A stretch of DNA of 61,010 bases from the IMG/VR virus record IMGVR_UViG_3300042465_004246, positions 1 through 61,010 of that record. One strand, given 5' to 3'. This document shows positions 1 to 61,010 of the stretch, one piece after another (the first letter of the stretch is position 1; every line of letters begins with the position of its first letter). Position numbers and translations under genes: made by a program. The notes beneath the pieces were generated by a model that saw only the letters and a program-made list of their open reading frames with translations, made no database searches and was not told the DNA's origin. This stretch comes from a virus (taxonomy: Duplodnaviria > Caudoviricetes).

Positions 1-234
1 TCAACCTTGAGCAAATTTTAGTCGTTATCTCAGATATCTCACGGATCACCTCTGTAATATTGTCGGCACTGTCGATAATATTGTCAGCGTTGTCAATTAT
101 AGACTCAGCCAACACAATTGCCGTTGTGGTTCCGTCTCCAGCAACAACAGCAGTGCGATCAGCTGCCTGTCGCATCATCATTACAGCTAAATTTTCAGTG
201 GGATCGTACAGATTGATCGACCTAGCGACCGTTA
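1..234. repeat. Terminal direct repeat, copy 1 (circular assembly overlap)
   Basis: Matches 60777-61010 except at positions 44 and 107; lies inside groEL. Confidence 0.97.
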
Positions 235-400
235 CACCGTCCTTTGTGACAGTTATGCCGCCAATGTGGTTCTCGGACTCTATTAGTACCGTCCTGCCTC
301 TTGCACCCATGGTGCTCTTGACCGCCCCAGCAATCTTTTTGATGCCAGACTTTAGTTTTTTTTGGCCGTCATCGCCAAAGTGAATCTCTTTTACTATCAT
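1..400 (-). CDS. groEL: Chaperonin GroEL, 5' part; continues across the join to 59608 (about 522 aa in total)
   Basis: Manual translation from ATG 400: MIVKEIHFGDDGQKKLKSGIKKIAGAVKSTMGARGRTVLIE...ITVTKDGVTVARSI...AGDGTTTA, a GroEL N-terminus in frame with ORF 59608..60957. Confidence 0.95.
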   Translation of the reverse strand, partial: MIVKEIHFGDDGQKKLKSGIKKIAGAVKSTMGARGRTVLIESENHIGGITVTKDGVTVARSINLYDPTENLAVMMMRQAADRTAVVAGDGTTTAIVLAESIIDNADNIIDSADNITEVIREISEITTKICSRL

Positions 401-417
401 TTAATTTAATTTTAATA

Positions 418-425
418 CAAATATA
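418..425 (-). promoter_or_regulatory. Bacteroidota -7 promoter box (TATATTTG) for groEL-groES
   Basis: TAnnTTTG consensus just upstream of the groEL ATG. Confidence 0.75.
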
Positions 426-437
426 GCAATAATCGTG

Positions 438-1397
438 CTACGGTTTCTTTAACTTTGAAATTTGAGACTCAATTGTGTTACGATTCGCTGCATTATTGAA
501 CATACTTGAGTAAGCCTTCATCTCGTCTTGTTTCGCCTGATACTTATCAAATTCCTTGTTGTATTTTTTTTGTGCCTTAAGTTCTTTAAATCCGCTTGCC
601 CCTTGAAAAATAATTCTTCCGCTTTCGTCTTTATCTAATTCGTCTGTTTTACTGTAACCAGTCAGTTTTTGTACAATTTTTGCTCCAATAGGTGTAACCT
701 CATTACGCCTAATTCCAAACATTTTTGCATTGCTTGTGCCAACAGTTACTCCTAAATCCCTTCCCTTGTTATACTTAATTACAGGACGTGAAGCTATAGG
801 AGTAGATGATGTATATTCAGGAGATTTCTCTAACTCACCTTGAATCTCTTGCTTCTCTGTCTTTATTAGTCCTGCTTTTTTAATAGGCATTTTTGAAAGA
901 GTCATATCCTCCTTTGGCTTAGTAACTACAGTAGTTTTTGCTATAGTTTCTTTTGGTGTTACTGCAACAACTTTAGGGGTCACGCTTTTTTTAGTTTTAG
1001 AAGGATCGATTACCTGCTTTGGCTTAACTGGCTTTTTTAAGATTGCACCAGGTCTTCCAGAACCACTTGTCCAGTTTTGAGAGGTGGGATCTGTCATGTT
1101 TGTAAATCGCTCCATGAATTGAGCGTCCGTCTCATACGATCCAACATGCGTTATACTGTCCTTTAATTGGTTAGATGCAAACTTATCCTGTAATGCGTAA
1201 ACCTTTTTTTGATCTGCTGGGTTTAATCTTCTAAGCTTACCAAATCCACCCTCACCAAAATATTTATTTTTATTTGGTAATTCTTTAAACTCTTTGTTTA
1301 ATCTTTCGTATTGAGTAGAGTCAGCCTGATACTTTTTATAATCACTAGGTGGTGGTGTTGTGATAGAAGTCGTTCTACCTGTTTTCATCTTTGCCAT
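438..1397 (-). CDS. Hypothetical basic K/T/P-rich protein (319 aa)
   Basis: Long ORF on the late-arm strand; no motif recognised. Confidence 0.8.
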   Translation of the reverse strand: MAKMKTGRTTSITTPPPSDYKKYQADSTQYERLNKEFKELPNKNKYFGEGGFGKLRRLNPADQKKVYALQDKFASNQLKDSITHVGSYETDAQFMERFTNMTDPTSQNWTSGSGRPGAILKKPVKPKQVIDPSKTKKSVTPKVVAVTPKETIAKTTVVTKPKEDMTLSKMPIKKAGLIKTEKQEIQGELEKSPEYTSSTPIASRPVIKYNKGRDLGVTVGTSNAKMFGIRRNEVTPIGAKIVQKLTGYSKTDELDKDESGRIIFQGASGFKELKAQKKYNKEFDKYQAKQDEMKAYSSMFNNAANRNTIESQISKLKKP

Positions 1398-1525
1398 AAT
1401 ACTGTTATTTTTATTATTAATATGTTAATCTCTAACTGATACTCGTCAAACATTTCGTCTGGTTGGAATAACTCAAACCCTAAATTAATGCCGTACCAAA
1501 ATCTATTTTCAAATAGTATACTCAT
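1385..1525 (-). CDS. Small hypothetical protein (46 aa, MSILFENRFWYGINLGFELF...)
   Basis: Manual translation; lies just downstream of a TATATTTG box at 1530-1537. Confidence 0.55.
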   Translation of the reverse strand: MSILFENRFWYGINLGFELFQPDEMFDEYQLEINILIIKITVLWQR

Positions 1526-1556
1526 GATGCAAATATACTAATTACTTTTAATATGT

Positions 1557-1955
1557 TTATTGTTTCCAAGGATCAAAATTGCTCCAATCTCTTGGGGGGT
1601 TTTGTTTCTTCCATTTTCTGTTCTGGATTTCACCATTTATTATCGCTCCAGCTACGCCTACAACAGCACCTGCATTTGCAGCGATTAGAGCATTATCCGC
1701 AGTCAACCATTTTTTCTTTTCCTTCACAGCCTTCTTTGGCAGCTGCTTAGGATAGATTCGTTTACCCATTTGGTTGGCCCGTAGCAAATCCTTTCCAGTT
1801 TGTGAAGGAGAAACAGTCTTTAATGATAATGGTTTAGCATTAGCCCTAACAGTAACCTCAGGTAGATCCTTAAACATAGTAATTTTAGGCTCTGGAGTTC
1901 TAGATAGCGGTGTGTCACGATGTGTTGTTGTGTTTATTGTTCTTCCGTAGTTCAT
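1557..1955 (-). CDS. Hypothetical basic protein with hydrophobic Ala/Gly segment
   Basis: ORF track; ATGA overlap with the upstream ORF. Confidence 0.75.
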   Translation of the reverse strand: MNYGRTINTTTHRDTPLSRTPEPKITMFKDLPEVTVRANAKPLSLKTVSPSQTGKDLLRANQMGKRIYPKQLPKKAVKEKKKWLTADNALIAANAGAVVGVAGAIINGEIQNRKWKKQNPPRDWSNFDPWKQ

Positions 1956-2194
1956 AACTTTGATTTTAACTTTTCTTTGGGATCTGGGCGAGGTGGCATT
2001 TTTGGGGTAAGTCTTTCAGCTTTTTCTTTAGCAAGTCTTTCAGCTTCACGTTTAGCATCATTCTCTGCTTTGAATTGTTCTGCTGACTTTCCTTTTAAAC
2101 GATCAATGTCCTTATTTTTAAATGGTATAGAATCATAGTTTGGCCGATTCAATCGATCGTCTGTTGTTTTTGTTGTTAAACGGTTATTTCTCAT
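1952..2194 (-). CDS. Hypothetical basic protein (80 aa)
   Basis: ORF follows a TATATTTG box at 2214-2221. Confidence 0.75.
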   Translation of the reverse strand: MRNNRLTTKTTDDRLNRPNYDSIPFKNKDIDRLKGKSAEQFKAENDAKREAERLAKEKAERLTPKMPPRPDPKEKLKSKL

Positions 2195-2213
2195 GGTTTA
2201 TATATTTATATTG

Positions 2214-2221
2214 CAAATATA
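2214..2221 (-). promoter_or_regulatory. -7 promoter box at the head of the leftward arm
   Basis: Reverse complement TATATTTG upstream of ATG 2194. Confidence 0.7.
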
Positions 2222-2739
2222 CTAAATATTTAGAACTTGTGGGTAATATATACGTTTGACGATGAGCTGGCCAAAAGGAAAACGATTTAAAAATCGATGG
2301 GGGGGGTCTGCTTTTCAAACTTTTGGTCGGGGATTTCTAGCTTTTCATAGGCAACCCCCTCACACCCTTGCTACCTATTGGCCGATAGGTCGGCACGTCA
2401 GCTACACGTCACCTCAGCCGACAGAACGACATATTAATCTGCTACCAAATATGCGTGTAGTATAATTTACATTATGTTAAATAGAACGACCAATCGGTCG
2501 GCTGATCGGCTGATCATCTGACCCGAAAATCTGCACGGAAATTTCATCAGCTAGACTTACTGACTAAGGAGGCTAACCCAATCCAACATAAAAAACAACA
2601 AATATTAATAATTTAATGAAAAAAAAATAAACTACTTAACTATCAAACAATCAATACTTTACGAGCATATATTGGTGGGTTTAGATAAAGAAAATGAAAA
2701 AAAATGAAAAAAAATGCAACTTTATTGTAACATTATATA

Positions 2740-2747
2740 TATATTTG
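2740..2747 (+). promoter_or_regulatory. -7 promoter box of the early rightward transcript
   Basis: TATATTTG preceded by A-tracts (2691-2716); first such box before the + strand gene array. Confidence 0.75.
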
Positions 2748-2821
2748 CGTTATAGTATTCAGAGAGGCAAGAGAGCCTTGATTGATTAAAGACTTATTGG
2801 AAAGGTACACGATGCAAAAGA

Positions 2822-2995
2822 GTATATGTAGAGGGTATGAATGTCGTTAGGTTATGGGTAGACATAAATAGATGTTCAGAGAGTGTTACATAAAGGGTGA
2901 TTGCAAGACAAAAACGATAGGGGAGAAAGGTGTTAACGCTTCCGCCAAAACAAAACAAATAACCTACTTGTGAGGGTTCGATTCCCTCTATATAA
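2822..2995 (+). ncRNA. tRNA-like structured RNA with about 100 nt inserted in place of the anticodon loop
   Basis: T-arm GAGGG-TTCGATT-CCCTC (2972-2988); TAGGTTAT (2848-2855) pairs with ATAACCTA (2959-2966); TATATG (2823-2828) pairs with TATATA (2989-2994). Confidence 0.5.
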
Positions 2996-3019
2996 ATGTG
3001 GTGCAAGTAACAACAATAA

Positions 3020-3066
3020 GGTGCAGTTAGAATGACTATTAATAGGAGCGATACCTACTGCACCAC
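3020..3066 (+). ncRNA. Mini tRNA-like element (7-bp acceptor-like stem plus T-arm-like hairpin)
   Basis: GGTGCAG (3020-3026) pairs with CTGCACC (3058-3064), stacked on TAGG-AGCGATA-CCTA (3043-3057). Confidence 0.45.
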
Positions 3067-3089
3067 TAACCAATAAAAACCTAGAAACC

Positions 3090-3200
3090 ATGATTGAAAG
3101 TAAAATCATCAGAATCGAGAACGGCTATGAAATAATCGGCTATTTCTTAAACAAAGTATTAATCAAAACATCCCGAATGAAAGTAAGGGGATGGAAATAA
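3090..3200 (+). CDS. Small early protein (36 aa)
   Basis: Manual translation; starts at the junction motif. Confidence 0.65.
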   Translation: MIESKIIRIENGYEIIGYFLNKVLIKTSRMKVRGWK

Positions 3201-3212
3201 ACAAATAACAAT

Positions 3213-3356
3213 ATGAATGCAACAATCCAATTCACAACTGCATACGGGAAGTATGTTGTTATGACTCGTAATTTTAACGATGAAAATCATATGAATAATT
3301 TTATATCTTATGTAAGTAAGAAGTATAGCTACACCTTTGACGAGGTTTGGTATTAA
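3213..3356 (+). CDS. Small early protein (47 aa)
   Basis: Manual translation MNATIQFTTAYGKYVVM...; A-rich leader. Confidence 0.65.
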   Translation: MNATIQFTTAYGKYVVMTRNFNDENHMNNFISYVSKKYSYTFDEVWY

Positions 3357-3379
3357 CAACAATTTAAACCCTAGAAATT

Positions 3380-3547
3380 ATGAAAACTCACGAAAACAAA
3401 AACAAAACAAAACGCATTTGGTATGATACACGTTTAAGACTTTGGACTCTTCAAGATTTAGATAGTCAAGAAAATCAAATTGGAAACGTGGACTATTCCG
3501 TTGATAGAAAAAATGCTTTTGAATGGCTGAAAGAAGAAAGTAAATAA
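3380..3547 (+). CDS. Small early protein (55 aa)
   Basis: Manual translation MKTHENKNKTKRIWYD...; starts at the junction motif. Confidence 0.7.
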   Translation: MKTHENKNKTKRIWYDTRLRLWTLQDLDSQENQIGNVDYSVDRKNAFEWLKEESK

Positions 3548-3573
3548 ATTAACCAACCTAAACCCTAGAAATT

Positions 3574-3756
3574 ATGAACGATAAAATGTATAATGTATAT
3601 TACATAGACCAATTATATGGTGGTAAAGATGAGTATGAAATTACAACAAGTAATTTTAATCAATGGCTACAAAAAATAAATGCCGATAGAGAGGCAGATG
3701 GAGAAATTCCATACACTGAATGTGAATTTAGATTAGAAGAAATATTAACCAACTAA
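3574..3756 (+). CDS. Small early protein (60 aa)
   Basis: ORF bounded by junction motifs. Confidence 0.8.
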   Translation: MNDKMYNVYYIDQLYGGKDEYEITTSNFNQWLQKINADREADGEIPYTECEFRLEEILTN

Positions 3757-3768
3757 ACCATAGAAAAA

Positions 3769-3963
3769 ATGAACGGAACAATCAGAACAACAACAATCAC
3801 TGAGCAATTAAAACGCAATCAAAACTTTGTCGGCATCAACGATTTTAAACATCCTGTAACACAGGAAATAATACCTGTTGATAGAGACAAGCTAACAGAC
3901 CTATTAAAGTACGAGGAGGGTCACTTGATTCGATTCAAGAAAGAAATGTTTCACAAAGGTTAA
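3769..3963 (+). CDS. Small early protein (64 aa)
   Basis: Starts at the motif; its stop codon lies in hammerhead stem I. Confidence 0.8.
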   Translation: MNGTIRTTTITEQLKRNQNFVGINDFKHPVTQEIIPVDRDKLTDLLKYEEGHLIRFKKEMFHKG

Positions 3964-4013
3964 CTGACGAGTCTTAACTAGACGAAACGGCATCACAAGG
4001 TGCCGTCTTAACC
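3958..4013 (+). ncRNA. Hammerhead ribozyme, type I
   Basis: Stem I GGTTAA/TTAACC; core CTGACGA (3964-3970); stem II GTCT-TAACT-AGAC; GAAA (3984-3987); stem III ACGGCATC-ACAA-GGTGCCGT; GTC cleavage triplet ending at C4007. Confidence 0.93.
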
Positions 4014-4030
4014 AATTAAAACCTTACACA

Positions 4031-4144
4031 ATGGAAAAATTAATGTTTGGCTTGGCTATTTTCTTAGGAGGTGGCCTTGCAATTACTTTGCTATCTACGA
4101 TAGTGATTCTTGTTATTGACGGATTCCCAACTCTATCAATATGA
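4031..4144 (+). CDS. Small single-TM membrane peptide (37 aa)
   Basis: MEKLMFGLAIFLGGGLAITLLSTIVILVIDGFPTLSI; ATGA overlap with the next gene. Confidence 0.7.
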   Translation: MEKLMFGLAIFLGGGLAITLLSTIVILVIDGFPTLSI

Positions 4145-4407
4145 AAGTACTAATCAGCAGTAGCTACGGCTTCGACCACAACTGGACGTTGTGTGTTGAC
4201 GAAAAAGAATTCTACCTTGGGCAAGACGTAAAGTTTTGCTCAAGGGTATTGGGCATGTCTCCATCCTATATCGTACAACAAATAGGAAGCGGTGAACTTG
4301 AAGACCCAAAAATAAACACGAGACTTGCAAAATTTATTGTGAAGTCATTAGGATTAACCAAGAAAAAATTATTAACCATGAACACGTGGGAATTATGTTC
4401 CCAATAA
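4141..4407 (+). CDS. Hypothetical early protein (88 aa)
   Basis: ORF track; stop codon begins a junction motif. Confidence 0.8.
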   Translation: MKVLISSSYGFDHNWTLCVDEKEFYLGQDVKFCSRVLGMSPSYIVQQIGSGELEDPKINTRLAKFIVKSLGLTKKKLLTMNTWELCSQ

Positions 4408-4421
4408 AAACCTTAGAACTT

Positions 4422-4676
4422 ATGTCAAAAGAAAAATTGTATCGAAATAAAAATGGAGAGTATCTATACCTATTCAATTGGATAGGTGGTGGATTCAACG
4501 ATGAGTGGGGACTTAACAAAAGAGAGGCCATTAAAAAAGTAATGAAAGAACGAAGAGAGGGCGAATTAAAATACCCTAGCCACGTGAAATTAAGAATCAA
4601 TTTAAAAACAATGAGGCGTTGTACCTATAGCGAATACCAAGCCCAAAATAGAATGGGATGGATGTTAACAATGTAA
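4422..4676 (+). CDS. Hypothetical early protein (84 aa)
   Basis: Start moved from 4386 to the motif ATG at 4422. Confidence 0.8.
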   Translation: MSKEKLYRNKNGEYLYLFNWIGGGFNDEWGLNKREAIKKVMKERREGELKYPSHVKLRINLKTMRRCTYSEYQAQNRMGWMLTM

Positions 4677-4688
4677 AACCTAGAACTT

Positions 4689-4907
4689 ATGAAAACAATT
4701 ATTTTTATGTGGTACTTAATGACAGGTACTATTGTCCCTCAAAAAGAGGTTGACGGCCGTATGACCTACCGAGTAGAGTTTAATTCTCTTACAGAAATAA
4801 CGGAGGGGAATCAAACCTTTATCGGAACAAATGTAGATTATGCATACAAAGGAGAAATTCTACAATGGATAGAAACAAATGAATTTAAGTATAACGAAGA
4901 ACTTTAA
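4689..4907 (+). CDS. Hypothetical early protein (72 aa)
   Basis: Bounded by junction motifs. Confidence 0.8.
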   Translation: MKTIIFMWYLMTGTIVPQKEVDGRMTYRVEFNSLTEITEGNQTFIGTNVDYAYKGEILQWIETNEFKYNEEL

Positions 4908-4920
4908 AAACCTAGAACTT

Positions 4921-5178
4921 ATGGAAAGATATGCAAGAAAATGTGATGCTACGGGACGTGGTATGAACGAGGGTTATGTTGTTGGTGATGGAGAATTATA
5001 TTTCTCTGAGGAGCAACACGTAATAGATTGGATAAGAAGTCGTGGTGGTACTCACGGCCTATCTAACGAGTACATACTTAACGAAGCGTATAACTTAGAG
5101 GAGTACTACTACACGGAGTGGGAAGAGATTGACGAGGACCTATATTATGACGAGGATGGAAACGAATATGAACTTTAA
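4921..5178 (+). CDS. Acidic early protein (85 aa)
   Basis: Start moved to the motif ATG at 4921; D/E/Y-rich C-terminus. Confidence 0.8.
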   Translation: MERYARKCDATGRGMNEGYVVGDGELYFSEEQHVIDWIRSRGGTHGLSNEYILNEAYNLEEYYYTEWEEIDEDLYYDEDGNEYEL

Positions 5179-5190
5179 AACTTAGAACTT

Positions 5191-5397
5191 ATGAGAACAA
5201 TAAAAATAGGAGACTTCCTAACATTAAACAGAGATGTAATAATAGCTTACGACCATTCTGTAAAGTCTGAAAAAATTAACAAGGGCGACAAGCTAGAAGT
5301 AATATCAATCAGTCCTAACAACAATGAATTTTTAAGATTGAAAAAGGATGGCGTGTCTAACAACATTGGATTAACAACAGATTATTTTAACCTATAA
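5191..5397 (+). CDS. Hypothetical early protein, possibly SH3-like
   Basis: Bounded by motifs; IKIGD...KGDKLEVISI pattern. Confidence 0.75.
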   Translation: MRTIKIGDFLTLNRDVIIAYDHSVKSEKINKGDKLEVISISPNNNEFLRLKKDGVSNNIGLTTDYFNL

Positions 5398-5409
5398 AAC
5401 CTAGAACTT

Positions 5410-5634
5410 ATGAGAGTAATTAGAATCAACACATCAGCTTGGTCAGAAGAGGACTTCTACCTAGTAACAACACTTGACGACCAAGATATCGTTGAGGTAA
5501 TAAACCCACTTGTAAACGCAGAGAGGGACGGATACGAGCAGTACGACAACGATAGCTTGTTACAAGCACTGAAAGACAGATTTCCTTGTGACCATGTGGA
5601 CATGTACACTGAATTTGACAAGCTAACATTTTAG
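5410..5634 (+). CDS. Acidic early protein (74 aa)
   Basis: Bounded by motifs. Confidence 0.8.
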   Translation: MRVIRINTSAWSEEDFYLVTTLDDQDIVEVINPLVNAERDGYEQYDNDSLLQALKDRFPCDHVDMYTEFDKLTF

Positions 5635-5639
5635 AACTT

Positions 5640-5861
5640 ATGAAAATGTATAAACTAATGGAGAGTGATGGAATGGGATATTTCAATACTCACACAGAAT
5701 GGCTAACTTGGGAAGAGGCTGTATCAATGCGTGAAGAACACGTCAAGGATTTCCCCGACTCAGATTGGATTATAGAGGATGATGATTGTGAACCACAACA
5801 AGAAGAACGTTATTACGATGAGAATGCGTGCGATGGATGGGAGGACATCTACCCACTATGA
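5640..5861 (+). CDS. Very acidic early protein (73 aa)
   Basis: 22 D/E versus 5 K/R by my count. Confidence 0.8.
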   Translation: MKMYKLMESDGMGYFNTHTEWLTWEEAVSMREEHVKDFPDSDWIIEDDDCEPQQEERYYDENACDGWEDIYPL

Positions 5862-6034
5862 GAACAACTAGACAAATGACCCTAGACTTTTTAGAAAAGC
5901 AGAGGGACTTAGACGACAGGTCGACATTCCAACTATACCTAATAATAGAGACGATGACCTCGTTGATAGAAGACAAAGACCTACAAGAAATACAAACCAC
6001 ATTTAAAAACCTAAAACCATGTACAGAACAATAG
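5858..6034 (+). CDS. Hypothetical early protein (58 aa)
   Basis: ATGA-coupled start at 5858. Confidence 0.65.
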   Translation: MRTTRQMTLDFLEKQRDLDDRSTFQLYLIIETMTSLIEDKDLQEIQTTFKNLKPCTEQ

Positions 6035-6156
6035 ACCAATTGACCGAAGACGAGTTGCTTGAATTATCCGACAGAGAGGGTATGACAATCGACCAATTAA
6101 AAGATGAATTCAGCTCGACAATATTTGTTGAGGAAGATTTTTTTTGTAACCTATAA
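6019..6156 (+). CDS. Small acidic protein (45 aa)
   Basis: Manual translation MYRTIDQLTEDELLELSD...; degenerate motif upstream. Confidence 0.7.
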   Translation: MYRTIDQLTEDELLELSDREGMTIDQLKDEFSSTIFVEEDFFCNL

Positions 6157-6167
6157 ACCAACATAAA

Positions 6168-6407
6168 ATGACAAGAGAACAAATAATGCAAACGGGAGGA
6201 AAGTTCTTCTCATTGACGTTCATCAAGAAAGATGGAACAGCCAGAAAAATTACTGCGAGAATCGGAGTAAGAAAAAACATCAAGGGTGTAGGACTATCGT
6301 TCAATCCATCAGACCACGGGTTGATTGTCGTGTACGACATCCACAAGAGAGCCTACAGAATGATAAACCTAAACACTATTGTGCTAACAAATGTTGGTTT
6401 ATGTTGA
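6168..6407 (+). CDS. WYL-like/SH3-barrel (DUF2693-like) protein
   Basis: FSLTFIKKDGTARK...VYDIHKRAYRMI matches the F.KKDG..R...Y.D.....R pattern. Confidence 0.7.
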   Translation: MTREQIMQTGGKFFSLTFIKKDGTARKITARIGVRKNIKGVGLSFNPSDHGLIVVYDIHKRAYRMINLNTIVLTNVGLC

Positions 6408-6659
6408 TTTAATGTTGATTTTTTTCACTTAAAAAACTATTTATCAATATGTTATGTTGGAATGTTGATTTTTCACCCAAAACTAGCGTAGAAAAAATAA
6501 CCATAGTATATGTACTATTATATATATATATATTTTTTTTTCATTCTATAGAGTAAAAATTAACATTCTAACATTAACCTAGCTACCATAAGGGATTCAA
6601 CTATGTTGATTTCATTTCAACTTAACATTTTTTATTCATTTCTAACATTCTTAACATTA
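6389..6659. other. Putative replication origin (iteron-like ATGTT(G)/AACAT repeats around a TA/T tract)
   Basis: Non-coding gap with many ATGTT on the left, many AACAT on the right, and (TA)n plus poly-T at about 6515-6541. Confidence 0.6.
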
Positions 6660-6919
6660 TGAAAGCAACAATCTATCCAACCTTGAGGTGCGTAGACATT
6701 ACGCACGGGGTTGAAACGCAGACAATTTATTTTAATCAGTTAGACGAATGGTCGTCAGTAACAATCAACGGCCAAGATATCGACCTACACTTCGACTATG
6801 AGTTACGCTCAGATTTCGGAACGAAGTTACAATGGCTGAGTCACATCATCCAAGCCTATAGTTCGACAGACTCAGAATACACGAAACAATTAATAACTAA
6901 AACAGAAGTAGAAATATGA
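6659..6919 (+). CDS. Hypothetical protein (86 aa)
   Basis: ORF track. Confidence 0.75.
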   Translation: MKATIYPTLRCVDITHGVETQTIYFNQLDEWSSVTINGQDIDLHFDYELRSDFGTKLQWLSHIIQAYSSTDSEYTKQLITKTEVEI

Positions 6920-7071
6920 AGCAATACCACATATGCTACTACATAAGCGACATCTTGTGTACGGGCATAACAATTGAAGCGTCAAGTATCCGTGACGCAT
7001 TACGAAAGGTCGGAACGAATATTAACAACATAATTTACATACATGCTAAAGACCAAAGTTACGAGGGATGA
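6916..7071 (+). CDS. Small hypothetical protein (51 aa)
   Basis: Manual translation; ATGA overlap. Confidence 0.6.
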   Translation: MKQYHICYYISDILCTGITIEASSIRDALRKVGTNINNIIYIHAKDQSYEG

Positions 7072-7306
7072 GTACATCCAATCGTTAGACGTTGTCGAAA
7101 AATACCACAGACAAATCAAGAAGCGTATGCTAGTAAATGAATGGCTGTGCAAGAATGCAGTAAGCAGAAGACTTCACAACGTATTAATGAGGCTACCTCA
7201 CCTATACATTGATGACGTGACACCTGACGACATAATCAAGTCAAAGGGTGGCGGAATAAAGTCATTCAATGAATTCAAGTCTATATATGCAAGCGGTGTA
7301 AGATAA
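7043..7306 (+). CDS. Protein with RNA polymerase alpha-CTD-like (HhH) domain
   Basis: VSRRLHNVL...IDDVTPDDIIKSKGGGIKSFNEFK resembles alpha-CTD LSVR..NCL...DLLK..NLG.KSL.EI. Confidence 0.6.
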   Translation: MLKTKVTRDEYIQSLDVVEKYHRQIKKRMLVNEWLCKNAVSRRLHNVLMRLPHLYIDDVTPDDIIKSKGGGIKSFNEFKSIYASGVR

Positions 7307-7460
7307 TAACGCCTATGATACCAATAGCAATTCTCGTAGTAATAATTTTATTACTCAGAGCAGATTTAATTTACTCAACACTTAGTGCGATAATATTATT
7401 TCCGATAACATTATTCTGCTGTGCTTGGGCTTTTTTTAACTTACTAAAACTTTTTTACGA

Positions 7461-7856
7461 ATGAAAAAAATAATCTTTACGATAGCTGTGATGCTATCGA
7501 TCAACGCAAATTCTCAGACCCTTGGACTAGAAAGATTCAAGAGATCGGAGGGCAACATGAAGTACATCTTGTTTAATAATTTACAAGACGCACTAGACAC
7601 CTACAAGCAAGTAGTTGAGGACAACGGGTTCTTTTACAAGGACGCTATGTACGAGCTCACGTATGACGAGGAGGTGCTATTGTCTTATACAATTACAAAT
7701 GAGAACGATGCGTGCATGTTTTTTATTGCAACCCGTCCCACGGGAGGTTACATCTTAGAGGTGTACACCATACCAAACGACAAACAAATTGATGTTAGGG
7801 ACAGCAAAAGAAGTAACGGGGAATTTTTTACGTACCAATTTGACCCAGAAAAATGA
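7461..7856 (+). CDS. Exported protein with Sec signal peptide
   Basis: MKKIIFTIAVMLSINANS-Q, a typical Bacteroidota signal peptide followed by Gln. Confidence 0.75.
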   Translation: MKKIIFTIAVMLSINANSQTLGLERFKRSEGNMKYILFNNLQDALDTYKQVVEDNGFFYKDAMYELTYDEEVLLSYTITNENDACMFFIATRPTGGYILEVYTIPNDKQIDVRDSKRSNGEFFTYQFDPEK

Positions 7857-8245
7857 AAGCTTGGGAAGACGTAAGCAAGCCAAGTAGGTCTTTGTACCGC
7901 ACAGCATATAGCGAGTGGTACATCGACCGAGGGGTGAAGATAGAGAGATTCACCAAAGACGAAAGTGTTGTTGTCAAGAACACGATGACATACACGGACA
8001 GCTACGATGACATAACCCCTGAACAGCTACACATATTTGAAAATATGGGATGGGAAGCAGGGGTTGTCATGGTAAACATCCAAACCAACGACAATAGGAT
8101 TGAGTACTACAACGGCCTAATGAGACATGCAATAATAGACAATGACACTACACAGATAGACAATGTTCTACGAAAAAGAGAGGAATTGTTGAAAAAAAAT
8201 GTAGATTTTCGCTTGGAATTCAATAAATTATTATCAACTTTGTAA
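7853..8245 (+). CDS. Hypothetical protein (130 aa)
   Basis: ORF track; ATGA overlap. Confidence 0.75.
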   Translation: MKAWEDVSKPSRSLYRTAYSEWYIDRGVKIERFTKDESVVVKNTMTYTDSYDDITPEQLHIFENMGWEAGVVMVNIQTNDNRIEYYNGLMRHAIIDNDTTQIDNVLRKREELLKKNVDFRLEFNKLLSTL

Positions 8246-8256
8246 AAAAATCAAAT

Positions 8257-8739
8257 ATGTCACACTGGAGAAATTTAATGAAGGACAACAAGTACCTAGG
8301 AAGTTGGGACTTAGAAGTCAACGGGAAGTACGAGCCCACTATCGTAACAATTGAGAAGATATACCAAGACGTAATGTTTGGTGAGATGGGCAAGGAGGAC
8401 AAGGTGTTCATCAAGCTAAAGGAATTTGAGAAGAGCATGGTCTCTAACAGAACGAATTTCAAGAGGTTGGAGACATTCTTCAATTCATTCAACCCTGACG
8501 ACTACACCTCCAAGCAGATAGTATTGTCTGTCGAAAAGGTAAAGAGTCCTCAAGGCATGGTTGACGCACTGAGATTCAGCACACGACCACTACCAAAAAA
8601 GGAGCTACCATCACTACCTGATGAGAAGCTACCCGTAGCTGTTGAGTCTGTGAAGTCTGGTCGTACTACCATCGAGAAGATTCAGAAGCAGTACACACTG
8701 ACGGCTGATCAAATTAAAATGTTTACAAATGAAGATTAG
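8257..8739 (+). CDS. Putative ssDNA-annealing/recombination protein
   Basis: THW/SHW-type N-terminus with YLGSWDL; sits before the exonuclease and SSB. Function inferred from context. Confidence 0.55.
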   Translation: MSHWRNLMKDNKYLGSWDLEVNGKYEPTIVTIEKIYQDVMFGEMGKEDKVFIKLKEFEKSMVSNRTNFKRLETFFNSFNPDDYTSKQIVLSVEKVKSPQGMVDALRFSTRPLPKKELPSLPDEKLPVAVESVKSGRTTIEKIQKQYTLTADQIKMFTNED

Positions 8740-9493
8740 GTCATCATCGTGCTCCCCGTTATTTATGGGGGACGATGGGTTGACTGACATACAGCAAGCC
8801 CAACTTGACGAACTGCTATCAAAGATTAAACTTACTGACGCTCAAGCAATTAAGCGTGACCACCTACAGCAAAAGTCTAACACTATTGAGCTGAGTAGGG
8901 GTGCAAAGACTCTTATCGAGGAGTACATCAATAGGGAGTACTACGGGTACACTGAATCATTTTCAAACCCTAAGACTCAAAAGGGATGGGACGTTGAGCA
9001 GGAGTCTATTGACATATACAATAGGATTTTCTTTACTAACTACCACAAACAAGCTGAGTTTGACAAGTACTACCACATATCTCATGGTATATCGGTTGGT
9101 CATCCTGACATTGTTGATTGTGAGAATAAGAAGATAATCGACATAAAGTCCTCTTGGTCGAAAAAGACTTTTCCCAAGACTATTGAGCAGGCCTACGACC
9201 CAAACTATGAGTGGCAGGTAAAACATTATCTCTATATTATGACTAAGATGACGGGAGATGACTGGAGACATGGCGAGGTAGCATTTATTCTTACCACTAC
9301 TCCTGAGGAGTTAAAGCCTGATTATGAGGACGATAGCCTACACTACATGGAGCACCTAGACGATAACTTGAGGGCCACTGTGTTTAGCGTTGAACTTACA
9401 GATAAAGATATTGTCAAGATGGACAAACGGTTAGCTACTGCCGAGAAGTATGCAATTTTTTATTCTAATTTATTAAAAAACAAAAATGTTTAA
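8729..9493 (+). CDS. YqaJ/lambda-exonuclease-like PD-(D/E)XK nuclease
   Basis: IRSSS, KG...E, GHPDIV...IDIKSSW, YEWQVKHY motifs. Confidence 0.85.
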   Translation: MKIRSSSCSPLFMGDDGLTDIQQAQLDELLSKIKLTDAQAIKRDHLQQKSNTIELSRGAKTLIEEYINREYYGYTESFSNPKTQKGWDVEQESIDIYNRIFFTNYHKQAEFDKYYHISHGISVGHPDIVDCENKKIIDIKSSWSKKTFPKTIEQAYDPNYEWQVKHYLYIMTKMTGDDWRHGEVAFILTTTPEELKPDYEDDSLHYMEHLDDNLRATVFSVELTDKDIVKMDKRLATAEKYAIFYSNLLKNKNV

Positions 9494-9821
9494 AATTAAA
9501 GGAACAATTAAGATGATTGGCGAGACGAATGTTATCAATGACAAGTTTCGCAAGCGTGATTTTGTACTAACATCTGAGGATGACATGTACCCACAACAAA
9601 TTTCATTTCAAGTGATGCAAGACAAGTGTGACGATTTGAATAACTTTAAGGGGGGTATGTCAGTCGAGGTGTCATTTAATTTGCGTGGTAGAGAGTGGAC
9701 AAGTCCAACTGGTGATGTGAAGTATTTCAATACACTTGAGGCTTGGAGAATTGAGACTGCACAAGAGAGTCCAACAGCTGTTGCACCAGAAGAGAAGGTC
9801 GAGGAGGACTTACCATTCTAA
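9486..9821 (+). CDS. DUF3127 single-stranded DNA-binding protein
   Basis: FRKRDFVL...YPQQISF...FNLRGREW...YFNTLEAWRI; acidic DLPF tail. Confidence 0.9.
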   Translation: MFKIKGTIKMIGETNVINDKFRKRDFVLTSEDDMYPQQISFQVMQDKCDDLNNFKGGMSVEVSFNLRGREWTSPTGDVKYFNTLEAWRIETAQESPTAVAPEEKVEEDLPF

Positions 9822-9997
9822 TGGAGTGGCTAGTATTTTACCTTTTGTTTTCAGGGATGTATACAATGGGTGTGTCATTTAAAAACCAAGCAAATTTATT
9901 TGAGTTCTTTATGCTTTTAGTCTTATCTATTATTACGGGTTGGATTTTAATGCCAGTACACATAGGAATGTGGATGGACTTAAACGATAAGTCATAG
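9821..9997 (+). CDS. Small two-TM membrane protein (58 aa)
   Basis: Manual translation MEWLVFYLLFSGMYTMG...; hydrophobic. Confidence 0.6.
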   Translation: MEWLVFYLLFSGMYTMGVSFKNQANLFEFFMLLVLSIITGWILMPVHIGMWMDLNDKS

Positions 9998-10046
9998 GTT
10001 CAGTTAGAGTTTCTGAGGTTAACCAACCATAATTGGAAAAAACTCT

Positions 10047-10081
10047 GGGTAGGTATCTTATGGGGTAGCCTACCCTTTTTT
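10047..10081 (+). terminator. Intrinsic terminator
   Basis: GGGTAGG...CCTACCC followed by TTTTTT. Confidence 0.75.
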
Positions 10082-10102
10082 AAAAATCTAAAATTTAATT
10101 AT

Positions 10103-10315
10103 ATGAAATGGGAATCAAGCTTTAGCCATGGCCAAGATAGTATTGTACATTCAGTAATAGAATCATTCAAAGAAAGATCGACATCTGGAATCAAAAAATA
10201 CAATACCACACTTGACAGAACAGACCTAAGTCCATTAGATTGGCTTACACACTTACAGGAGGAGCTGATGGATGCGACTCTTTACGTTGAACGTTTAAAA
10301 AAAGAAATCAAATGA
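10103..10315 (+). CDS. All-alpha NTP-pyrophosphatase-like (MazG-like) small protein
   Basis: R...GIKKY.TTL...WLTHLQEELMDATLY with EExxD. Confidence 0.55.
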   Translation: MKWESSFSHGQDSIVHSVIESFKERSTSGIKKYNTTLDRTDLSPLDWLTHLQEELMDATLYVERLKKEIK

Positions 10316-10515
10316 AAGAAATAATGAAGGGAAGAATTACTCAAGAGGTAAAAAGAAAAGAAAGAAGACAGGAGTATATTTCAGCCTTAATAGGAATAAT
10401 AATAGGATTATCATTTGGTCTAGTTGCTAGTGTTTTCATGTACAAGGACGCTGAGTCGTGCCATGAATTGCTAGAAGAAAATAGACTTTTAAAAGAATTA
10501 TTGTATAACAATTAA
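10312..10515 (+). CDS. Single-TM membrane protein
   Basis: Hydrophobic ALIGIIIGLSFGLVASVF. Confidence 0.7.
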   Translation: MKEIMKGRITQEVKRKERRQEYISALIGIIIGLSFGLVASVFMYKDAESCHELLEENRLLKELLYNN

Positions 10516-10526
10516 AACAAAACAAA

Positions 10527-10775
10527 ATGAAAAAAATAATGATGATTGTGGTAATAATAATTGCCACTTTAAGTTCTTGCACTAAGGAGGACATCACGTG
10601 TAACCCTACAACTTGTGGAGCTATAGTTAACGATGGTATAACAGATGGTTGTTATTGGTTAGAGATAGAGAATGATTGCTCAGGCAACAAGAAGAAGTTC
10701 TGCTTTGATCAAAGTGTATGGATGAATGCATACGTTGGCACTAACTTTTGTGTTACGGGTGTACAACCTTGGTAA
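10527..10775 (+). CDS. Small Cys-rich lipoprotein
   Basis: Lipobox LSS-C after a hydrophobic leader; six further Cys. Confidence 0.75.
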   Translation: MKKIMMIVVIIIATLSSCTKEDITCNPTTCGAIVNDGITDGCYWLEIENDCSGNKKKFCFDQSVWMNAYVGTNFCVTGVQPW

Positions 10776-10950
10776 ATTCTTATTGGTATGGATAAGCCAG
10801 AACTTGTCCATACCTTTTTGGATGGTAGGTCATGTACATCTTTCAACAAATGTATATGCTGATATCCATGAGATACTAATGTCCTGTGGCATGAATATTA
10901 TTGTAGCCATTGGATTTATAATAGACTACAAAAATTCCACCACTAAATAG
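10726..10950 (+). CDS. Membrane protein, start uncertain
   Basis: Two hydrophobic segments; overlaps the lipoprotein gene. Confidence 0.5.
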   Translation: MHTLALTFVLRVYNLGKFLLVWISQNLSIPFWMVGHVHLSTNVYADIHEILMSCGMNIIVAIGFIIDYKNSTTK

Positions 10951-11046
10951 CATAATGCTAAATAAAGTTTACAAAACCCATCATTTTTGTTAGTTATGCT
11001 TTACATAATAGGAATATTTCCGATTAACCTTTAAAAATTTAACAAC

Positions 11047-11424
11047 ATGAAACTAGAAGTATTTACAGAAATCTTAAATAGACTTAGGAAACAATCAGAC
11101 AAGGAACATGCATTGTATGTATTAGATATAGATACTATTAATTTCTCAGACAATTATACTTCAGTGATAAACATTTTATTAGAGGTGTACTATGGTAAAG
11201 ATGGAGCAGATTGGATTGGTTGGTATCTATGGGAGAGAGATCCTCTTGGAACAATTGACCAAGCAACTACTAATGACGGAAAGCCTATTTGTTATGATAT
11301 TCAGTCATTATGGGAAGAGGTAGAGCAGTGTAGGTTGGACAATACAAAAGAGTATGAGCTACCTGTCAAACTAACAGATGAGGAGAGGTTAGAAGTGCTA
11401 AAGATAATTGCAAAAGGAATGTAA
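11047..11424 (+). CDS. Hypothetical protein (125 aa)
   Basis: ORF track; DWIGWYLWE motif. Confidence 0.8.
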   Translation: MKLEVFTEILNRLRKQSDKEHALYVLDIDTINFSDNYTSVINILLEVYYGKDGADWIGWYLWERDPLGTIDQATTNDGKPICYDIQSLWEEVEQCRLDNTKEYELPVKLTDEERLEVLKIIAKGM

Positions 11425-11427
11425 TGT

Positions 11428-11502
11428 TTTTAACGGTTACAGCTATACATCAGTTTTTGTTTTTCACAAAACTTGCGTATAGGTGGTGTTATAAGCCGTT
11501 TT
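11428..11502 (+). mobile_element. attC-like imperfect palindrome (integron-type recombination site)
   Basis: TTTTAAC ... CTATAC ... AGTTTT ... AAAACT ... GTATAG ... GTTATAA: TAAC/GTTA ends with inner paired boxes. Confidence 0.6.
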
Positions 11503-11536
11503 AATTAAAATAATTTAATAAATAAAAATAAATAAT

Positions 11537-11908
11537 ATGCACACAATTAATGATTGTCCAAGATGCGGAAAAGATTTTATGTATCACCAAACTGACACAC
11601 ATCTTTTCAGAGATCTTAAATCAAATGAAGAAATTAAAAATGAATACCCGATACAAGATGAACAATGGGCGAGCCGAAGATGGAGTGCAGATAGAACTGA
11701 AAGTTGTGACCTATCTGGGGGATATGATGTAATTTGTCAAGACTGCGATGAAATAGAAAATATTGCCGAGTTTATCAAAGAAAAAGCTGAACATCGTGGA
11801 TGGGAAAATGCAGAGTATATGGCTGGTGATAAGTTTGGTGTTGATAAAACTTTAGAGGCTATTCACTGGCTCGATAAGAACGATGCATCTTCTCAAAATG
11901 GCTTATAA
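11537..11908 (+). CDS. Zn-binding hypothetical protein on a cassette-like segment
   Basis: CPRC...CQDC; flanked by a 14/15 inverted repeat (11488-11502 and 11895-11909). Confidence 0.8.
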   Translation: MHTINDCPRCGKDFMYHQTDTHLFRDLKSNEEIKNEYPIQDEQWASRRWSADRTESCDLSGGYDVICQDCDEIENIAEFIKEKAEHRGWENAEYMAGDKFGVDKTLEAIHWLDKNDASSQNGL

Positions 11909-12027
11909 CTAATGGCTAACCCTCATAACAACAAATAAATATAAATATAACTAATATGTTAGCTATTAATACCTATTTGCCCCAATTCTAGCTAATATAT
12001 GGGACAGTTTAATTAAATAAAAATGAT

Positions 12028-12240
12028 ATGAAACCAAAAAATAATTCTTCAGCCAGAATTGCTATGAAGGACATTTCAGAATATTTACATAATCAAGACA
12101 TAAAGATAGTTGATGAAAATCAAGATGTATGGATTGTAACGCCTTCAAGAATGCAAAATAAAGAAACAAGAAAATTAAATTCAAAATTGGGGTTGCACAA
12201 AATAAATAAATTTTGGATCAGGGCATCTCGTAATAAATAA
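12028..12240 (+). CDS. Hypothetical basic protein (70 aa)
   Basis: ORF track; AT-rich. Confidence 0.6.
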   Translation: MKPKNNSSARIAMKDISEYLHNQDIKIVDENQDVWIVTPSRMQNKETRKLNSKLGLHKINKFWIRASRNK

Positions 12241-12284
12241 ACTTATACTGTAAAACTAATAATTAACAAGTAAAACTTATAAAA

Positions 12285-12680
12285 ATGAGACAGATAGTAT
12301 ATAATTCAGTAAAATGCCTTGAGTGTAATGAGGTATTAGTAAGTAGACATAGGCATGACTATGTAACGTGTAGTTGCCCTAATGATGCTATGGCAGATGG
12401 TGGTAACGAGTATGGCAGGTATGGTGCAATGGACATGGAAAAGATTAAACTTTATTATGTTTATGAAGATGATGACTTTGAGGTTGTAAGACAACATGCA
12501 ACGAGAGGTAGCAGAGGTAAGGATGGTAAAGACCCACTAACTTGGATAGCTATTGCTGATATGGACGATGACTACCTAGAGGCAGTACTTGACTATGGTG
12601 GTGTTGATTGGCACCTTGATTTAATTAGGAAAGAGATAGCATATAGAGATAGTTTATTAACTAAAAAACTGGACAAATGA
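12285..12680 (+). CDS. Zn-binding phage protein (CxxC...HRHDY..CxC...DGG)
   Basis: Common phage motif KCLECNEVLVSRHRHDYVTCSC...DGG. Confidence 0.8.
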   Translation: MRQIVYNSVKCLECNEVLVSRHRHDYVTCSCPNDAMADGGNEYGRYGAMDMEKIKLYYVYEDDDFEVVRQHATRGSRGKDGKDPLTWIAIADMDDDYLEAVLDYGGVDWHLDLIRKEIAYRDSLLTKKLDK

Positions 12681-12910
12681 AGATGATACTAGAGTATGAT
12701 TGTGAAGAAGAGTCAGACGATGCAAGGACGGCCTTAGATGGATACAAGTGGAAAATGGCCATGTGGGAATTAGACCAACTTCTTAGAAGTGCAACAAAGC
12801 ATGGTTCCTTTGAAAGAAGAGAAGCTACATCTGAAGAGATGGACATGGCTGATAAGATAAGAGATGCTATAAGAGATATATTAAATGAACATAACTTAAA
12901 TTTAGACTAA
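12677..12910 (+). CDS. Hypothetical protein (77 aa)
   Basis: ORF track; ATGA overlap. Confidence 0.8.
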   Translation: MKMILEYDCEEESDDARTALDGYKWKMAMWELDQLLRSATKHGSFERREATSEEMDMADKIRDAIRDILNEHNLNLD

Positions 12911-12911
12911 G

Positions 12912-13103
12912 ATGACACAAGAAAAAGCAAATAATATTTTTGAAACAGAAATAGGGCAACAACTTTTATCTATATACTGCACCTCTGATGATAGAGCATT
13001 TATTAGATATGAAGAGGCACAAATACACACAAACAATATGATTAATTCAGTTGGTTCACAAGAATTTATAGATACAACCATAACAGAATGGTTTCCAGAA
13101 TAA
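12912..13103 (+). CDS. Hypothetical protein (63 aa)
   Basis: ORF track. Confidence 0.7.
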   Translation: MTQEKANNIFETEIGQQLLSIYCTSDDRAFIRYEEAQIHTNNMINSVGSQEFIDTTITEWFPE

Positions 13104-13121
13104 ACACTAAAATAAAATAAC

Positions 13122-13373
13122 ATGAAGAAAGTAGTTTGTATTAATGACAGAAAATTGCCAGAGGGGGCAGAGGTTGTGAATGGTAGGGAGTACCGGGTCA
13201 TCAATGAATTTATAAATTCTTATGACCAGAGGGTGTTTATTATATCTGGAATAAGGAACAAAGGAACTACTAAAAATGGTTTAATGTGGCATGGATACTC
13301 CTCAAGCCGATTTGCCGATTTGGATTTACTATCGATTGGTATTGGAGAATATAGTGAAGAATTGTCTAATTAA
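13122..13373 (+). CDS. Hypothetical protein (83 aa)
   Basis: ORF track; KVVCIND...Y...RF pattern. Confidence 0.75.
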   Translation: MKKVVCINDRKLPEGAEVVNGREYRVINEFINSYDQRVFIISGIRNKGTTKNGLMWHGYSSSRFADLDLLSIGIGEYSEELSN

Positions 13374-13386
13374 TAAAATATAATAA

Positions 13387-15711
13387 ATGATAACATACTT
13401 TAAATCAATCAGTGATACATCTTCTCCATTCTACCGTGACATCAATGTTGCATTAGACAGGATAAGATCTGGCAAGTCAAAGGACATAGTTGAGTTAGTA
13501 AGGTCTGAGACAAACAAAGACATGCGTAACGAGAAGAAGAAGTTGTTGCCAGCGATATGTTTTTCTGGCACCTTCTCTAAGAGAGCAGACAACTCTATCG
13601 TTGATCATAGTGGATTTATTTGTTTAGACTTCGATGGCTTTGATGGAAACATAGAGGACAAAAGATTAGAGTTAATAAACGATAAGTATGTATACTCTGT
13701 CTTTACCTCTCCATCTGGTGATGGATTGAAGGCGTTGGTCCGCATACCAAAAGACCCTATGAACCATAAGAAATATTTTCTGTCACTACAGAAGCATTTC
13801 TTTTGTAAGGAGTTTGATGTGTCTTGCAAGAACATAAGCAGGGTGTGTTATGAATCCTATGACCCTGATATCCATGTTAATGAATTGTCTTTGGTTTGGT
13901 GTGAGATGGAGAAGGACCCAGAATACAAAAAGCCATTAGTAAAAACAATAACTATCGTAAACGAGGACGACATCACAAAGAGGCTGTCTATTTGGTGGGA
14001 GAAGAACTATGGCATGGTCAGTGGGTCGAGAAATAATAATCTATACATACTGGCCTCTGCACACAACGAGTATGGAATTTCAGAGTCGTTATCAACACTA
14101 GTCCTCATGTCTTATGACACTGCTGGTGATATGGCTAGAGAGATACCACAGATAGTATCTAGTGCATATCGGAACAAGGCATCATTCAATACTAAGTTCT
14201 TTGAGGATTCTGAAAAGATTTCCACTATTAAGAATAAGATACTAAATGGTACCCCAGCATCTGAGGTAGATGGGTCGGAATTCGTGACCATTGATGAAGA
14301 TGAATTTTGGACAAAATCTAGCAAGGGCAAGGTTGACTTGGTTCCACATTTATTTAGGCTGTACTTACAAAACAATGGATTCTATAAGTACTATCCAGTT
14401 GGATCAAACAACTTTGTCTTTGTTAGAGTTGTCAACAATACCATCAGCGATGTTAACGAGGACATGATAAAGGACTTTGTACTAGAGAAGTTGTTAGCTA
14501 TAGACGACATGTCTATATATAATTTCTTTGCTATGAACACGAAGTTTTTTCAAGAGACTTTCTTAAACTATGTTGCAAAGATTGAGCCTGAGTTTATGGT
14601 TGACACTCCTGACGAGGCTTACCTGTACTATCAGAACTGTGCAGTTAAGGTTACACGAGATGAGATATTTAGTATTGACTACAAAAAACTTACGGGCCAC
14701 GTTTGGGAGAAGCAAAAGATAAACAGGGACTTTAGTAAGTCAAGCGTTGTTGATTGTGAGTTTAGGGTGTTTATTAAAAATATTTCTGGCGACAACAATG
14801 AGCGTCTAAAGTCTATGGAGTCAACACTTGGCTACCTTATGCACAGCCACAAGCCAGCCAGCTACTCACCAGCGGTTATATTAAATGACGAGGTGATCAG
14901 CGATAATCCAGAGGGCGGTACTGGTAAGGGTATCTTTGTAAAGTCTATAAGCCACATGAAAAAGATGGTTATTATAGATGGCAAGGGATTCAGTTTTCAG
15001 AAGTCATTCCCATACCAAAGGGTGCAGGTAGACACGCAAACACTTGTCTTTGATGACGTTGCACGTAACTTTGACTTCGAGAAGTTGTTCTCTATCATTA
15101 CTGAGGGGATAACACTTGAGAAGAAGAACAAGGACGAGATACACATCCCATTTGAATATTCCCCAAAGATTGTTATAACGACAAACTATGCGATCAAGGG
15201 TGCAGGAAATTCATTTGAAAGAAGGAAGTGGGACCTTGAGTTCAAGCAGTACTACACCAAGTCCTTCACTCCTGAGAGTGAGTTTGGCCACATGCTATTC
15301 ACTGGATGGTCTGACGAGGAGTGGAACAATTTTGATAACTACATGATCCAAAACCTACAGTTCTATCTGTCTAGTGGACTATCTAGAAGCGAGTTTAAGA
15401 ATCTTGCTACAAGAAAGTTTATCGCTGAAACGTCTGGTGATTTCTGGGAATGGTGTACTGGTACTGACAACTACATGACAAGGCTAAACGCTGTGTCTTT
15501 AGGTCAGGAGCTTTACAATGACTTCTCTATGCAGTACCCAGACTGGGGTCAGTATGGAAAGTACAAGATATCCCACAACAAATTTTATAGGTGGATAGAC
15601 TGCTACGGAGATTTTGCGTTTGGTACCAAGCCTAACATATCAAGAAATGCACTTGGTAAGACGATAGAATTTATATTAAAGAAAGATGAAAATTTACTCT
15701 TAAACTTTTAA
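13387..15711 (+). CDS. Primase-helicase (BT4734/VirE-N-like primase domain plus SF3-like P-loop helicase)
   Basis: KKLLPAICFSGTF, HSGFICLDFD, FTSPSGDGLK; Walker A GGTGKG; Walker B VFDD; ITTN. Confidence 0.88.
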   Translation: MITYFKSISDTSSPFYRDINVALDRIRSGKSKDIVELVRSETNKDMRNEKKKLLPAICFSGTFSKRADNSIVDHSGFICLDFDGFDGNIEDKRLELINDKYVYSVFTSPSGDGLKALVRIPKDPMNHKKYFLSLQKHFFCKEFDVSCKNISRVCYESYDPDIHVNELSLVWCEMEKDPEYKKPLVKTITIVNEDDITKRLSIWWEKNYGMVSGSRNNNLYILASAHNEYGISESLSTLVLMSYDTAGDMAREIPQIVSSAYRNKASFNTKFFEDSEKISTIKNKILNGTPASEVDGSEFVTIDEDEFWTKSSKGKVDLVPHLFRLYLQNNGFYKYYPVGSNNFVFVRVVNNTISDVNEDMIKDFVLEKLLAIDDMSIYNFFAMNTKFFQETFLNYVAKIEPEFMVDTPDEAYLYYQNCAVKVTRDEIFSIDYKKLTGHVWEKQKINRDFSKSSVVDCEFRVFIKNISGDNNERLKSMESTLGYLMHSHKPASYSPAVILNDEVISDNPEGGTGKGIFVKSISHMKKMVIIDGKGFSFQKSFPYQRVQVDTQTLVFDDVARNFDFEKLFSIITEGITLEKKNKDEIHIPFEYSPKIVITTNYAIKGAGNSFERRKWDLEFKQYYTKSFTPESEFGHMLFTGWSDEEWNNFDNYMIQNLQFYLSSGLSRSEFKNLATRKFIAETSGDFWEWCTGTDNYMTRLNAVSLGQELYNDFSMQYPDWGQYGKYKISHNKFYRWIDCYGDFAFGTKPNISRNALGKTIEFILKKDENLLLNF

Positions 15712-15713
15712 CT

Positions 15714-16001
15714 ATGGAATACTCAAGTTTTATTATCAAGGAAAGATGGGAGATAACAAAGAAGTTATTTCAATTGTCTAGAAAAGATTCTAGACGCAGT
15801 AATGAATTGTCAAGTAGCTGTGACGACTATCGTGTTGCTTACGACTACATAACTGGAGCCTCTGATGTATTGCCCTACGTTCCATTAGACAGCCTTAGAG
15901 TTCTTAGAAGGAGCCTGTTAAAGCTGGACGAAAAGATCAACGCAGACACAATAGTTGAGGTAAAATACTGGATTCAAAAACTACAGGATGATGCTTCGTG
16001 A
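15714..16001 (+). CDS. Hypothetical protein (95 aa)
   Basis: ORF between the primase and helicase genes. Confidence 0.7.
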   Translation: MEYSSFIIKERWEITKKLFQLSRKDSRRSNELSSSCDDYRVAYDYITGASDVLPYVPLDSLRVLRRSLLKLDEKINADTIVEVKYWIQKLQDDAS

Positions 16002-17220
16002 ATATCAAATAGACATAGCGAATAGGGCGGTAGAGATACTAAGACTAAAGAAAATAGTCTACCTAAGCATGGAGGTTAGAACTGGAAAGACTCTGACCTC
16101 ATTTGAAACAGCAAAATTATATGGTGCGTTGAGGGTTCTCTTTATGACAAAGAAAAAAGCTATAAAGAGCATCCAAGACGACTACGATAACTTTGGATAC
16201 TCTAAGTACTTTGAGCTAGTAGTAGCAAACAACGAGTCAATACATAAGATTGACGGTAGCTTTGACTTAGTGGTGCACGATGAGTCACATAGGTTTGGAT
16301 CTTTTCCTAAGCCATCACTTGGTGCCAAACAATTTAAGTATAGGTACTCAAGCATACCACTTATTTTATTGTCAGGTACACCAACACCAGAGAGCTTCTC
16401 TCAGATGTACCATCAGTTTTGGATAAGCATATACTCACCATTTAGGGGATATGCAAACTTTTATAGGTGGGCAGACGACTACGTGATGAAGTATCAAAGA
16501 AAGATAAACAGCATGCTAGTCAATGACTATTCAAAGGGAATAGAGTCAAAGATTATGTCTGTTGTTTCTCAGTACATGATAACATTCACTCAGAGTGATG
16601 CTGGATTTTCTTCAGAGATAGAGGAGGAGGTCATACACCTAAAGATGAAGCCCGTTACCTACAGCATATGTAAAAAGCTGAAGTCAGACTTAGTTGTCGA
16701 GGGTAACAACGAGGTCATACTGGGAGACACCCCTGCAAAGTTAATGCAGAAGCTACATCAACTATACAGTGGAACCTGTAAGTTTGAGACTGGCAACTCT
16801 ATGGTACTTGATCTGACTAAGGCTGAGTTTATCAAGTCGCAATTTGCGACCGCAAAGATTGGTATATTCTACAAGTTTAAAGAAGAACTGAATGCACTAA
16901 TTCAAGTTTATGGTGCAGAAAACTTGACATCAGACATCGAGGAGTTCAACTCTAGCAACAAGTCTATAGCCCTACAGATCGTTAGTGGCAGGGAGGGTAT
17001 ATCTTTAAAGAACGCAGAGTACTTGGTTTTTTACAACATCGACTTTTCTGCTACATCATTCTGGCAGGCGAGAGACCGTATGACCACCATGGATCGTTTA
17101 TTCAATAAGATATACTGGATATTTGCTGAGGGTGGAATTGAAGATAAGATATATAAGGCCGTGAAGGCAAAGAAAAAATACACCGTAAACATTTTTAAAA
17201 AGGACTATGAAAGAGAATAA
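15988..17220 (+). CDS. SF2 (SNF2-like) helicase
   Basis: LREYQ, RTGKT, DESH, LSGTPTPE, GREGISL, QARDR. Confidence 0.9.
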   Translation: MMLREYQIDIANRAVEILRLKKIVYLSMEVRTGKTLTSFETAKLYGALRVLFMTKKKAIKSIQDDYDNFGYSKYFELVVANNESIHKIDGSFDLVVHDESHRFGSFPKPSLGAKQFKYRYSSIPLILLSGTPTPESFSQMYHQFWISIYSPFRGYANFYRWADDYVMKYQRKINSMLVNDYSKGIESKIMSVVSQYMITFTQSDAGFSSEIEEEVIHLKMKPVTYSICKKLKSDLVVEGNNEVILGDTPAKLMQKLHQLYSGTCKFETGNSMVLDLTKAEFIKSQFATAKIGIFYKFKEELNALIQVYGAENLTSDIEEFNSSNKSIALQIVSGREGISLKNAEYLVFYNIDFSATSFWQARDRMTTMDRLFNKIYWIFAEGGIEDKIYKAVKAKKKYTVNIFKKDYERE

Positions 17221-17404
17221 ACTAAAAGGACCACCTAATCCATCGGAGAGGGCAAATCGATTATTGTTTTATATTGGCATAGACGCTGGTATAAAAGACG
17301 TAGTGCAAAACATAAGCGAGGCGTTGAAAGAAGGAAATAAAGAAAGAACGCTTTATTGCTATGAAGTCTTGTATCATTTAACAGTATTTAAAGTAGGACT
17401 ATGA
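17207..17404 (+). CDS. Hypothetical protein (65 aa)
   Basis: ORF track; overlaps both neighbours. Confidence 0.6.
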   Translation: MKENKLKGPPNPSERANRLLFYIGIDAGIKDVVQNISEALKEGNKERTLYCYEVLYHLTVFKVGL

Positions 17405-17661
17405 AATTACTTAACGACCCAATGGTCAAGCTTTTAATAGATAAGTTTGACCTAGAAACTCCTCCAATAAATGTATTGGAGATATCAAAGTATGAACTTG
17501 ATGGAGACTGTATAAAAATAAAAGAGATAAAAGTTTTGGATATTGACATGAACTTTGTTAGATTTGCAAACATTAATAAAGTTCTACCATATTTAAGTAG
17601 CTATTATACAGTATTTAATGACCGAGCAACAGATCCAGTCGAAACTAATAAAGAAACTTGA
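17401..17661 (+). CDS. Hypothetical protein (86 aa)
   Basis: ORF track. Confidence 0.65.
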   Translation: MKLLNDPMVKLLIDKFDLETPPINVLEISKYELDGDCIKIKEIKVLDIDMNFVRFANINKVLPYLSSYYTVFNDRATDPVETNKET

Positions 17662-17887
17662 GACCGAGGGTTACTATGTCATAAAACTATCTGTAACAAA
17701 TAAGCCAGGGATACCCGATCTACTAGCGATACCTAAAGATTCTAACGTTGAATTCATTGAGGTTAAAAAGAAAGGGCAGAAACCAAGACCACTACAAATA
17801 TATAGGATGAATGAAATTAAAAAACACGGAGCCAAGGCCTGTTGGTATAATGGTGAGGCATACTTTGACGTTAACGAGGGAGAGTGA
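17618..17887 (+). CDS. VRR-NUC nuclease / Holliday junction resolvase
   Basis: TEQQIQ...GIPDLL...FIEVK...LQ. Confidence 0.9.
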   Translation: MTEQQIQSKLIKKLETEGYYVIKLSVTNKPGIPDLLAIPKDSNVEFIEVKKKGQKPRPLQIYRMNEIKKHGAKACWYNGEAYFDVNEGE

Positions 17888-18236
17888 GAACATTAGAAAA
17901 CTTGTAGAGAATGGATGGACCTTAAAACAGATTGGTAAAAAATACAATATCCCCGAGGTCACGGTACACCTAAACCTTTATAATATAATAAAACTAAGTG
18001 TTAGCAGGGGTGAGTTTGGATACAAGAAAGAGGAAGACTTTCAGAGTGAAGAAGAAATGTTAAAACCAATAAAATATACTTTTAATAACTTAAGCGATGA
18101 CGAAAAAAAAATCTATAACGAGCGAAAAAAAACTGGCTGCCTTGGTAGGTATTTTACCAGTGATGATGGACTTCATGGAGGACATCAGGGACACGTACCC
18201 CCAACTATACAGGCAACTTATCAAAAAATCTGGTAA
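17811..18236 (+). CDS. HTH DNA-binding protein (true start probably downstream, at MVRHT)
   Basis: GWTLKQIGKKYNIPEVTVH helix-turn-helix. Confidence 0.65.
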   Translation: MKLKNTEPRPVGIMVRHTLTLTRESENIRKLVENGWTLKQIGKKYNIPEVTVHLNLYNIIKLSVSRGEFGYKKEEDFQSEEEMLKPIKYTFNNLSDDEKKIYNERKKTGCLGRYFTSDDGLHGGHQGHVPPTIQATYQKIW

Positions 18237-18378
18237 TGAATTTATTGCAGAGGTAGAGAAGCTTGGCAACACTATTTACTCAAAAATTGAGCAGGAAAAT
18301 GATAAAGAAGTAGAAGATTTCTATCAGGAGGTTGTCCATATGGGCAACACCTTTAGATCTTGGCTTACAAATTTATAA
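18097..18378 (+). CDS. Hypothetical helical protein (93 aa)
   Basis: ORF track; overlaps the tail of the HTH ORF by 140 nt. Confidence 0.7.
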   Translation: MTKKKSITSEKKLAALVGILPVMMDFMEDIRDTYPQLYRQLIKKSGNEFIAEVEKLGNTIYSKIEQENDKEVEDFYQEVVHMGNTFRSWLTNL

Positions 18379-18408
18379 TTTTTTTGTGTTTTGAATAGAA
18401 AAAATACA

Positions 18409-18416
18409 TAACTTTG
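18409..18416 (+). promoter_or_regulatory. -7 promoter box TAACTTTG
   Basis: Consensus match with TTTG motifs upstream. Confidence 0.7.
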
Positions 18417-18421
18417 TACCT

Positions 18422-18589
18422 ATGAGCAATGTAAATTACGTTAACGGAGTAATGAATGAAATCAACGACCTAAGTTGTTGCATTTACGAAGCGTTAATGG
18501 ACAACGAAAATGAAGAATTGAAATCTAATATTTTAAATTTAATTAAAGTCCTGAAGGACCTCCAAAAAACTCATGAATACATTCCATAA
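18422..18589 (+). CDS. Small hypothetical protein (55 aa)
   Basis: Manual translation MSNVNYVNGVMNEINDLSCCIYEAL... Confidence 0.6.
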   Translation: MSNVNYVNGVMNEINDLSCCIYEALMDNENEELKSNILNLIKVLKDLQKTHEYIP

Positions 18590-19727
18590 CAGAGCACTTG
18601 AGCTGTATGATAATACAACTCAAAACATTACCGAGATATCTCGAATAATAAAAAAAGAATTTCCATCAAACGATCAAGAACCAGAAGCCCTAAGGATGCA
18701 AATCTCTAGGCTTATTAAAAAGAGAGGTCTTCGTGATGCATGTGAATCTTTAAACATTGATCAATCAACCGTACCATACATGTGGTTGAAGTCTAAGGAG
18801 GCATCACTGTTTATTAGAAACCCTAACTTTAATGTTACTGAGATAAACTTTGATAAGATTATATCTGAGTGTATGGCAGATCATGTTCCAGTTAAAAAAA
18901 TTAAGGCTCCTAAGTCTTATGACTTTGATAGGGTAATATGGACCGATGTTCACGTTGGTATGGACGCAAGCCGTAAGGGTCTTGCCTTGTATCCAGCAGA
19001 ATGGAATCCTGTTGTGTTAAACAATAGAATTGACGAGATGATTGACTTCATACTAGAGAATAAAACTAGCGATATACTGATCTTAGATGAGCTCGGTGAC
19101 TATATGGATGGTTGGGATGGAGAAACGACACGTAAGGGTCACAAACTACCCCAGAACATGACCAACGAAGAGTCATTCGAGGCTGGTCTAAAAGCAAAGG
19201 TTAGACTAATAGACGAACTATCTAAACACTACAAGCACATAACGTGTAACAACATCTGTGAGGACAATCACGCTGGAGCATTTGGGTACATAGTTAACTC
19301 AGCATTTAAACAAATTGTTGACTTTAAACATTCAAACGTTGAAGTTATCAACCACCAGAAGTTCATAAATTTTTATATCATAGGAGACCATGGATTTATC
19401 ATAAGTCATGGAAAAGATTCTAGAAATTTAAAGTTTGGATTTAAACCACAGCTGGACCCAAGGTCTGCTGAGAAAATATCTCAGTACATCAGACACAACA
19501 ATGACTTGAGGTCTTGTAAGTACATTGAGTTCAGCAAGGGAGACTCACACCAGTGTCTGTTTGACATGTGTACCTCTGATGAGTTTGACTACTTTAATTA
19601 TCCAGCATTCTCACCTAGCTCAGAGTGGGTACAGACAAACTTCAAGAAGGGTAGGTCTGGCTTTGTTGTTCAAAATATCAGTAAGTTTTCAGATAGAAAA
19701 AATATTAAGCCCTACTTTTTTGAGTAG
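18573..19727 (+). CDS. Calcineurin-like metallophosphoesterase with N-terminal HTH-like region
   Basis: TDVHVG, LGDYMDG, DNH, SHG, GDSH motifs. Confidence 0.85.
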   Translation: MNTFHNRALELYDNTTQNITEISRIIKKEFPSNDQEPEALRMQISRLIKKRGLRDACESLNIDQSTVPYMWLKSKEASLFIRNPNFNVTEINFDKIISECMADHVPVKKIKAPKSYDFDRVIWTDVHVGMDASRKGLALYPAEWNPVVLNNRIDEMIDFILENKTSDILILDELGDYMDGWDGETTRKGHKLPQNMTNEESFEAGLKAKVRLIDELSKHYKHITCNNICEDNHAGAFGYIVNSAFKQIVDFKHSNVEVINHQKFINFYIIGDHGFIISHGKDSRNLKFGFKPQLDPRSAEKISQYIRHNNDLRSCKYIEFSKGDSHQCLFDMCTSDEFDYFNYPAFSPSSEWVQTNFKKGRSGFVVQNISKFSDRKNIKPYFFE

Positions 19728-22700
19728 GAGTTAATTATCTGATCAGCTGTTTTTCCAGATTGAATTTTTTGGAGCTCTCTATATGAAACCTCATCAACTA
19801 CTGATGAAAGTTTTACATATTCTTTGCCTTGCTTTTCAGTTAGGCCTCCATGTTCTTCAATCCATTCAATCTCGGAAACTGTTGTCTCTAATTTTGATTT
19901 TGATTTAGTTAGATCCATCTTCCATCCAGTAACTTTAGTGCCAGTCTCTTTCCCAACAGCCTTATATTTTTCATATTGTTTTTCTGTTAAGGAGTTCTTC
20001 TTTGATAACTTTATTATATTATTTGTTACGGTATTTACGTCACGTGGAACTATTCCTAATGCAAACAAAGCTTCAAATATAACGGCATTCTTAATATTAT
20101 CTTGATCTTTTGGTAGCAAATATCTTTCTGACTTATTTCCCATGTAGTCTTGAGTATATTTTCCTGTATACGCTGTGTTCATGTTATCAATTAGTTCCTT
20201 GTATGTGTCATACCCAATACCAATTGTACCATATGACTTTTTTTCATCATTAAACAATTGATACTCACGATCTTGTTTGTATTTTTCAATAAAACTTTGC
20301 TTTTCTTTATCATTCATTTTTTCTTTACCTGAAACTTCAAGCATTAGATTTTTCTTAGACACAGCTTCATCTATCATATCCTGATCTACTGACAATTGAC
20401 TAAGCAATAAGTTTGCACCTCCGACAACAGTATTATCAGCTATTGGTATTGGAGAAAGAAAATCTGTCACTATAGATCTTAACGGATATTTTGTTGCGTT
20501 CTTCATCTCCTTAGATATCTCCACACCCAATAATTTTTCTTTTTCCTCATCGTCATCATCTGCAACTGCTCCAATTATTCCCTTTGCAATAGCAAGGTAT
20601 CCAATACGAATTGATAGACCTATTGATTGATATAACGCCATTTCAAGTGGAAGAGATAATAATGACCTAGCAGCTATTATTTTGTCCTGTTTTGATGCAC
20701 CACTATTAATTCCTAGAACCTTAATATCTGATACCATTCTCGATTTTTGATTTAATGAGAATGATGCAAAAGGCAAGAATAATTTTCTCATAATCTTAGT
20801 TGTAGAATTTTGAGAGTTGAATACCTTACCAGCCATTTTAGCGTCAGATACATTTTGCTGTCTGTCTACCATAAGCATAGCATAGTCTGCCGCATCTTGG
20901 TTTACATTATGTGTAGCCCAATCAATATCTGTTCTTTGATTATTATCTGACAGGTACTGCTTATAGTAAGAAATAAATGAAGACTTAGCGATGAATACAT
21001 CTGGCTTAGATAGGCACCACTTCAACCATATTTGCTGTGCGTCTACAATAAAATTTGAAACTACCCTCGCACCAGAATTTGCTTTGTCTAATCTTCTATC
21101 AATGGACTCAATTGTTGATTGTGATTCTTGACCACGGTTGGATATTGCCATCCCTAATGAATCGATCCACGCATTTGAAGCTGGTGTCAATATATCTATT
21201 CTACTAGAGTTTGCAAATGTACTTAGTGCAATTGGAAATGTTTGCTTTACAATTTGATCTATTCCACCTAGTGCCTTTCCTACACCAATACCACCAAGAA
21301 AATTGGTTAATTGATCAAGGTAGTGCATTGTGTCAGATGGTCCAACTCTTTTATTTTTAGCGGCCTGTATATATTCAGCTATTCTTTTTCTAAATATATC
21401 TCTGTCCTCTTTTGTTGGTATTAACTTGTTAAAGTTTTTTGAGTTTATAAAACCATCTATCCTTCTTATTGCAGCTGCTGTATTCACATCAATAAGTGCT
21501 GCCTTATATGCAGATGAGTTATTAACATCAAAATCTAGGCTAACATATCTATTTGCCTTTGATACTTTTGATGCAGATGGTCTGTTTGATTCCATTAACA
21601 CCCCTGTCTTATTCTTATCTAGAAATTCTATATCCCTACCAAATGCACCAATATTTTTAGGTTCAATTATTTCTTCTAGATTTGCTTTGTCTAGTAATTT
21701 ATATCTGTCTGTACTGTATGAAGTATCACTACTAAGCATCGTATTATAAACAGAAAGACTTATGTCTGATAGGTCATTATATGTAGTCCCCCATTGATTT
21801 ATCCACCAACCAACAGCAGATCTATTAATTTTATCTACGTTAGCACTTATAACATCAATATCTCCAGAATCTACGTTAAGCTTGTCGTATATCTTTTGGT
21901 ATAGTTCACCCATTTTTTGCTCCTTAGTGGATCCTTCTAATAGACTTTTAACGCTTTCTTTTAGTACCTCTACTCTTCTTTTAAGCTCTTCTGCTTGTTG
22001 CATTGCAGTTCCTGATACATTTCTACTTAAGAATGCAAGCATCCCTCTTTCATAAACATTTTCAGAATCGTTAAAACTTTTACCATTTGGCTTTGTCTTT
22101 GCATATTGCTTAAAGTATACATCAACAGTAGTATTAAACATTTTTTCTGCTTTGTTTACTCCATTTATTAATGCAGTCCAGCCCATTTTTTTAGCTACCA
22201 TAAGTCCTTTCTTTGCACCTACAAATAGTTTTTCAAATAGTATTGGCATTGATGCAATTTGTTCAGACATGTATTGCCCTACCTTAGGACTAAAATATTT
22301 TCTAAGTGGACTAGCGACAACCTTGTCATCTATTAAGTTTTCTAGCTCAGTTTCACCTTCCTGTTTTTCTATTACCGCCTCAACAGAGCTTGTTATGTTA
22401 TTGTTTATAAAGTTATCCATTGCCTCAGCAATAAATATTGCCTCTTTAATAGACACATTATTTATATCAATGTTAAGCATTCTAGATATAATGTCAATAT
22501 TTTTCTCAGTTAGAGCTACATCTTCACCAGTCATTGGATTAATCTTATATGTAAGAATGTCTTTCATTATTGCAGACATTGTATCTATACGTCTTGACAA
22601 AAATGTTAGTATATCTGCCTCATAATCAGCATCATCTGCTTCTTCTTTTAGTGAGTTTATAATTAATTCTATATCGCTTAACGACATTTTATCATCTATT

Positions 22701-25700
22701 ACTCCAGCATCAACTAATTCACTGTGCACAGCAAGTAGTTCTTCTTTTAATATTCTTTCTTGATTTTCTATTGCATCATTTGTAAATTCTGATACTGAAT
22801 CAATATTCATTGACTCTCTCATGTTTACATCAAGATCTTTTCTATTTACTCTAGACGGCTTAATTGCATTCTTAACAATTTCTGCCATCTCTAGGTATTT
22901 ATCAATATCATCTACCATTGATGGGTCTATCTTGCTAAACTTCTTAGCCATACCAACCACCTCAGCCTGTATATCTCCCTTAAGTAATTTTCTAATTCCT
23001 TTTCTAAATGAAAAAGCTCTAGACAATCTTTCTTGATAGTCTGCCTTTTCAAATACTCTAGCAGCATAGTCTGCAAGTCTATTAACCATAACTTGGTTGT
23101 CAAGGTTTACTACACTCACTCTATTTATTATTGTTGCTGCTTGCTTTGCAGTTAATCTTCCAAGTTTTACTAGACCCTTTATTGCAGTTGATAGCAACTT
23201 TCTTTTTTGGTTAAGGTCACCCTTAGCCTCCCTAGCAGCTCTTGCTTCAAGTCTAATCTGATCTTTTAGTGCAGTCTTTTCTGTTACTGTTACTGTGCTT
23301 GGCTTAGGTGTTCCCATTATCTTAGCTACAGATGGAGCCTTCTTTAGTTTCTGTTTTTTAGATTGTCTAAAGTCTCTTATTTTTTGCTCTCTGTCTATGT
23401 CGCTTGCATCTTCATACCACTTTGATATTTGTATGTAGTCTATTACATTCTGAATAGCGGTATTCCAAGCTACTCCACGGTCTAATGATTTTTTAAATAT
23501 AGCATCTGCCTCACTGTCCATCCTTGTTTCTTGTGTAGTCTTCTGGAATTTAATGCTTGGCTGAGTAGCGTCAAACGTAGTGTTGGTACCATCTGCAAGT
23601 TTTACTTGGTTTGATTTTAATGTATAATAAACATTTTGTGGATCACCTTCTTCATCATCAAACCAATTATCGTTTATATTATTAAATACAACTCCATCAT
23701 TATTTTTATCATCTAAATTTGATGCTATTTCTCTTGTAGATGAACCATATTTATTTTTTAAGTTATCCCATTTTCTTCCTTTTGCATCAATTATTAATGG
23801 ATTCTTTATATTTAAAAAAGTTTCTAAAACAATTTCTCCAGATGCGTAACCATCTGCGTTCATATAATCATCAGTAAAATATGAACCACCCATAAAAATT
23901 TCAAAATCTTCAGTTGTCCCATGGTAAACAGGCATAGGTTCTCCGTTAGAATCAACGATTTTACTAGCGTTCTGTGGATCGTTCTCCCAGTCACCAAACC
24001 ATTTCTTAAATGCAGGTGTTCTTACCTGCTCCCATTGTACATCATTGAGATTAGACGGCTTACCGTTTGGAGCGGTCTTCTGGAACTTAATATTACTACC
24101 AGACTTATCTAACAATGGCTCATCAGATTTAACTACTTTATTTGTAGCCTCATCATATTTACCATATACAGTAAATCTATCTGAATTTGGAGATGCTTCT
24201 ATTGCATTTTTTGCGTAAACCAAACCACCAACTTGAATAACTTCATCTGCCGAAATAACTGGTGCACCATTTGCTCTATTCCAAAAGAAGCTATGTCTAA
24301 ATGGATTCATACCTACCTGTACCCAGCTTGGATCGTTCATAATTTCTTCAATCATAGCCTGAGCATTTAATCCCTGCTCTTCAGCTGTCTCTCCTGGTAT
24401 GTCTACCATCTCACCTTCCATTCTAGCAAATGTGCCTTTTGAATTAAATCCAGCTGCAATATTTAATGCTACTTTAGGGTCTGTTGTAAACTCAACATTC
24501 TTTAACCTTGCAGCATTTCTATAAGAAATTACATTTCCATTCTTTACTCTTCCATCATGTACAGTTACAATCCATGCATTATGATGCAAGTAAGATGGTA
24601 TGTCAAGTCTAAGTCCAACTCTTTTTATTTTTTTACCAAGTTCATCTACAACTGGAGCCATTAATTTGCTTGCCTTTTTGCCTAGTGCTGTAATCATGTG
24701 CGATAATGTTGATGGTGCAAATAAGGTACCAATTGATCCAATTGGAGAATATTTTTTTACTGCATCCACATATTCCCCTTGATTAATTTTACCCTTAGCT
24801 AAATCAATTGCAACAGATCTAAGGTTATCGCTATTTTTTGCGATTGGACTGTTCATCATACTTTTAACAGGAGTAGCAACCCAATTTTGTGTTAACTGTT
24901 TTTTAATCTTAGAAGGAGATCCCTCTTCGACTGCAAAGCTAGGCAACAGACCAATCTTTTGATCTGCAAACTTCATCTCATCGTACACCTCTCCAACCAT
25001 CTGATTGGCCTGATCTATCTTGCCTTCTTTACGAAGCTGTCTAGCTTTCTCTCTCTTCTTAAATGCAGCGTCATTAACACCACTAAAATTAACCCAGCTA
25101 TTTTGACCTCTTGTTTCAGATGTCATAGCTTTTTTAGCTTCTGGTGAATACATCTCAGAGTGAACTCTCCATGCATTTTCTTCTCCTATTGGTCCAAAAC
25201 TATTACCTAGTTTAGCGTGACCAAAGAAGTCATGTACAAATCTAAAGACATCATTTACTAGCAATGTCTCTCCATTTGCGTCCTTTCTACCAGAGTCTTT
25301 TAATAATATATTTTCTTCTCTTTGTTTGTCAGTAATTGGCTCTTCACCAAATCCAGACTCTGTTGAGAATATCTTCATTCTATTGTTGTCTCTAAGATCA
25401 TTTATCATGTCCTCAGAAGAAGAGTATGGCTCGTTGTTATTTATCTCTAACTTGTATCCCTTTGCTGTTATAGCGTCATATTGATCTAAGGTCTCCTTTG
25501 CCATTGCCTCATAAGCGGCCTTTACTTCAGGGATATTAGGATCATCTTTCATCTTATCGTAAGCGTCAGATATTCTTTTAGATAGGCCTTCGTCTAGCTT
25601 TGTTATCTTTTCAACAGGTGTGTATTCCATTCCTATTGACTTCATGTACGACTTTGCTATGTCAAGTGCCTGTTTTAATGGCTCGTTAAATAGCTTGTTA

Positions 25701-28700
25701 CCAGCTACTGGTGCTGTAAGTTTATCGGTCTTATTTTTTCGGAATTTTATTTTTGATGATTCTTTAAACTCCGCTACTTTTGGTATAGCTCCTGCACTAG
25801 ATGAAACATTTTTTTGTTCAAATTTAGGCTCTTCTGATTTTCTTGATACCTCTTCACCACCTTTATTATACTTTGTGTATGTCTCAGTAATATCACTTGA
25901 TTTATATAGTTCTGTCGGTTGATAAATACCATTTATTTTTGCTAAAAGAGTCCATCCAAATGACGGATGATTATCTATATCACTTTCTTTTGTTTGAACT
26001 ATTTTAAAAGTATTAGGATCAAACTTAACAATATTCATAATCTCACCACCAGTCATTCCTTGATTTAATGGATCCATTATTCTATTGTAGAACTCTTGTT
26101 TGTTTTTTATTCCAATTGCTTTTTGAAATTCTTTATTTGCAGATATTGCATTGTTTAAAGCCTTTCTTAAGTTAGGAGAATAATTATTCTTTATATCTAA
26201 TAGCTCAATAATTTTTTTAGGATCTGACTTAAATGAATCAAAGTTTTTAATATTTTCTCCATATTTTTCTGCAAATTGATTAAACTCTTTTTGATTTGAT
26301 TTATTAGTTTTTATTGCATCATTAAATACATCTATTAATTTATCTTTAGTAAGTATTTCATTATCTAATACTAAAGAAGATAATTCAGCAAAGGTATGTT
26401 GTTGAAACTGCCAAGAGTTACTTAATGTTCCAGAATGAGGTGCAAATATTTTAGCTCCACTCATTTCAGCATTTCTAACAAAAGTTTCAGCTTGTGCTTT
26501 TGTATTAAATGCTGCAAGGTTTGATACTTCACCAATTTTTTTATTATTTAATGACATCATTAATGGAACATAATTTTTTCCTCCTAACATGTTTATTTCA
26601 AATCCATTACCTAAATCAGTTTTACCTGCGTTTGTAAAATCATACATATTAGTAATAAACTTTTCACCATTAAGTTCTCGTATATCTAAGTCTTCAACAA
26701 ACTCTATAATAAAATCCCTTGAATCTTCAGATACACTTTTTGCTTTTTTAAATTTTACTTTAGGGATATTAAATGTTCCAACTTCACCACCGTCTCCTGG
26801 ATCATTTATCTCAATCTCATCCCCAGTCCTAAGTTTCTTAGACATGGTATTAATAAAGTCAGCAGCGTCTTGTGCAGTTGCTGATGCAGAAAATATAACT
26901 GGCAAACCTAGCTTCTTAGCGATATTATTTATCAATGTTTTGAATTGCTGTAGCTTTGTTGTAGTTAATTCTTGCTCTGCCTCAGATAGTATTCCACCAA
27001 GCTCTGATATGTATTCTTCTGCCTTTTCATCTTCATTGTATTGAGATACAAAATCATCTAATCTTTGTTTAATACCTTTGTCAGATATAATATTTTTAAG
27101 GCCCTTTGCCATCAATAATATTGACCCAGACTTCATTCCGTTTTTTTCAATCAACGCATGAAATGCTTCATGATACACCGTACCAATAGTTGCAGATTCT
27201 AGGTTAATATGAATATCACCGTCTACATATAGACCGCTTGATTCTGTAAGCCCAGTCTTTTCTTCTTTTGTTAATTGTTTCTTTGATGCCTCAATAGCAC
27301 TAGCCATTTCTTGGCCATTGTTGTGCATGTATATCTTAACTCCAGGGATCGCATTTAAAACCATTTTAGCGGCTTTCACAATCAACTTATTTTTAGGCGT
27401 AGTTTGTTTTGATGCAAACTCCCTGACATTTTCTTTTGTCAGTAAGTTGTTTGTTGTCTCAGTTGTAGCTCCAAATACATTGGGCATTCTTCCTTCCTTT
27501 AAGGCTTTAGAGATTTCTCTGTGCTGCTCTGGAGTAAAACTCATAGGGTTCTCACCAGTTGCTCCAGTCTTAATATTTTCAAATGTTGCTAGATCAAATA
27601 ATGATTCCTGACCAGCAAGTCTTGCAAATTCAAGTGCTTGTTCTCTTGATGTTTCAGGAACTACTACACTAAGGTCAATTGATACTTGATTGCTATTAGG
27701 AAACTTATATATTCCAGCCTTAACGACACCAGCATCACCTATCATTTTTTGACGCTCTGCAACAAAGTCGGCAACCATTTCTGGAGTCAATTCTTCTGTT
27801 GTAGTGTTCATGCTATCAACTGGAACAACTAAACCAACACCCTCATACTTAGTACCATCAATATTGAATGTAGCACCGTCTTCAGACTCAGGTGTAAGAG
27901 ATTTAACTCTATCTACCTCAGCTGTTGTATTGGTTGTTATAACAGGCTTATCGATTACTACTTCACCTGTAGGCTCTAATAGAGGGCTTATTAAGTTGTC
28001 ATACTTATTGTATATACTATTATACTTAGCCAATACAGTTTTTGGCATGATAGTTTTATCTATCTTACCATTTACTTTGTATTTTTCTATTTTAGGTATG
28101 GCCTTAAGAAGTTCAGCCTGTTCTTGTTCTCTGTAGGCTGCTACTTGCTCTTCTTGCTGTATTTTGCTTGCGACAGTGCTATCGCTACGATCTGCTTCAT
28201 TGACCGTGGTTTCCCGTTGTCCCCCTTCGCTGACCCCGACTTCTGGTTGTCCTTCACCAGTTCCCTGATATTCGCTGATACCGCCTTCTGCTGTACCTTC
28301 TTGTTGCTTGATGTTGTCTTCTTTAGTGGCATTTTCTGATGTTGTTTTTAGTGCTTCGTTTATTTCTTTTATTCTATTTGTTTCTTTTACTACTAGATTA
28401 GGTTCTTTATCTTTTATTTCGTTTTGTATTATTTCTCTTTCTTGTAGTAAAGAAAAAGCTTCTCTTTGAGACTGTGTAGTTAATGAAGCTGGTATTTTTG
28501 TTAAGACAGAATATGATTTATTCAATTCGTCTATCTTCTTGTTCATTTCTTCAGACGAAATTTTTCCATTCTTTTCATCCTCCTTTATACTAGCTATCCA
28601 TCCATTTCTTGATTCAGTATTTAAAACAAAATTTTTATATATATCAAACTTATTGTTTGATGATATATCTACAATATTATCTTTTACTGAAGCACCAGCA

Positions 28701-31114
28701 GATGTCATTCCACCAGCCAAGAAACCTAGCTTAAATGCATCAACTCCTTGGCCCATTAATTCAGCCCATCCACCAGCTTTTGATAGGTCTGGTGCGTCTT
28801 TAAAGTACTCCTCGTTGAAGTTATCGTTCTTTAATATTTCGTTAACAGCAAACTTTTGAATACCCTCAAATTCTTGTTGCATAAATTCAACATTTCCCTC
28901 AGAAACACCAGCACCTGTAATTTTAATTAGACCTTTAGCTATTGATGCACCTATGTTTTTTTGTATTGCTGAATTTAATTCAATTAAACCAGCATTCTTA
29001 GGTAAGTTCTTAAATGTTTTTGTTACTATATAGTTAGCAAATTTATTGAATAATGGATTTTTTCCAGCACCAACGGCAACATCAAACCCCCACTTTTCCA
29101 TTTGACCTATAACAAGACCATATGGAACTGATATTAATTTCTTTTCGTTTTCGTTTAAATGATCAAAATCTGGGCCTCTCATTTGATCCTCCATTGCATT
29201 GTATGACATGGAGAAGAATGCAGCTGTACTTCCAACCTTTCCCAGTGCACCACCTGTTGCAGCGGTACCAAAACTTTCTGCTACAGCATTTAAGGCTTGA
29301 GGAATCATACCTCTGTTTTCTGATCTTATGTATTCTTTATTTGTTCCAGTTATATTTTCCCAACCTAAATCATATTTTTCTTTAGCAAAATCTTTTACTG
29401 TAGCCTGTGCAGCATTAGCAATTTGAGCATCGGTTAATCCTTTTACTTTTTTTTCACCGTAATTCCCATCTATTAATTTTGAAAACTTTTCATCTCCCAT
29501 TATAAGATTTCCAGCAGCTAAACTATAATCTAATCCAGTTAATGCTAAATTAGACATGCCAGATGCAAAAGACTTTACAAGTGCCCCTACAGTACTTCCC
29601 TTTTCTTCTGGGGTACCCTTTGTTTGAATCAACTCTTCAGCAGAGATAAGTTTTTGAGCTCTGTTAGATAGTTCTTGTGCTCTTTTTTGTTTTATATTAA
29701 TGTCTTTATATAGTTTTGATAAATCATCGTTCTCTTTATCAAATTCTTGTTGGGTCATCTTGCCACTAGCTACTCTTTTTTTAAATAGCTTTGTTTTTTC
29801 TTCGTATGACTTAATGTCTTTATCAATAACATCTACTTCATTTCGTTTGATATCATTTTCAACAGCCATTGCCTCTGTTCTGGCCCATTCTGAAATTACG
29901 TCTACCCTATCGCTGGTCATTTTAATTTTACCATTAGAGTTAATCATTGCGTCAATATAACTTTCAGTATCTTTTATATTTTCAAGACCTTCTTTTTCTC
30001 TTTTTGTAAATAAATTATAACGAAGAAATTCTTTTGCTATGCTTGATGAGTTTGATTTAGATAGGTCAATTGTTATTGAGTTTTCAAGCCCTTCATCATC
30101 ACCATTCATTCCTGGAAAATACGAGTTAATGGTTAGCTCGTTTCCCTCTTGATTAAAACCAAAGTTTGAACCATATAATTCTTTTTTTAAAAATTTATCT
30201 ACATCCCTTTTATTAAAGTCTATCTTGTCTATCTTATTTATTTTTGATAGTTGTTTCATCTGAGACTCACCAATAATATTAGCGGCCATATCAACAGCTT
30301 CTTGTGATTTTATTGGGTCTAATCTCTCTTTTGGTTTTCCATTATTATCTAACCAATATAAATATGTTTCCTCTGTTACGGGATTTTTATAGAAATTCTC
30401 ATTGTCCTTTCCCTCTTGTAGCATGTAAAGCTTTCCTTCAAAAGTTGCAGGCTCTATTTTTTCTTCAGGAAGTATAGAATCCTTAGCTTCTTCTTGCTCA
30501 AATGCTCGTGTTTTTTCTGTAGGTATTGTTTGGTCAATTGGTGTAACAGTGGCACCTTTCCAGCGTTCTTTTGGTAAATCTGGATACGCCTTGTTTACTT
30601 GTTCTTTAGTTGCATATTCTGATTCAGGAATTTCTTTAGCTTGATTTGAATACCAGTCAGCTTGAAAATCGCTTGCCAATACGGCCTGCTTGTCTAGTAT
30701 CTTTTCTCTTGCTCTAACGTCACCCTTTGATAGTGGAATATAATTCTCTCCAATTTTTTTTAGCCAAGAGTCACCTTCTTTTCTGTATAGTGCCCCAGGA
30801 TTACTTGGAAGAATGTATATAGAAGGCTCCAACTGCCTTGTAGTCGTTGTGGATAACCGCTCCGATGAACCAACTTCCAAATTTGATTCCGTACTTTCGA
30901 CTTGGCTTTTTTTTTTAATGATTGGAGTTTCAAAATACTCTAGCTTAAAAGTCTCTGGATCTAGATCAGTCAGCTCATTAGAATCTAGATATGAATATAG
31001 CTCTGAGAATTTATTATCATTCTGAGAGTATTCATTATAAAAAGAATTCTCATCAAGGTCTGTCATTTCTCTTGATACTAGCTCTTGGTATAAGTTTTTA
31101 TATTTAGCGTTCAT
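19712..31114 (-). CDS. Giant internal-virion/ejection polyvalent protein (3800 aa) with HExxH metallopeptidase, HDxxGH module and ART-PolyVal-like ADP-ribosyltransferase domain
   Basis: TVYHEAFH (27158-27172); FRFVHDFFGH...GEENAW; FKKWFGDW...SKIVDSNGEPMPVYHGT...YFT; last gene of the ejection cluster. Confidence 0.85.
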   Translation of the reverse strand: MNAKYKNLYQELVSREMTDLDENSFYNEYSQNDNKFSELYSYLDSNELTDLDPETFKLEYFETPIIKKKSQVESTESNLEVGSSERLSTTTTRQLEPSIYILPSNPGALYRKEGDSWLKKIGENYIPLSKGDVRAREKILDKQAVLASDFQADWYSNQAKEIPESEYATKEQVNKAYPDLPKERWKGATVTPIDQTIPTEKTRAFEQEEAKDSILPEEKIEPATFEGKLYMLQEGKDNENFYKNPVTEETYLYWLDNNGKPKERLDPIKSQEAVDMAANIIGESQMKQLSKINKIDKIDFNKRDVDKFLKKELYGSNFGFNQEGNELTINSYFPGMNGDDEGLENSITIDLSKSNSSSIAKEFLRYNLFTKREKEGLENIKDTESYIDAMINSNGKIKMTSDRVDVISEWARTEAMAVENDIKRNEVDVIDKDIKSYEEKTKLFKKRVASGKMTQQEFDKENDDLSKLYKDINIKQKRAQELSNRAQKLISAEELIQTKGTPEEKGSTVGALVKSFASGMSNLALTGLDYSLAAGNLIMGDEKFSKLIDGNYGEKKVKGLTDAQIANAAQATVKDFAKEKYDLGWENITGTNKEYIRSENRGMIPQALNAVAESFGTAATGGALGKVGSTAAFFSMSYNAMEDQMRGPDFDHLNENEKKLISVPYGLVIGQMEKWGFDVAVGAGKNPLFNKFANYIVTKTFKNLPKNAGLIELNSAIQKNIGASIAKGLIKITGAGVSEGNVEFMQQEFEGIQKFAVNEILKNDNFNEEYFKDAPDLSKAGGWAELMGQGVDAFKLGFLAGGMTSAGASVKDNIVDISSNNKFDIYKNFVLNTESRNGWIASIKEDEKNGKISSEEMNKKIDELNKSYSVLTKIPASLTTQSQREAFSLLQEREIIQNEIKDKEPNLVVKETNRIKEINEALKTTSENATKEDNIKQQEGTAEGGISEYQGTGEGQPEVGVSEGGQRETTVNEADRSDSTVASKIQQEEQVAAYREQEQAELLKAIPKIEKYKVNGKIDKTIMPKTVLAKYNSIYNKYDNLISPLLEPTGEVVIDKPVITTNTTAEVDRVKSLTPESEDGATFNIDGTKYEGVGLVVPVDSMNTTTEELTPEMVADFVAERQKMIGDAGVVKAGIYKFPNSNQVSIDLSVVVPETSREQALEFARLAGQESLFDLATFENIKTGATGENPMSFTPEQHREISKALKEGRMPNVFGATTETTNNLLTKENVREFASKQTTPKNKLIVKAAKMVLNAIPGVKIYMHNNGQEMASAIEASKKQLTKEEKTGLTESSGLYVDGDIHINLESATIGTVYHEAFHALIEKNGMKSGSILLMAKGLKNIISDKGIKQRLDDFVSQYNEDEKAEEYISELGGILSEAEQELTTTKLQQFKTLINNIAKKLGLPVIFSASATAQDAADFINTMSKKLRTGDEIEINDPGDGGEVGTFNIPKVKFKKAKSVSEDSRDFIIEFVEDLDIRELNGEKFITNMYDFTNAGKTDLGNGFEINMLGGKNYVPLMMSLNNKKIGEVSNLAAFNTKAQAETFVRNAEMSGAKIFAPHSGTLSNSWQFQQHTFAELSSLVLDNEILTKDKLIDVFNDAIKTNKSNQKEFNQFAEKYGENIKNFDSFKSDPKKIIELLDIKNNYSPNLRKALNNAISANKEFQKAIGIKNKQEFYNRIMDPLNQGMTGGEIMNIVKFDPNTFKIVQTKESDIDNHPSFGWTLLAKINGIYQPTELYKSSDITETYTKYNKGGEEVSRKSEEPKFEQKNVSSSAGAIPKVAEFKESSKIKFRKNKTDKLTAPVAGNKLFNEPLKQALDIAKSYMKSIGMEYTPVEKITKLDEGLSKRISDAYDKMKDDPNIPEVKAAYEAMAKETLDQYDAITAKGYKLEINNNEPYSSSEDMINDLRDNNRMKIFSTESGFGEEPITDKQREENILLKDSGRKDANGETLLVNDVFRFVHDFFGHAKLGNSFGPIGEENAWRVHSEMYSPEAKKAMTSETRGQNSWVNFSGVNDAAFKKREKARQLRKEGKIDQANQMVGEVYDEMKFADQKIGLLPSFAVEEGSPSKIKKQLTQNWVATPVKSMMNSPIAKNSDNLRSVAIDLAKGKINQGEYVDAVKKYSPIGSIGTLFAPSTLSHMITALGKKASKLMAPVVDELGKKIKRVGLRLDIPSYLHHNAWIVTVHDGRVKNGNVISYRNAARLKNVEFTTDPKVALNIAAGFNSKGTFARMEGEMVDIPGETAEEQGLNAQAMIEEIMNDPSWVQVGMNPFRHSFFWNRANGAPVISADEVIQVGGLVYAKNAIEASPNSDRFTVYGKYDEATNKVVKSDEPLLDKSGSNIKFQKTAPNGKPSNLNDVQWEQVRTPAFKKWFGDWENDPQNASKIVDSNGEPMPVYHGTTEDFEIFMGGSYFTDDYMNADGYASGEIVLETFLNIKNPLIIDAKGRKWDNLKNKYGSSTREIASNLDDKNNDGVVFNNINDNWFDDEEGDPQNVYYTLKSNQVKLADGTNTTFDATQPSIKFQKTTQETRMDSEADAIFKKSLDRGVAWNTAIQNVIDYIQISKWYEDASDIDREQKIRDFRQSKKQKLKKAPSVAKIMGTPKPSTVTVTEKTALKDQIRLEARAAREAKGDLNQKRKLLSTAIKGLVKLGRLTAKQAATIINRVSVVNLDNQVMVNRLADYAARVFEKADYQERLSRAFSFRKGIRKLLKGDIQAEVVGMAKKFSKIDPSMVDDIDKYLEMAEIVKNAIKPSRVNRKDLDVNMRESMNIDSVSEFTNDAIENQERILKEELLAVHSELVDAGVIDDKMSLSDIELIINSLKEEADDADYEADILTFLSRRIDTMSAIMKDILTYKINPMTGEDVALTEKNIDIISRMLNIDINNVSIKEAIFIAEAMDNFINNNITSSVEAVIEKQEGETELENLIDDKVVASPLRKYFSPKVGQYMSEQIASMPILFEKLFVGAKKGLMVAKKMGWTALINGVNKAEKMFNTTVDVYFKQYAKTKPNGKSFNDSENVYERGMLAFLSRNVSGTAMQQAEELKRRVEVLKESVKSLLEGSTKEQKMGELYQKIYDKLNVDSGDIDVISANVDKINRSAVGWWINQWGTTYNDLSDISLSVYNTMLSSDTSYSTDRYKLLDKANLEEIIEPKNIGAFGRDIEFLDKNKTGVLMESNRPSASKVSKANRYVSLDFDVNNSSAYKAALIDVNTAAAIRRIDGFINSKNFNKLIPTKEDRDIFRKRIAEYIQAAKNKRVGPSDTMHYLDQLTNFLGGIGVGKALGGIDQIVKQTFPIALSTFANSSRIDILTPASNAWIDSLGMAISNRGQESQSTIESIDRRLDKANSGARVVSNFIVDAQQIWLKWCLSKPDVFIAKSSFISYYKQYLSDNNQRTDIDWATHNVNQDAADYAMLMVDRQQNVSDAKMAGKVFNSQNSTTKIMRKLFLPFASFSLNQKSRMVSDIKVLGINSGASKQDKIIAARSLLSLPLEMALYQSIGLSIRIGYLAIAKGIIGAVADDDDEEKEKLLGVEISKEMKNATKYPLRSIVTDFLSPIPIADNTVVGGANLLLSQLSVDQDMIDEAVSKKNLMLEVSGKEKMNDKEKQSFIEKYKQDREYQLFNDEKKSYGTIGIGYDTYKELIDNMNTAYTGKYTQDYMGNKSERYLLPKDQDNIKNAVIFEALFALGIVPRDVNTVTNNIIKLSKKNSLTEKQYEKYKAVGKETGTKVTGWKMDLTKSKSKLETTVSEIEWIEEHGGLTEKQGKEYVKLSSVVDEVSYRELQKIQSGKTADQIINSYSKK
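28141..28332 (-). CDS. Nested out-of-frame small basic protein (63 aa; MPLKK...ANIRELV...KQIVAIALSQA)
   Basis: Resembles a small phage protein family I recall as MPLKKG.S...IS.NI.E......KQAVAIALS.A; A-rich leader. Confidence 0.7.
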   Translation of the reverse strand: MPLKKTTSSNKKVQQKAVSANIRELVKDNQKSGSAKGDNGKPRSMKQIVAIALSQAKYSKKSK

Positions 31115-32529
31115 TAATTTAATTTTTTTATTGTTGTACCCTGCTTGTAGTATTGTTCTTGTGCTTTAGTGCTGAATATTTTATACATATCAGCTGAAGT
31201 TTTTAGTCCTGTATATTTTGGTGTTGCTCCTCGATTTCCTGGATCTTCATCATATGCACTCCATCCATTGTTTTCCCATTTAAAAAAATAATCACCACCA
31301 GAAGCATCTTTTAATTTTTGTGCTATAACCTTACCATCTTCACCAGATGACATTATTTTTTTTATTTCAGTACCTTTTTTCTGAGCATTAATTTGAGCAT
31401 CAGTAAGTCCACCTTCACTAGGGCTAGAAGTAGTTGAGGCTTTTGATGGTTCGTCTTGAGTTATCTTCTGGCCTAGTTGGTAATCTATTTGGTTCATAAT
31501 TTCCTGTCTAGCTTTTTCTGTCTGTTCTGGAGTCAACACAGGACGCATTACACCATTTCCATCTCTTGCCATCTGAATCATCATCCAACTATTTTCATCA
31601 ATATACTTTTGAGACTCTTCATCTGTCATTGGATCTTGATCCATATCTCTACGAGCTTCATTTTCTAATTTAAGCATATTGTTTATTAGTGCATTTCTTT
31701 CACTATTTCCACTATAGTAACCAATATCATAACTTGTATTATCATCAAGAACGCTTGCAGTACTAGATGGATTATTCATAATTACTCCAATAAGAGAGGC
31801 TTTTGCTTTTGCAAGCTGAGGGTTTAATCCCTTTCCACTAGTAGTTGTCAGTCCTTCTTCTTTAGTAAAATCACCCCAATTTTTTACATTATTTGCAATA
31901 ATTTTATTAAGGTCTACTTTATTTGACTGTATATTTTCAACATTATTCATAGCAACACCAGTTACAAGGGTGCTAGGATCTACCTGTCCTGTTGCTGGGT
32001 CAAGTACGCCAGTCATTAGATTACCAGTTTGTGGATCTATAAATACTTTTTTATTTTTTAGGTCTCCAAATTCTGCAAGCTTACCTATCTTCCACAACTC
32101 CTCGCCACTTGCTACAACATTTCCGTTCTCATCTGGCTCTTGTCTTTTTAATGCCTCCTGTATCTTTGCGTTAAATGTTTTTGCTGTCGTTCCAACGGCA
32201 GCCCAGTTTGTCATTAGATTATTGTTTCTACTTTTATATTCAGCAGGTGTAATAGATCTATCCTTAAGTTGTCTATTCCATTCGCCAATCATTGACCTAG
32301 CGTCTACAGCAGCAGATTGAACAAATCCGTTAAGGGTCTGGTCAGAATAACTATCTACAGTTGAAACTATTCTCTGATTGTCAACGTTTATTTTGTCTAG
32401 CTCTTCTTTTTGTTTCGCTCTTTCTTCTGAAATTCCAGTTATTGTGTCGACAAGACCACCCGTCAACTTAGCCCAGTCTAGGGTGTTATCAGGTGGAACA
32501 TATCCAAAATAGGGATTATTTCTTCTCAT
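31114..32529 (-). CDS. Putative ejection/internal virion protein (471 aa)
   Basis: Helical protein between the small pilot-like gene and the giant gene. Confidence 0.65.
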   Translation of the reverse strand: MRRNNPYFGYVPPDNTLDWAKLTGGLVDTITGISEERAKQKEELDKINVDNQRIVSTVDSYSDQTLNGFVQSAAVDARSMIGEWNRQLKDRSITPAEYKSRNNNLMTNWAAVGTTAKTFNAKIQEALKRQEPDENGNVVASGEELWKIGKLAEFGDLKNKKVFIDPQTGNLMTGVLDPATGQVDPSTLVTGVAMNNVENIQSNKVDLNKIIANNVKNWGDFTKEEGLTTTSGKGLNPQLAKAKASLIGVIMNNPSSTASVLDDNTSYDIGYYSGNSERNALINNMLKLENEARRDMDQDPMTDEESQKYIDENSWMMIQMARDGNGVMRPVLTPEQTEKARQEIMNQIDYQLGQKITQDEPSKASTTSSPSEGGLTDAQINAQKKGTEIKKIMSSGEDGKVIAQKLKDASGGDYFFKWENNGWSAYDEDPGNRGATPKYTGLKTSADMYKIFSTKAQEQYYKQGTTIKKLN

Positions 32530-32532
32530 AAT

Positions 32533-33168
32533 TTAATTATTTTCAATATATTGTCCTCTATAGGCGTAATCGCTTGCATCTGTATAACCATCTTTATTAT
32601 AATCTCCAGCTTCAAATGTTTTTCCTTTCCCTTTAATCTTACTTCCAGCTGTAATAGCTGCCCCAGCCGAGGTAAACATTCCCTCTATCGCTGCATTTCT
32701 ATTGGTCTCTGCCTGACTCCTTCTAGCTTCTTGAGAAGCGACTTCGTTAGTTCCAATCATAAATTCTCTCTCTTGCTTTCTAGCACTTATGCCCATCTCA
32801 GCCTCTGCCTGCATGGCATCTCTTCTGAATTTTGCCTCGTCTGCCTGTGCTGCTAGCTGTAGGTCTTGCTCGTTTCCTGCTTGCATAATCTGTCCAACTC
32901 CACCAATAACTCCTTCAGCACCAGCACTTTGTACTGCTGATAATGCTGACGCACTTCTTTGTGCTTGAGATTGTTGTGCTAAATTAAATCCAAGCGTTGG
33001 AACTTGAACCTGCTTGAATGCGTTTGTTTCGCTTATTTTTGCTAGATCATTCTTAGCTGCTTGAGCAGCATTAGATGCCGTCTTCATATCTTTATTGGCC
33101 TTAATAGCCTGTGCTGCACTCATTCCAAGTCCTGCTACTGCTATTGCTGCTCCTGTTACTGCTGCCAT
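32533..33168 (-). CDS. Putative DNA ejection/pilot protein
   Basis: Ala/Gly-rich hydrophobic N-terminus and A/Q-rich coiled coil, as in podovirus ejection proteins. Confidence 0.7.
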   Translation of the reverse strand: MAAVTGAAIAVAGLGMSAAQAIKANKDMKTASNAAQAAKNDLAKISETNAFKQVQVPTLGFNLAQQSQAQRSASALSAVQSAGAEGVIGGVGQIMQAGNEQDLQLAAQADEAKFRRDAMQAEAEMGISARKQEREFMIGTNEVASQEARRSQAETNRNAAIEGMFTSAGAAITAGSKIKGKGKTFEAGDYNKDGYTDASDYAYRGQYIENN

Positions 33169-33179
33169 TTTTTTTTATT

Positions 33180-33187
33180 CAAAGTTA
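33180..33187 (-). promoter_or_regulatory. -7 promoter box TAACTTTG for the ejection genes
   Basis: Consensus match upstream of ATG 33168. Confidence 0.7.
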
Positions 33188-33199
33188 CTAAAAAAAATC

Positions 33200-33601
33200 C
33201 TATAATGTCTTAATCATTTCTGTACACTTAGTACTTCCCTTTACAAATCCACAACTTGCGTATGTGTTTATAAGGCTTTCATTCTTCAATGATGTGTATA
33301 TGTACTTGTAGTCTCCAGAATCTTTAACCAATTCTATCAATACATTTATCAGGTATAGTATAGCCTCCTGCCTGTCTTTCTCTCTGTACTTAAAGTCTGA
33401 TACTATAAATTCAATCCAAGCTGTTTTTGAGTTTGTTAGGTAAACAAATCCCCCACAAACTTCAACGCCATTGCTTGATACCATTACCCCACCTAAACCA
33501 TTTTCAGGTAGCGAGTCTACACTAGGAGGTGTCCATCTCCAGTCCTTCCACCATGAACAAAATGTGTCATAGTCTGATTCATTTAACATTCTAAATTCCA
33601 T
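33200..33601 (-). CDS. GNAT-fold acetyltransferase-like protein
   Basis: FRML...D, AWIEFIVSD.KYR, N.SLI..Y...GF; placed before the ejection genes. Confidence 0.7.
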   Translation of the reverse strand: MEFRMLNESDYDTFCSWWKDWRWTPPSVDSLPENGLGGVMVSSNGVEVCGGFVYLTNSKTAWIEFIVSDFKYREKDRQEAILYLINVLIELVKDSGDYKYIYTSLKNESLINTYASCGFVKGSTKCTEMIKTL

Positions 33602-34323
33602 TACATATAACTTTTAAATAAAGAGCTAGATATTGAATATAATTCTACTTCAGAGCCTTGCTGTATTGATAGTTCAACCTCCATGTAATACCCACGCAAA
33701 CCAAACGACTCAGCAATTGAATTTTTTACAATATAAACGTATCCAACACCAGCTGGGAATGTACCACCTGTTATTGTTATTGTAGTTGTAGTTGCAGATA
33801 CTATGGTTCCTCTAAAAATATTACTAAAAAACACTCTATCACCAACCCCTAATTTTGTACCTATAACAAAAGGAAATGTAGCCGTTGTTCCAGCTGCACT
33901 AGTAGGGCTTGTATTTCCAACACCTTGAGTTGACAGAAGATTGTTGCTATTTGATGTTGCATTAGATGCCCTCATATAAGCATACCATCCGCCTTCTTTC
34001 TCAAGGTACTCATTGCTTTGTATGCTTCCATTATCTAGGTCAGTAAGCATAGTTGCAGTCCAAGGACTAGTAGAGTCTAAACTTAAAGTTTTAAACATTT
34101 TAGTGCTTCCTGAGTCCTCATTAAATATTGTTTTAATTGTAGATGGAAAAGAAGTACTATAAAAATTTACTCTAGGAACCTGATCGGAATTTTGTTTCCA
34201 TAAGCTTCCATCCTTCCAGCTATAAAATACATTACTCATACCAATCATCCAATCTGGATAGTAATCCCAAAAAGAAGTCCATCCGTCAGCGTTGTCTGAA
34301 TACGTTATTGTTTCTAAAGCCAT
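33601..34323 (-). CDS. Tail nozzle/stabilisation protein, C-terminal part encoded separately
   Basis: TITYS...GWTSFWDYYPDWM, FKTLSL, KEG.WYAY, GLRGYYMEVEL...ELYSI. Confidence 0.7.
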   Translation of the reverse strand: MALETITYSDNADGWTSFWDYYPDWMIGMSNVFYSWKDGSLWKQNSDQVPRVNFYSTSFPSTIKTIFNEDSGSTKMFKTLSLDSTSPWTATMLTDLDNGSIQSNEYLEKEGGWYAYMRASNATSNSNNLLSTQGVGNTSPTSAAGTTATFPFVIGTKLGVGDRVFFSNIFRGTIVSATTTTITITGGTFPAGVGYVYIVKNSIAESFGLRGYYMEVELSIQQGSEVELYSISSSLFKSYM

Positions 34324-34327
34324 ACAG

Positions 34328-34335
34328 CAAATTTA
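34328..34335 (-). promoter_or_regulatory. -7 promoter box TAAATTTG
   Basis: Consensus match just upstream of ATG 34323. Confidence 0.6.
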
Positions 34336-34341
34336 CGAAAA

Positions 34342-35262
34342 TTAAATCAAACAACTATCGACAGACTCAATAAGTTTATAGTAATTATATGAGCACCTAG
34401 AATCAGATAGCTCTAATTTTTCATTAAATGGATATTTTTCCATGTAGTTGGCCTTATAAAACATCCCCTGATCAGAAGATGGAACTCCAGCATTATGGAA
34501 GAAACTTACATCATCCCACCTTGACATTGGACATGTAGCCCAGCAAAAATCAAACTCTGGTGGCACAACAACATGATGACCTAACTTCCAGCCAGTCCAT
34601 AGCTCTGCCCACATGCTTGCCGTCCAGGCTTGTATTCCATATGGATCACCGTCTGTCTTTACGTGCTGTAAGCTCAATAGCTTGTCGTATAGCTTAATTG
34701 AATAGTCTTCAACCATGGTCCAGTATTCGTGGTCAATATTCTTAAATAACTTTTGTGCTCCACCACTGTTTAATTGGTTGGACTTAACTACCGACTTGTC
34801 TATCCCTATAACGTCACACATTGCGTCTAAGACCTCTTCACCCTTGCTCATTATATATTCGTAGCCTAGGTATGAAACAGTGTCTGAGAAGTACCAATTG
34901 TCATCATTTAAAAATTTTGAGAAGTCCATGTACCTTGTAAAAATAAAGTCAGCATCATGAAAGAATATAGCATCATCCTTTAGGTATGGGTGCTCCTTAA
35001 AATGTTTTTTTAATATGTGTGCCTGAATTGCTGGTAAGTACTTACACACTCCCATTGTATCTTCGTAAAAGAAGAACCTTACGTATGGAAATTTTTGCTG
35101 TATCTTTCTCCAAGACTCAGGTACAGATTCTTGATATCCAGCTACCACATCAATATTATTTCCGTTGTAACCTAGACCAATAAAATTTGTAAGGTATACC
35201 TCAACCTGCCACGCATAATAGTCTATTGCAGGTTGTGCAGACATCATCCTTAAGTTCATCAT
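34342..35262 (-). CDS. GT-A fold glycosyltransferase, HPAT/SERGT-like peptide O-glycosyltransferase candidate
   Basis: YYAWQVEV, IFFHDADFIF (DxD), GGAQ, WTASMWA, FFHNAG; ATGA-coupled to the poly-Thr gene. Confidence 0.7.
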   Translation of the reverse strand: MMNLRMMSAQPAIDYYAWQVEVYLTNFIGLGYNGNNIDVVAGYQESVPESWRKIQQKFPYVRFFFYEDTMGVCKYLPAIQAHILKKHFKEHPYLKDDAIFFHDADFIFTRYMDFSKFLNDDNWYFSDTVSYLGYEYIMSKGEEVLDAMCDVIGIDKSVVKSNQLNSGGAQKLFKNIDHEYWTMVEDYSIKLYDKLLSLQHVKTDGDPYGIQAWTASMWAELWTGWKLGHHVVVPPEFDFCWATCPMSRWDDVSFFHNAGVPSSDQGMFYKANYMEKYPFNEKLELSDSRCSYNYYKLIESVDSCLI

Positions 35263-37889
35263 TCGCAAGTAAATGGACTAGACCAAGTTGACACACCATT
35301 CCAAATAGCACCCTTATTATTAATCACAAATTTATAATAACCAGGAGGAGCTATTATGGTAAGTTCTTTATCAGCGTATAATATGTCAACAAAAAATACA
35401 CCCTTGGTGTAGTATTCAGCGATAACTCCTTTGCCACATTTACCTTTATCACCAGCTTTTAAATCTACAAAAGAAAGTACATTCTCATATTTTGGAGGGC
35501 TTGTTGTGGTACTGGTACTCGTAGTAGTAGTACTAGTAGTAGTACTAGTAGTTGTGCTCGTAGTCGTAGTTTGAGACAAGCAATCAGAGCACTTATTATA
35601 CAAAAACTTAACACTAGAAAACACTGTTCCAGTAGTAGTAGCAGTTGTTATTGTGTAGCACAATCCATACTGATCATTTAATACTGTACCTACAGGTAAA
35701 ATACTTATAGCAGTGTATGATACTATTTGAGTAATTGCATTATTGTCACACCTAGTTGCTATACACTTTCTTAATGGTATAGTTGTAGTCGTTGTTGTAG
35801 TTGTCGCAGTTGAGCACGCAATAACATTTATTACCTGACCAGTGTTTGATATATTTACAGCAAACTTTACAACGTTTAACATTATGTACCACTTAAACTG
35901 ACCATCAAATGGTGTCGTCCCAGTGTTATTTGTGTACACAAAATCACCAACTACTGGAAGCGTTGACCCTCCATTATGATAATGAGTGATGTAAGTTGGA
36001 GATGCAAAGACACAGCTATTGTAAGCACTACTTGATATTGCATTTGTGGCTAATGAAAAAGATGTAAATGTCGGTGCAGTTGTCGTTGTAGTAGTAGTTG
36101 TTGTAGTGCTAATAGTAGTACACGCACTACAGCTAGCATAATTTACAGCCGACCCTACGATTAATCTATATGGATATCTAGCAGATACAACAGAAAGTAT
36201 GGTCCAACAATTTAAGTCAACAGCCGTCTTAATTATATTTCCAACAACTATACCCTGACTAGCTGTGTCTAATAGAGTGATCTCTACCGATGGGTCAATA
36301 CATGATCTGGCATTGTAATAAGTTCCTGCTGGTACAGTAGTAGTTGTAGTAGTAGTTGTAGTGGTCCCCCCACACGTATGAGTATCTATTACAGAACCAA
36401 TATCACTTATCCTTAACGCCACCTCGTGTTGATGGTACCAAAAACCTCCACCATTAAATGGTCTTAATCCTTCATTATCGTAATAAATAAAGCTGCCCTT
36501 ACTTGGTAATTGTTGAAATTTATCTGTACCTATAAAAAACATGGTAGTAATAACTTTTCCAGAAGAACTGCATATTCCAGTAGTATCGTAATGAATATCT
36601 TTTATATCTATCTCAACTGGTCTAGTAACTGTTGATTCAAGAACACTTACATTAATTGTCTTGTTTGGACTCGTACCAAAAGAATTGGTTGCATTTATTG
36701 TTATTACATATTGTCCCTTTGCTGTATTTTTATCTATATTCCAGTTTCCATTAGAATATATTGATTGTGAAACTGGACTACTTGAAACTAAAGTCCAAGA
36801 GGTTGGTCCTCCTATTGCGTTTACAGGTCTTTTAATCTCCCCTTCAGTAGAATATACAATATTACTCTCATATATATACGGAACTGCAAACGGTCCATTT
36901 GAAAAACAGTCGTCTATATTTGTAACTAAGCCATCATTATCTATATTTATAAATATATTGTTTCCAATGTAATAATTTAAGTTCTCCCCAATAAATAATA
37001 CATTGCTTGCAGAATAAATAAAATCTCCAACAACTGGTGTCAGATTTGATCCATTATGATAATAAGTAGTAGTTGTAGACTTACCACAAGGTGCATTATC
37101 TTTTGTTGGATTTATACTAAAAGATGTTGTGTATGGGTTTATTTTTTTTATTGACCATGATGACGTACTAAATGGTGATGACACAACTACAGAGCCATCT
37201 AAAATTCCTGTATTTTTTACGGTAATTATATTTCCTTTTCCATTATTTACCAATCCATTATATGGTGATGAAAGAGATATCTCACTAGGCAATACTCCAG
37301 CAGCAATTAAGTCATCATAATTTTGTAGTGTATTTAGTCCTACATAACCAGTATCATTTTGAACCTCTCCATTTACTAAAAACTGAAATCTAGTTGGTTT
37401 AGAAGTTACATTATAATCAATACCACACCTACCAGCATTATTATTAAAACTGATTGACATATCCCTATTACTAGTCGCTCCAATGTATGACGCAGAGTTT
37501 AGTATTTTATCTGAATAGTCCCATAAAAAGTATGCATTTTCATAGTTATTTGGATTTAAAAATGTAAACTCACCAATAAATATTCCGCTAGTCAAAACAA
37601 CAGGTATCTCAGTAGCCAAAGATATTATTTCATCTGTCTGTGATTCATTATATGATACATTTGACACAAGATAGTAAAGCTTATTATTTAATGAAGGAGC
37701 CAACTCTTTTGTAGTTCCAGTTCCTCCACTTTTAATTGTCACTACCTGCCCATGAGACGGTGCTAGATTAACAATTTTCTGTCCAGTGTAAGAATCGAAT
37801 AATGCAATGCTTGAATCTGTAGAGATTACATTATTTATTTCTTTTATTGGTTGCCCAGAAAGTTCAATTGATTGATTTAATGTATTCAT
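35259..37889 (-). CDS. Cys-rich tail-associated protein with repeated domains and four poly-Thr linkers (876 aa)
   Basis: Repeated HNG...PVVGDF.Y domains, CxxC units, and Thr-rich tracts of roughly 10-25 residues. Confidence 0.8.
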   Translation of the reverse strand: MNTLNQSIELSGQPIKEINNVISTDSSIALFDSYTGQKIVNLAPSHGQVVTIKSGGTGTTKELAPSLNNKLYYLVSNVSYNESQTDEIISLATEIPVVLTSGIFIGEFTFLNPNNYENAYFLWDYSDKILNSASYIGATSNRDMSISFNNNAGRCGIDYNVTSKPTRFQFLVNGEVQNDTGYVGLNTLQNYDDLIAAGVLPSEISLSSPYNGLVNNGKGNIITVKNTGILDGSVVVSSPFSTSSWSIKKINPYTTSFSINPTKDNAPCGKSTTTTYYHNGSNLTPVVGDFIYSASNVLFIGENLNYYIGNNIFINIDNDGLVTNIDDCFSNGPFAVPYIYESNIVYSTEGEIKRPVNAIGGPTSWTLVSSSPVSQSIYSNGNWNIDKNTAKGQYVITINATNSFGTSPNKTINVSVLESTVTRPVEIDIKDIHYDTTGICSSSGKVITTMFFIGTDKFQQLPSKGSFIYYDNEGLRPFNGGGFWYHQHEVALRISDIGSVIDTHTCGGTTTTTTTTTTVPAGTYYNARSCIDPSVEITLLDTASQGIVVGNIIKTAVDLNCWTILSVVSARYPYRLIVGSAVNYASCSACTTISTTTTTTTTTTAPTFTSFSLATNAISSSAYNSCVFASPTYITHYHNGGSTLPVVGDFVYTNNTGTTPFDGQFKWYIMLNVVKFAVNISNTGQVINVIACSTATTTTTTTTIPLRKCIATRCDNNAITQIVSYTAISILPVGTVLNDQYGLCYTITTATTTGTVFSSVKFLYNKCSDCLSQTTTTSTTTSTTTSTTTTSTSTTTSPPKYENVLSFVDLKAGDKGKCGKGVIAEYYTKGVFFVDILYADKELTIIAPPGYYKFVINNKGAIWNGVSTWSSPFTCE

Positions 37890-37890
37890 T

Positions 37891-40800
37891 TTATCCTGGT
37901 TTTATAACTAATCTTGTGTCCACAACATAGCCGTATTTTATTTCTCTAATTAAATGGTCAACATAACTCCCACAATAATGAACTCTAATTGTCATTTCTC
38001 TTGGAAGTATTCCAGACGTATTTATTTGTGGACTTCCAGTTATATCAGAATTATTGTTTCCTTGATCAAAGTTTAATGACAACCAATTATTTCCGTATCC
38101 TGTATCAATTAATTCGATATTCCATTCAGCGTTTGAATTAATACTAAATAAGGAAATATTAATTATATTTCCAGGATTTGAAAAAATTGTTAATGGCTTG
38201 CTTATTGATAAATAACATTTACGATTACTTGTATTATTAGTACTTAGAGAGTACATATTGTAGTATGGATCATATCCACCTATTTTTTGATTATTAAGGT
38301 TTGAAGTTAAAATATCTCTAAAATAATTTTTCATTCCTTTTGATGATATCTCCATGATACCTTGATTTCCTATCATCTCTATTACAACACCCCTCTTAGC
38401 ATCAGTAAAGTATATATTATCAGAATTGACTGCAAAGCTTGATGGGTCATTGCTGATTCCATTGTCTAGTTTATATGGAACCTGATTACCAAGAACCTCA
38501 GGAATTGAAGCAACCTGTCCCCCACCAACCGCATCGACCAATAAATTTTTTCCAAATAAAACAGATGTTATCTTGTCTTCATGCAAAACTAATAAGTCAG
38601 AGTCTCTTGCGTATATTTTTTGTATAGATCCATAGTCCTTATCAAGATTCTTAAAATTAGCTATAGATAAATTAAATTCATTTAATCTATTAATAGATGA
38701 ATCTCCACGAAATATTCCACTATAACATAATGATGCAAACTTATCTTCTTCTTCATAATCTTCAATAACAGTACTCGCCCTTATGCTGTACTTCATTGTT
38801 GAGTTATTAAATGAATCTCTAATTCTATATGACTCTAATCCATTGCCATAACAGAACGCATTACAGTCAGTGTTTTCAGATAGGTTATTTAATATTACAC
38901 TTGCATCTGATGAGACATCCTGGTCTACCTCTCCTGGCGTTAAAACTATACCAGAACCAACAGGAAGTGTGGACGGCATAGAAACGGTTATAGTTTTGCC
39001 ATCTATTATACTATATACAATTCCAGCCAATCCATTGATAAGTATTTCCTGATTTAGTTCAAAATAATGAAAATAACTTGAATTAAGTTGAATCTGAAAA
39101 TAAGGACCAATTGATGCTAAGCTAGTGTTTGATGAGTATTGCCATCCAACCTTATGAAAACCTCCAATTATAGGGTATGTCTTCATTGTCTCATGGAATA
39201 TAGGTGTCTCAACATCAAGTGGCACTGTCTCAACTATATATGTTGGGGACTCGGCTTGTTGTAGTGAACCACTTATATAATTGCTTGTTCTGTCGCAATT
39301 TCCATCTCTATCACAAAATGCTGAAATAAATAAAGCAGACATATATGGGCTTGTAGCTGGAAGCATTCCATTTATAGAATTAGGGGCACTTACTACATAA
39401 GATTGACCATTAGGTCCTCCTGCTATGGAATTTTGACTAGATGCAGTAACCCATCTAAAAACAGCTGAAGTTCCAGATGTCGTCCCATCTGCTTTTATAG
39501 TAATTGGAAAGTTGCCATTACATTCCTCATACCAATACTCCTCGAATGATGGATAGAATCTAGAAGATGTCGGCAATGTATTATAATTAACAGTACCATT
39601 TCTATCTGTAACATTTATTTTTATAATTGCTCCAGGATATATAGGACCTTTAAATCCAACCATCAATTTTCCGTAATACATTAAATGTGTAACACTTGCA
39701 TCTAAACTAAGATTACAGGCTTGTGGATTTGAACTATTTGGTGTTGGCTGAGTTGAACTAGCAGGAATACCGTCACCCCCAATTGGATTTTTAATTGCAA
39801 AACCTGATTGTGTAGCTCGAAAACCTCTAACGTTAAGTACATATTCATCTCCCAAAACATAAGCACCAGGACCAAAAGTAAGGTATGTAGTTCCTCCACC
39901 ATAAGAAACAACAGTCGAAGATACACTATAACCTGGCCCTATAGCAGTAGGTTGAGTCCAAGTACTTTCATTGAGTGGGTCACTATTTATTATAAAGTGT
40001 GTTGGAGAGTTACCATTAGGATCACTTGGATTATTAACTATTCTTATCTTTAACCTTACATCACTTGTATAACAATAAAAATTACTTGCACCAATTGTAG
40101 ACAGGGTTATATCTGGAGCACCATTCCCCCCAGCACTAAAAATGTTTGAACCAGCTCTATAGTGTATTCTATCATAAAAAAAACTAACATTTGGAAAACA
40201 AAAAGGGTATTTAGTGGTATCGCCAGGACCATTCAAACAAGTAGAATATGGAAATTGCCCCATGGTTACCCAACTTGGACTATTAGTAGTAATTAATACT
40301 GGTGCAGCTAAAAAAGATGCTGCACTTATAGCGTCTGGCTTTATTTTTAAATATAGACCAGCAAGTGAATTGGTGTTTAAAGCATTAGCTGCCTTAAGTT
40401 CAACTTCAAGAACCTTAAACTTCCTGTTTGTATGAGTTGGTAATGCGTTAGCTGTTTTAAATATTATGTATTCACCAACAGAAACTTTGTCTCTGTCAGA
40501 CTCTGATATCTGTATGTATCGATATTCTCCTTTTACTTGAAAAGATATAGGAAATAAGTTGTAGTAATCCTTTTTTGATTGTTTTATATACAACCTATAG
40601 TTTGTAGCCCAGCTTGGAGGTAAACTTTTTATTGTTGTTTTTAATGAGTTTGCTGTACTTGATTTTGTTGGGGGTATAAAAACTGAGTTTGAACTATTGT
40701 TAGCTGTATTTCCTGAGTTAGAGGTTAGCACAGTTGTTAACCTTCCGTATTCATCACTATAAACAATACCTACCTCGTAGTCACGGTCACTTCTAAAGGT

Positions 40801-41916
40801 TCTTTTAGGACTAGCTATGGTAGCAATATTAGTCAAAGATAGATTAATATAATCAACATCATACCTTAAATCAATCACGTCTCTAAACTGAGTGTAGTTT
40901 CCATATATCAACCTATTTCCAACAATGTCTTGTGCTAGTGCTTTTAGTGGCACATTGTCAAACATCCTAGTTACCTGATCAGATGTTAGCGTGGCATATA
41001 TTTTATTATTTCTAAAATCAAATGTACGACTTGAATTATTTGGAATATTTAATTCAACCTTGTTTAGATTCTCGATTATCACTACATTTAATGATCTTGT
41101 ATCTCTAGCTAAAATTTGAATTTCTTTTACAAACTGATTTCCAGTTTCAAATCCAATCGTGACTATATTGTTTTTATTTAACATTCCAATATTGTCACCA
41201 GTATTTGGATCAAACGAAAGCATCTTTGCATTAAAGGCCACAGATGAAAATGGTGACATCGAGCTAAACTCATTGTCAATGTATTTGTATCTATAGCTAA
41301 AATAAAGAAATTTTTCTTCTAAGTTGTTTGATAAAATAACATCATCATTATCCAGAAGTATTGATGGACTATTTAGTGGTGGTCTTAACACCACATCAAT
41401 GTCTATATTTATTCTTGAGTCATTAATTGAATAAGACCTAACTCTAGAAATATTTACCCTTCTTGGTGGGTTTAGGTTATCCGTCCAAAACAAATAACTG
41501 CCACTATCAGAATATATGTAATTTACTCCTGTTATAAGTGATAGTGGGTCAAAATTTAACTGATTAGTAGTGCTACCTAAAATCAAAGACGTTATACCAC
41601 TGTTTTGATTATATTCAAATATGCCGTCAAATTGATCAGATGTGACAAACCAATACAACAAGCTAAGAGGCTCGTATTTTACTGCACCGATTGTCTTTGC
41701 CCCCGTAACTACAATCCCCTTATACCTAAATAAAAAATCTGCTAAGTCAAATAAATTTTCATTGCCCATTGCATTTTGAGCGGCTCCCATATTAGATCCT
41801 CCAGTAGCCTCTATCGTTAAATTACTGGCAGATCGGTATTGACCATCAGGAAGCATCCTTTCGTCAATATCCATATTCATCTTACCAGCGACAAATGTTC
41901 TCTTACTTTCTGCCAT
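37891..41916 (-). CDS. Tail stabilisation/nozzle protein, N-terminal part (1341 aa)
   Basis: F.AGKMN.D.DER..PDGQYR.A.N, LFWTDNLNPPR, FSYRYKY.D.E.S, GNRLIYGNY, YFTDAKRG, GGYDPY. Confidence 0.85.
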   Translation of the reverse strand: MAESKRTFVAGKMNMDIDERMLPDGQYRSASNLTIEATGGSNMGAAQNAMGNENLFDLADFLFRYKGIVVTGAKTIGAVKYEPLSLLYWFVTSDQFDGIFEYNQNSGITSLILGSTTNQLNFDPLSLITGVNYIYSDSGSYLFWTDNLNPPRRVNISRVRSYSINDSRINIDIDVVLRPPLNSPSILLDNDDVILSNNLEEKFLYFSYRYKYIDNEFSSMSPFSSVAFNAKMLSFDPNTGDNIGMLNKNNIVTIGFETGNQFVKEIQILARDTRSLNVVIIENLNKVELNIPNNSSRTFDFRNNKIYATLTSDQVTRMFDNVPLKALAQDIVGNRLIYGNYTQFRDVIDLRYDVDYINLSLTNIATIASPKRTFRSDRDYEVGIVYSDEYGRLTTVLTSNSGNTANNSSNSVFIPPTKSSTANSLKTTIKSLPPSWATNYRLYIKQSKKDYYNLFPISFQVKGEYRYIQISESDRDKVSVGEYIIFKTANALPTHTNRKFKVLEVELKAANALNTNSLAGLYLKIKPDAISAASFLAAPVLITTNSPSWVTMGQFPYSTCLNGPGDTTKYPFCFPNVSFFYDRIHYRAGSNIFSAGGNGAPDITLSTIGASNFYCYTSDVRLKIRIVNNPSDPNGNSPTHFIINSDPLNESTWTQPTAIGPGYSVSSTVVSYGGGTTYLTFGPGAYVLGDEYVLNVRGFRATQSGFAIKNPIGGDGIPASSTQPTPNSSNPQACNLSLDASVTHLMYYGKLMVGFKGPIYPGAIIKINVTDRNGTVNYNTLPTSSRFYPSFEEYWYEECNGNFPITIKADGTTSGTSAVFRWVTASSQNSIAGGPNGQSYVVSAPNSINGMLPATSPYMSALFISAFCDRDGNCDRTSNYISGSLQQAESPTYIVETVPLDVETPIFHETMKTYPIIGGFHKVGWQYSSNTSLASIGPYFQIQLNSSYFHYFELNQEILINGLAGIVYSIIDGKTITVSMPSTLPVGSGIVLTPGEVDQDVSSDASVILNNLSENTDCNAFCYGNGLESYRIRDSFNNSTMKYSIRASTVIEDYEEEDKFASLCYSGIFRGDSSINRLNEFNLSIANFKNLDKDYGSIQKIYARDSDLLVLHEDKITSVLFGKNLLVDAVGGGQVASIPEVLGNQVPYKLDNGISNDPSSFAVNSDNIYFTDAKRGVVIEMIGNQGIMEISSKGMKNYFRDILTSNLNNQKIGGYDPYYNMYSLSTNNTSNRKCYLSISKPLTIFSNPGNIINISLFSINSNAEWNIELIDTGYGNNWLSLNFDQGNNNSDITGSPQINTSGILPREMTIRVHYCGSYVDHLIREIKYGYVVDTRLVIKPG

Positions 41917-41918
41917 GA

Positions 41919-42827
41919 TTACTTAATCCATTTATCTTTCCCTCTCAAGCTCATTAATATTCTTGATGGGTGCATGTTACTTAATCTAATTTTCGTATTT
42001 CTTAGTGTTGCGGTCTTTTCTTTTTTAGCTCTTGCTACTATGTACTCCTGAACGCCAAATTTATTGTTTAATACAGCCCACTTTAAGTAGTTGTATACGT
42101 ACTCTTCTGCTAACTTGTTTATAGATATTTTTGTTGAGTCTCCATTCTCCATTCCGTCTGAAATATACTCAAGAACAATAAATGCATTCTCAACTCCAGA
42201 TGAAAAATCAATAACACCAGACTCCTTATTGATTGTGAACTTAGGGTTTTGGTTTGCGTCTTCAGTGTTCATGCCATACCTTGATCCAATACTATAATTA
42301 AAGTACCATTGACCATCACAGCAGTATCCCATCTGATTATTGTATATTCCTCCACCAGTGTACAACATGTTTTCACCCCTAAGAATGTCAAGCTTTGATG
42401 TACCTGTTACAACCTCTCCGTTAGAGTCAAATACAATGTCTAAGTTATTGTCCTGCAAGTAAGCCGTAGCTGACATAACGGTTCTGTTCTCAACCAGTGG
42501 AACAAGAACACCATTATTTAACATTGACATTCTAACGTAGCTGACATAGTCTGGAGGCATGATCATCTTTAGATCAGTTCCAAGCTGTAATTCTAGAACC
42601 TTTATGTTGCGTAGTGCATCATAGTTAAGCTCCTGTATAGCTCTCTTTGCATGGAAAATAATTGTATATCTATCAACATTGTTGACTAGCTTATCATTAC
42701 CAACATACATTAGTATGAAGTTATTTACTATGTCAGATAGAGTAACGTACTGATATGAACCCCAATTTTCATCTTCAGGGATAGTTCCGTTATTTTTATA
42801 GTACTGGTAATTAGTTATATATGACAT
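41919..42827 (-). CDS. Virion structural protein (tail adaptor/ring)
   Basis: Position between adaptor and nozzle; P.DYV.YVR and LEYISDG motifs. Confidence 0.7.
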   Translation of the reverse strand: MSYITNYQYYKNNGTIPEDENWGSYQYVTLSDIVNNFILMYVGNDKLVNNVDRYTIIFHAKRAIQELNYDALRNIKVLELQLGTDLKMIMPPDYVSYVRMSMLNNGVLVPLVENRTVMSATAYLQDNNLDIVFDSNGEVVTGTSKLDILRGENMLYTGGGIYNNQMGYCCDGQWYFNYSIGSRYGMNTEDANQNPKFTINKESGVIDFSSGVENAFIVLEYISDGMENGDSTKISINKLAEEYVYNYLKWAVLNNKFGVQEYIVARAKKEKTATLRNTKIRLSNMHPSRILMSLRGKDKWIK

Positions 42828-42830
42828 CTA

Positions 42831-43523
42831 CTATTGTTTTTGTTGTGAGTCTTGTATCTCTTCTGACTTAGCCGCCTGTACAACTTCCATCTCTCTAATT
42901 GAAACTCCAGCGTACTGTAATATCTTAACTACCAAACCTGAAAAATCACTTAATGGTAGCTCAAAGTCTTGATAAAATACATCACTTGGATTAAAGACTG
43001 GTTGACCAGCTGTGATTGAGCCATAAGTCCACACTGGATCTTTTGGATATCTTAGGTACTGAGTTGTAATATTCGTTAAAATTGTTGTTGGATATACAAC
43101 TAGACCAGGAACGCTCATTGTGTATACTGGATTATTTACGTCAGGAGCTGTTAGGTTTGAATTTAATAAGGCCTGAATTTTTCTTTGGCTAACTTTTTCT
43201 ACCTCAATAGTGTTATTATACATTACCCTCTCTAGGTAATAAAAATCTACAGGTAAAAGAAAATTTGGGTTAGAAAAAGTTAATGCTACAAGCGTAGAGA
43301 ATGAGTCAAGCACCTCACCCATATTCTTTGGAACATCTGTGTATCCCTCTCCAAACATTCTAGCGTTCTGCTTAACAATTGAGTTGGAGTAAGAGTATAT
43401 GTATTGTTCAAATATTTCAAGCTGTGCCTGCTTTGCAAATAAGTTGAATTCCTCTGGAGTAATGTAACCCCGATTGTCTTTACTTATTATTGACAGAACA
43501 GTATTTCTAACATCATTTATCAT
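42831..43523 (-). CDS. Head-tail adaptor / tail tubular protein
   Basis: Start likely MINDVRNTV; GYITPEEFNLFA.QAQ, YLRYPKDPVW, FELP. Confidence 0.7.
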   Translation of the reverse strand: MINDVRNTVLSIISKDNRGYITPEEFNLFAKQAQLEIFEQYIYSYSNSIVKQNARMFGEGYTDVPKNMGEVLDSFSTLVALTFSNPNFLLPVDFYYLERVMYNNTIEVEKVSQRKIQALLNSNLTAPDVNNPVYTMSVPGLVVYPTTILTNITTQYLRYPKDPVWTYGSITAGQPVFNPSDVFYQDFELPLSDFSGLVVKILQYAGVSIREMEVVQAAKSEEIQDSQQKQ

Positions 43524-43537
43524 TGCAAGTATTTTTA

Positions 43538-43545
43538 CAAAGATA
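43538..43545 (-). promoter_or_regulatory. -7 promoter box TATCTTTG
   Basis: Consensus match upstream of ATG 43523. Confidence 0.65.
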
Positions 43546-43548
43546 AAC

Positions 43549-43578
43549 AAAAAAAGGCACTCTAATTAAAAAGTGCCT
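43549..43578 (-). terminator. Intrinsic terminator
   Basis: AGGCACT/AGTGCCT hairpin with a T-run on the minus strand. Confidence 0.75.
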
Positions 43579-43601
43579 CTTAGGTTTTAGATTGATTGCT
43601 A

Positions 43602-43886
43602 TTAAGCTACGTCTATATCACTAACAGCTTGTGGTACTGTAACATCATAGACAACATTAGTCCAAGAAGTTTGCAAAGCAGCCATGATTGCGTTTTGAAT
43701 AGCATCACGCATACTAAAAGCAACTTGAGCTGCATGTGTAAGCGTAACTACTTTGCCACCTTGATAAGTTACTAGTGTTGTTACAGCTGTTGCTGAATCA
43801 GCCGCTGCTTCAACCATAACTACATTAGTAGCAGAGATCAATATGTTACCTGAACTTGTAACGGGGATACTTAAAAATTTTTCCAT
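43602..43886 (-). CDS. Small structural protein (94 aa)
   Basis: A/V/T-rich; own -7 box at 43919-43926 and own terminator. Confidence 0.75.
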   Translation of the reverse strand: MEKFLSIPVTSSGNILISATNVVMVEAAADSATAVTTLVTYQGGKVVTLTHAAQVAFSMRDAIQNAIMAALQTSWTNVVYDVTVPQAVSDIDVA

Positions 43887-43926
43887 TGTTTAAAAAGTTT
43901 AAATGGGTTAGTAAAGTACAAATATA

Positions 43927-44691
43927 CTAATTTTCTGACAACTTATCTTCAAGGTGTTTGTACAACTCTAAACCTTCATCTGACTGAAAGTATGAAGACA
44001 GTACATAAAGTGCATCCTCTCCAAATGGAACGGTAAGCAACTTCTTTTTATTGTCCTTGAAATTAAAGTATATCTCTTTTTTATTGTTCTTGTAAATCAA
44101 ATAGCCATCAGATATTGCTCTTGCAGCTATATTGTTGATTCTTAGTGATGGGTCATTAACAGCCTCCATAAATTCTTGAGGATAACGCTTTGCAAATAAC
44201 ATTACGTCTCTCTTTAATTCAGTAGTCTTCATTGACTCAACATTTGATCCCATTAACAAACGAGCGACAGACTCTAGTACTGATATATCTAAATCTCTAG
44301 CTGCTATCTGTGCGTCAAGTTGATCGTATAACATAGTCACGTCTTCCTGTGCGTCTTTTTCATTGTCAAACTCATAGAATTCACTTCCATTTCCTGGATG
44401 ATAATATAAGAATTCCTGTAAGACAGGATTTGTCTTTGGTACATTTAAAACACCGTCCTCAAATACAACTGGCTCTAATATAACGTTTTGATCTTGATCA
44501 TCCTGAAAAGGAGTCTTTGAATTTCTTGCGTATCTAAGCGGATAGTTTATGTTTGTCTCTTCATCAAAATAAAGGAGCCTCTTTCTTGGGCTGTCTTTTG
44601 ATGCTATGTAATAACTTAAGGGAGTTGTATCACTCTTTAATAAATAGATTCTGTCCTTAGACTCTAATTTTACTCTTTTAATTGTTTCCAT
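43927..44691 (-). CDS. Conserved hypothetical protein downstream of the capsid gene
   Basis: 254-aa ORF in the head module. Confidence 0.8.
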   Translation of the reverse strand: METIKRVKLESKDRIYLLKSDTTPLSYYIASKDSPRKRLLYFDEETNINYPLRYARNSKTPFQDDQDQNVILEPVVFEDGVLNVPKTNPVLQEFLYYHPGNGSEFYEFDNEKDAQEDVTMLYDQLDAQIAARDLDISVLESVARLLMGSNVESMKTTELKRDVMLFAKRYPQEFMEAVNDPSLRINNIAARAISDGYLIYKNNKKEIYFNFKDNKKKLLTVPFGEDALYVLSSYFQSDEGLELYKHLEDKLSEN

Positions 44692-44713
44692 TTTATATAA
44701 TTTAATTTATTTT

Positions 44714-44748
44714 AAAAAAAATAGAGAGGGACACTGATGTCCCTCTCT
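44714..44748 (-). terminator. Intrinsic terminator after the capsid gene
   Basis: 11-bp stem AGAGAGGGACA/TGTCCCTCTCT plus T-run. Confidence 0.85.
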
Positions 44749-44761
44749 TGATTTAATCCTA

Positions 44762-46177
44762 TTACTTGAATAAGAAGAAGTTGTTTGCACCTAGTGTACA
44801 CAAAGCTCTTTCAGACAAGAAGTGAACCTCCATTGCATCTAAATCGCTTGTTGCAGCACCACCTGCTGAACCTGTCATCCAAGTCTTGTAACGTCTGTCT
44901 TCAGTTTCAGATGCACGGTAACGCACGTGTAAGAACGGTCGTCTTGCATTTTTACCTAGAACTTGATCGTATACATTCATCGTACCAGCTGGAACTAAAA
45001 CACCATTGATGTTACCAGCAACAAGACCACCACGAAGTGTAGCATCGTTTAAGTATTTCCAGTCAGTCTTGTAAAACTCATAACCTCTCTTGAATCCAGA
45101 GAAACCTAAGTTTAACGCCATCTCCTCAGAATTATCAAACAAACCGAAAGAAGTTCCACCTGCTCCATAAGCATTTTGTGAAGCTAACATATCATCGATG
45201 TCGAATGAGAATTGACGATTTAAGAACAATGCGTTTTCAGCAATAGCTCCTTGCTTGTCAAGACGTTGTACAATTGAATCAAAATCAGACAATGCAGTTG
45301 GATTACCTCCAGACCATACATTACCACGACTTTCAATAGCACTGAACATACCTTGAGTACCAGCAGCTACAGCTAAAGTAGATCCACCTGGGTAAGCAGC
45401 ACCATTAAGTGCAGTAGCAGCTCCAGAACCTGATTCAGCAGGAACTCCTTCAACCATTGCCATCTCTAGATAATCTTCAAAACGTAGACGAGTCTCATGC
45501 TCTGACTTGATGTACCATAAGTATCCAGTTGCTCCATTTTCCGTAGTTACTTCAACCCATCCAACTTGTGCCATATCAGAACCTGAAACAGCATACTTAT
45601 CTTTAATGATAATTGGCTTATTGTCAAAGAATAAATCTTGTGATTCGTTGCTTCCTGCCATTCCACCTTCACCTTTTCTAAATTCAGAACCATATACAAA
45701 AGCAATGACATCAGTGGTAGGGTTAGCAAATCCAGGACTTGTTGCTGAGTAATAAGCAACAGTAAACTGATCTGCGTTAGGTATTGCAGTAATAATACCT
45801 TTTTCTAACTTATTATTAGAAGCTGAAGATAATATAACTGTTTGACCAAGACGGAATACATGTGTACCAGTACCAATGTCAAATGTTTGCAATCCTGTTG
45901 CAACAGCTCCTGTTACAGATACACCAGTATATTTTGTATGTAAACGACCTTGTTCTGCCCACTTGATCATGTCAGAGTTAGAAGGAAGTTCTGCACCAAC
46001 CATACGTAAGAATGATGCGATTGATCTATTACCGTAACGCTCAAATTCTTGCTCATATGTATCAGGTAGATACTGATTCAAGAATTGAAAGTTTGTAATA
46101 TAATTTGTAGGCAATGTTGCCTTTACTGAGCTAGGAGTAATCGCTACCCCTGGACTCGCTGCTATTGATCCAGCCAT
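44762..46177 (-). CDS. Major capsid protein
   Basis: Follows portal and scaffold genes; strong terminator; ERYGNR, WAEQGRLH motifs recalled from Bacteroidota podovirus capsids. Confidence 0.85.
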   Translation of the reverse strand: MAGSIAASPGVAITPSSVKATLPTNYITNFQFLNQYLPDTYEQEFERYGNRSIASFLRMVGAELPSNSDMIKWAEQGRLHTKYTGVSVTGAVATGLQTFDIGTGTHVFRLGQTVILSSASNNKLEKGIITAIPNADQFTVAYYSATSPGFANPTTDVIAFVYGSEFRKGEGGMAGSNESQDLFFDNKPIIIKDKYAVSGSDMAQVGWVEVTTENGATGYLWYIKSEHETRLRFEDYLEMAMVEGVPAESGSGAATALNGAAYPGGSTLAVAAGTQGMFSAIESRGNVWSGGNPTALSDFDSIVQRLDKQGAIAENALFLNRQFSFDIDDMLASQNAYGAGGTSFGLFDNSEEMALNLGFSGFKRGYEFYKTDWKYLNDATLRGGLVAGNINGVLVPAGTMNVYDQVLGKNARRPFLHVRYRASETEDRRYKTWMTGSAGGAATSDLDAMEVHFLSERALCTLGANNFFLFK

Positions 46178-46182
46178 AATTT

Positions 46183-47262
46183 CTAAGTTTTATTGTTTCT
46201 AATTACTAATCTATTTCCACGATCCGCTTCTACCGATCTTACCTGAAACCCTTGAGGAGGTGTTATAGACGTTGCATTACGAGTCATATCTATATTTTTA
46301 GACTCTCTTGCAACACCTTCTACCGCTTCAGACTTACCTTTTTCATAAAAGAATTTGGCAAACTTCTCTGGGTTAGAGGCAACAGCTATAGAACGATGGA
46401 ACATCTCAGCGTCTTGTAGGTAGCCATCATCATTTAAAAACTTGTTTATAAAGTTCTTTAATGTAGACTGCTCCTTCAATAGTTCTTGCGATTCAGCTGG
46501 CTTGTAAACTAACTTCTTATCTTCGTCTATACTAAACTTGAAACCTTCAAATTTGTCAGAAAATAATTCATTTGTTTTATCAGCAAAATACTTAGATCTA
46601 CGCTCCTGATCCTGCTCGCTTGCAGTTGTGGTTTCTCTATATTCCTTGTAAGCTCTATAAGCATCTTTTTCTTCTTGTGGAACAAAAGAATCACCTGACT
46701 CAAGTGGCACTTTGTACTGTTCTTTTAAGTTGTTAAAATACTCTTTAGCTTTGGCAAGCTCTTTTTTCTTTGCTACTTGTTTTCTTTTTATGTCTTTTTC
46801 ATCATCAAAGTCCTCATCAAAAGAGAACTTGTTTTGAATCTCCCAACGAACATCATCAGAGTCTAGCTCTTTATTTTGTTCTTTATAAAAATCAAAAAGC
46901 AAAGAGTCTTGGTCCATTGAATTATAATCTTTACTAAGATTAATAAAATCATTTATCCCTCGACCTGTTTCTTTTTTATACTTCAAGAATGCTGAAACAT
47001 CTTCAGGTAGTTCTTCATTTTCCTGTCTCTGTTCCCATATATCATCAAGAGATGATATCTCCTTGTTGTATCTTTTTCCTAAGTAAGATATGATTTTATT
47101 TTCATCAATATCTGCCTCAGGAACTTCTGCAATATTCACTTGCTCTTGTGGTTCACTTGTAGGGTTTAATTTCTCTTCGTGTTCCTTGAGCAATTTTTCT
47201 TCAATCTCAACTGCTGACTTTTCTTCAAACTCAACAGCTCTTACTTTAAATTCACCTTCCAT
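46183..47262 (-). CDS. Capsid scaffolding protein
   Basis: Acidic coiled-coil protein between portal and capsid; -7 box at 47284-47291. Confidence 0.75.
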   Translation of the reverse strand: MEGEFKVRAVEFEEKSAVEIEEKLLKEHEEKLNPTSEPQEQVNIAEVPEADIDENKIISYLGKRYNKEISSLDDIWEQRQENEELPEDVSAFLKYKKETGRGINDFINLSKDYNSMDQDSLLFDFYKEQNKELDSDDVRWEIQNKFSFDEDFDDEKDIKRKQVAKKKELAKAKEYFNNLKEQYKVPLESGDSFVPQEEKDAYRAYKEYRETTTASEQDQERRSKYFADKTNELFSDKFEGFKFSIDEDKKLVYKPAESQELLKEQSTLKNFINKFLNDDGYLQDAEMFHRSIAVASNPEKFAKFFYEKGKSEAVEGVARESKNIDMTRNATSITPPQGFQVRSVEADRGNRLVIRNNKT

Positions 47263-47334
47263 TTTATTTAATTTAATATTTTACAAAGTTACAATTTTTT
47301 TCATATGTACTTTTCAATGGTACACAACCTAAAT

Positions 47335-49764
47335 CTATCTAGGATTAAAGGATTCTAAATCAAATCCATCCAACGAATCTTCAGTGCTCTCAAAATCAAT
47401 TGGAGGTAAGTTATTTTTTCTTTGGTTAATCAATTCAGACTGTCTAGTCGCTTGAAGATCAACTCTTTTGTCCTTAGCCTTCTCTTTATCTTTGTCTCTA
47501 TTCAACATACCATCAACCTCAATTCCTTTTAGTTGCATGTTATACTGAAATTCTAACTCCATCAAGCTTCTCTTAGCTTCAACCTCAGCCTGCATTGTTT
47601 TTATAGCGTAGTTTGCTTCAGCCTCTTTTAATTGCATCTTAGCTTGTGCCTCAATCTGGAATAGCTGTGCCTTCTGTTCAGCCGCCATTTGTTGTGACTG
47701 CATGTTCATCTGGCTTTGCATCTGCATCTCTTGTTGTTTCTGCTGCTGCTGTGCTTCCATTCTTTTTCTACGCTTAACCTTAAGCATCTCATTTGCTAGT
47801 TTCATGTTATTGATCATTCTAATATCAATAGCATCTTCTAAATCAATTGTTTGCTGCTGTAGTGCAATCTGTATGTTTTTCTCTAGGTTTAGTTTTTGCT
47901 CTTCGTCTGGAGATATCTCTATAAATATTCCAAAGTCATGTAGATATAAATCTTTTATCTCATCAAGAATTCCAACGTTATACTTTCCTATCTGCATAGA
48001 GAACTCCTCAACAAAGTCAGAGTACTCAAGTATGTCACCAATTCTTAATGATATACACGTTGCCAATCTTTTTGTTATAGATAGACCAGCCTCTAGTATG
48101 TGTCTTGTTGCGGTATTGGAACTTAGTGCTGCCATCTTCTGTATTCCAACTAGTGCATCTGGATTAGGTGTTGACCCATCCCTAGCCTCATTTATTCCAG
48201 TAACGTCACGAATCATGCTTAAGTTATGATTGTAGTTACCAATAAGTGCAGCCATCTTAGACTGACCACTATTTGTATTTAACTCCTGAATAGGGATTCT
48301 AGCATTATTGAAATCACCATCCTGCGTATAACTTCTTCCTATTACACTACCAGTTTGGAAGTACATCTTTAATGCATCTTCTGGATTGTATGCTGCACCT
48401 GTACCCAAGTCAACTTCATTTATTCCGTCAGCGTCAATAAAGACTCCATCTGGAACAATTCTAGCCATTACCTGTTGTAGCTTAAGGTGCGTTAGTTGTA
48501 TCTGATCTGCAAAGGGTATCATTCTCTTAACAAGAGACTCAACATTACCCTTATACATTCTAGGTGCGTATGCAATATAATTAGGCATTGCGTTCTGTGA
48601 AGCTGACTTTGGTCGGACCATGTTTTTCATCATCTCCCACTTTATCATCTTGTTAGACCCACCAACTAATATACCATCGTACCACACATCCTTAACAGAC
48701 TCTATCTTCTCGTACATCATCCCTTCCTCAACTGGAGGATTAAATGATGAATCTTTTCTTATTACCTTTTCGCCACCGTTCTCTAATATTTTTTTCTTCC
48801 AAACAAACTTCATGTCTGTCTTGTAGTTAACATAAAGAAGTGTTACTACTTCATTTAAAAAAGCATCGTCCTGATACGTTTTTATTATTGGAAAATAATC
48901 ATACCAAGCAGAACTAGCGTTTCTTATCTCAGTTAATTCTTCATCTGTTAAGTTTGGATTAATCTTTCTTAGTTCAGTATAATGAACCATCTTTACCTCT
49001 CCGAAATAGTAACAGTCAGAAAAATCAGGTCTTTCAGTGTAGCTATGTATCCAATTAGCAGGGTCTACATACTCAACGTTTACGCCATCATTAATCAAAA
49101 ATGAATGCTTTACTACGCCAAGTCCAATTGTAGTCATGTCGTAGTCAATAAGGCTTCTTGTTTCTGAATACTCGTTCATCTTAAGTATAGTATCTATCGC
49201 CATTTCTTCCGCAATTTCAATGCTAGGCTTATACTTAAGTTGCATGTACAACGATAATTCCTCATCGTTTTCTGGTAATTCATTTGGGTCAACATTAAAT
49301 GCATCAACTCCAAATTCAGACTTAGTTAGATTAAGGAAGTCTTTTGCGATCATGTCTGACTCGATCATGTCCTGAAACATATTCTTGTGTTCAGCAGACA
49401 TAACATCCTGAGCCTCAGCCTTAATTGTAAACAGTCTGTCAGACATTCCGTTGACAACAATATCAACAAACTTCGGTATAATAGGTATTGGCGACCAGTC
49501 AAGATTTAAGTGAGACAGGTCTCCATCTATAGATAGCTCGTTTTTATATTTTTGAATTGGTTGTTCACCCCTAGCGTATAATCTAAGTGAATGATAATTA
49601 CCCCATTGATTGTAGAACCTACAACTATTTGTATTTTTTTTAAACCACTCCCCCTCAATCGCCTTTGCTACCTTTAAGCCATATTCAATTGTTGCTTTTT
49701 CTTCATCGGTTGCGTTCTGATTTGGGAATGATCGTTGTTGTATTAAAACTGATGGTTTATCCAT
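47335..49764 (-). CDS. Portal protein
   Basis: Follows the terminase; LRLYARGEQ, IPKFVDIVVNG, RDVTGINEARDG; Q/M-rich C-terminal barrel. Confidence 0.85.
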   Translation of the reverse strand: MDKPSVLIQQRSFPNQNATDEEKATIEYGLKVAKAIEGEWFKKNTNSCRFYNQWGNYHSLRLYARGEQPIQKYKNELSIDGDLSHLNLDWSPIPIIPKFVDIVVNGMSDRLFTIKAEAQDVMSAEHKNMFQDMIESDMIAKDFLNLTKSEFGVDAFNVDPNELPENDEELSLYMQLKYKPSIEIAEEMAIDTILKMNEYSETRSLIDYDMTTIGLGVVKHSFLINDGVNVEYVDPANWIHSYTERPDFSDCYYFGEVKMVHYTELRKINPNLTDEELTEIRNASSAWYDYFPIIKTYQDDAFLNEVVTLLYVNYKTDMKFVWKKKILENGGEKVIRKDSSFNPPVEEGMMYEKIESVKDVWYDGILVGGSNKMIKWEMMKNMVRPKSASQNAMPNYIAYAPRMYKGNVESLVKRMIPFADQIQLTHLKLQQVMARIVPDGVFIDADGINEVDLGTGAAYNPEDALKMYFQTGSVIGRSYTQDGDFNNARIPIQELNTNSGQSKMAALIGNYNHNLSMIRDVTGINEARDGSTPNPDALVGIQKMAALSSNTATRHILEAGLSITKRLATCISLRIGDILEYSDFVEEFSMQIGKYNVGILDEIKDLYLHDFGIFIEISPDEEQKLNLEKNIQIALQQQTIDLEDAIDIRMINNMKLANEMLKVKRRKRMEAQQQQKQQEMQMQSQMNMQSQQMAAEQKAQLFQIEAQAKMQLKEAEANYAIKTMQAEVEAKRSLMELEFQYNMQLKGIEVDGMLNRDKDKEKAKDKRVDLQATRQSELINQRKNNLPPIDFESTEDSLDGFDLESFNPR

Positions 49765-51983
49765 TATTTTTTTATTTCGCTTCGGTTGCCTGTATTATCG
49801 TATCTTGCAAATTTAATACTTATTTTTGTATTTGTTTTCTCTTGATTAACGATGTACTTTTTTGTAGACATAATTGCAAGACCAGAACTAATTGAGGCAT
49901 CGTGCTTTGTTCTGTTGTTTATATCAAACCTAGCCCAGTCTTCAAGAGTCTTTGTAAAATACATCGACCCCATAGAATCTTGGTCACGGTATGTACCCTC
50001 AATGTCCATGCCCACGTACTCTTCAATGTAAGAGCCAATAGCTGACGCATGAGCTTGTTTTACATCCTCAGATGAGTTAGGTATACCACCGAGCTCTATC
50101 TCTGTCTTAGAGAGCTTGCTGTAGTGTTTATCTGGACGATTAATAGAGAATGGTCTGTATCCTCTATTTTTAAAGTGATACAGTAGTCGTTGCTTATTGT
50201 TCTCAATTAGTATTGGCATACCATAAAATACACAGGCCATAAGAACATCCTCAAAGAATATCTCCGCTGTCTGAGGCCGTGCTATATACTCTAAAAAAAA
50301 TTCATTTGTTGGTGCGTTTTCCATGTGAAACTTAGTCATTCCATGAAGTGCACCATTCGATCCACCACCACCTACGACACCAGATATGTCATACGGGTCA
50401 CACCCAAACGATCCAATGTTTTCATTTCCAGGATACTTTAATCCCCTCCTGTCTATTACATTGTTTCTTTTGTTCTGCTCTGGTATCCATGACACAAGAA
50501 ATCTACCCTTCTGATCTGGAGTCCATACAACAGTTGTGTCTGGCTTACCATCCCTCCAGTGAAAGTAACCCCTAGTTAAAACTCTATCCTTTATTAATGA
50601 GTCGTTATAGTCAATCTGCTGGTATATCTTTGTCAAGTTAAATAATGACTGCTTTGACTCATCCCTAAATGCATGAGACTCAGTTCTTGGAAACTGACGA
50701 TAAAATTCATTTAGTGCATCAGCATCAGACTTCAATGCAGTAACCTCGTTTGTCCACCAAGTAATAACACCATTAGTTATTTTTTCTCCGTCCATTCCAA
50801 TAACTGGTGTTTTTGGATCTTCAAAAACGGGCCATCCATACCTATCAATGTACCCCTCAATATTCCATTCCATTGGGATAAATAATGAATACAATCCCTG
50901 CTTAGTTTGACCATTGGCAGATCGTGATGCAGGGTTACTATCGTTAAATAGTTTCTTAAAATTATCACCACCCTTAGACAATGCATTTGACGTTGATCCC
51001 ATCATACACTTACCAACAATCTTTGATCCCAACCTAAGACAGGTCTTTGTTACACGCCAATTGTTTAAAATGTTTTCAGGCTTCTCCCACTTTCCAGATT
51101 CGTCATGAACTAGCAATAGTAATTTTTCACCGTCATAACTGTTGTCAGCAGTATTCTTCCAGTCAATCGTAGTATCAAGACCATCAATCTCTTCAGTTTT
51201 TTCATCGTCCATGTTCCTTCTTGTAATCTTTGAAGCTGGAACCCTAAACGCAAGCTCGGTCTTTGGATTGTCCATACCGTCTTGAATAGGCTTGAAGAAG
51301 AATGGGTAGTTACGTATTATCGGAACAACCTTATCGGTAAACATTTTTTTTGCGTCAGAACCTGTTTTAGATAGTATACCAATTCTAGAGTCACGCACTA
51401 TTGTTCCAGTGCTACAAGATTCAGACGAGCTCATGAAAGAAAATCCAGAACGTCTATTCTTTAGGTAGCACATACCAAAAGATCTGGCATCAGCCTTGCA
51501 AGCCTCCCAGAAAATATAAAATATCCTGTTTGACTCACGAAAATCAGGAAGCCCAACGTCTATCTTTGTCCACTGTAAGTACATGTAATGACTGCCAGTT
51601 ACGTAGGTAGGGGTGTTATTATTCATAAACCAATAACCATACTCCCTCTTGTCAAACTCGCCCTCGACTAAGTCTATATACCGTGACTTAAAAACATTGT
51701 CTCTCCTATTCCAATCAAAAATAGTTTTTATTTTTTGTAGTTCTTCAGGGTATTGTTTTGGAGTCCAAACATTGTTAAAGTTGTCTACCTTGGTTGGGGT
51801 GCTTGGGAGTGCAACCTTTAGACCTCCTATTTCGTATATATCACCTATAGTGCCATCCTTAGATATTACGACAAAGTCATAGTCACTGCTGTATCCGTAA
51901 GACCATGCTTTCTTTTTATTCCTAGTAGTTACAACACTTTTAGGAACTTGATCTAAAACAACCCTGTATAAGTTATTTTCCAT
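49764..51983 (-). CDS. terL: Terminase large subunit
   Basis: KNRRSGFS (Walker A), LLVHDE (Walker B), GST, GCDPYD nuclease, HD; start likely MENNLYR. Confidence 0.92.
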   Translation of the reverse strand: MENNLYRVVLDQVPKSVVTTRNKKKAWSYGYSSDYDFVVISKDGTIGDIYEIGGLKVALPSTPTKVDNFNNVWTPKQYPEELQKIKTIFDWNRRDNVFKSRYIDLVEGEFDKREYGYWFMNNNTPTYVTGSHYMYLQWTKIDVGLPDFRESNRIFYIFWEACKADARSFGMCYLKNRRSGFSFMSSSESCSTGTIVRDSRIGILSKTGSDAKKMFTDKVVPIIRNYPFFFKPIQDGMDNPKTELAFRVPASKITRRNMDDEKTEEIDGLDTTIDWKNTADNSYDGEKLLLLVHDESGKWEKPENILNNWRVTKTCLRLGSKIVGKCMMGSTSNALSKGGDNFKKLFNDSNPASRSANGQTKQGLYSLFIPMEWNIEGYIDRYGWPVFEDPKTPVIGMDGEKITNGVITWWTNEVTALKSDADALNEFYRQFPRTESHAFRDESKQSLFNLTKIYQQIDYNDSLIKDRVLTRGYFHWRDGKPDTTVVWTPDQKGRFLVSWIPEQNKRNNVIDRRGLKYPGNENIGSFGCDPYDISGVVGGGGSNGALHGMTKFHMENAPTNEFFLEYIARPQTAEIFFEDVLMACVFYGMPILIENNKQRLLYHFKNRGYRPFSINRPDKHYSKLSKTEIELGGIPNSSEDVKQAHASAIGSYIEEYVGMDIEGTYRDQDSMGSMYFTKTLEDWARFDINNRTKHDASISSGLAIMSTKKYIVNQEKTNTKISIKFARYDNTGNRSEIKK

Positions 51984-52248
51984 TCTTAGCTCTTCCTTCG
52001 GCAAATCCTTGCCTTCCATGATCAATCTTAACGATGTCTACATTTTTATCTTTGTTCTCCTCCTCCTCAATCTTATGTAGCATAGATAGTGCATCATCAA
52101 ATGCTAACTTTTTAGCAGATGCTGCATTTTTTAATTTATCGGCTGTAAGGTCATCCTCAGCATGAGTAATAATTGGCTCCATTAGAACCTTAATAAGTTC
52201 GTCAATAGCCTTCTTACCAGCCTCGAGTATTTCTATTTTTTTAGACAT
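51973..52248 (-). CDS. Putative terminase small subunit
   Basis: Helical 91-aa protein directly upstream of terL. Confidence 0.6.
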   Translation of the reverse strand: MSKKIEILEAGKKAIDELIKVLMEPIITHAEDDLTADKLKNAASAKKLAFDDALSMLHKIEEEENKDKNVDIVKIDHGRQGFAEGRAKNGK

Positions 52249-52793
52249 ATGTTCCTGTTGTACATTCTGTAAACTAAATCACCGTTTATTTTAAACTCAT
52301 ACTCGCTGTCTGGAGTAAATGAAACTACATCTCCAACAGAAACACCCTCTAATTCATTATTGGTAAATATTAGTTCACCCCACAATTCCTCAAGGCTACC
52401 CAAAGATGAGAACACCTTATCCTCAGATGGGATTGGCTTCACAAAACAAAATGGTGATGGTGCCATCCATTCAGATTCACCTGACTTGTAAAGGTACAGT
52501 TGATCGTCCTGAACAATAAAGAAGTCATCAAACAAGTAGTTCCAGCTACTCTTTTGTCTACCCTTCATGTCGTAGTAAAACTTAAATGTGTTATGATGAA
52601 CAACCACTATGTCTCCTGGCATTATTGGTCCAGTGTAGTACATTGGTGTGCATATTACCTCAGCAAACCTATTTGTAGATTTGTGGTCCTCCTGTGATGA
52701 GCTTATGACAAATGGCTTACCTCCGTAAGTTCTTATATTATCGTACCGCTTTCCATCAACTGGCTTGATGATAAAACAGTATGGTGACTTCAT
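52233..52793 (-). CDS. Tandem GroES-like domain protein
   Basis: Two units of P..CF(I/V)KP...(A/G)E(V/L)I....GD(I/V)V; second ends YEFKINGDLVYRM. Confidence 0.65.
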   Translation of the reverse strand: MKSPYCFIIKPVDGKRYDNIRTYGGKPFVISSSQEDHKSTNRFAEVICTPMYYTGPIMPGDIVVVHHNTFKFYYDMKGRQKSSWNYLFDDFFIVQDDQLYLYKSGESEWMAPSPFCFVKPIPSEDKVFSSLGSLEELWGELIFTNNELEGVSVGDVVSFTPDSEYEFKINGDLVYRMYNRNICLKK

Positions 52794-53014
52794 TAAAAAT
52801 CTATTTTAAACTCTATTGATGTTGGAACGTTACTAGAAAAAGTTTTCCACTTAATTATTTCTCCAGATTTAATTATCCATATAGATATTGATCCAGAGTC
52901 ATCCTTTAGTATGGAATCTATTACCCAAGTTCTATCAAGAACTTCTTGCCCTAACATATAGTGCATGCACTTCATGTAGTCAGGGCCAATAGACACTTTT
53001 CTAATTATATTCAC
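52793..53014 (-). CDS. Conserved hypothetical protein (73 aa)
   Basis: IIRKVSIGPDY...MHY..GQEV motif; coupled to neighbours. Confidence 0.75.
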   Translation of the reverse strand: MNIIRKVSIGPDYMKCMHYMLGQEVLDRTWVIDSILKDDSGSISIWIIKSGEIIKWKTFSSNVPTSIEFKIDF

Positions 53015-53237
53015 CTGTCTGTAGATTTACTTTAATGTCTCCATACTCCTTAATTATCTCATCCTGATAAGACGATAGATCAAAGGCTGCTGTTTCAAGA
53101 TTTGAAAGTGTAGCGATTTTTTGGCTTTTTAGTCTATTGAAGGTAACCTCAATGTCTGCCAATTGGAACTTTAATTCCCGAAAATTTGTGTTAAGCTCAA
53201 CTAACTTAGAGAGCTCCTCTTTTTTTATTTTTTTCAT
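53001..53237 (-). CDS. Coiled-coil protein (78 aa)
   Basis: Start MKKIKKEEL after a -7 box at 53256-53263; ends YGDIKVNLQTGEY. Confidence 0.75.
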   Translation of the reverse strand: MKKIKKEELSKLVELNTNFRELKFQLADIEVTFNRLKSQKIATLSNLETAAFDLSSYQDEIIKEYGDIKVNLQTGEYN

Positions 53238-53267
53238 TTTATTAAATTTATTATGCAAATATACTAA

Positions 53268-53687
53268 TTATAATGATATATACCAAGTAGTATTAGAATG
53301 GTTATACTGAAAACATACTGGAGTAAATGCTACTAATGCAGTAGGTGCACCAACAAATGTAGCACCAGTAGATATCCATGTTGTAGTAGCTCTTGCAGCT
53401 GTGGACATTACTGTGTACTTTATACCATTTAAGTTGGAATTTGCCGCTGGAAAAGTTATTGCAAAACTAGCTCCAGTCGTACCAGTAAAGTATGTGTTTG
53501 TGCTAGTAATTGTGGTAGATGTTAGTGCATTTGTTGTAACAACTGAAGGATTAACATCTACTATACCACTGTATATTAAGTCAAAAATTGATTGAACAGT
53601 AAAATTAAATGTCTCTCCTGTACCGTTTGATCCAATTAATGAAGTACTTGTTGTTGGCGTTGAATTGTTATAGCTATTTATTTTCAT
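53268..53687 (-). CDS. T/S-rich structural protein (139 aa)
   Basis: Beta-rich composition; ends in the W-containing strand typical of fibre domains. Confidence 0.7.
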   Translation of the reverse strand: MKINSYNNSTPTTSTSLIGSNGTGETFNFTVQSIFDLIYSGIVDVNPSVVTTNALTSTTITSTNTYFTGTTGASFAITFPAANSNLNGIKYTVMSTAARATTTWISTGATFVGAPTALVAFTPVCFQYNHSNTTWYISL

Positions 53688-53818
53688 TTTCCTTGTCCTT
53701 TATATTTTTTTTTATAATTCTTTGATGTCTTTAATTGTGATGTCTTGCTCTTAGCGTGAACGCCAGGTCGACTGATAAATCGAACTATTCTTTTGCTGGA
53801 CTCTAATTGCTTTTTCAT
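53684..53818 (-). CDS. Small very basic protein (44 aa)
   Basis: Manual translation ...RPGVHAKSKTSQLKTSKNYKKKYKGQGK; -7 box at 53824-53831. Confidence 0.7.
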   Translation of the reverse strand: MKKQLESSKRIVRFISRPGVHAKSKTSQLKTSKNYKKKYKGQGK

Positions 53819-53844
53819 TATTACAAAGTTACATATTTTTTTTA

Positions 53845-54309
53845 TTACTCTTTTATCTCAAAGTGCATGTAGTCGTAGTTCTTTTCACGACCTAAAGATA
53901 TAAAGCCATGCTTGTAGAAAATATCTATCATCTGCTTGTATTCAGGTCTAGCAAATCTTGCTGTCTTTGATGACTCCTTAAGTAAGTTTCTAGCAGGGTC
54001 TAAGTCAATGGCTATTCCCCATGAATGCATAGACAAAGCATTTCCTCCCCTCATCTTCCTGTAGTTAAAACAGCCACCAAATAAGTCTATTCCTAACTCC
54101 TTAATCTTATCGTATCCATATACAGATAGTAGTTCATTAAATACAGCTGTGAAATTATCAGCTACTAACTTATGACACATCATAGAATTTACTGAGCTGT
54201 CTAAATCCCAAGCAATACGCATAGGATATGGTAGCTTAATCTTCACCAAGTAACCTGACCCTGTTACATTAGCTGTACCATATTTTTTTGTTACCTGTTG
54301 TGTTGTCAT
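53845..54309 (-). CDS. Endolysin, M15 family Zn peptidase
   Basis: FNYR...[12 protein letters not shown]...DYMHFE. Confidence 0.9.
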
Positions 54310-54767
54310 TTCAGTTTATTTATATCGTCTTTGATATCCTTAGCTCTAGCAAACAGTAGCTTCATTGACTGCCACAGGTCCAGATGGTAGACTTGCTTGT
54401 ATGACTCATTGATCGACATTACTTCGATACTAGATAATACTAGTGCAACTACCTTAGTCAACATAAATGGTACACTGAAAAAAGTAAGGATGATATCATT
54501 TAGAATAAATCTATCAATTAAGAAAAACATTATTACCGTTAATTCGTATAAGGCCAACTTACTTATAATGGCAGATAGTCTTCTAGATGTAATCTTCTCT
54601 CCTAGCTTCTTAGCCTTCCAAATCCCTGCAACAGTATCAAAAATAATCAATACTCCAATCATCAAAAGTATCCCTGATATCGGTAAAAAGAATGCAAGGC
54701 ATATAGATATAAGTGTCAAAATTTCTTGTTGTATAGATAGTATTAATAAAGATAACTGTGTTTTCAT
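54306..54767 (-). CDS. Holin (phage holin 4-like)
   Basis: Several TM helices; DTVAGIWKA...ITSRRL...SIE..SINE; adjacent to the endolysin. Confidence 0.85.
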
Positions 54768-55246
54768 AATAAATAAAGTTTAATCAACTTGTAACCAAAA
54801 TATACAAGTAGTATTATAAATAGTATTACACCTAACACAGCAAAGAAATTAACCCACCACGGTATGTACTTAATTTTCTCTGGCTTTAAAGTTTTGGTAA
54901 CAACTTTAGTATGGTAAACATCATTACCCTTAATCGTCCTATATATTGTTTGGACTTTAGCCTTAGATGTGTATATGTTGTTTTGTAGTTTTGTTTGTAG
55001 ACTTATTAGCTTGCCGTCCTTGTCTCTAAGGTCTCCGTTTAGTTGAGATATTACATTTCCTAATGAGTCACAATAAAGTGTGTCCATTAGCGTTATTGTT
55101 TCACCTGGGATTGTTATTGTAGTATCTTTAAGCTGGATTACAGTTACTGTACTATCTTTTTGTACACACAACGGGCAATACTTTGCCAATCTTTTTTCTA
55201 AAGAACATGACGACAATAATAAAAGTAATATAACTAAGTATTTCAT
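54764..55246 (-). CDS. Putative unimolecular spanin
   Basis: N-terminal lipobox LLSS-C plus C-terminal TM helix, in the lysis cassette. Confidence 0.7.
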   Translation of the reverse strand: MKYLVILLLLLSSCSLEKRLAKYCPLCVQKDSTVTVIQLKDTTITIPGETITLMDTLYCDSLGNVISQLNGDLRDKDGKLISLQTKLQNNIYTSKAKVQTIYRTIKGNDVYHTKVVTKTLKPEKIKYIPWWVNFFAVLGVILFIILLVYFGYKLIKLYLL

Positions 55247-55255
55247 GTTAAATAA

Positions 55256-55378
55256 TTACTTTTCATTTTTTTCTTTTAAACTATTCAAAGCATTAACTAT
55301 CAGCTTAGCATCCTCTAAACTATAACACCCTTTTAAAAAGGCTGCATTTAAAGCCTCCTCTATTATTTTAAAATCCAT
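55256..55378 (-). CDS. Small hypothetical protein (40 aa)
   Basis: Manual translation MDFKIIEEALNAAFLKGCYSLEDAKLIVNALNSLKEKNEK. Confidence 0.6.
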   Translation of the reverse strand: MDFKIIEEALNAAFLKGCYSLEDAKLIVNALNSLKEKNEK

Positions 55379-55683
55379 GGTAATGGTGTATCAATTGGTT
55401 TTTTTGGTGGATTCTCTTTTGTGTAAATATCAGTATCTATAAAATCTATAATATCTGCAATATTTACTAAATTCTTTATCCAATCTACAACTAAGTCATT
55501 AGTTAAATCTTCATAAGGAATAAATACTTTTTCATCTACAACAAAAGTTTGACTTCCTGCTATAGTAGATATATAACTTCCCTCTGTGCCTACTACATTG
55601 TAATCTGCTACTATTACACAATTCTCTTTATCGCCTACAGTTTCTGTATACAATCCTGTTACTGTCCATTTATATCTTACCAT
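55363..55683 (-). CDS. Fibre-associated protein
   Basis: YKWTV...FIPYEDLT...V.DWI...PLPW pattern, often found next to phage fibre genes. Confidence 0.7.
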   Translation of the reverse strand: MVRYKWTVTGLYTETVGDKENCVIVADYNVVGTEGSYISTIAGSQTFVVDEKVFIPYEDLTNDLVVDWIKNLVNIADIIDFIDTDIYTKENPPKKPIDTPLPWILK

Positions 55684-55695
55684 TGTTTATGTTTT

Positions 55696-56697
55696 TTATG
55701 CTAAAAGAATTTTTCTTGCTACTCCATTTATTCTTACATTCCATACATTTGCTGAAGTGTTTATCTCTGCTGCTACTGTTCCTGCATTAATCGATGTGCT
55801 ACCTACAACAAATTGATTATTTGCTGTTGCTGTTGCTAAAAACCCTAAGATAACACTTCCTGAAAAATTACCTGAAGATGTACTTACACCAATACTTGTA
55901 TTTTCAGATCCTATCGAATTGCCAGATAAACAAGATGACCCAATAGCTGTGTTATTTCCACCTGAAGAATTACTTTGTAAAGCACCATGACCAACAGCTG
56001 TGTTATTTGTTGAGAGTGCGGCATTTAGTGCAAAATTTCCAACAGCTGTGTTTTGGAAGCCACTTGTATTAGTTTCCAAGGCACCTGATCCAATAGCTGT
56101 ATTTGATTCTCCTGATGTATTTGTTTTTAAAGCATTTGCCCCAATAGCTGTATTATTTACGTGTGTCCCTGATGTAACACCTTGATAAGCTCCTCTACCA
56201 AAAATAGTATTTGTACTTTGACCTCCCTTGCCATGATTAAATACACTAAGGTCATCTGTACATTGTAGGCTTGATGTTCCATTTGAATTTTGTACTAATA
56301 GTGAAGTAGTAGCACTTGTCGCTGCTGTTCCTTTTATATGCATTCTTGCTGTAGGTACATTCTGCCCTACTCCTAATCTATTATTAGTATCATCAAAAAA
56401 TAAGTTTGAGGCATCTGAACTAAATGCTGAGCCATTTGAAAACTGAATAGCACCTGCCACTCCACTTGGAGATGCACTTACTACTAAGTCTCCACTGCCT
56501 AAAATTGTAGTGCTGTTAATGGTCTTTATGTTAGTTCCACTTACTAGAGTAGCTTGTAACCCACTCTTTATGTTTGCACCTGTTACTGACTTACTAACAT
56601 ACCCACCTAAACCGTCACTTTCGCTAATCTCTACTAAATCTGTAGCAGCTAATGCTGCACCCTTTGCTGTTAATTGACTAATCTTTTTATCTGCCAT
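55696..56697 (-). CDS. Fibre/spike protein with NTA(I/V)G..AL beta-roll repeats
   Basis: MADKKISQL N-terminus; LVSGTNIKTIN; 14-aa NTAIG repeats. Confidence 0.8.
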   Translation of the reverse strand: MADKKISQLTAKGAALAATDLVEISESDGLGGYVSKSVTGANIKSGLQATLVSGTNIKTINSTTILGSGDLVVSASPSGVAGAIQFSNGSAFSSDASNLFFDDTNNRLGVGQNVPTARMHIKGTAATSATTSLLVQNSNGTSSLQCTDDLSVFNHGKGGQSTNTIFGRGAYQGVTSGTHVNNTAIGANALKTNTSGESNTAIGSGALETNTSGFQNTAVGNFALNAALSTNNTAVGHGALQSNSSGGNNTAIGSSCLSGNSIGSENTSIGVSTSSGNFSGSVILGFLATATANNQFVVGSTSINAGTVAAEINTSANVWNVRINGVARKILLA

Positions 56698-56708
56698 TGT
56701 TTATGTTT

Positions 56709-56837
56709 TTATTCTATTATTCTTTTATCTCCTGTCTCGGTTATTCTATTATCATTATTCTCAGTTACTCTGAAATCAAACAAAGAACTAATAATTGATA
56801 ACCCTTTTACAGCTATATTTATACCTATTTGTATCAT
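56709..56837 (-). CDS. Small fibre-associated protein (42 aa)
   Basis: Manual translation MIQIGINIAVKG...RVTENNDNRITETGDKRIIE. Confidence 0.65.
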   Translation of the reverse strand: MIQIGINIAVKGLSIISSLFDFRVTENNDNRITETGDKRIIE

Positions 56838-57113
56838 TTACCAAAGGGCTAAAATATTTGTAGCTGTTGTGTTTGTACTATAAACTCTAACAACCTGAAT
56901 AGGAACAAATGTTCCAGCAGCAACGCTAGACAATGTAACATCGTTACCACCAGCAGTAAGAACCCTTAAATCTCCTGCTCCACCTACATAAAGGACACAA
57001 GGCCACGCTGATGTATTTGGTGATGCAGTATTGTCTCCAGGATATGGTATGTTAACAGTATCGCTTTTTGTAACAGCCGCTGCTACACTAACTTGTAATT
57101 TTAAATTTGCCAT
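56838..57113 (-). CDS. Head spike-base-like protein (RcGTA Rcc01079-like)
   Basis: AAAVT.SD...LYVGGAGDLRV...AGT.VP(I)QV.RV..T.TTAT.I.AL. Confidence 0.7.
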   Translation of the reverse strand: MANLKLQVSVAAAVTKSDTVNIPYPGDNTASPNTSAWPCVLYVGGAGDLRVLTAGGNDVTLSSVAAGTFVPIQVVRVYSTNTTATNILALW

Positions 57114-57119
57114 GTCTAT

Positions 57120-57380
57120 TTATTTTTTAGTACTTTTTCCATTTGCCCCATTTCGAGCTCTGTTTTTCGATGGGCTTTCCTTTACAAAGGTACCATTTTT
57201 TTTCTTACTTACATCAGGACCTCCCTTGCCGTCAATACCAAGCTTCCTACGTTCCTTAACGTGTTCTGATCGGTACTTAATCTGCTCTTCCTTCTTGTTT
57301 AATTCTCGCTGGTACTCCCTATGCTTCTCCGCTGCCTTCGGGTTCTTCTCGTAGTACTTCGATGTTTTGCTCTGTCCCAT
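57120..57380 (-). CDS. Basic degenerate HNH-like protein
   Basis: G.G..DVS.KK.G....ESPSKNRARN, with Lys where His is expected. Confidence 0.55.
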   Translation of the reverse strand: MGQSKTSKYYEKNPKAAEKHREYQRELNKKEEQIKYRSEHVKERRKLGIDGKGGPDVSKKKNGTFVKESPSKNRARNGANGKSTKK

Positions 57381-57531
57381 AAAATATTTTGTTTATTAGT
57401 AAATCTGGATTATTTAACATTTCCTGTCGCTGCTTACAGCCACAGTCTTCCCCGACTAGCTTGTCTAGACCAGTCGCCTTCGTTATTGAGGCAATCGTGT
57501 CACCAAGCCCCTTGTTTTTTAGTATTAACAT
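57319..57531 (-). CDS. Hypothetical protein (GLGDT...CGC family)
   Basis: KGLGDTIASITKATG...DCGC..RQE.LN. Confidence 0.7.
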   Translation of the reverse strand: MLILKNKGLGDTIASITKATGLDKLVGEDCGCKQRQEMLNNPDLLINKIFYGTEQNIEVLREEPEGSGEA

Positions 57532-57538
57532 ATATCTT

Positions 57539-58105
57539 TTATTTATAAAACATTACATAAACCATTCTTCCAGCTGCCCATCCGATATTCGGGTACTTGC
57601 TGTGAAAGTAATTGCATGGGTAACACACCGCCCTGTTGATCTTATATCCAACGACAGACTGTAAGTCCCACTTTGACAAATCATTTGAGTCATTTAAAAG
57701 CATTCCGTCAAAATCTTCAAATGATACCCCATCGTGTAGGCTATCACCATACTCTCTGTGGCTCCAAAATGCGGTGCCATGTAAACCCGTCATTTTGCTT
57801 GGTGAAATATTTAGGACAAGTGCCCTGGTTGGTCTCTCACCATTTATTATAGAGTCAGCGTGTATTCTCCAGTCAGTGTCTAACTCATCTGTAGCTAATC
57901 TAAAAAAACTGAGCACAGACTTTCTTTCTACACCCTCTATCGAACTAACCCTGTCAAGGACAATCTTGTTAAACTCTGGAGTGCTAAATTGTACCCAAAA
58001 ACTTTTGTCTCCAACAACTACCTCCTCAAAATCATTCTCTAATAACTTATTATAAGTATTAAATAAAGTTAAGTCATCTAAGAAATTATCAACTATGTTT
58101 ATCAT
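57539..58105 (-). CDS. 2OG-Fe(II) oxygenase superfamily protein
   Basis: IHAD (HxD), GTAFW, NRAVCYP..YFH, terminal GR.V.VMF. Confidence 0.85.
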   Translation of the reverse strand: MINIVDNFLDDLTLFNTYNKLLENDFEEVVVGDKSFWVQFSTPEFNKIVLDRVSSIEGVERKSVLSFFRLATDELDTDWRIHADSIINGERPTRALVLNISPSKMTGLHGTAFWSHREYGDSLHDGVSFEDFDGMLLNDSNDLSKWDLQSVVGYKINRAVCYPCNYFHSKYPNIGWAAGRMVYVMFYK

Positions 58106-58401
58106 CCCTTAATCCATTTTTTGCTAGGGCTCTTTGTGTCACTTGGTGACCACTTAACCTTGTCTGCCCAATATGCAGCACTCATCTTTCCCTTAGCAAT
58201 ATTCTTTGCATGACGGCTCTTAAACGCCTCACGCTGACCAGTCGTCTGATTGGTCTTTACTCCCTGCTGACCAAAACGAATGAGCTTTACCTGATCACCC
58301 GACTTAGCAACCACGATATGGCTCTTAGTCGGATGACTTGGTGTTTTCTTAGGCTTATTAAAACCTTCGACTCCAGCTCGCTCTAATCTAGGGTCTTTCA
58401 T
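58102..58401 (-). CDS. Conserved basic phage protein (IRFGQQG...FKSRH...SAAYW)
   Basis: Recognisable motif of unknown function. Confidence 0.8.
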   Translation of the reverse strand: MKDPRLERAGVEGFNKPKKTPSHPTKSHIVVAKSGDQVKLIRFGQQGVKTNQTTGQREAFKSRHAKNIAKGKMSAAYWADKVKWSPSDTKSPSKKWIKG

Positions 58402-58868
58402 TTTTTATTTATTTTTTTATCTTTTACAACTCTTCTAACAGGTTGTCCCTTATCGTTCATTCTAGTTCTTGACATACTTGTTCCGCCTCCAGGCATATTA
58501 AACCTCTCAGTCTCAACAGTTCCGCCAGAAATAGTAGGTCTAATAGTTAGTGTACCAGGTACCTCTTGTCCGTCAAATTCTCTAGAAATACCGTAACGTT
58601 TCTTGTTAAATATATCAATAGCCGAATTCTTCATTGGCATATTGTCTTTTTCTTCTAAATTAATTATACGGTTCTCAAGGTTCACTGCTCTTCCTGATAA
58701 TCCTTCTGCATATGGATTCATTAACTCATCGTCATTTACTTTTTTGTAGCCTGACTCTATTTTTTGTTGTCTCAAAAGAGAATTTAATTTATCAATAGCC
58801 GCATTTTTTATTGGCATTGCATCCTTCTCTTCTTGAGAAAATCCTTTTGATTCTCCGTTTTTTCTCAT
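58398..58868 (-). CDS. Hypothetical protein with internal repeat
   Basis: EEKDAMPIKNAAID / EEKDNMPMKNSAID; start likely MRKNG. Confidence 0.7.
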   Translation of the reverse strand: MRKNGESKGFSQEEKDAMPIKNAAIDKLNSLLRQQKIESGYKKVNDDELMNPYAEGLSGRAVNLENRIINLEEKDNMPMKNSAIDIFNKKRYGISREFDGQEVPGTLTIRPTISGGTVETERFNMPGGGTSMSRTRMNDKGQPVRRVVKDKKINKK

Positions 58869-58876
58869 TTTTTTAT

Positions 58877-58903
58877 TATCTTTGATATTATAATGCAAAT
58901 ATA
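58877..58903. promoter_or_regulatory. Overlapping divergent -7 boxes
   Basis: TATCTTTG (+, 58877-58884) and TATATTTG (-, 58896-58903). Confidence 0.65.
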
Positions 58904-58909
58904 ATCAAA

Positions 58910-59425
58910 ATGATTCAAAGAAGAGTAAGAAAACAAAAAAAAGAAATCGTAGTTAGGTCAGAGGTTAAGCATGACTTCCTTAAGAATTGGGGACTGGTAC
59001 GAAAGTTTACAATGTACGAGTACGACATAAAAAAGGTAAACGACCTTGAGATGATACTCTACCTATATGGTGAGCACCTATTCAACAGGACAACATTTAG
59101 AGAGTACGCCAACTTCATGCCATGGGACAAGGATAGATTTAATAGGCTGTATAGATATGGATTCATATCAAAGTGGAGGACAAAGGGATTTGGTGAGGCT
59201 GAACTATTCGAGCTGTCACCAATGGCTAAAAAGATGGTGTCTGGGATGCATAAAAAGCTGCTCGGTATAGATATGTTCCCTGAGACAAACTTACGAATCT
59301 ATAATCAGACAGCCACCTTTTCACAAAAAACAGTGGCAATAGCCGTCAAAAGATTTAACAATAAACTTAAAGAACGCAAACAACGTCCTTCTCCTGAATC
59401 ACCGACATCCTTTGGTCGCCTATAA
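58910..59425 (+). CDS. Winged-helix (MarR-like) DNA-binding protein
   Basis: LEMILYLY...FNRLYRYGFISKW...LFELSPMAK; only credible + strand gene in the late arm. Confidence 0.65.
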   Translation: MIQRRVRKQKKEIVVRSEVKHDFLKNWGLVRKFTMYEYDIKKVNDLEMILYLYGEHLFNRTTFREYANFMPWDKDRFNRLYRYGFISKWRTKGFGEAELFELSPMAKKMVSGMHKKLLGIDMFPETNLRIYNQTATFSQKTVAIAVKRFNNKLKERKQRPSPESPTSFGRL

Positions 59426-59624
59426 GCACATCGTGCCCAGATACCTTGTCAAATAGTATAACGTCACCACTAGATATTCCATCTATATTAGCACCAGTCT
59501 CTATGACTGTTGCCTTGTGGTAACGCATGTCCTTGGAGTCGTCACCGCTGAGTATTAATCCACTCTTGGACTCTCTCTGCTCGAATACCCTCTCTATTAA
59601 TATAAATCTATTTAGAACCTTCAT
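59367..59624 (-). CDS. groES: Co-chaperonin GroES
   Basis: Mobile loop SKSGLIL, GDVILFDK..G, EKDVV; directly downstream of groEL. Confidence 0.9.
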   Translation of the reverse strand: MKVLNRFILIERVFEQRESKSGLILSGDDSKDMRYHKATVIETGANIDGISSGDVILFDKVSGHDVLIGDQRMSVIQEKDVVCVL

Positions 59625-61010
59625 AGTCTCTTATGTTTGTTATTATTGCGTCTGTACTCATTATTGTGGTTGCAACAGACACAGCATTCATCAATGCATT
59701 TCTTGTCACCTTAGTTGGGTCAATAATACCCATACCGATCATGTCACCGTAGCACTCGTTCTTCACGTCATACCCGATATTTCTACCGATTGGCATTTCA
59801 GATAAAATTAGTTCAGGATTCTTTCCAGAGTTCAACACGATCTGCTTGAATGGAGACGCAACAGCGTTTAACATTATCTTTTCAGCCGTAGTACTTACAT
59901 CTGGAAACTCAAGGTCAAATGCATCTATCAATGCAATCCCTCCGCCAGGAAGGATTCCGTCCTCTAGTGCAGCCTTTACAGCACACACAGCATCGTCAAT
60001 ACGGTCCTTCTTTTCTTTTTGCTCAATGTCGCTAAGTGCACCAACATATATGATACCAATTCCACCAGACATGTTTGCGATTCTCTCGTTTATAAAGTTT
60101 ACCTCGTTAACGTCTGTAGTCTCAGCAATTGATTCCTTTAACACCTGAATGTTCTTGTCTATCGCATCAGTCATAGCTGGTAACGGCATAAATAAGGTCA
60201 TGTCCTTGTTGACAATAACCCTAGAAGCACGACCAAGGTCCTCAACCTCAATAACAGATAGATCGTCACCAGTGTCCTCAGAGAAGTATGTTCCTCCCAA
60301 CGAAACAGATAAGTCAAACAACAGGTCCTTGCTCCTGTATCCAAATGATGGTGGGATTATGTTGCAGGCCTTTATCTTGCCCTGTGCAACGTTCAAGTTT
60401 AACGTGTTTAGTGCAGATGCACTCAGCTGACCGATGATTAGTAACGACTTATTAGATGATATAACATGAGCGATAACCTTCTCTATGTTTAGTATGTTGG
60501 ATATCTCGTGGTCCGTGATCAATACATACGGATTGTCAAGTACACACTCCTGCTTTTTTTGATCAGTGATGAAGTACTTAGAAGAGAACCCCCGATCTAT
60601 CTTCATTCCACTGATTATCTCTACATGTGTGCTTGGAGTCTGACTGTTCTCAACAGTAACAACGTTAACCTTGCCAAATGTGTCAGCGATCATCTTGCCA
60701 ACCTCCCTGTCGTTATTCGCAGAGATGGTAGCAACGTCAAGTAGCTTCTTTCCACTTAATTTCTTGGACATCTTACTCAACCTTGAGCAAATTTTAGTCG
60801 TTATCTCAGATATCTCACGTATCACCTCTGTAATATTGTCGGCACTGTCGATAATATTGTCAGCGTTGTCAATTATAGACTCTGCCAACACAATTGCCGT
60901 TGTGGTTCCGTCTCCAGCAACAACAGCAGTGCGATCAGCTGCCTGTCGCATCATCATTACAGCTAAATTTTCAGTGGGATCGTACAGATTGATCGACCTA
61001 GCGACCGTTA
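59608..61010 (-). CDS. groEL: Chaperonin GroEL, 3' part
   Basis: GDGTTT, TISANND, GMKIDRG, KDRIDDAV, LPGGG, GIIDPTKVTR. Confidence 0.95.
   Translation of the reverse strand, partial: TVARSINLYDPTENLAVMMMRQAADRTAVVAGDGTTTAIVLAESIIDNADNIIDSADNITEVIREISEITTKICSRLSKMSKKLSGKKLLDVATISANNDREVGKMIADTFGKVNVVTVENSQTPSTHVEIISGMKIDRGFSSKYFITDQKKQECVLDNPYVLITDHEISNILNIEKVIAHVISSNKSLLIIGQLSASALNTLNLNVAQGKIKACNIIPPSFGYRSKDLLFDLSVSLGGTYFSEDTGDDLSVIEVEDLGRASRVIVNKDMTLFMPLPAMTDAIDKNIQVLKESIAETTDVNEVNFINERIANMSGGIGIIYVGALSDIEQKEKKDRIDDAVCAVKAALEDGILPGGGIALIDAFDLEFPDVSTTAEKIMLNAVASPFKQIVLNSGKNPELILSEMPIGRNIGYDVKNECYGDMIGMGIIDPTKVTRNALMNAVSVATTIMSTDAIITNIRDYEGSK
60777..61010. repeat. Terminal direct repeat, copy 2
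   Basis: Matches 1-234 with two substitutions. Confidence 0.97.

Follow-up and report, generated by a model that had tools for sequence, protein, structure and literature searches.

Clustered hammerhead ribozymes of prophages were found by Perreault et al. in 2011 to cleave in vitro within native polycistronic fragments of three clusters, and it was proposed that they process phage transcripts into single-gene or operon-length mRNAs (PMC3088659). In the portions of that paper relevant here, the clusters combine hammerheads of types I, II and III and are reported from Clostridium, Azorhizobium and Agrobacterium. Another described system is that of haloviruses HF1 and HF2, in which a hammerhead lies upstream of an early helicase gene, just before the start codon and at the head of a polycistronic transcript, with a mapped 5′ end no more than 3 nt from the cut (PMC3088659, in part). 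More recently, a 2026 paper described, in the part that concerns us, fungal RNA viruses whose intergenic regions and 5′ UTRs contain type I hammerheads, situated just upstream of ORFs (PMC13725137). The function of such hammerheads was still called unresolved in the corresponding part of a 2019 review.

The hammerhead that is the subject of this report (positions 3958–4013, + strand) can be compared with each of these. Like the prophage elements, as far as they are portrayed in PMC3088659, hammerheads of its family lie between genes of long phage transcripts, occur several per region, and are flanked by inconstant genes. Unlike them, the present subfamily is uniformly of type I: its stem I is 6 bp long with an A at either side as a cap, a stop codon falls inside the ribozyme, and 19–27 nt separate the cut from the following ATG. 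What it has in common with HF1 and HF2 is a lytic virus and a location in what is presumably the early part of the genome, just before a start codon; on the other hand, the haloviral elements belong to an archaeal host, have a variant core, are not located between tightly packed genes, and are not described, in the relevant portion of the same paper, as having a shared leader. The fungal elements, as outlined in PMC13725137, are also of type I with a long stem III, lie near an ORF start and make the 5′ end of a translated RNA, which is the predicted arrangement here, but they reside in RNA genomes of eukaryotic hosts, were proposed to serve cap-independent translation, and cut 7 nt from the start codon. 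Finally, RAGATH-1 hammerheads (RF03152) also arrange their elements in the order of type I, and their stem I is likewise short and A/U-rich; they differ in that a further hairpin lies upstream and stem II is a single pair, whereas stem II has 4 bp in our element and an upstream hairpin is unconvincing.

Two less similar systems are instructive as well. RiboJ is a synthetic ribozyme insulator derived from a type III satellite-RNA hammerhead plus an added hairpin, and it likewise places a ribozyme before a gene to yield a defined 5′ end that is independent of upstream sequence. In contrast to this engineered device, the element here is natural and would leave only 6 nt on the gene. In mitochondrial tRNA punctuation, polycistronic transcripts are cut at true tRNAs by RNase P and RNase Z. 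The resemblance is that structured RNAs between genes mark the cuts, and the DNA considered here has a mini tRNA-like fold at a hammerhead-equivalent junction; the difference is that a hammerhead is expected to cut itself and that the tRNA-like fold is a candidate. In the literature searched, we found neither hammerheads in Flavobacterium or Cellulophaga phages nor a description of a stop-ribozyme-leader-start layout.

The window, by which we mean the whole stretch of DNA analyzed, is an entire virus record of 61,010 bp with 35.9% G+C, and its source is a freshwater, lytic-type phage contig related to Flavobacterium phages. Judged by its 774-aa replication protein, the nearest named relative is the uncultured podovirus MW202828.1 (50.5% identity over 98%), followed by Flavobacterium phages of the genus Elemovirus (38% over 40%) and, at a greater distance, other Flavobacteriia phages. 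An N4-like identity, which would rest on a 3800-aa ORF as an N4-type virion RNA polymerase, was rejected, as Pfam gives only an ART-PolyVal domain for this ORF. Shine-Dalgarno-like 4-mers precede 4 of 76 ORFs versus 9% of random 16-mers, and this low frequency would fit a host of the Bacteroidota type. A + strand block at ~2.7–19.7 kb opens with many small ORFs lacking family matches and, farther along, encodes an exonuclease, a primase/helicase-like protein and a helicase; it is from this gene order that the terms “early region” and “early genes” can reasonably be applied. The hammerhead lies between two of the small genes. Upstream is a 64-aa gene without a family match (3769–3963, + strand), which has a 55% identical homologue in locus L123, and downstream is a gene for a 37-aa hydrophobic peptide (4031–4144, + strand) that is kept in close relatives as two sequence variants of the same length.

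From 5′ to 3′ on the + strand, the element reads GGUUAA-CUGACGA-GUCU(UAACU)AGAC-GAA-ACGGCAUC(ACAA)GGUGCCGU-C-UUAACC, and it is recognized as a complete type I hammerhead in the sequence itself, by a motif script, in the MFE fold and by covariance model R1. Stem I consists of 6 bp joining G3958–A3963 to U4008–C4013; the last three bases of its 5′ strand, GGUUAA (3958–3963), are the TAA stop of ORF 3769–3963, and an unpaired A directly 5′ of the stem (3957), along with A4014, limits it to exactly this length. The first core segment (C3–A9, CUGACGA, 3964–3970) is invariant except for N7 in alignment A1 (19 relatives), as is the second, G12 A13 A14 (GAA, 3984–3986), without exception. Between them, stem II (3971–3983) pairs GUCU at 3971–3974 with AGAC at 3980–3983 around the loop UAACU, and G3971-C3983 corresponds to the pair G10.1-C11.1 that closes the core. 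Stem III (3987–4006) pairs 3987–3994 with 3999–4006 in 8 bp, one of them a U-G pair, beneath the loop ACAA, with A3987-U4006 as A15.1-U16.1 at its base. Position 17 is C4007 (non-G), which ends the triplet GUC, and the predicted cut falls between 4007 and 4008 (GUC^U). Stems II and III are closed by loops and the open stem I bears the 5′ and 3′ ends, which is the topology of type I. A preliminary description of this DNA had claimed an intact type I hammerhead with its core, three stems and a cut after C4007, a stop codon (3961–3963) within stem I, and 23 nt between the start of the 3′ product and the 37-aa gene; all of this can be read directly in the sequence, the ATG at 4031 lying 23 nt past the cut.

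The MFE structure of the 56 nt is exactly the hammerhead three-way junction (−17.9 kcal/mol, z −3.36), and 1 of 200 shuffles folds as well. Folding of 201 nt that include the element retains stems II and III, and the weak, A/U-rich stem I has four of its six pairs in the centroid and a different partner in the MFE structure. A search of the hammerhead for tertiary contacts of stem I with loop II revealed neither a pseudoknot nor an internal loop, so that activity at physiological Mg2+ is assumed. A role as a transcription terminator was considered and rejected: stem III is followed by CUUAACC rather than a U run, and a terminator scan lists none at this site.

The motif script, which requires the core and three stems, identifies a single site when both strands of the 61,010-nt window are scanned. 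Three hundred dinucleotide shuffles of the whole window produced a total of 8 loose matches (stems of at least 4/3/3 bp), or 0.027 per genome, and no strict matches (stems of at least 6/4/6 bp). Model R1 likewise returns 3958–4013 as its sole significant match in the window (82 bits, E 1e-15). The Rfam search that had been suggested as a check gave a different outcome, with no match to any family in the window at gathering thresholds. In E-value mode, the top match was RAGATH-1-hammerhead (RF03152) with 28.5 bits (E 0.0036) against a gathering score of 56.3, so the element does not qualify for RF03152 by that score, and Hammerhead_3 reached 16.5 bits versus a gathering score of 48.5. Rfam’s other hammerhead families include Hammerhead_1, Hammerhead_II, HH9 and HH10, and none of them reaches its gathering score in the window. 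Of 15 related or unrelated loci with many hammerheads, none passed an Rfam hammerhead threshold. The features of sequence and structure that define the class are nonetheless present, namely the core bases, three helices with covariation, A15.1-U16.1, a non-G at position 17, G10.1-C11.1 and the type I order. On sequence grounds, then, the element is a hammerhead that standard annotation would not flag. In DNA searches against deposited phages, positions 3000–6000 of the window had no match, and an 84-nt stretch with the element had only six weak, partial matches (E 3–9) that are non-homologous. One deposited Flavobacterium phage has a hammerhead-like element beneath a probably spurious gene call on the opposite strand.

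Relatives were collected by scanning viral contigs with the core and the window’s stem II fixed and stems I and III free, which yielded at least 120 loci. The 125 pattern matches listed consist of 114 complete type I hammerheads, 5 of type III and 6 incomplete ones, and they include 91 unique type I sequences. Translated similarity to the window was detected in 26 of the at least 120 loci listed; 12 of these, with strong or multiple matches, were taken as relatives and the other 14 were set aside. Among the matches listed, stem I GGUUAA/UUAACC is common to 11 of the 12 relatives, and stem III of the GGUUAA-type relatives differs widely in sequence and has a length of 5–14 bp; by eye, the stem III loops in these matches are often of an RNA tetraloop type (UACG, GUGA, GCAA). 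Also among the matches listed, stem I is exactly 6 bp long in 71 of the 91 unique type I hammerheads, and in 68 of those 71 it is flanked on both sides by an unpaired A. Loop II of phage type I hammerheads follows the pattern U-NNN-U/G, and the A3957/A4014 flank of stem I may be a docking site for this loop.

A second set of relatives was obtained independently of the ribozyme through the exonuclease protein encoded at 8729–9493, which led to 11 close loci with 95–100% identity. Six of these have 4.1–4.8 kb of upstream DNA, which corresponds to how far from the exonuclease gene the element is located in the window, and R1 matches at the same place in all six; the remaining five, with at most 2.2 kb upstream, are too short to reach the ribozyme position. 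In close relatives the hammerhead precedes the same 37-aa peptide gene, and two of them have a second copy of the element. At this one junction, stem II exists as GUCU/AGAC, GACU/AGUC or GGAU/AUCC with the core unchanged, and stem III shows a compensatory change (GGC/GCC or AGC/GCU). MW202828.1 has no R1 match at E ≤ 0.1, and the element therefore appears dispensable for this phage type.

Covariation was assessed in two alignments. The smaller one (MAFFT, 19 sequences) contains the window and 18 of the 22 unique GGUUAA-type hammerheads from the matches listed, the four left out being one that duplicates the window’s own sequence and three whose stem III is very long. Every one of its 275 cells pairs (100%), and 27 cells show double changes versus 8.6 in shuffles, with 0 of 500 shuffles reaching 27; three variable stem III pairs have 4–5 pair types each. 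The larger alignment, A6, was assembled from R1 matches in 26 sources (54 hammerheads) and fitted to the model, which biases its pair counts toward the structure: pairing holds in 99.9% of 806 cells, double changes occur at 13 of 15 pairs, and 147 double-change cells compare with 38.5 in shuffles (0 of 500 reach 147). Controls in which partners were slid by 1–3 columns pair at 25–41%. For stem II, three of four pairs covary and G10.1-C11.1 is held in 53 of the 54, and for stem III, four of the five counted pairs covary and A15.1-U16.1 is held in all 54. The base at position 17 is C (43 members) or A (11 members), but never G. Stem I reads GGTTAA in 50 of the 54 family members, with rare compensatory variants such as GAUUAA/UUAAUC and AAACCU/AGGUUU. 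Sequence comparison thus confirms the hammerhead at 3958–4013 as real, evolutionarily conserved and not due to chance.

The placement of these ribozymes between genes is stereotyped. Within the set of 54, the distance from the cut to the next ATG is 19–27 nt in 51, and two have no ORF start in range. The ribozyme supplies the stop codon of the upstream gene in 32 of the 54, either as the TAA of stem I (18 cases) or as the UGA of the CUGA core (14 cases), and the stop abuts stem I in 11 more, for a total of 43 with the stop in or against the ribozyme. Overlap of stop and ribozyme is a family-wide feature, and it could equally be a matter of simple genome compaction. An ORF start lies 15–40 nt past the cut in 54 of the 91 unique phage type I hammerheads (among the matches listed); for 2280 positions taken at random from the same loci, the share is 14.9%. 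All family hammerheads are located on the coding strand of the neighboring genes.

A further regularity concerns the 23-nt leader of the 37-aa gene (4008–4030, + strand), which would bear the 5′-OH end and whose opening UUAACC (6 nt) doubles as the 3′ strand of stem I. In relatives the leader has the consensus YUAACCAA(W)(W)AAA..., reaching to the start codon, and in 53 of 54 cases it comes after the ribozyme and contributes its initial 6 nt to the pairing of stem I. A weight matrix trained on the relatives’ leaders detects the motif 23–25 nt before the ATGs of four consecutive genes of the window (3090, 3574, 3769 and 4031). Besides that at 4008, the copies are at 3066–3089 (CUAACCAAUAAAAACC..., 24 nt before ATG 3090 and preceded by the mini tRNA-like fold), 3549–3573 (25 nt before ATG 3574) and 3745–3768 (24 nt before ATG 3769), all on the + strand, and among the sites 3066, 3549, 3745 and 4008 only the last has a hammerhead. 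In total, five leader matches in the window have an ORF start after them versus 0.18 expected in shuffles. The near-invariance of stem I is explained by its 3′ strand being the start of the leader motif and, because three neighboring genes have the leader without a ribozyme, cleavage is unnecessary for the leader’s existence. It seems that the ribozyme was built against a pre-existing gene-start module, the conservation of which fixes stem I. The leader itself may serve as a signal for translation, as a promoter or as a site of recombination.

The preliminary description had also referred to two tRNA-like folds as a sign of an RNA-level processing programme. No tRNA or tmRNA was found in the window by ARAGORN at default settings, and Rfam in E-value mode returned nothing at E ≤ 0.1 for 1300–3300. 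Two candidates were found, a T-arm at 2971–2987, with one compensatory change, and a mini tRNA-like fold at 3021–3065, directly before the leader copy at 3066. Model R2 of the mini fold has strong matches to its six training sequences only, and since its other matches (20–23 bits) are mostly hammerhead 3′ halves plus leader, a wide occurrence of the fold is unsupported. With these two candidates to draw on, an RNA-processing programme of the early region is plausible but thinly supported.

Hammerheads of the family range from 1 to 5 copies per locus, always on one strand, and their number varies even among close strains; the genes downstream of them are mutually unrelated. For example, locus L136 is ~95% identical to the window around 2394–3093 and has an extra cassette, consisting of a 66-aa gene and then a hammerhead, between two leader copies. 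Its counterpart of the gene at 3090 is preceded by a hammerhead, whereas the window’s 3090 gene is not. Parts of the region are also present in 14 RNA-library runs, four of which (X1–X4, freshwater metagenome) were examined as contigs, a form of data that cannot show RNA ends. Contigs of related strains join across single genes (3562 to 3769, 4674 to 4907, 5175 to 5395 and 5635 to 5870). An X2 contig (record 6) bridges 3769–4108, across the predicted cut, which means that uncut RNA, or DNA carried into the library, exists. In X1, X3 and X4, no listed contig covers the ribozyme: upstream contigs end at 3959 (X3) and ~3968 (X4), and downstream contigs begin at ~4018 (X1), 4023 (X4) and 4038 (X3). 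This gap could be the result of cleavage, of a transcript start in the leader, or of an assembly break at positions in stems II and III that vary between strains.

We consider it probable, at about 0.8, that we are dealing with a functional type I hammerhead, one that cleaves in cis and serves as a separator within a polycistronic phage mRNA. Once the polymerase has moved beyond ~4013, the 56-nt three-way junction would fold, and the 2′-OH of C4007 would attack the phosphate linking C4007 to U4008. The upstream RNA would retain its own stop codon and carry the ribozyme as a 44-nt 3′ tail with the stable stem III hairpin and a 2′,3′-cyclic phosphate. The downstream RNA, held solely by the weak, 6-bp, A/U-rich stem I, would then be released with a 5′-OH and with a defined, unstructured, 23-nt A-rich leader before the 37-aa peptide gene. 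Cleavage would in this way uncouple the stability and translation of the genes on either side, and it would give the downstream gene the same leader start, YUAACCAA..., as its neighbors have. The consequences for stability and translation are extrapolated from general proposals made in the pertinent parts of PMC3088659 and PMC6765202. Type I is the one topology in which the downstream product retains next to nothing of the ribozyme, here 6 nt, which fits the dominance of this type (114 of the 125 matches listed). Self-processing of the polycistron, as the preliminary description had proposed, is thus the reading best supported by conservation, covariation and stereotyped placement; that the element cleaves in vivo, and what this does to expression, is inferred.

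One elaboration of the separator reading, which the preliminary description had raised as a possibility, would couple processing to translation. Because a ribosome that terminates at a stop inside the ribozyme must unfold it, stem I and the core would be disrupted whenever the upstream gene is translated, and the cut would be made only when it is not. The position of the stop in the window (3961–3963) and its location inside the ribozyme in 32 of 54 relatives, or against stem I in 11, are in keeping with such gating, but the genes of a compact phage genome would be expected to lie this close together even if nothing were regulated thereby, and the stop occupies at least four different positions relative to the ribozyme, so that conditional cleavage is on balance unlikely. 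That the motif of 23–25 nt is instead a phage or host promoter for each small gene, with the hammerhead only trimming read-through from upstream to keep it out of the next unit, would account for its fixed distance before four consecutive genes and for the five matches with ORF starts versus 0.18. We regard this as very unlikely, given that the motif is unlike the sigma-70 type sites scanned, that promoter-like sites in 1300–5300 number 13 versus 15.9 in shuffles, and that its occurrence after the ribozyme in 53 of 54, with the first 6 nt in stem I, points to a role at the RNA level.

It has also to be asked whether RNA cleavage is secondary, and ribozyme plus leader mainly form a cassette boundary, i.e., portable recombination sites, made of repeated and nearly identical stem I and leader sequences, at which single-gene cassettes are gained and lost. 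Such a function would be consistent with the varying copy number of close strains (1–5 per locus), the extra 66-aa gene and hammerhead between two leader copies in L136, RNA-library contigs that skip single genes, the mutually unrelated genes after hammerheads, and the contrast between freely varying stems II and III and a stem I that reads GGUUAA in 50 of 54. Where a genome has at least two copies, 5′-OH ends might, under the same proposal, re-pair with any ribozyme and lead to religation or circularization. However, recombination would not require the catalytic core to be intact, and still the core does not vary and the stems show covariation; circularization is inapplicable to the window, which holds a single copy; and spliced or circular products of clustered hammerheads were sought by Perreault et al. 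in 2011 and, according to the relevant part of their paper, none were found (PMC3088659). A primary role as a cassette boundary is therefore distinctly improbable. As for a chance match or an inactive relic without present function, no Rfam family threshold is reached and an R1 match is absent from one more distant relative, MW202828.1, but against these stand the 0 strict matches in 300 shuffles, the junction shared by six of six informative close relatives, and compensatory changes in two stems with the core untouched, which make this explanation hardly credible.

A broader and rather improbable idea would unite several of these observations. The early region of this phage group would be a series of single-gene cassettes with a universal 23–25-nt leader (YUAACCAA...), in which at least two interchangeable forms of punctuation, the hammerhead and a mini tRNA-like fold cut by tRNA-processing enzymes of the host, create the same 5′ end, and released 5′-OH ends re-pair and religate. 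Since every hammerhead has the same stem I, any released 5′-OH end could re-pair with any ribozyme. If true, multi-copy genomes would be permitted religation, circular single-gene mRNAs or reshuffling at the level of RNA.

Phage hammerheads are known as a kind, and the element at 3958–4013 adds one member that is unsurprising when taken alone. A practical point is that Rfam thresholds miss the subfamily to which it belongs. The parts most worth following are the coupling to the leader and the possible tRNA-like counterpart. The role of bacterial and phage hammerheads has been open since their discovery in 2011, and this family offers clean natural comparisons, in the form of one gene junction with and without a ribozyme in closely related strains. 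Along with the presence of the leader at ribozyme-free junctions, the fixed geometry of stop, ribozyme, 23-nt leader and start makes the idea of a separator directly testable.

A single leader motif, YTAACCAA(N)WAAA..., recurs on the + strand of the window before consecutive small genes, with each copy placed 23–25 nt from the start codon. Copies lie at 3066–3089, 3549–3573, 3745–3768 and 4008–4030, and weaker versions are found at 4354 and 12657. Only one of these copies is joined to the hammerhead. The same kind of arrangement, with a different RNA element, is seen further upstream, where a candidate mini tRNA-like fold (3021–3065, +) ends in an unpaired A3065 followed directly by the leader found after the hammerhead. 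This fold consists of three parts: a 7-bp acceptor-like stem (GGUGCAG/CUGCACC), a hairpin of 4 bp, and a further hairpin that resembles a T-arm (UAGG/CCUA with a 7-nt loop) and stacks on the acceptor 3′ strand. In an alignment of six sequences, 88 of 88 cells were paired. Two substitutions keep the pairing: one is compensatory, with G-C replaced by U-A in three sequences, and the other turns G-C into G-U.

A classic tRNA T-arm, GAGGG-UUCGAUU-CCCUC, occurs at 2971–2987 (+), and in relatives a G-C pair in it is replaced by U-A, a compensatory change. ARAGORN called a permuted tmRNA at 2733–2996 (+) only when its threshold was lowered to 80%, with no such call at default settings, and an Rfam search of 1300–3300 in E-value mode gave no match to this region at E ≤ 0.1. 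Contigs assembled from two freshwater RNA-library runs cover 2771–2990 (X1) and 2698–2982 (X2).

Close strains differ by the presence or absence of single-gene cassettes. For instance, 698–947 of the related locus L136 corresponds to only 3067–3093 of the window, and RNA contigs join window positions 3562 to 3769, 4674 to 4907, 5175 to 5395, and 5635 to 5870. At least one cassette break point falls within the repeated leader.

The hammerhead itself also varies, as some close relatives carry an extra U between core A9 and G10.1 (L131:5563–5636, L134:5868–5941 and L128:5431–5503). Since GUCUUAAC is present at both 3971–3978 and 4005–4012 (+), stem I's 5′ strand could transiently base-pair with loop II instead of forming the true stem I. 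This alternative is probably not conserved, because the loop II sequence differs in most relatives.

Broadly similar hammerheads, also of type I, occur in two unrelated viral contigs, one within a tRNA gene array with tRNAs on either side (L029, ~527–600, +) and one adjoining a permuted tmRNA gene (L021, ~2798–2826). A covariance model built from the window and its relatives (R1) additionally matched, at 35.5 bits, a hammerhead-like element in the cultured Flavobacterium phage vB_FspP_elemoE_10-3D (MT497078.1, 27087–27160, − strand; L140:1501–1574). The core and stems I and III of this element are intact, two of four stem II pairs are mismatched, and a gene starts 28 nt downstream. The 35-aa CDS overlapping it on the opposite strand is probably a false call.

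Elsewhere in the window, a 3800-aa ORF (19712–31114, −) contains at residues 2388–2514 the ADP-ribosyltransferase domain of polyvalent proteins (PF18760, E 1.6e-15), the only Pfam family above its cut-off. Shine-Dalgarno-like motifs precede 4 of the window's 76 genes, compared with 9% in random sequence, and are thus rarer before genes. Taken with the Flavobacteriia-phage relatives, this scarcity points to a Bacteroidota-type host.

Follow-up and report, generated by a model that had tools for sequence, protein, structure and literature searches.

The window, by which we mean the whole 61,010-nt stretch of viral DNA that was analyzed, contains a giant gene preceded on the same strand by genes with matches to portal and virion structural PHROGs. 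Its predicted product has the makings of a polyvalent protein, since it is a giant with several domains, carries an enzymatic domain of the type seen in biological conflicts and is encoded with virion genes. The ART-PolyVal match is well above the curated threshold (58.5 bits against a cut-off of 31.2), and the similarity of the giant protein to related loci is mosaic. Within this gene, on the same strand, lies a much smaller open reading frame (ORF) (Table 1). An earlier note on this DNA had described it as a 63-aa ORF in a shifted frame, and the translation given there is exact. The small ORF is in frame +1 with respect to the giant gene because (31114-28332) mod 3 = 1.

Table 1. Features of the nested locus and of the giant gene that contains it
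Feature	Position	Strand	Remarks
Giant gene, 3800 aa	19712..31114	(-)	Last of the virion operon; mosaic, polyvalent-type protein
ART-PolyVal (ADP-ribosyltransferase) domain, giant aa 2388-2514	23573..23953	(-)	PF18760, E 1.6e-15
Nested small gene	28141..28332	(-)	ATG start, 63 aa; +1 within the 3800-aa ORF
Main-frame reading of the overlap, giant aa 928-992	28139..28333	(-)	Acidic, hydrophilic linker between modules
Leader of the nested ATG, -25..-1	28333..28357	(-)	A-rich, unstructured, without Shine-Dalgarno motif
Small-frame TAA stop	28348..28350	(-)	Five codons ahead of the nested ATG; small frame shut upstream

Across the overlap the main frame, which begins NATKEDNIKQQEGTAEGGISEYQGTGEGQPEV (giant aa 928-992), is acidic, as the earlier note had pointed out, with a pI of 4.13 and 14 D+E against 5 K+R. 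The same note had found the DNA here to be richer in GC than its surroundings, and this is so: the GC content is 0.495 in the overlap, against 0.34 in the giant gene and 0.359 in the window, and only 14 of 6082 sliding windows of 192 nt reach such a value. The length of the small ORF alone is not beyond chance, as the giant gene contains further ORFs of 58, 57, and 52 aa in alternative frames of the same strand. What sets it apart from a chance ORF is its homology, together with the comparative signals described below.

The nested ORF encodes a very basic protein of 6.9 kDa (pI 10.59, 16 K+R, 3 D+E), with the motif MPLKK at its N terminus followed by NIREL and KQIVAIALS. AlphaFold2 predicts a two-helix hairpin formed by residues 11-29 and 45-55 (mean pLDDT 84). 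Foldseek returned no PDB structure for the model at E<=0.001 (best E 7.1), so the fold yields no functional lead. When two copies were modeled as a homodimer with the family alignment, named A1, the prediction scored 0.02, the mark being 0.42, which speaks neither for nor against oligomerization.

Judged by homology, the small protein is a member of a large family of stand-alone MPLKK proteins of 40-90 aa. In Pfam, it matches DUF6496 (PF20106) with E 1.2e-4, residues 12-57 aligning with profile positions 4-48 of 58, at a score of 22.8 bits that narrowly misses the gathering cut-off of 24. In PHROGs, which have no curated cut-off, it matches phrog_2423 (E 1.9e-5, 25.6 bits), residues 1-63 aligning with positions 1-44 of 52. 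Among the 33 aligned relatives of the small protein, 18 match PF20106 at E<=0.01, the best with E 5.2e-7. With the peptide as query, 42 relatives came up at E<=0.01 (lowest 2.6e-27), all between 37 and 80 aa. A family profile retrieved 945 cluster representatives at E<=1e-3; among the 150 best of them, lengths range over 37-276 aa, and most start at profile position 1. The likeness to a free-standing phage family that the earlier note had pointed to is thereby borne out by DUF6496, phrog_2423, the 42 short relatives and the 945 representatives; stand-alone homologs are what the peptide and profile searches suggested there have brought to light. A search with the small peptide as query, a weak one, found no longer in-frame fusion among proteins of 112-2000 aa. 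In alignment A1, residues M1, P2, L3, K4, K5, N21, I22, E24, and L25 are invariant or nearly so, as are R43, Q47, I48, A50, I51, and A52. The protein from the window displays everything by which the family is recognized, i.e., an N-terminal MPLKK, the NIREL helix, the (K/A)QI(V/I)AIA helix and a length of about 50-65 aa. Accordingly, when the family profile, which includes the window's own small protein, was run against the 829 stop-to-stop segments of the window (>=30 aa), the small ORF was the sole match (E 1.3e-32), the second-best segment having an E value of 1.7.

The nearest clusters in the ESM Atlas consist of viral "hypothetical proteins," 15-17% of them with PF20106, and a full-text literature search for "DUF6496" found nothing. 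DUF6496 and PHROG 2423 resemble the small protein in length (about 50-60 aa) and likewise have no known function. However, in contrast to DUF6496, the phage branch has a conserved MPLKK N terminus of its own, and the protein from the window falls below the curated cut-off.

Members of this family occur in two arrangements. Of 98 related loci, 36 have the small gene within a giant ORF and 61 have it free-standing, with one locus (L066) assigned to neither class. The giant frame is +2 relative to the small frame in all 36 nested loci. The N terminus reads MPLK or MPIK in 34 of these, MPLQ in L034 and, internally, MPLGK in L077; free-standing copies have the same N terminus. Of the 18 viral loci, 15 have the small ORF nested and its ATG intact, its frame running uninterrupted in relatives where the earlier note had allowed for an interruption. 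The expectation that standard annotation would miss such a gene holds only in part since some public gene calls do list it (P0001-P0005, taken as nested copies because their sequences match nested loci).

The large genes around the overlap vary from locus to locus. Other host ORFs of nested copies contain GNAT or RyR domains, and the modules abutting the small gene differ in L035 and L079. The giant protein of L007 is only 26% identical to that of the window over 150 aa upstream, 93% identical in the overlap and 91% downstream. The host ORF of L039 stops 197 nt past the small gene. About 57 and 73 codons are inserted in frame directly behind the small gene in L006 and L016, and the giant frame is still open. 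L062 and L096 present three genes in a row: one of 1191-1292 aa, the small gene and one of 1185-1256 aa. The nested copy of L079 groups with these two free-standing copies in one clade (SH-aLRT 96). On the family tree, which is built on 63 columns, unrooted and unresolved at 44 of 82 branches, the well-supported branches force only two changes of state between nested and free, and the best tree has five. The phylogeny indicates that the two arrangements have interchanged at least twice.

The start of the nested gene looks like those of real genes in this genome. The A-rich leader mentioned in the earlier note is indeed 60% A over the 25 nt before the ATG, which places it in the top 2.6% among the 273 ATGs of the giant gene. 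The minimum free energy of the segment from -30 to +30 is 0.0 kcal/mol (top 0.4%), the background mean being -8.1, and by fold energy 24 of 25 distinct nested start contexts fall within the least structured 5%. Only 2 of 29 of this genome's own genes have a Shine-Dalgarno-like motif. It is likely that the small protein is made by internal initiation at its own ATG. Contigs from four freshwater RNA libraries, compared over 27600-28900, span both the overlap and the nested start; as contigs, they give no reading of transcript ends, strand or level, may stem from DNA carry-over and do not address a separate transcript. Parts of the stretch are present in 22 metatranscriptome runs.

Selection was measured on 15 distinct sequences, which are related, so that pairwise counts do not represent independent events. 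Nucleotide diversity, about 0.45-0.50 in the flanks, is reduced to 0.10-0.21 across the overlap. Resolved by main-frame codon position (1/2/3), it is 0.261/0.159/0.144 in the overlap against 0.42/0.33/0.49 upstream, so that within the overlap it is highest at main-frame position 1, which is the wobble position of the small frame. Since pN/pS is biased in overlapping frames, its absolute values carry little weight compared with the contrast with control frames and flanks: in the overlap it is 0.33 for the small frame (95% CI 0.22-0.49), 1.13 for the main frame (0.79-1.73) and 1.30 for the noncoding third frame, while for the main frame in the flanks it is 0.62-0.65.

These figures weigh against the alternative that fares best, namely that the small ORF is an untranslated relic of a gene fusion, conserved because the DNA is constrained in another way, for instance by serving as a recombination joint or RNA element. 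The stretch does coincide with a module boundary, as seen from the step in identity of L007. However, variation concentrated at the small-frame wobble position together with a pN/pS of 0.33 points to constraint at the level of protein, not of nucleotides. Moreover, copies with as little as about 56-65% identity have the same start, stop and length, in giant genes with no detectable similarity to that of the window (L034, L036, L039, and L077), and the start is unstructured in all but one of the contexts compared above. We therefore consider a relic improbable.

A programmed +1 ribosomal frameshift, which we regard as still less probable, would dispense with an independent small protein and instead yield a truncated product of about 990 aa with a DUF6496-like end. 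The two frames lie on the same strand, as this would demand, and one public protein, P0023 (74 aa), does pass from the giant frame into the small frame, but it comes from a single short contig of 2048 nt and may be an assembly error. Against a frameshift, the open span of the small frame starts only 2-5 codons ahead of the ATG in L002-L016, where a stop closes it. In addition, the ATG and N terminus are conserved in 36 of 36 nested loci and common to free-standing copies. The second frame is thus closed upstream and has a conserved start of its own, unlike that of a frameshift product. The best 150 family members (37-276 aa) mostly start at profile position 1, and the weak search for longer in-frame fusions came back empty.

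The giant frame has left its mark on the small gene. We compared 31 distinct nested with 57 distinct free copies and found that T at codon position 3 (T3) drops from 27.5% in free copies to 1.9% in nested ones. Before codons starting with AA, AG, or GA, where T3 would risk a stop in the giant frame, it occurs at 0 of 742 positions in nested copies against 324 of 1245 in free copies. Where no stop is at risk, the figures are 36 of 1148 (3.1%) against 527 of 1854 (28.4%). The +2 frame of free copies contains 1-11 stops (mean 5.7) and is open in none of the 57. Its composition differs as well, with nested copies encoding 19.6% D+E against 9.3% in free copies, 7.9% K+R against 27.1%, and 5.8% FLIMWYC against 23.7%. 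Nested copies also favor AAG over AAA. Through this recoding of the nested copies, the giant frame stays open, acidic and hydrophilic. From these comparisons it is the amino acid sequence that is under selection in the small frame, whereas in the giant frame selection appears to act only on openness and a hydrophilic make-up.

The same comparison bears on the idea that the giant ORF is not one protein at all and that two large genes flank the small one, the open frame being due to chance or a sequencing artifact. There are indeed three separate genes in L062 and L096, and the host ORF of L039 ends shortly past the small gene. Yet the +2 frame, never open in free copies, is open wherever a long ORF abuts; T3 is nearly lost even with no stop at stake; the inserts in L006 and L016 remain open; and the same architecture recurs in 31 distinct sequences from separate assemblies. 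This makes a split giant ORF very improbable. That the ORF is a product of chance in a GC-rich patch and codes for nothing would fit its unremarkable length and the three comparable alternative-frame ORFs in the same gene, but the idea is refuted by the homologs, the 36 nested loci, the recoding and pN/pS, i.e., by all homology and selection results.

The 28141-28332 (-) segment is thus, very probably, a case of functional dual coding in which two proteins are read from two frames. Both frames are kept, the nested one with the signature of purifying selection and the host frame with signs of selection on its openness and make-up, as expected of same-strand dual coding. Comparative sequence evidence therefore favors the true dual coding put forward in the earlier note, the main points being the 36 nested loci, the selection on the small frame, the recoding that keeps the giant frame open and the gene-like start context. 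However, "overprinted," the term used there, stands only as far as the two readings are concerned and probably not for their direction. Although the tree is unrooted, the small gene is probably the older of the two and the linker of the giant gene a younger reading laid across it, since the family of the small gene stands alone widely and the acidic reading has no relatives.

We propose the following scenario. An old, independent small gene would encode a 63-aa, very basic helical-hairpin protein of the MPLKK/DUF6496-like type, for which ribosomes would start at the nested ATG behind an A-rich, structure-free leader. The giant virion gene would run on across the small gene in a register shifted by one base, and the giant protein would use this stretch as an acidic, hydrophilic and probably disordered linker between modules. 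Openness of the giant frame is achieved through synonymous codons of the small gene, with almost no T3 and AAG in place of AAA. Switching between the nested and free states could come about by fusion or fission of the large genes flanking the small gene. As for the small protein itself, it might, for instance, be a basic nucleic-acid-binding protein or an internal virion protein.

Same-strand nested genes are known in phages, classical examples being Rz1 in Rz of lambda, and B in A and E in D of phiX174. Such nested genes are usually taken to be new, born inside an older gene. The system described here shares with them two frames on the same strand and a nested gene with its own start. It differs in that it is the nested gene that has a wide family of stand-alone relatives, the host reading having none, and in that nested and free states coexist in one family, thus providing natural controls. 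Viral overprinting has been the subject of a general review (PMC8227390). The giant protein, for its part, is reminiscent of the polyvalent proteins of Iyer et al. 2017 (PMC5512222), which are giant and multi-module, include ART-PolyVal, are encoded among virion genes and have shuffled modules. A gene nested in a linker is not described in the main text of that paper, where the words "overlapping," "frameshift," and "linker" have 0 occurrences. The literature on a phage polyvalent protein with an overlapping gene, judged by title and abstract, yielded nothing related.

Among cultured phages, the closest likeness is to podoviruses like Elemovirus (Flavobacterium phage vB_FspP_elemo) and Cellulophaga phage phi38:1, a 1341-aa virion protein of the window matching 87 phage records (Flavobacterium 68, Cellulophaga 15, Tenacibaculum 2, Maribacter 1, and Caudoviricetes 1). 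In elemoE, an 11,085-nt CDS annotated as "structural protein" is found in the same gene order as in the window, but in contrast to the window, the small-gene family finds no match at its giant-gene locus, L107 (best E 3.9). Searching 50,697 phage records with the small protein by tblastn gave no match at E<=1e-3, although the low-complexity filter may mask Lys-rich matches, and a single irrelevant one (E 3) at E<=10. The 2.5 kb around the nested site had no blastn match in GenBank phages. The cultured relatives therefore appear to be without the small gene.

With no solved structure like the model, function rests on context and charge only. The 20 large neighbors of free copies that were scanned, at 19 loci, comprise six large terminases, three portals, two connectors, one ParB/methyltransferase, and eight unnamed proteins. 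Hence, terminases, portals and connectors make up 11 of the 12 with a PHROG name. Close to the small gene of L018, an HNH endonuclease and a major head protein are encoded. For the DNA-condensing or packaging partner put forward in the earlier note, these neighbors would offer support by association only. This neighborhood tentatively suggests a part for the small protein in the head/packaging stage of the life cycle, though we would not put this above an even chance. Many free copies sit amid small unnamed genes and do not adjoin giant genes, which leaves no support for a specific partnership with the giant protein. Linkage to giant genes as a general rule was rejected, since most free copies are found among small genes.

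It is usually difficult to establish that two genes overlap and to say which of the readings came first. Here, one family exists both free (57 distinct copies) and nested (31 distinct copies), so that the cost and mechanics of dual coding can be read directly, in the form of a probably older gene recoded wholesale by synonymous changes so that a second frame can cross it as a hydrophilic linker. The route to overlap suggested by these loci is one in which flanking genes fuse across a resident gene, and not the birth of a new ORF. The finding would also mean that one more gene is hidden within those for giant polyvalent virion proteins in this clade of freshwater phages, which is abundant and uncultured and has cultured relatives that infect Flavobacteriia. 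Annotation pipelines that bar nested genes on the same strand will lose a conserved protein.

A more speculative reading, and one we consider rather doubtful, is that these ~190 bases serve in three roles: as a head-module gene, as the flexible acidic joint of a giant injected protein and as a shared recombination joint where phages that have otherwise diverged exchange the N- and C-terminal module sets of their polyvalent proteins. If it were true, the family would amount to a natural before-and-after series for the cost of dual coding. Three observations bear on this reading, i.e., the step in identity in L007, the differing modules in L035 and L079 and the repeated swallowing and release of the small gene.

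The window record is linear, with 61,010 bases and a CheckV completeness of 100, and the nesting of a small ORF in its giant gene, as first observed, is confirmed. The translation quoted in the earlier note matches exactly, from an ATG in a shifted frame, and the description that went with it holds as well. The giant-frame reading of the overlap is acidic (aa 928–992, pI 4.13), its DNA is GC-rich (0.495 versus 0.34 for the giant gene, a level reached by only 14 of 6,082 sliding 192-nt windows), and the leader is A-rich, with 60% A in the 25 bases preceding the ATG. The small protein has a pI of 10.59 and contains 16 Lys and Arg residues. Since the giant gene holds further ORFs in alternative frames (58, 57, and 52 aa), the length of the small ORF alone is not unusual. 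An antisense ORF also spans the small gene, and an antisense frame is open across it in the majority of nested loci as well as in many that are free-standing; this ORF reads as a meaningless hydrophobic peptide and is probably a by-product of Lys-rich coding.

Coordinates of the features discussed in the window
Feature	Position	Strand	Length	Remarks
Giant ORF	31114 to 19712	-	3800 aa	
Small ORF	28332-28141	-	63 aa	ATG start, +1 relative to giant frame, inside giant ORF
Antisense ORF	28124-28339	+	71 aa	spans small gene
Counterpart of public protein P0023	about 28141-28370	-		
Apparent insertion hot spot	28139-28150	-		small-ORF 3' end
Gene upstream of giant gene	31114..32529	-	471 aa	stop codon ends at 31114

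Dual coding of the overlap is strongly supported by patterns of selection and conservation among relatives. In a codon alignment of the window with related loci L002–L016 (15 distinct sequences, L004 being left out as identical to L003), nucleotide diversity is ~0.45–0.50 at 150–330 nt upstream, ~0.31–0.46 downstream, and 0.10–0.21 in the overlap. Flank variation follows the usual order of giant-frame positions, 3 > 1 > 2 (0.49, 0.42, and 0.33), and overlap variation is highest at giant-frame position 1, which is the small-frame wobble position (0.261 versus 0.159 and 0.144). Pooled Nei-Gojobori pN/pS in the overlap (insert columns of L006 and L016 taken out; 95% CI by bootstrap over codon columns) is 0.33 (0.22–0.49) in the small frame, versus 1.13 (0.79–1.73) in the giant frame and 1.30 (0.92–1.98) in the non-coding third frame, with 0.62–0.65 (about 0.56–0.75) for the giant frame in the flanks; such estimates are biased in overlapping frames, and sequence pairs are not independent because the sequences are related, the argument being the contrast with control frames and flanks.

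Searches with the small protein bore out its proposed likeness to a free-standing phage family. It matches phrog_2423 (E 1.9e-5) and Pfam DUF6496 (E 1.2e-4; 22.8 bits, slightly below the 24-bit cut-off). A word-indexed search returned 42 proteins of stand-alone length (37–80 aa) at E≤0.01, the top match being 95% identical (E 2.6e-27), and an MPLKK N terminus is present in all 17 relatives read among them; a search for longer relatives (112–2000 aa) with the same query found none. A search of 1.84 billion proteins with a family profile made from 33 of the 42 proteins (alignment A1), 18 of which match DUF6496 at E≤0.01, retrieved 945 cluster representatives at E≤1e-3; the top 150 are 37–276 aa long and start mostly at profile position 1. 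In the window, the small ORF is the sole match among 829 stop-to-stop segments, which is a specificity check only because the profile contains the window's own sequence. We found no paper on DUF6496. One public match, P0023 (a 74-aa gene call on a 2048-nt contig), begins in the giant frame (..INEQLKQISYNATKETTKQQQAVTTEGGVSEYQGTSEGQQ) and then switches to the small one (KSGKEKGDNGKPRSMKQIVAIALSQAKYKKK), which points either to a variant with a one-base indel or to misassembly across the two frames. A copy 84% identical to the small protein lies at 3440–3622 of L100, a 3735-nt contig in a MAG labelled Candidatus Fokinia solitaria (an alphaproteobacterial endosymbiont), and further matches come from MAG contigs with Verrucomicrobiota and Gammaproteobacteria labels; all are probably phage contigs swept into bins.

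We compared 18 viral loci and the best 80 of 253 metagenome relatives, sorted by script. In 36 of the 98 loci a long same-strand ORF encloses the entire small ORF; in 61 the small ORF is free-standing, and one locus (L066) could be assigned to neither class. In all 36 nested loci the giant frame is the small frame +2, a constancy that sustains the claim of dual coding. The viral and metagenome sets share some contigs; with identical nucleotide copies removed, there are 31 distinct nested copies (the window's included) and 57 free ones. Host ORFs of the nested loci span from 893 aa to more than 3100 aa, most extending beyond the locus, and nested copies go down to about 56–65% protein identity (L034–L036, L039, L042, L077, and L079). 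The host ORFs of L034, L036, L039, and L077 show no similarity to the giant ORF of the window at tblastn E≤1e-5, and a domain scan found RyR or GNAT domains in two of these four.

Because free and nested copies coexist, recoding can be measured. Nested copies avoid T at codon position 3, both where it would create a giant-frame stop (before codons starting AA, AG, or GA) and elsewhere; this avoidance at sites without stop risk exceeds the need for an open giant frame.

Recoding in distinct nested and free-standing copies (T3, T at codon position 3)
Measure	Nested (31)	Free (57)
T3, all sites	1.9%	27.5%
T3 before AA, AG, or GA codons	0/742	324/1245
T3, all other sites	36/1148 (3.1%)	527/1854 (28.4%)
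Stops in +2 frame	none	1-11 (mean 5.7), open in 0/57
D+E in +2 frame	19.6%	9.3%
K+R in +2 frame	7.9%	27.1%
FLIMWYC in +2 frame	5.8%	23.7%

T3 avoidance strips T-initial codons (Phe, Leu, Ser, Tyr, Cys, and Trp) from the giant frame, while the use of AAG in place of AAA for lysine (12 versus 2 in the window) turns would-be Lys into Glu in that frame. The giant frame is thus under selection in the overlap as well, for openness and make-up, and the GC-rich patch results from this synonymous recoding. Synonymous T-to-C/G/A changes are directly visible when the DNA of nested L079 is aligned with that of free-standing L096 and L062. In L006 and L016, in-frame inserts of ~57 and ~73 codons immediately follow a slightly shortened small ORF, and the giant frame is still open. 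A contig from one RNA library (run X3) carries an additional 170 letters at 28147–28150; taken with these two loci, this gives the small-ORF 3' end the look of an insertion hot spot.

Free and nested arrangements can be related through individual loci. In L062 and L096, the small gene sits between two large genes (1191 or 1292 aa, then 1185 or 1256 aa), 29–32 nt past the first and with the second beginning 2 nt after its stop; the second large gene of L096 resembles giant aa 2639–3524. The L079 small protein belongs to the same short subfamily (clade SH-aLRT 96), with the matching module (aa 2510–3254) directly downstream, all within one ORF. In L039, an 889-aa gene runs through the small gene and stops 197 nt later. 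A tree built from 63 columns of 85 distinct proteins, with many forks lacking resolution, needs five changes of the nested/free label, and well-supported branches force at least two; since the tree is unrooted, gain and loss of nesting are not separable. We infer that the small gene would be the older reading, because its family is wide and stand-alone and, make-up aside, the acidic reading changes as a non-coding frame would. The small ORF is adjoined by different modules in L035 and L079. Identity between the giant-frame proteins of L007 and the window rises from 26% over the 150 aa upstream of the overlap to 93% within it and 91% downstream of it, which places a recombination breakpoint at the 5' edge of the overlap; upstream of it, L007 resembles L008 (63%).

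Same-strand nested genes are a textbook phage feature, as in Rz/Rz1 and phiX174. In contrast to these, giant genes have here formed around a resident, widely distributed gene and read through it, the nesting is recurrent, and free and nested copies coexist.

As for how the small protein could be made, Bacteroidota start sites typically rely on unstructured A-rich leaders. Among 29 large ORFs of the window, a Shine-Dalgarno-like motif occurs in only two, and the majority have an A-rich leader. For A content (–25 to –1), the nested ATG ranks in the top 2.6% of the 273 ATGs of the giant gene; its predicted fold energy (–30 to +30) is 0.0 kcal/mol, versus a background mean of –8.1 and a mean of –3.9 for the window's 25 ATG-started large ORFs that served as gene starts. 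When the ATGs of each host ORF are ranked by structure, the nested start falls in the least structured 5% in 24 of 25 distinct contexts (median 0.9%), and a stop closes the small frame 2–5 codons upstream. These features favor internal initiation at the nested ATG as the most likely mechanism. Contigs assembled from the RNA libraries of four freshwater metatranscriptomes span the region, nested start included, which is compatible with a separate transcript or giant-gene mRNA alike.

The small protein is modeled by AlphaFold2 as a confident two-helix hairpin (pLDDT 84; helices 11–29 and 45–55), with no look-alike among the solved structures compared; in the ESM Atlas, the clusters closest to it consist of hypothetical proteins of viruses. 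Among 20 large neighbors of free-standing copies (19 loci), there are six large terminase subunits, three portals, two connectors, one ParB/methyltransferase, and eight unnamed proteins. Three of the terminase genes lie within about 250 nt downstream of the small-gene stop (L053, L068, and L048), and L018 has an HNH endonuclease and a major head protein nearby. These neighbors place the family in the head and packaging module. From gene context and charge, the small protein might tentatively be a basic nucleic-acid-binding or internal head protein, a guess in line with the role suggested in the earlier note.

Same-strand genes upstream of the giant gene match portal and "virion structural protein" PHROGs. 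The 1341-aa virion protein of the window matches 87 phage records, nearly all from Flavobacteriia (including Flavobacterium 68, Cellulophaga 15, Tenacibaculum 2, and Maribacter 1), and four of seven genome-collection matches of the small gene are on Bacteroidota-labelled contigs. An Elemovirus record shares the gene order and includes a "structural protein" gene of 11,085 nt; a profile scan of that locus shows no member of the small-gene family. The giant protein has an ART-PolyVal domain, above the Pfam cut-off, and is mosaic between relatives, as polyvalent proteins are described to be (PMC5512222); supplementary files aside, we found no literature linking such proteins with nested genes. 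Besides the ART-PolyVal domain (aa 2388–2514), the giant protein has matches at aa 1811–2012 and 2176–2293, to phrog_3170 (E 7e-20) and, more weakly, to mycobacteriophage L5 gp82/phrog_586; in L035, the phrog_3170 module immediately precedes the nested gene. The first base of the giant-gene ATG is the last base of the upstream gene's stop, an overlap that suggests tight translational coupling within a virion operon.
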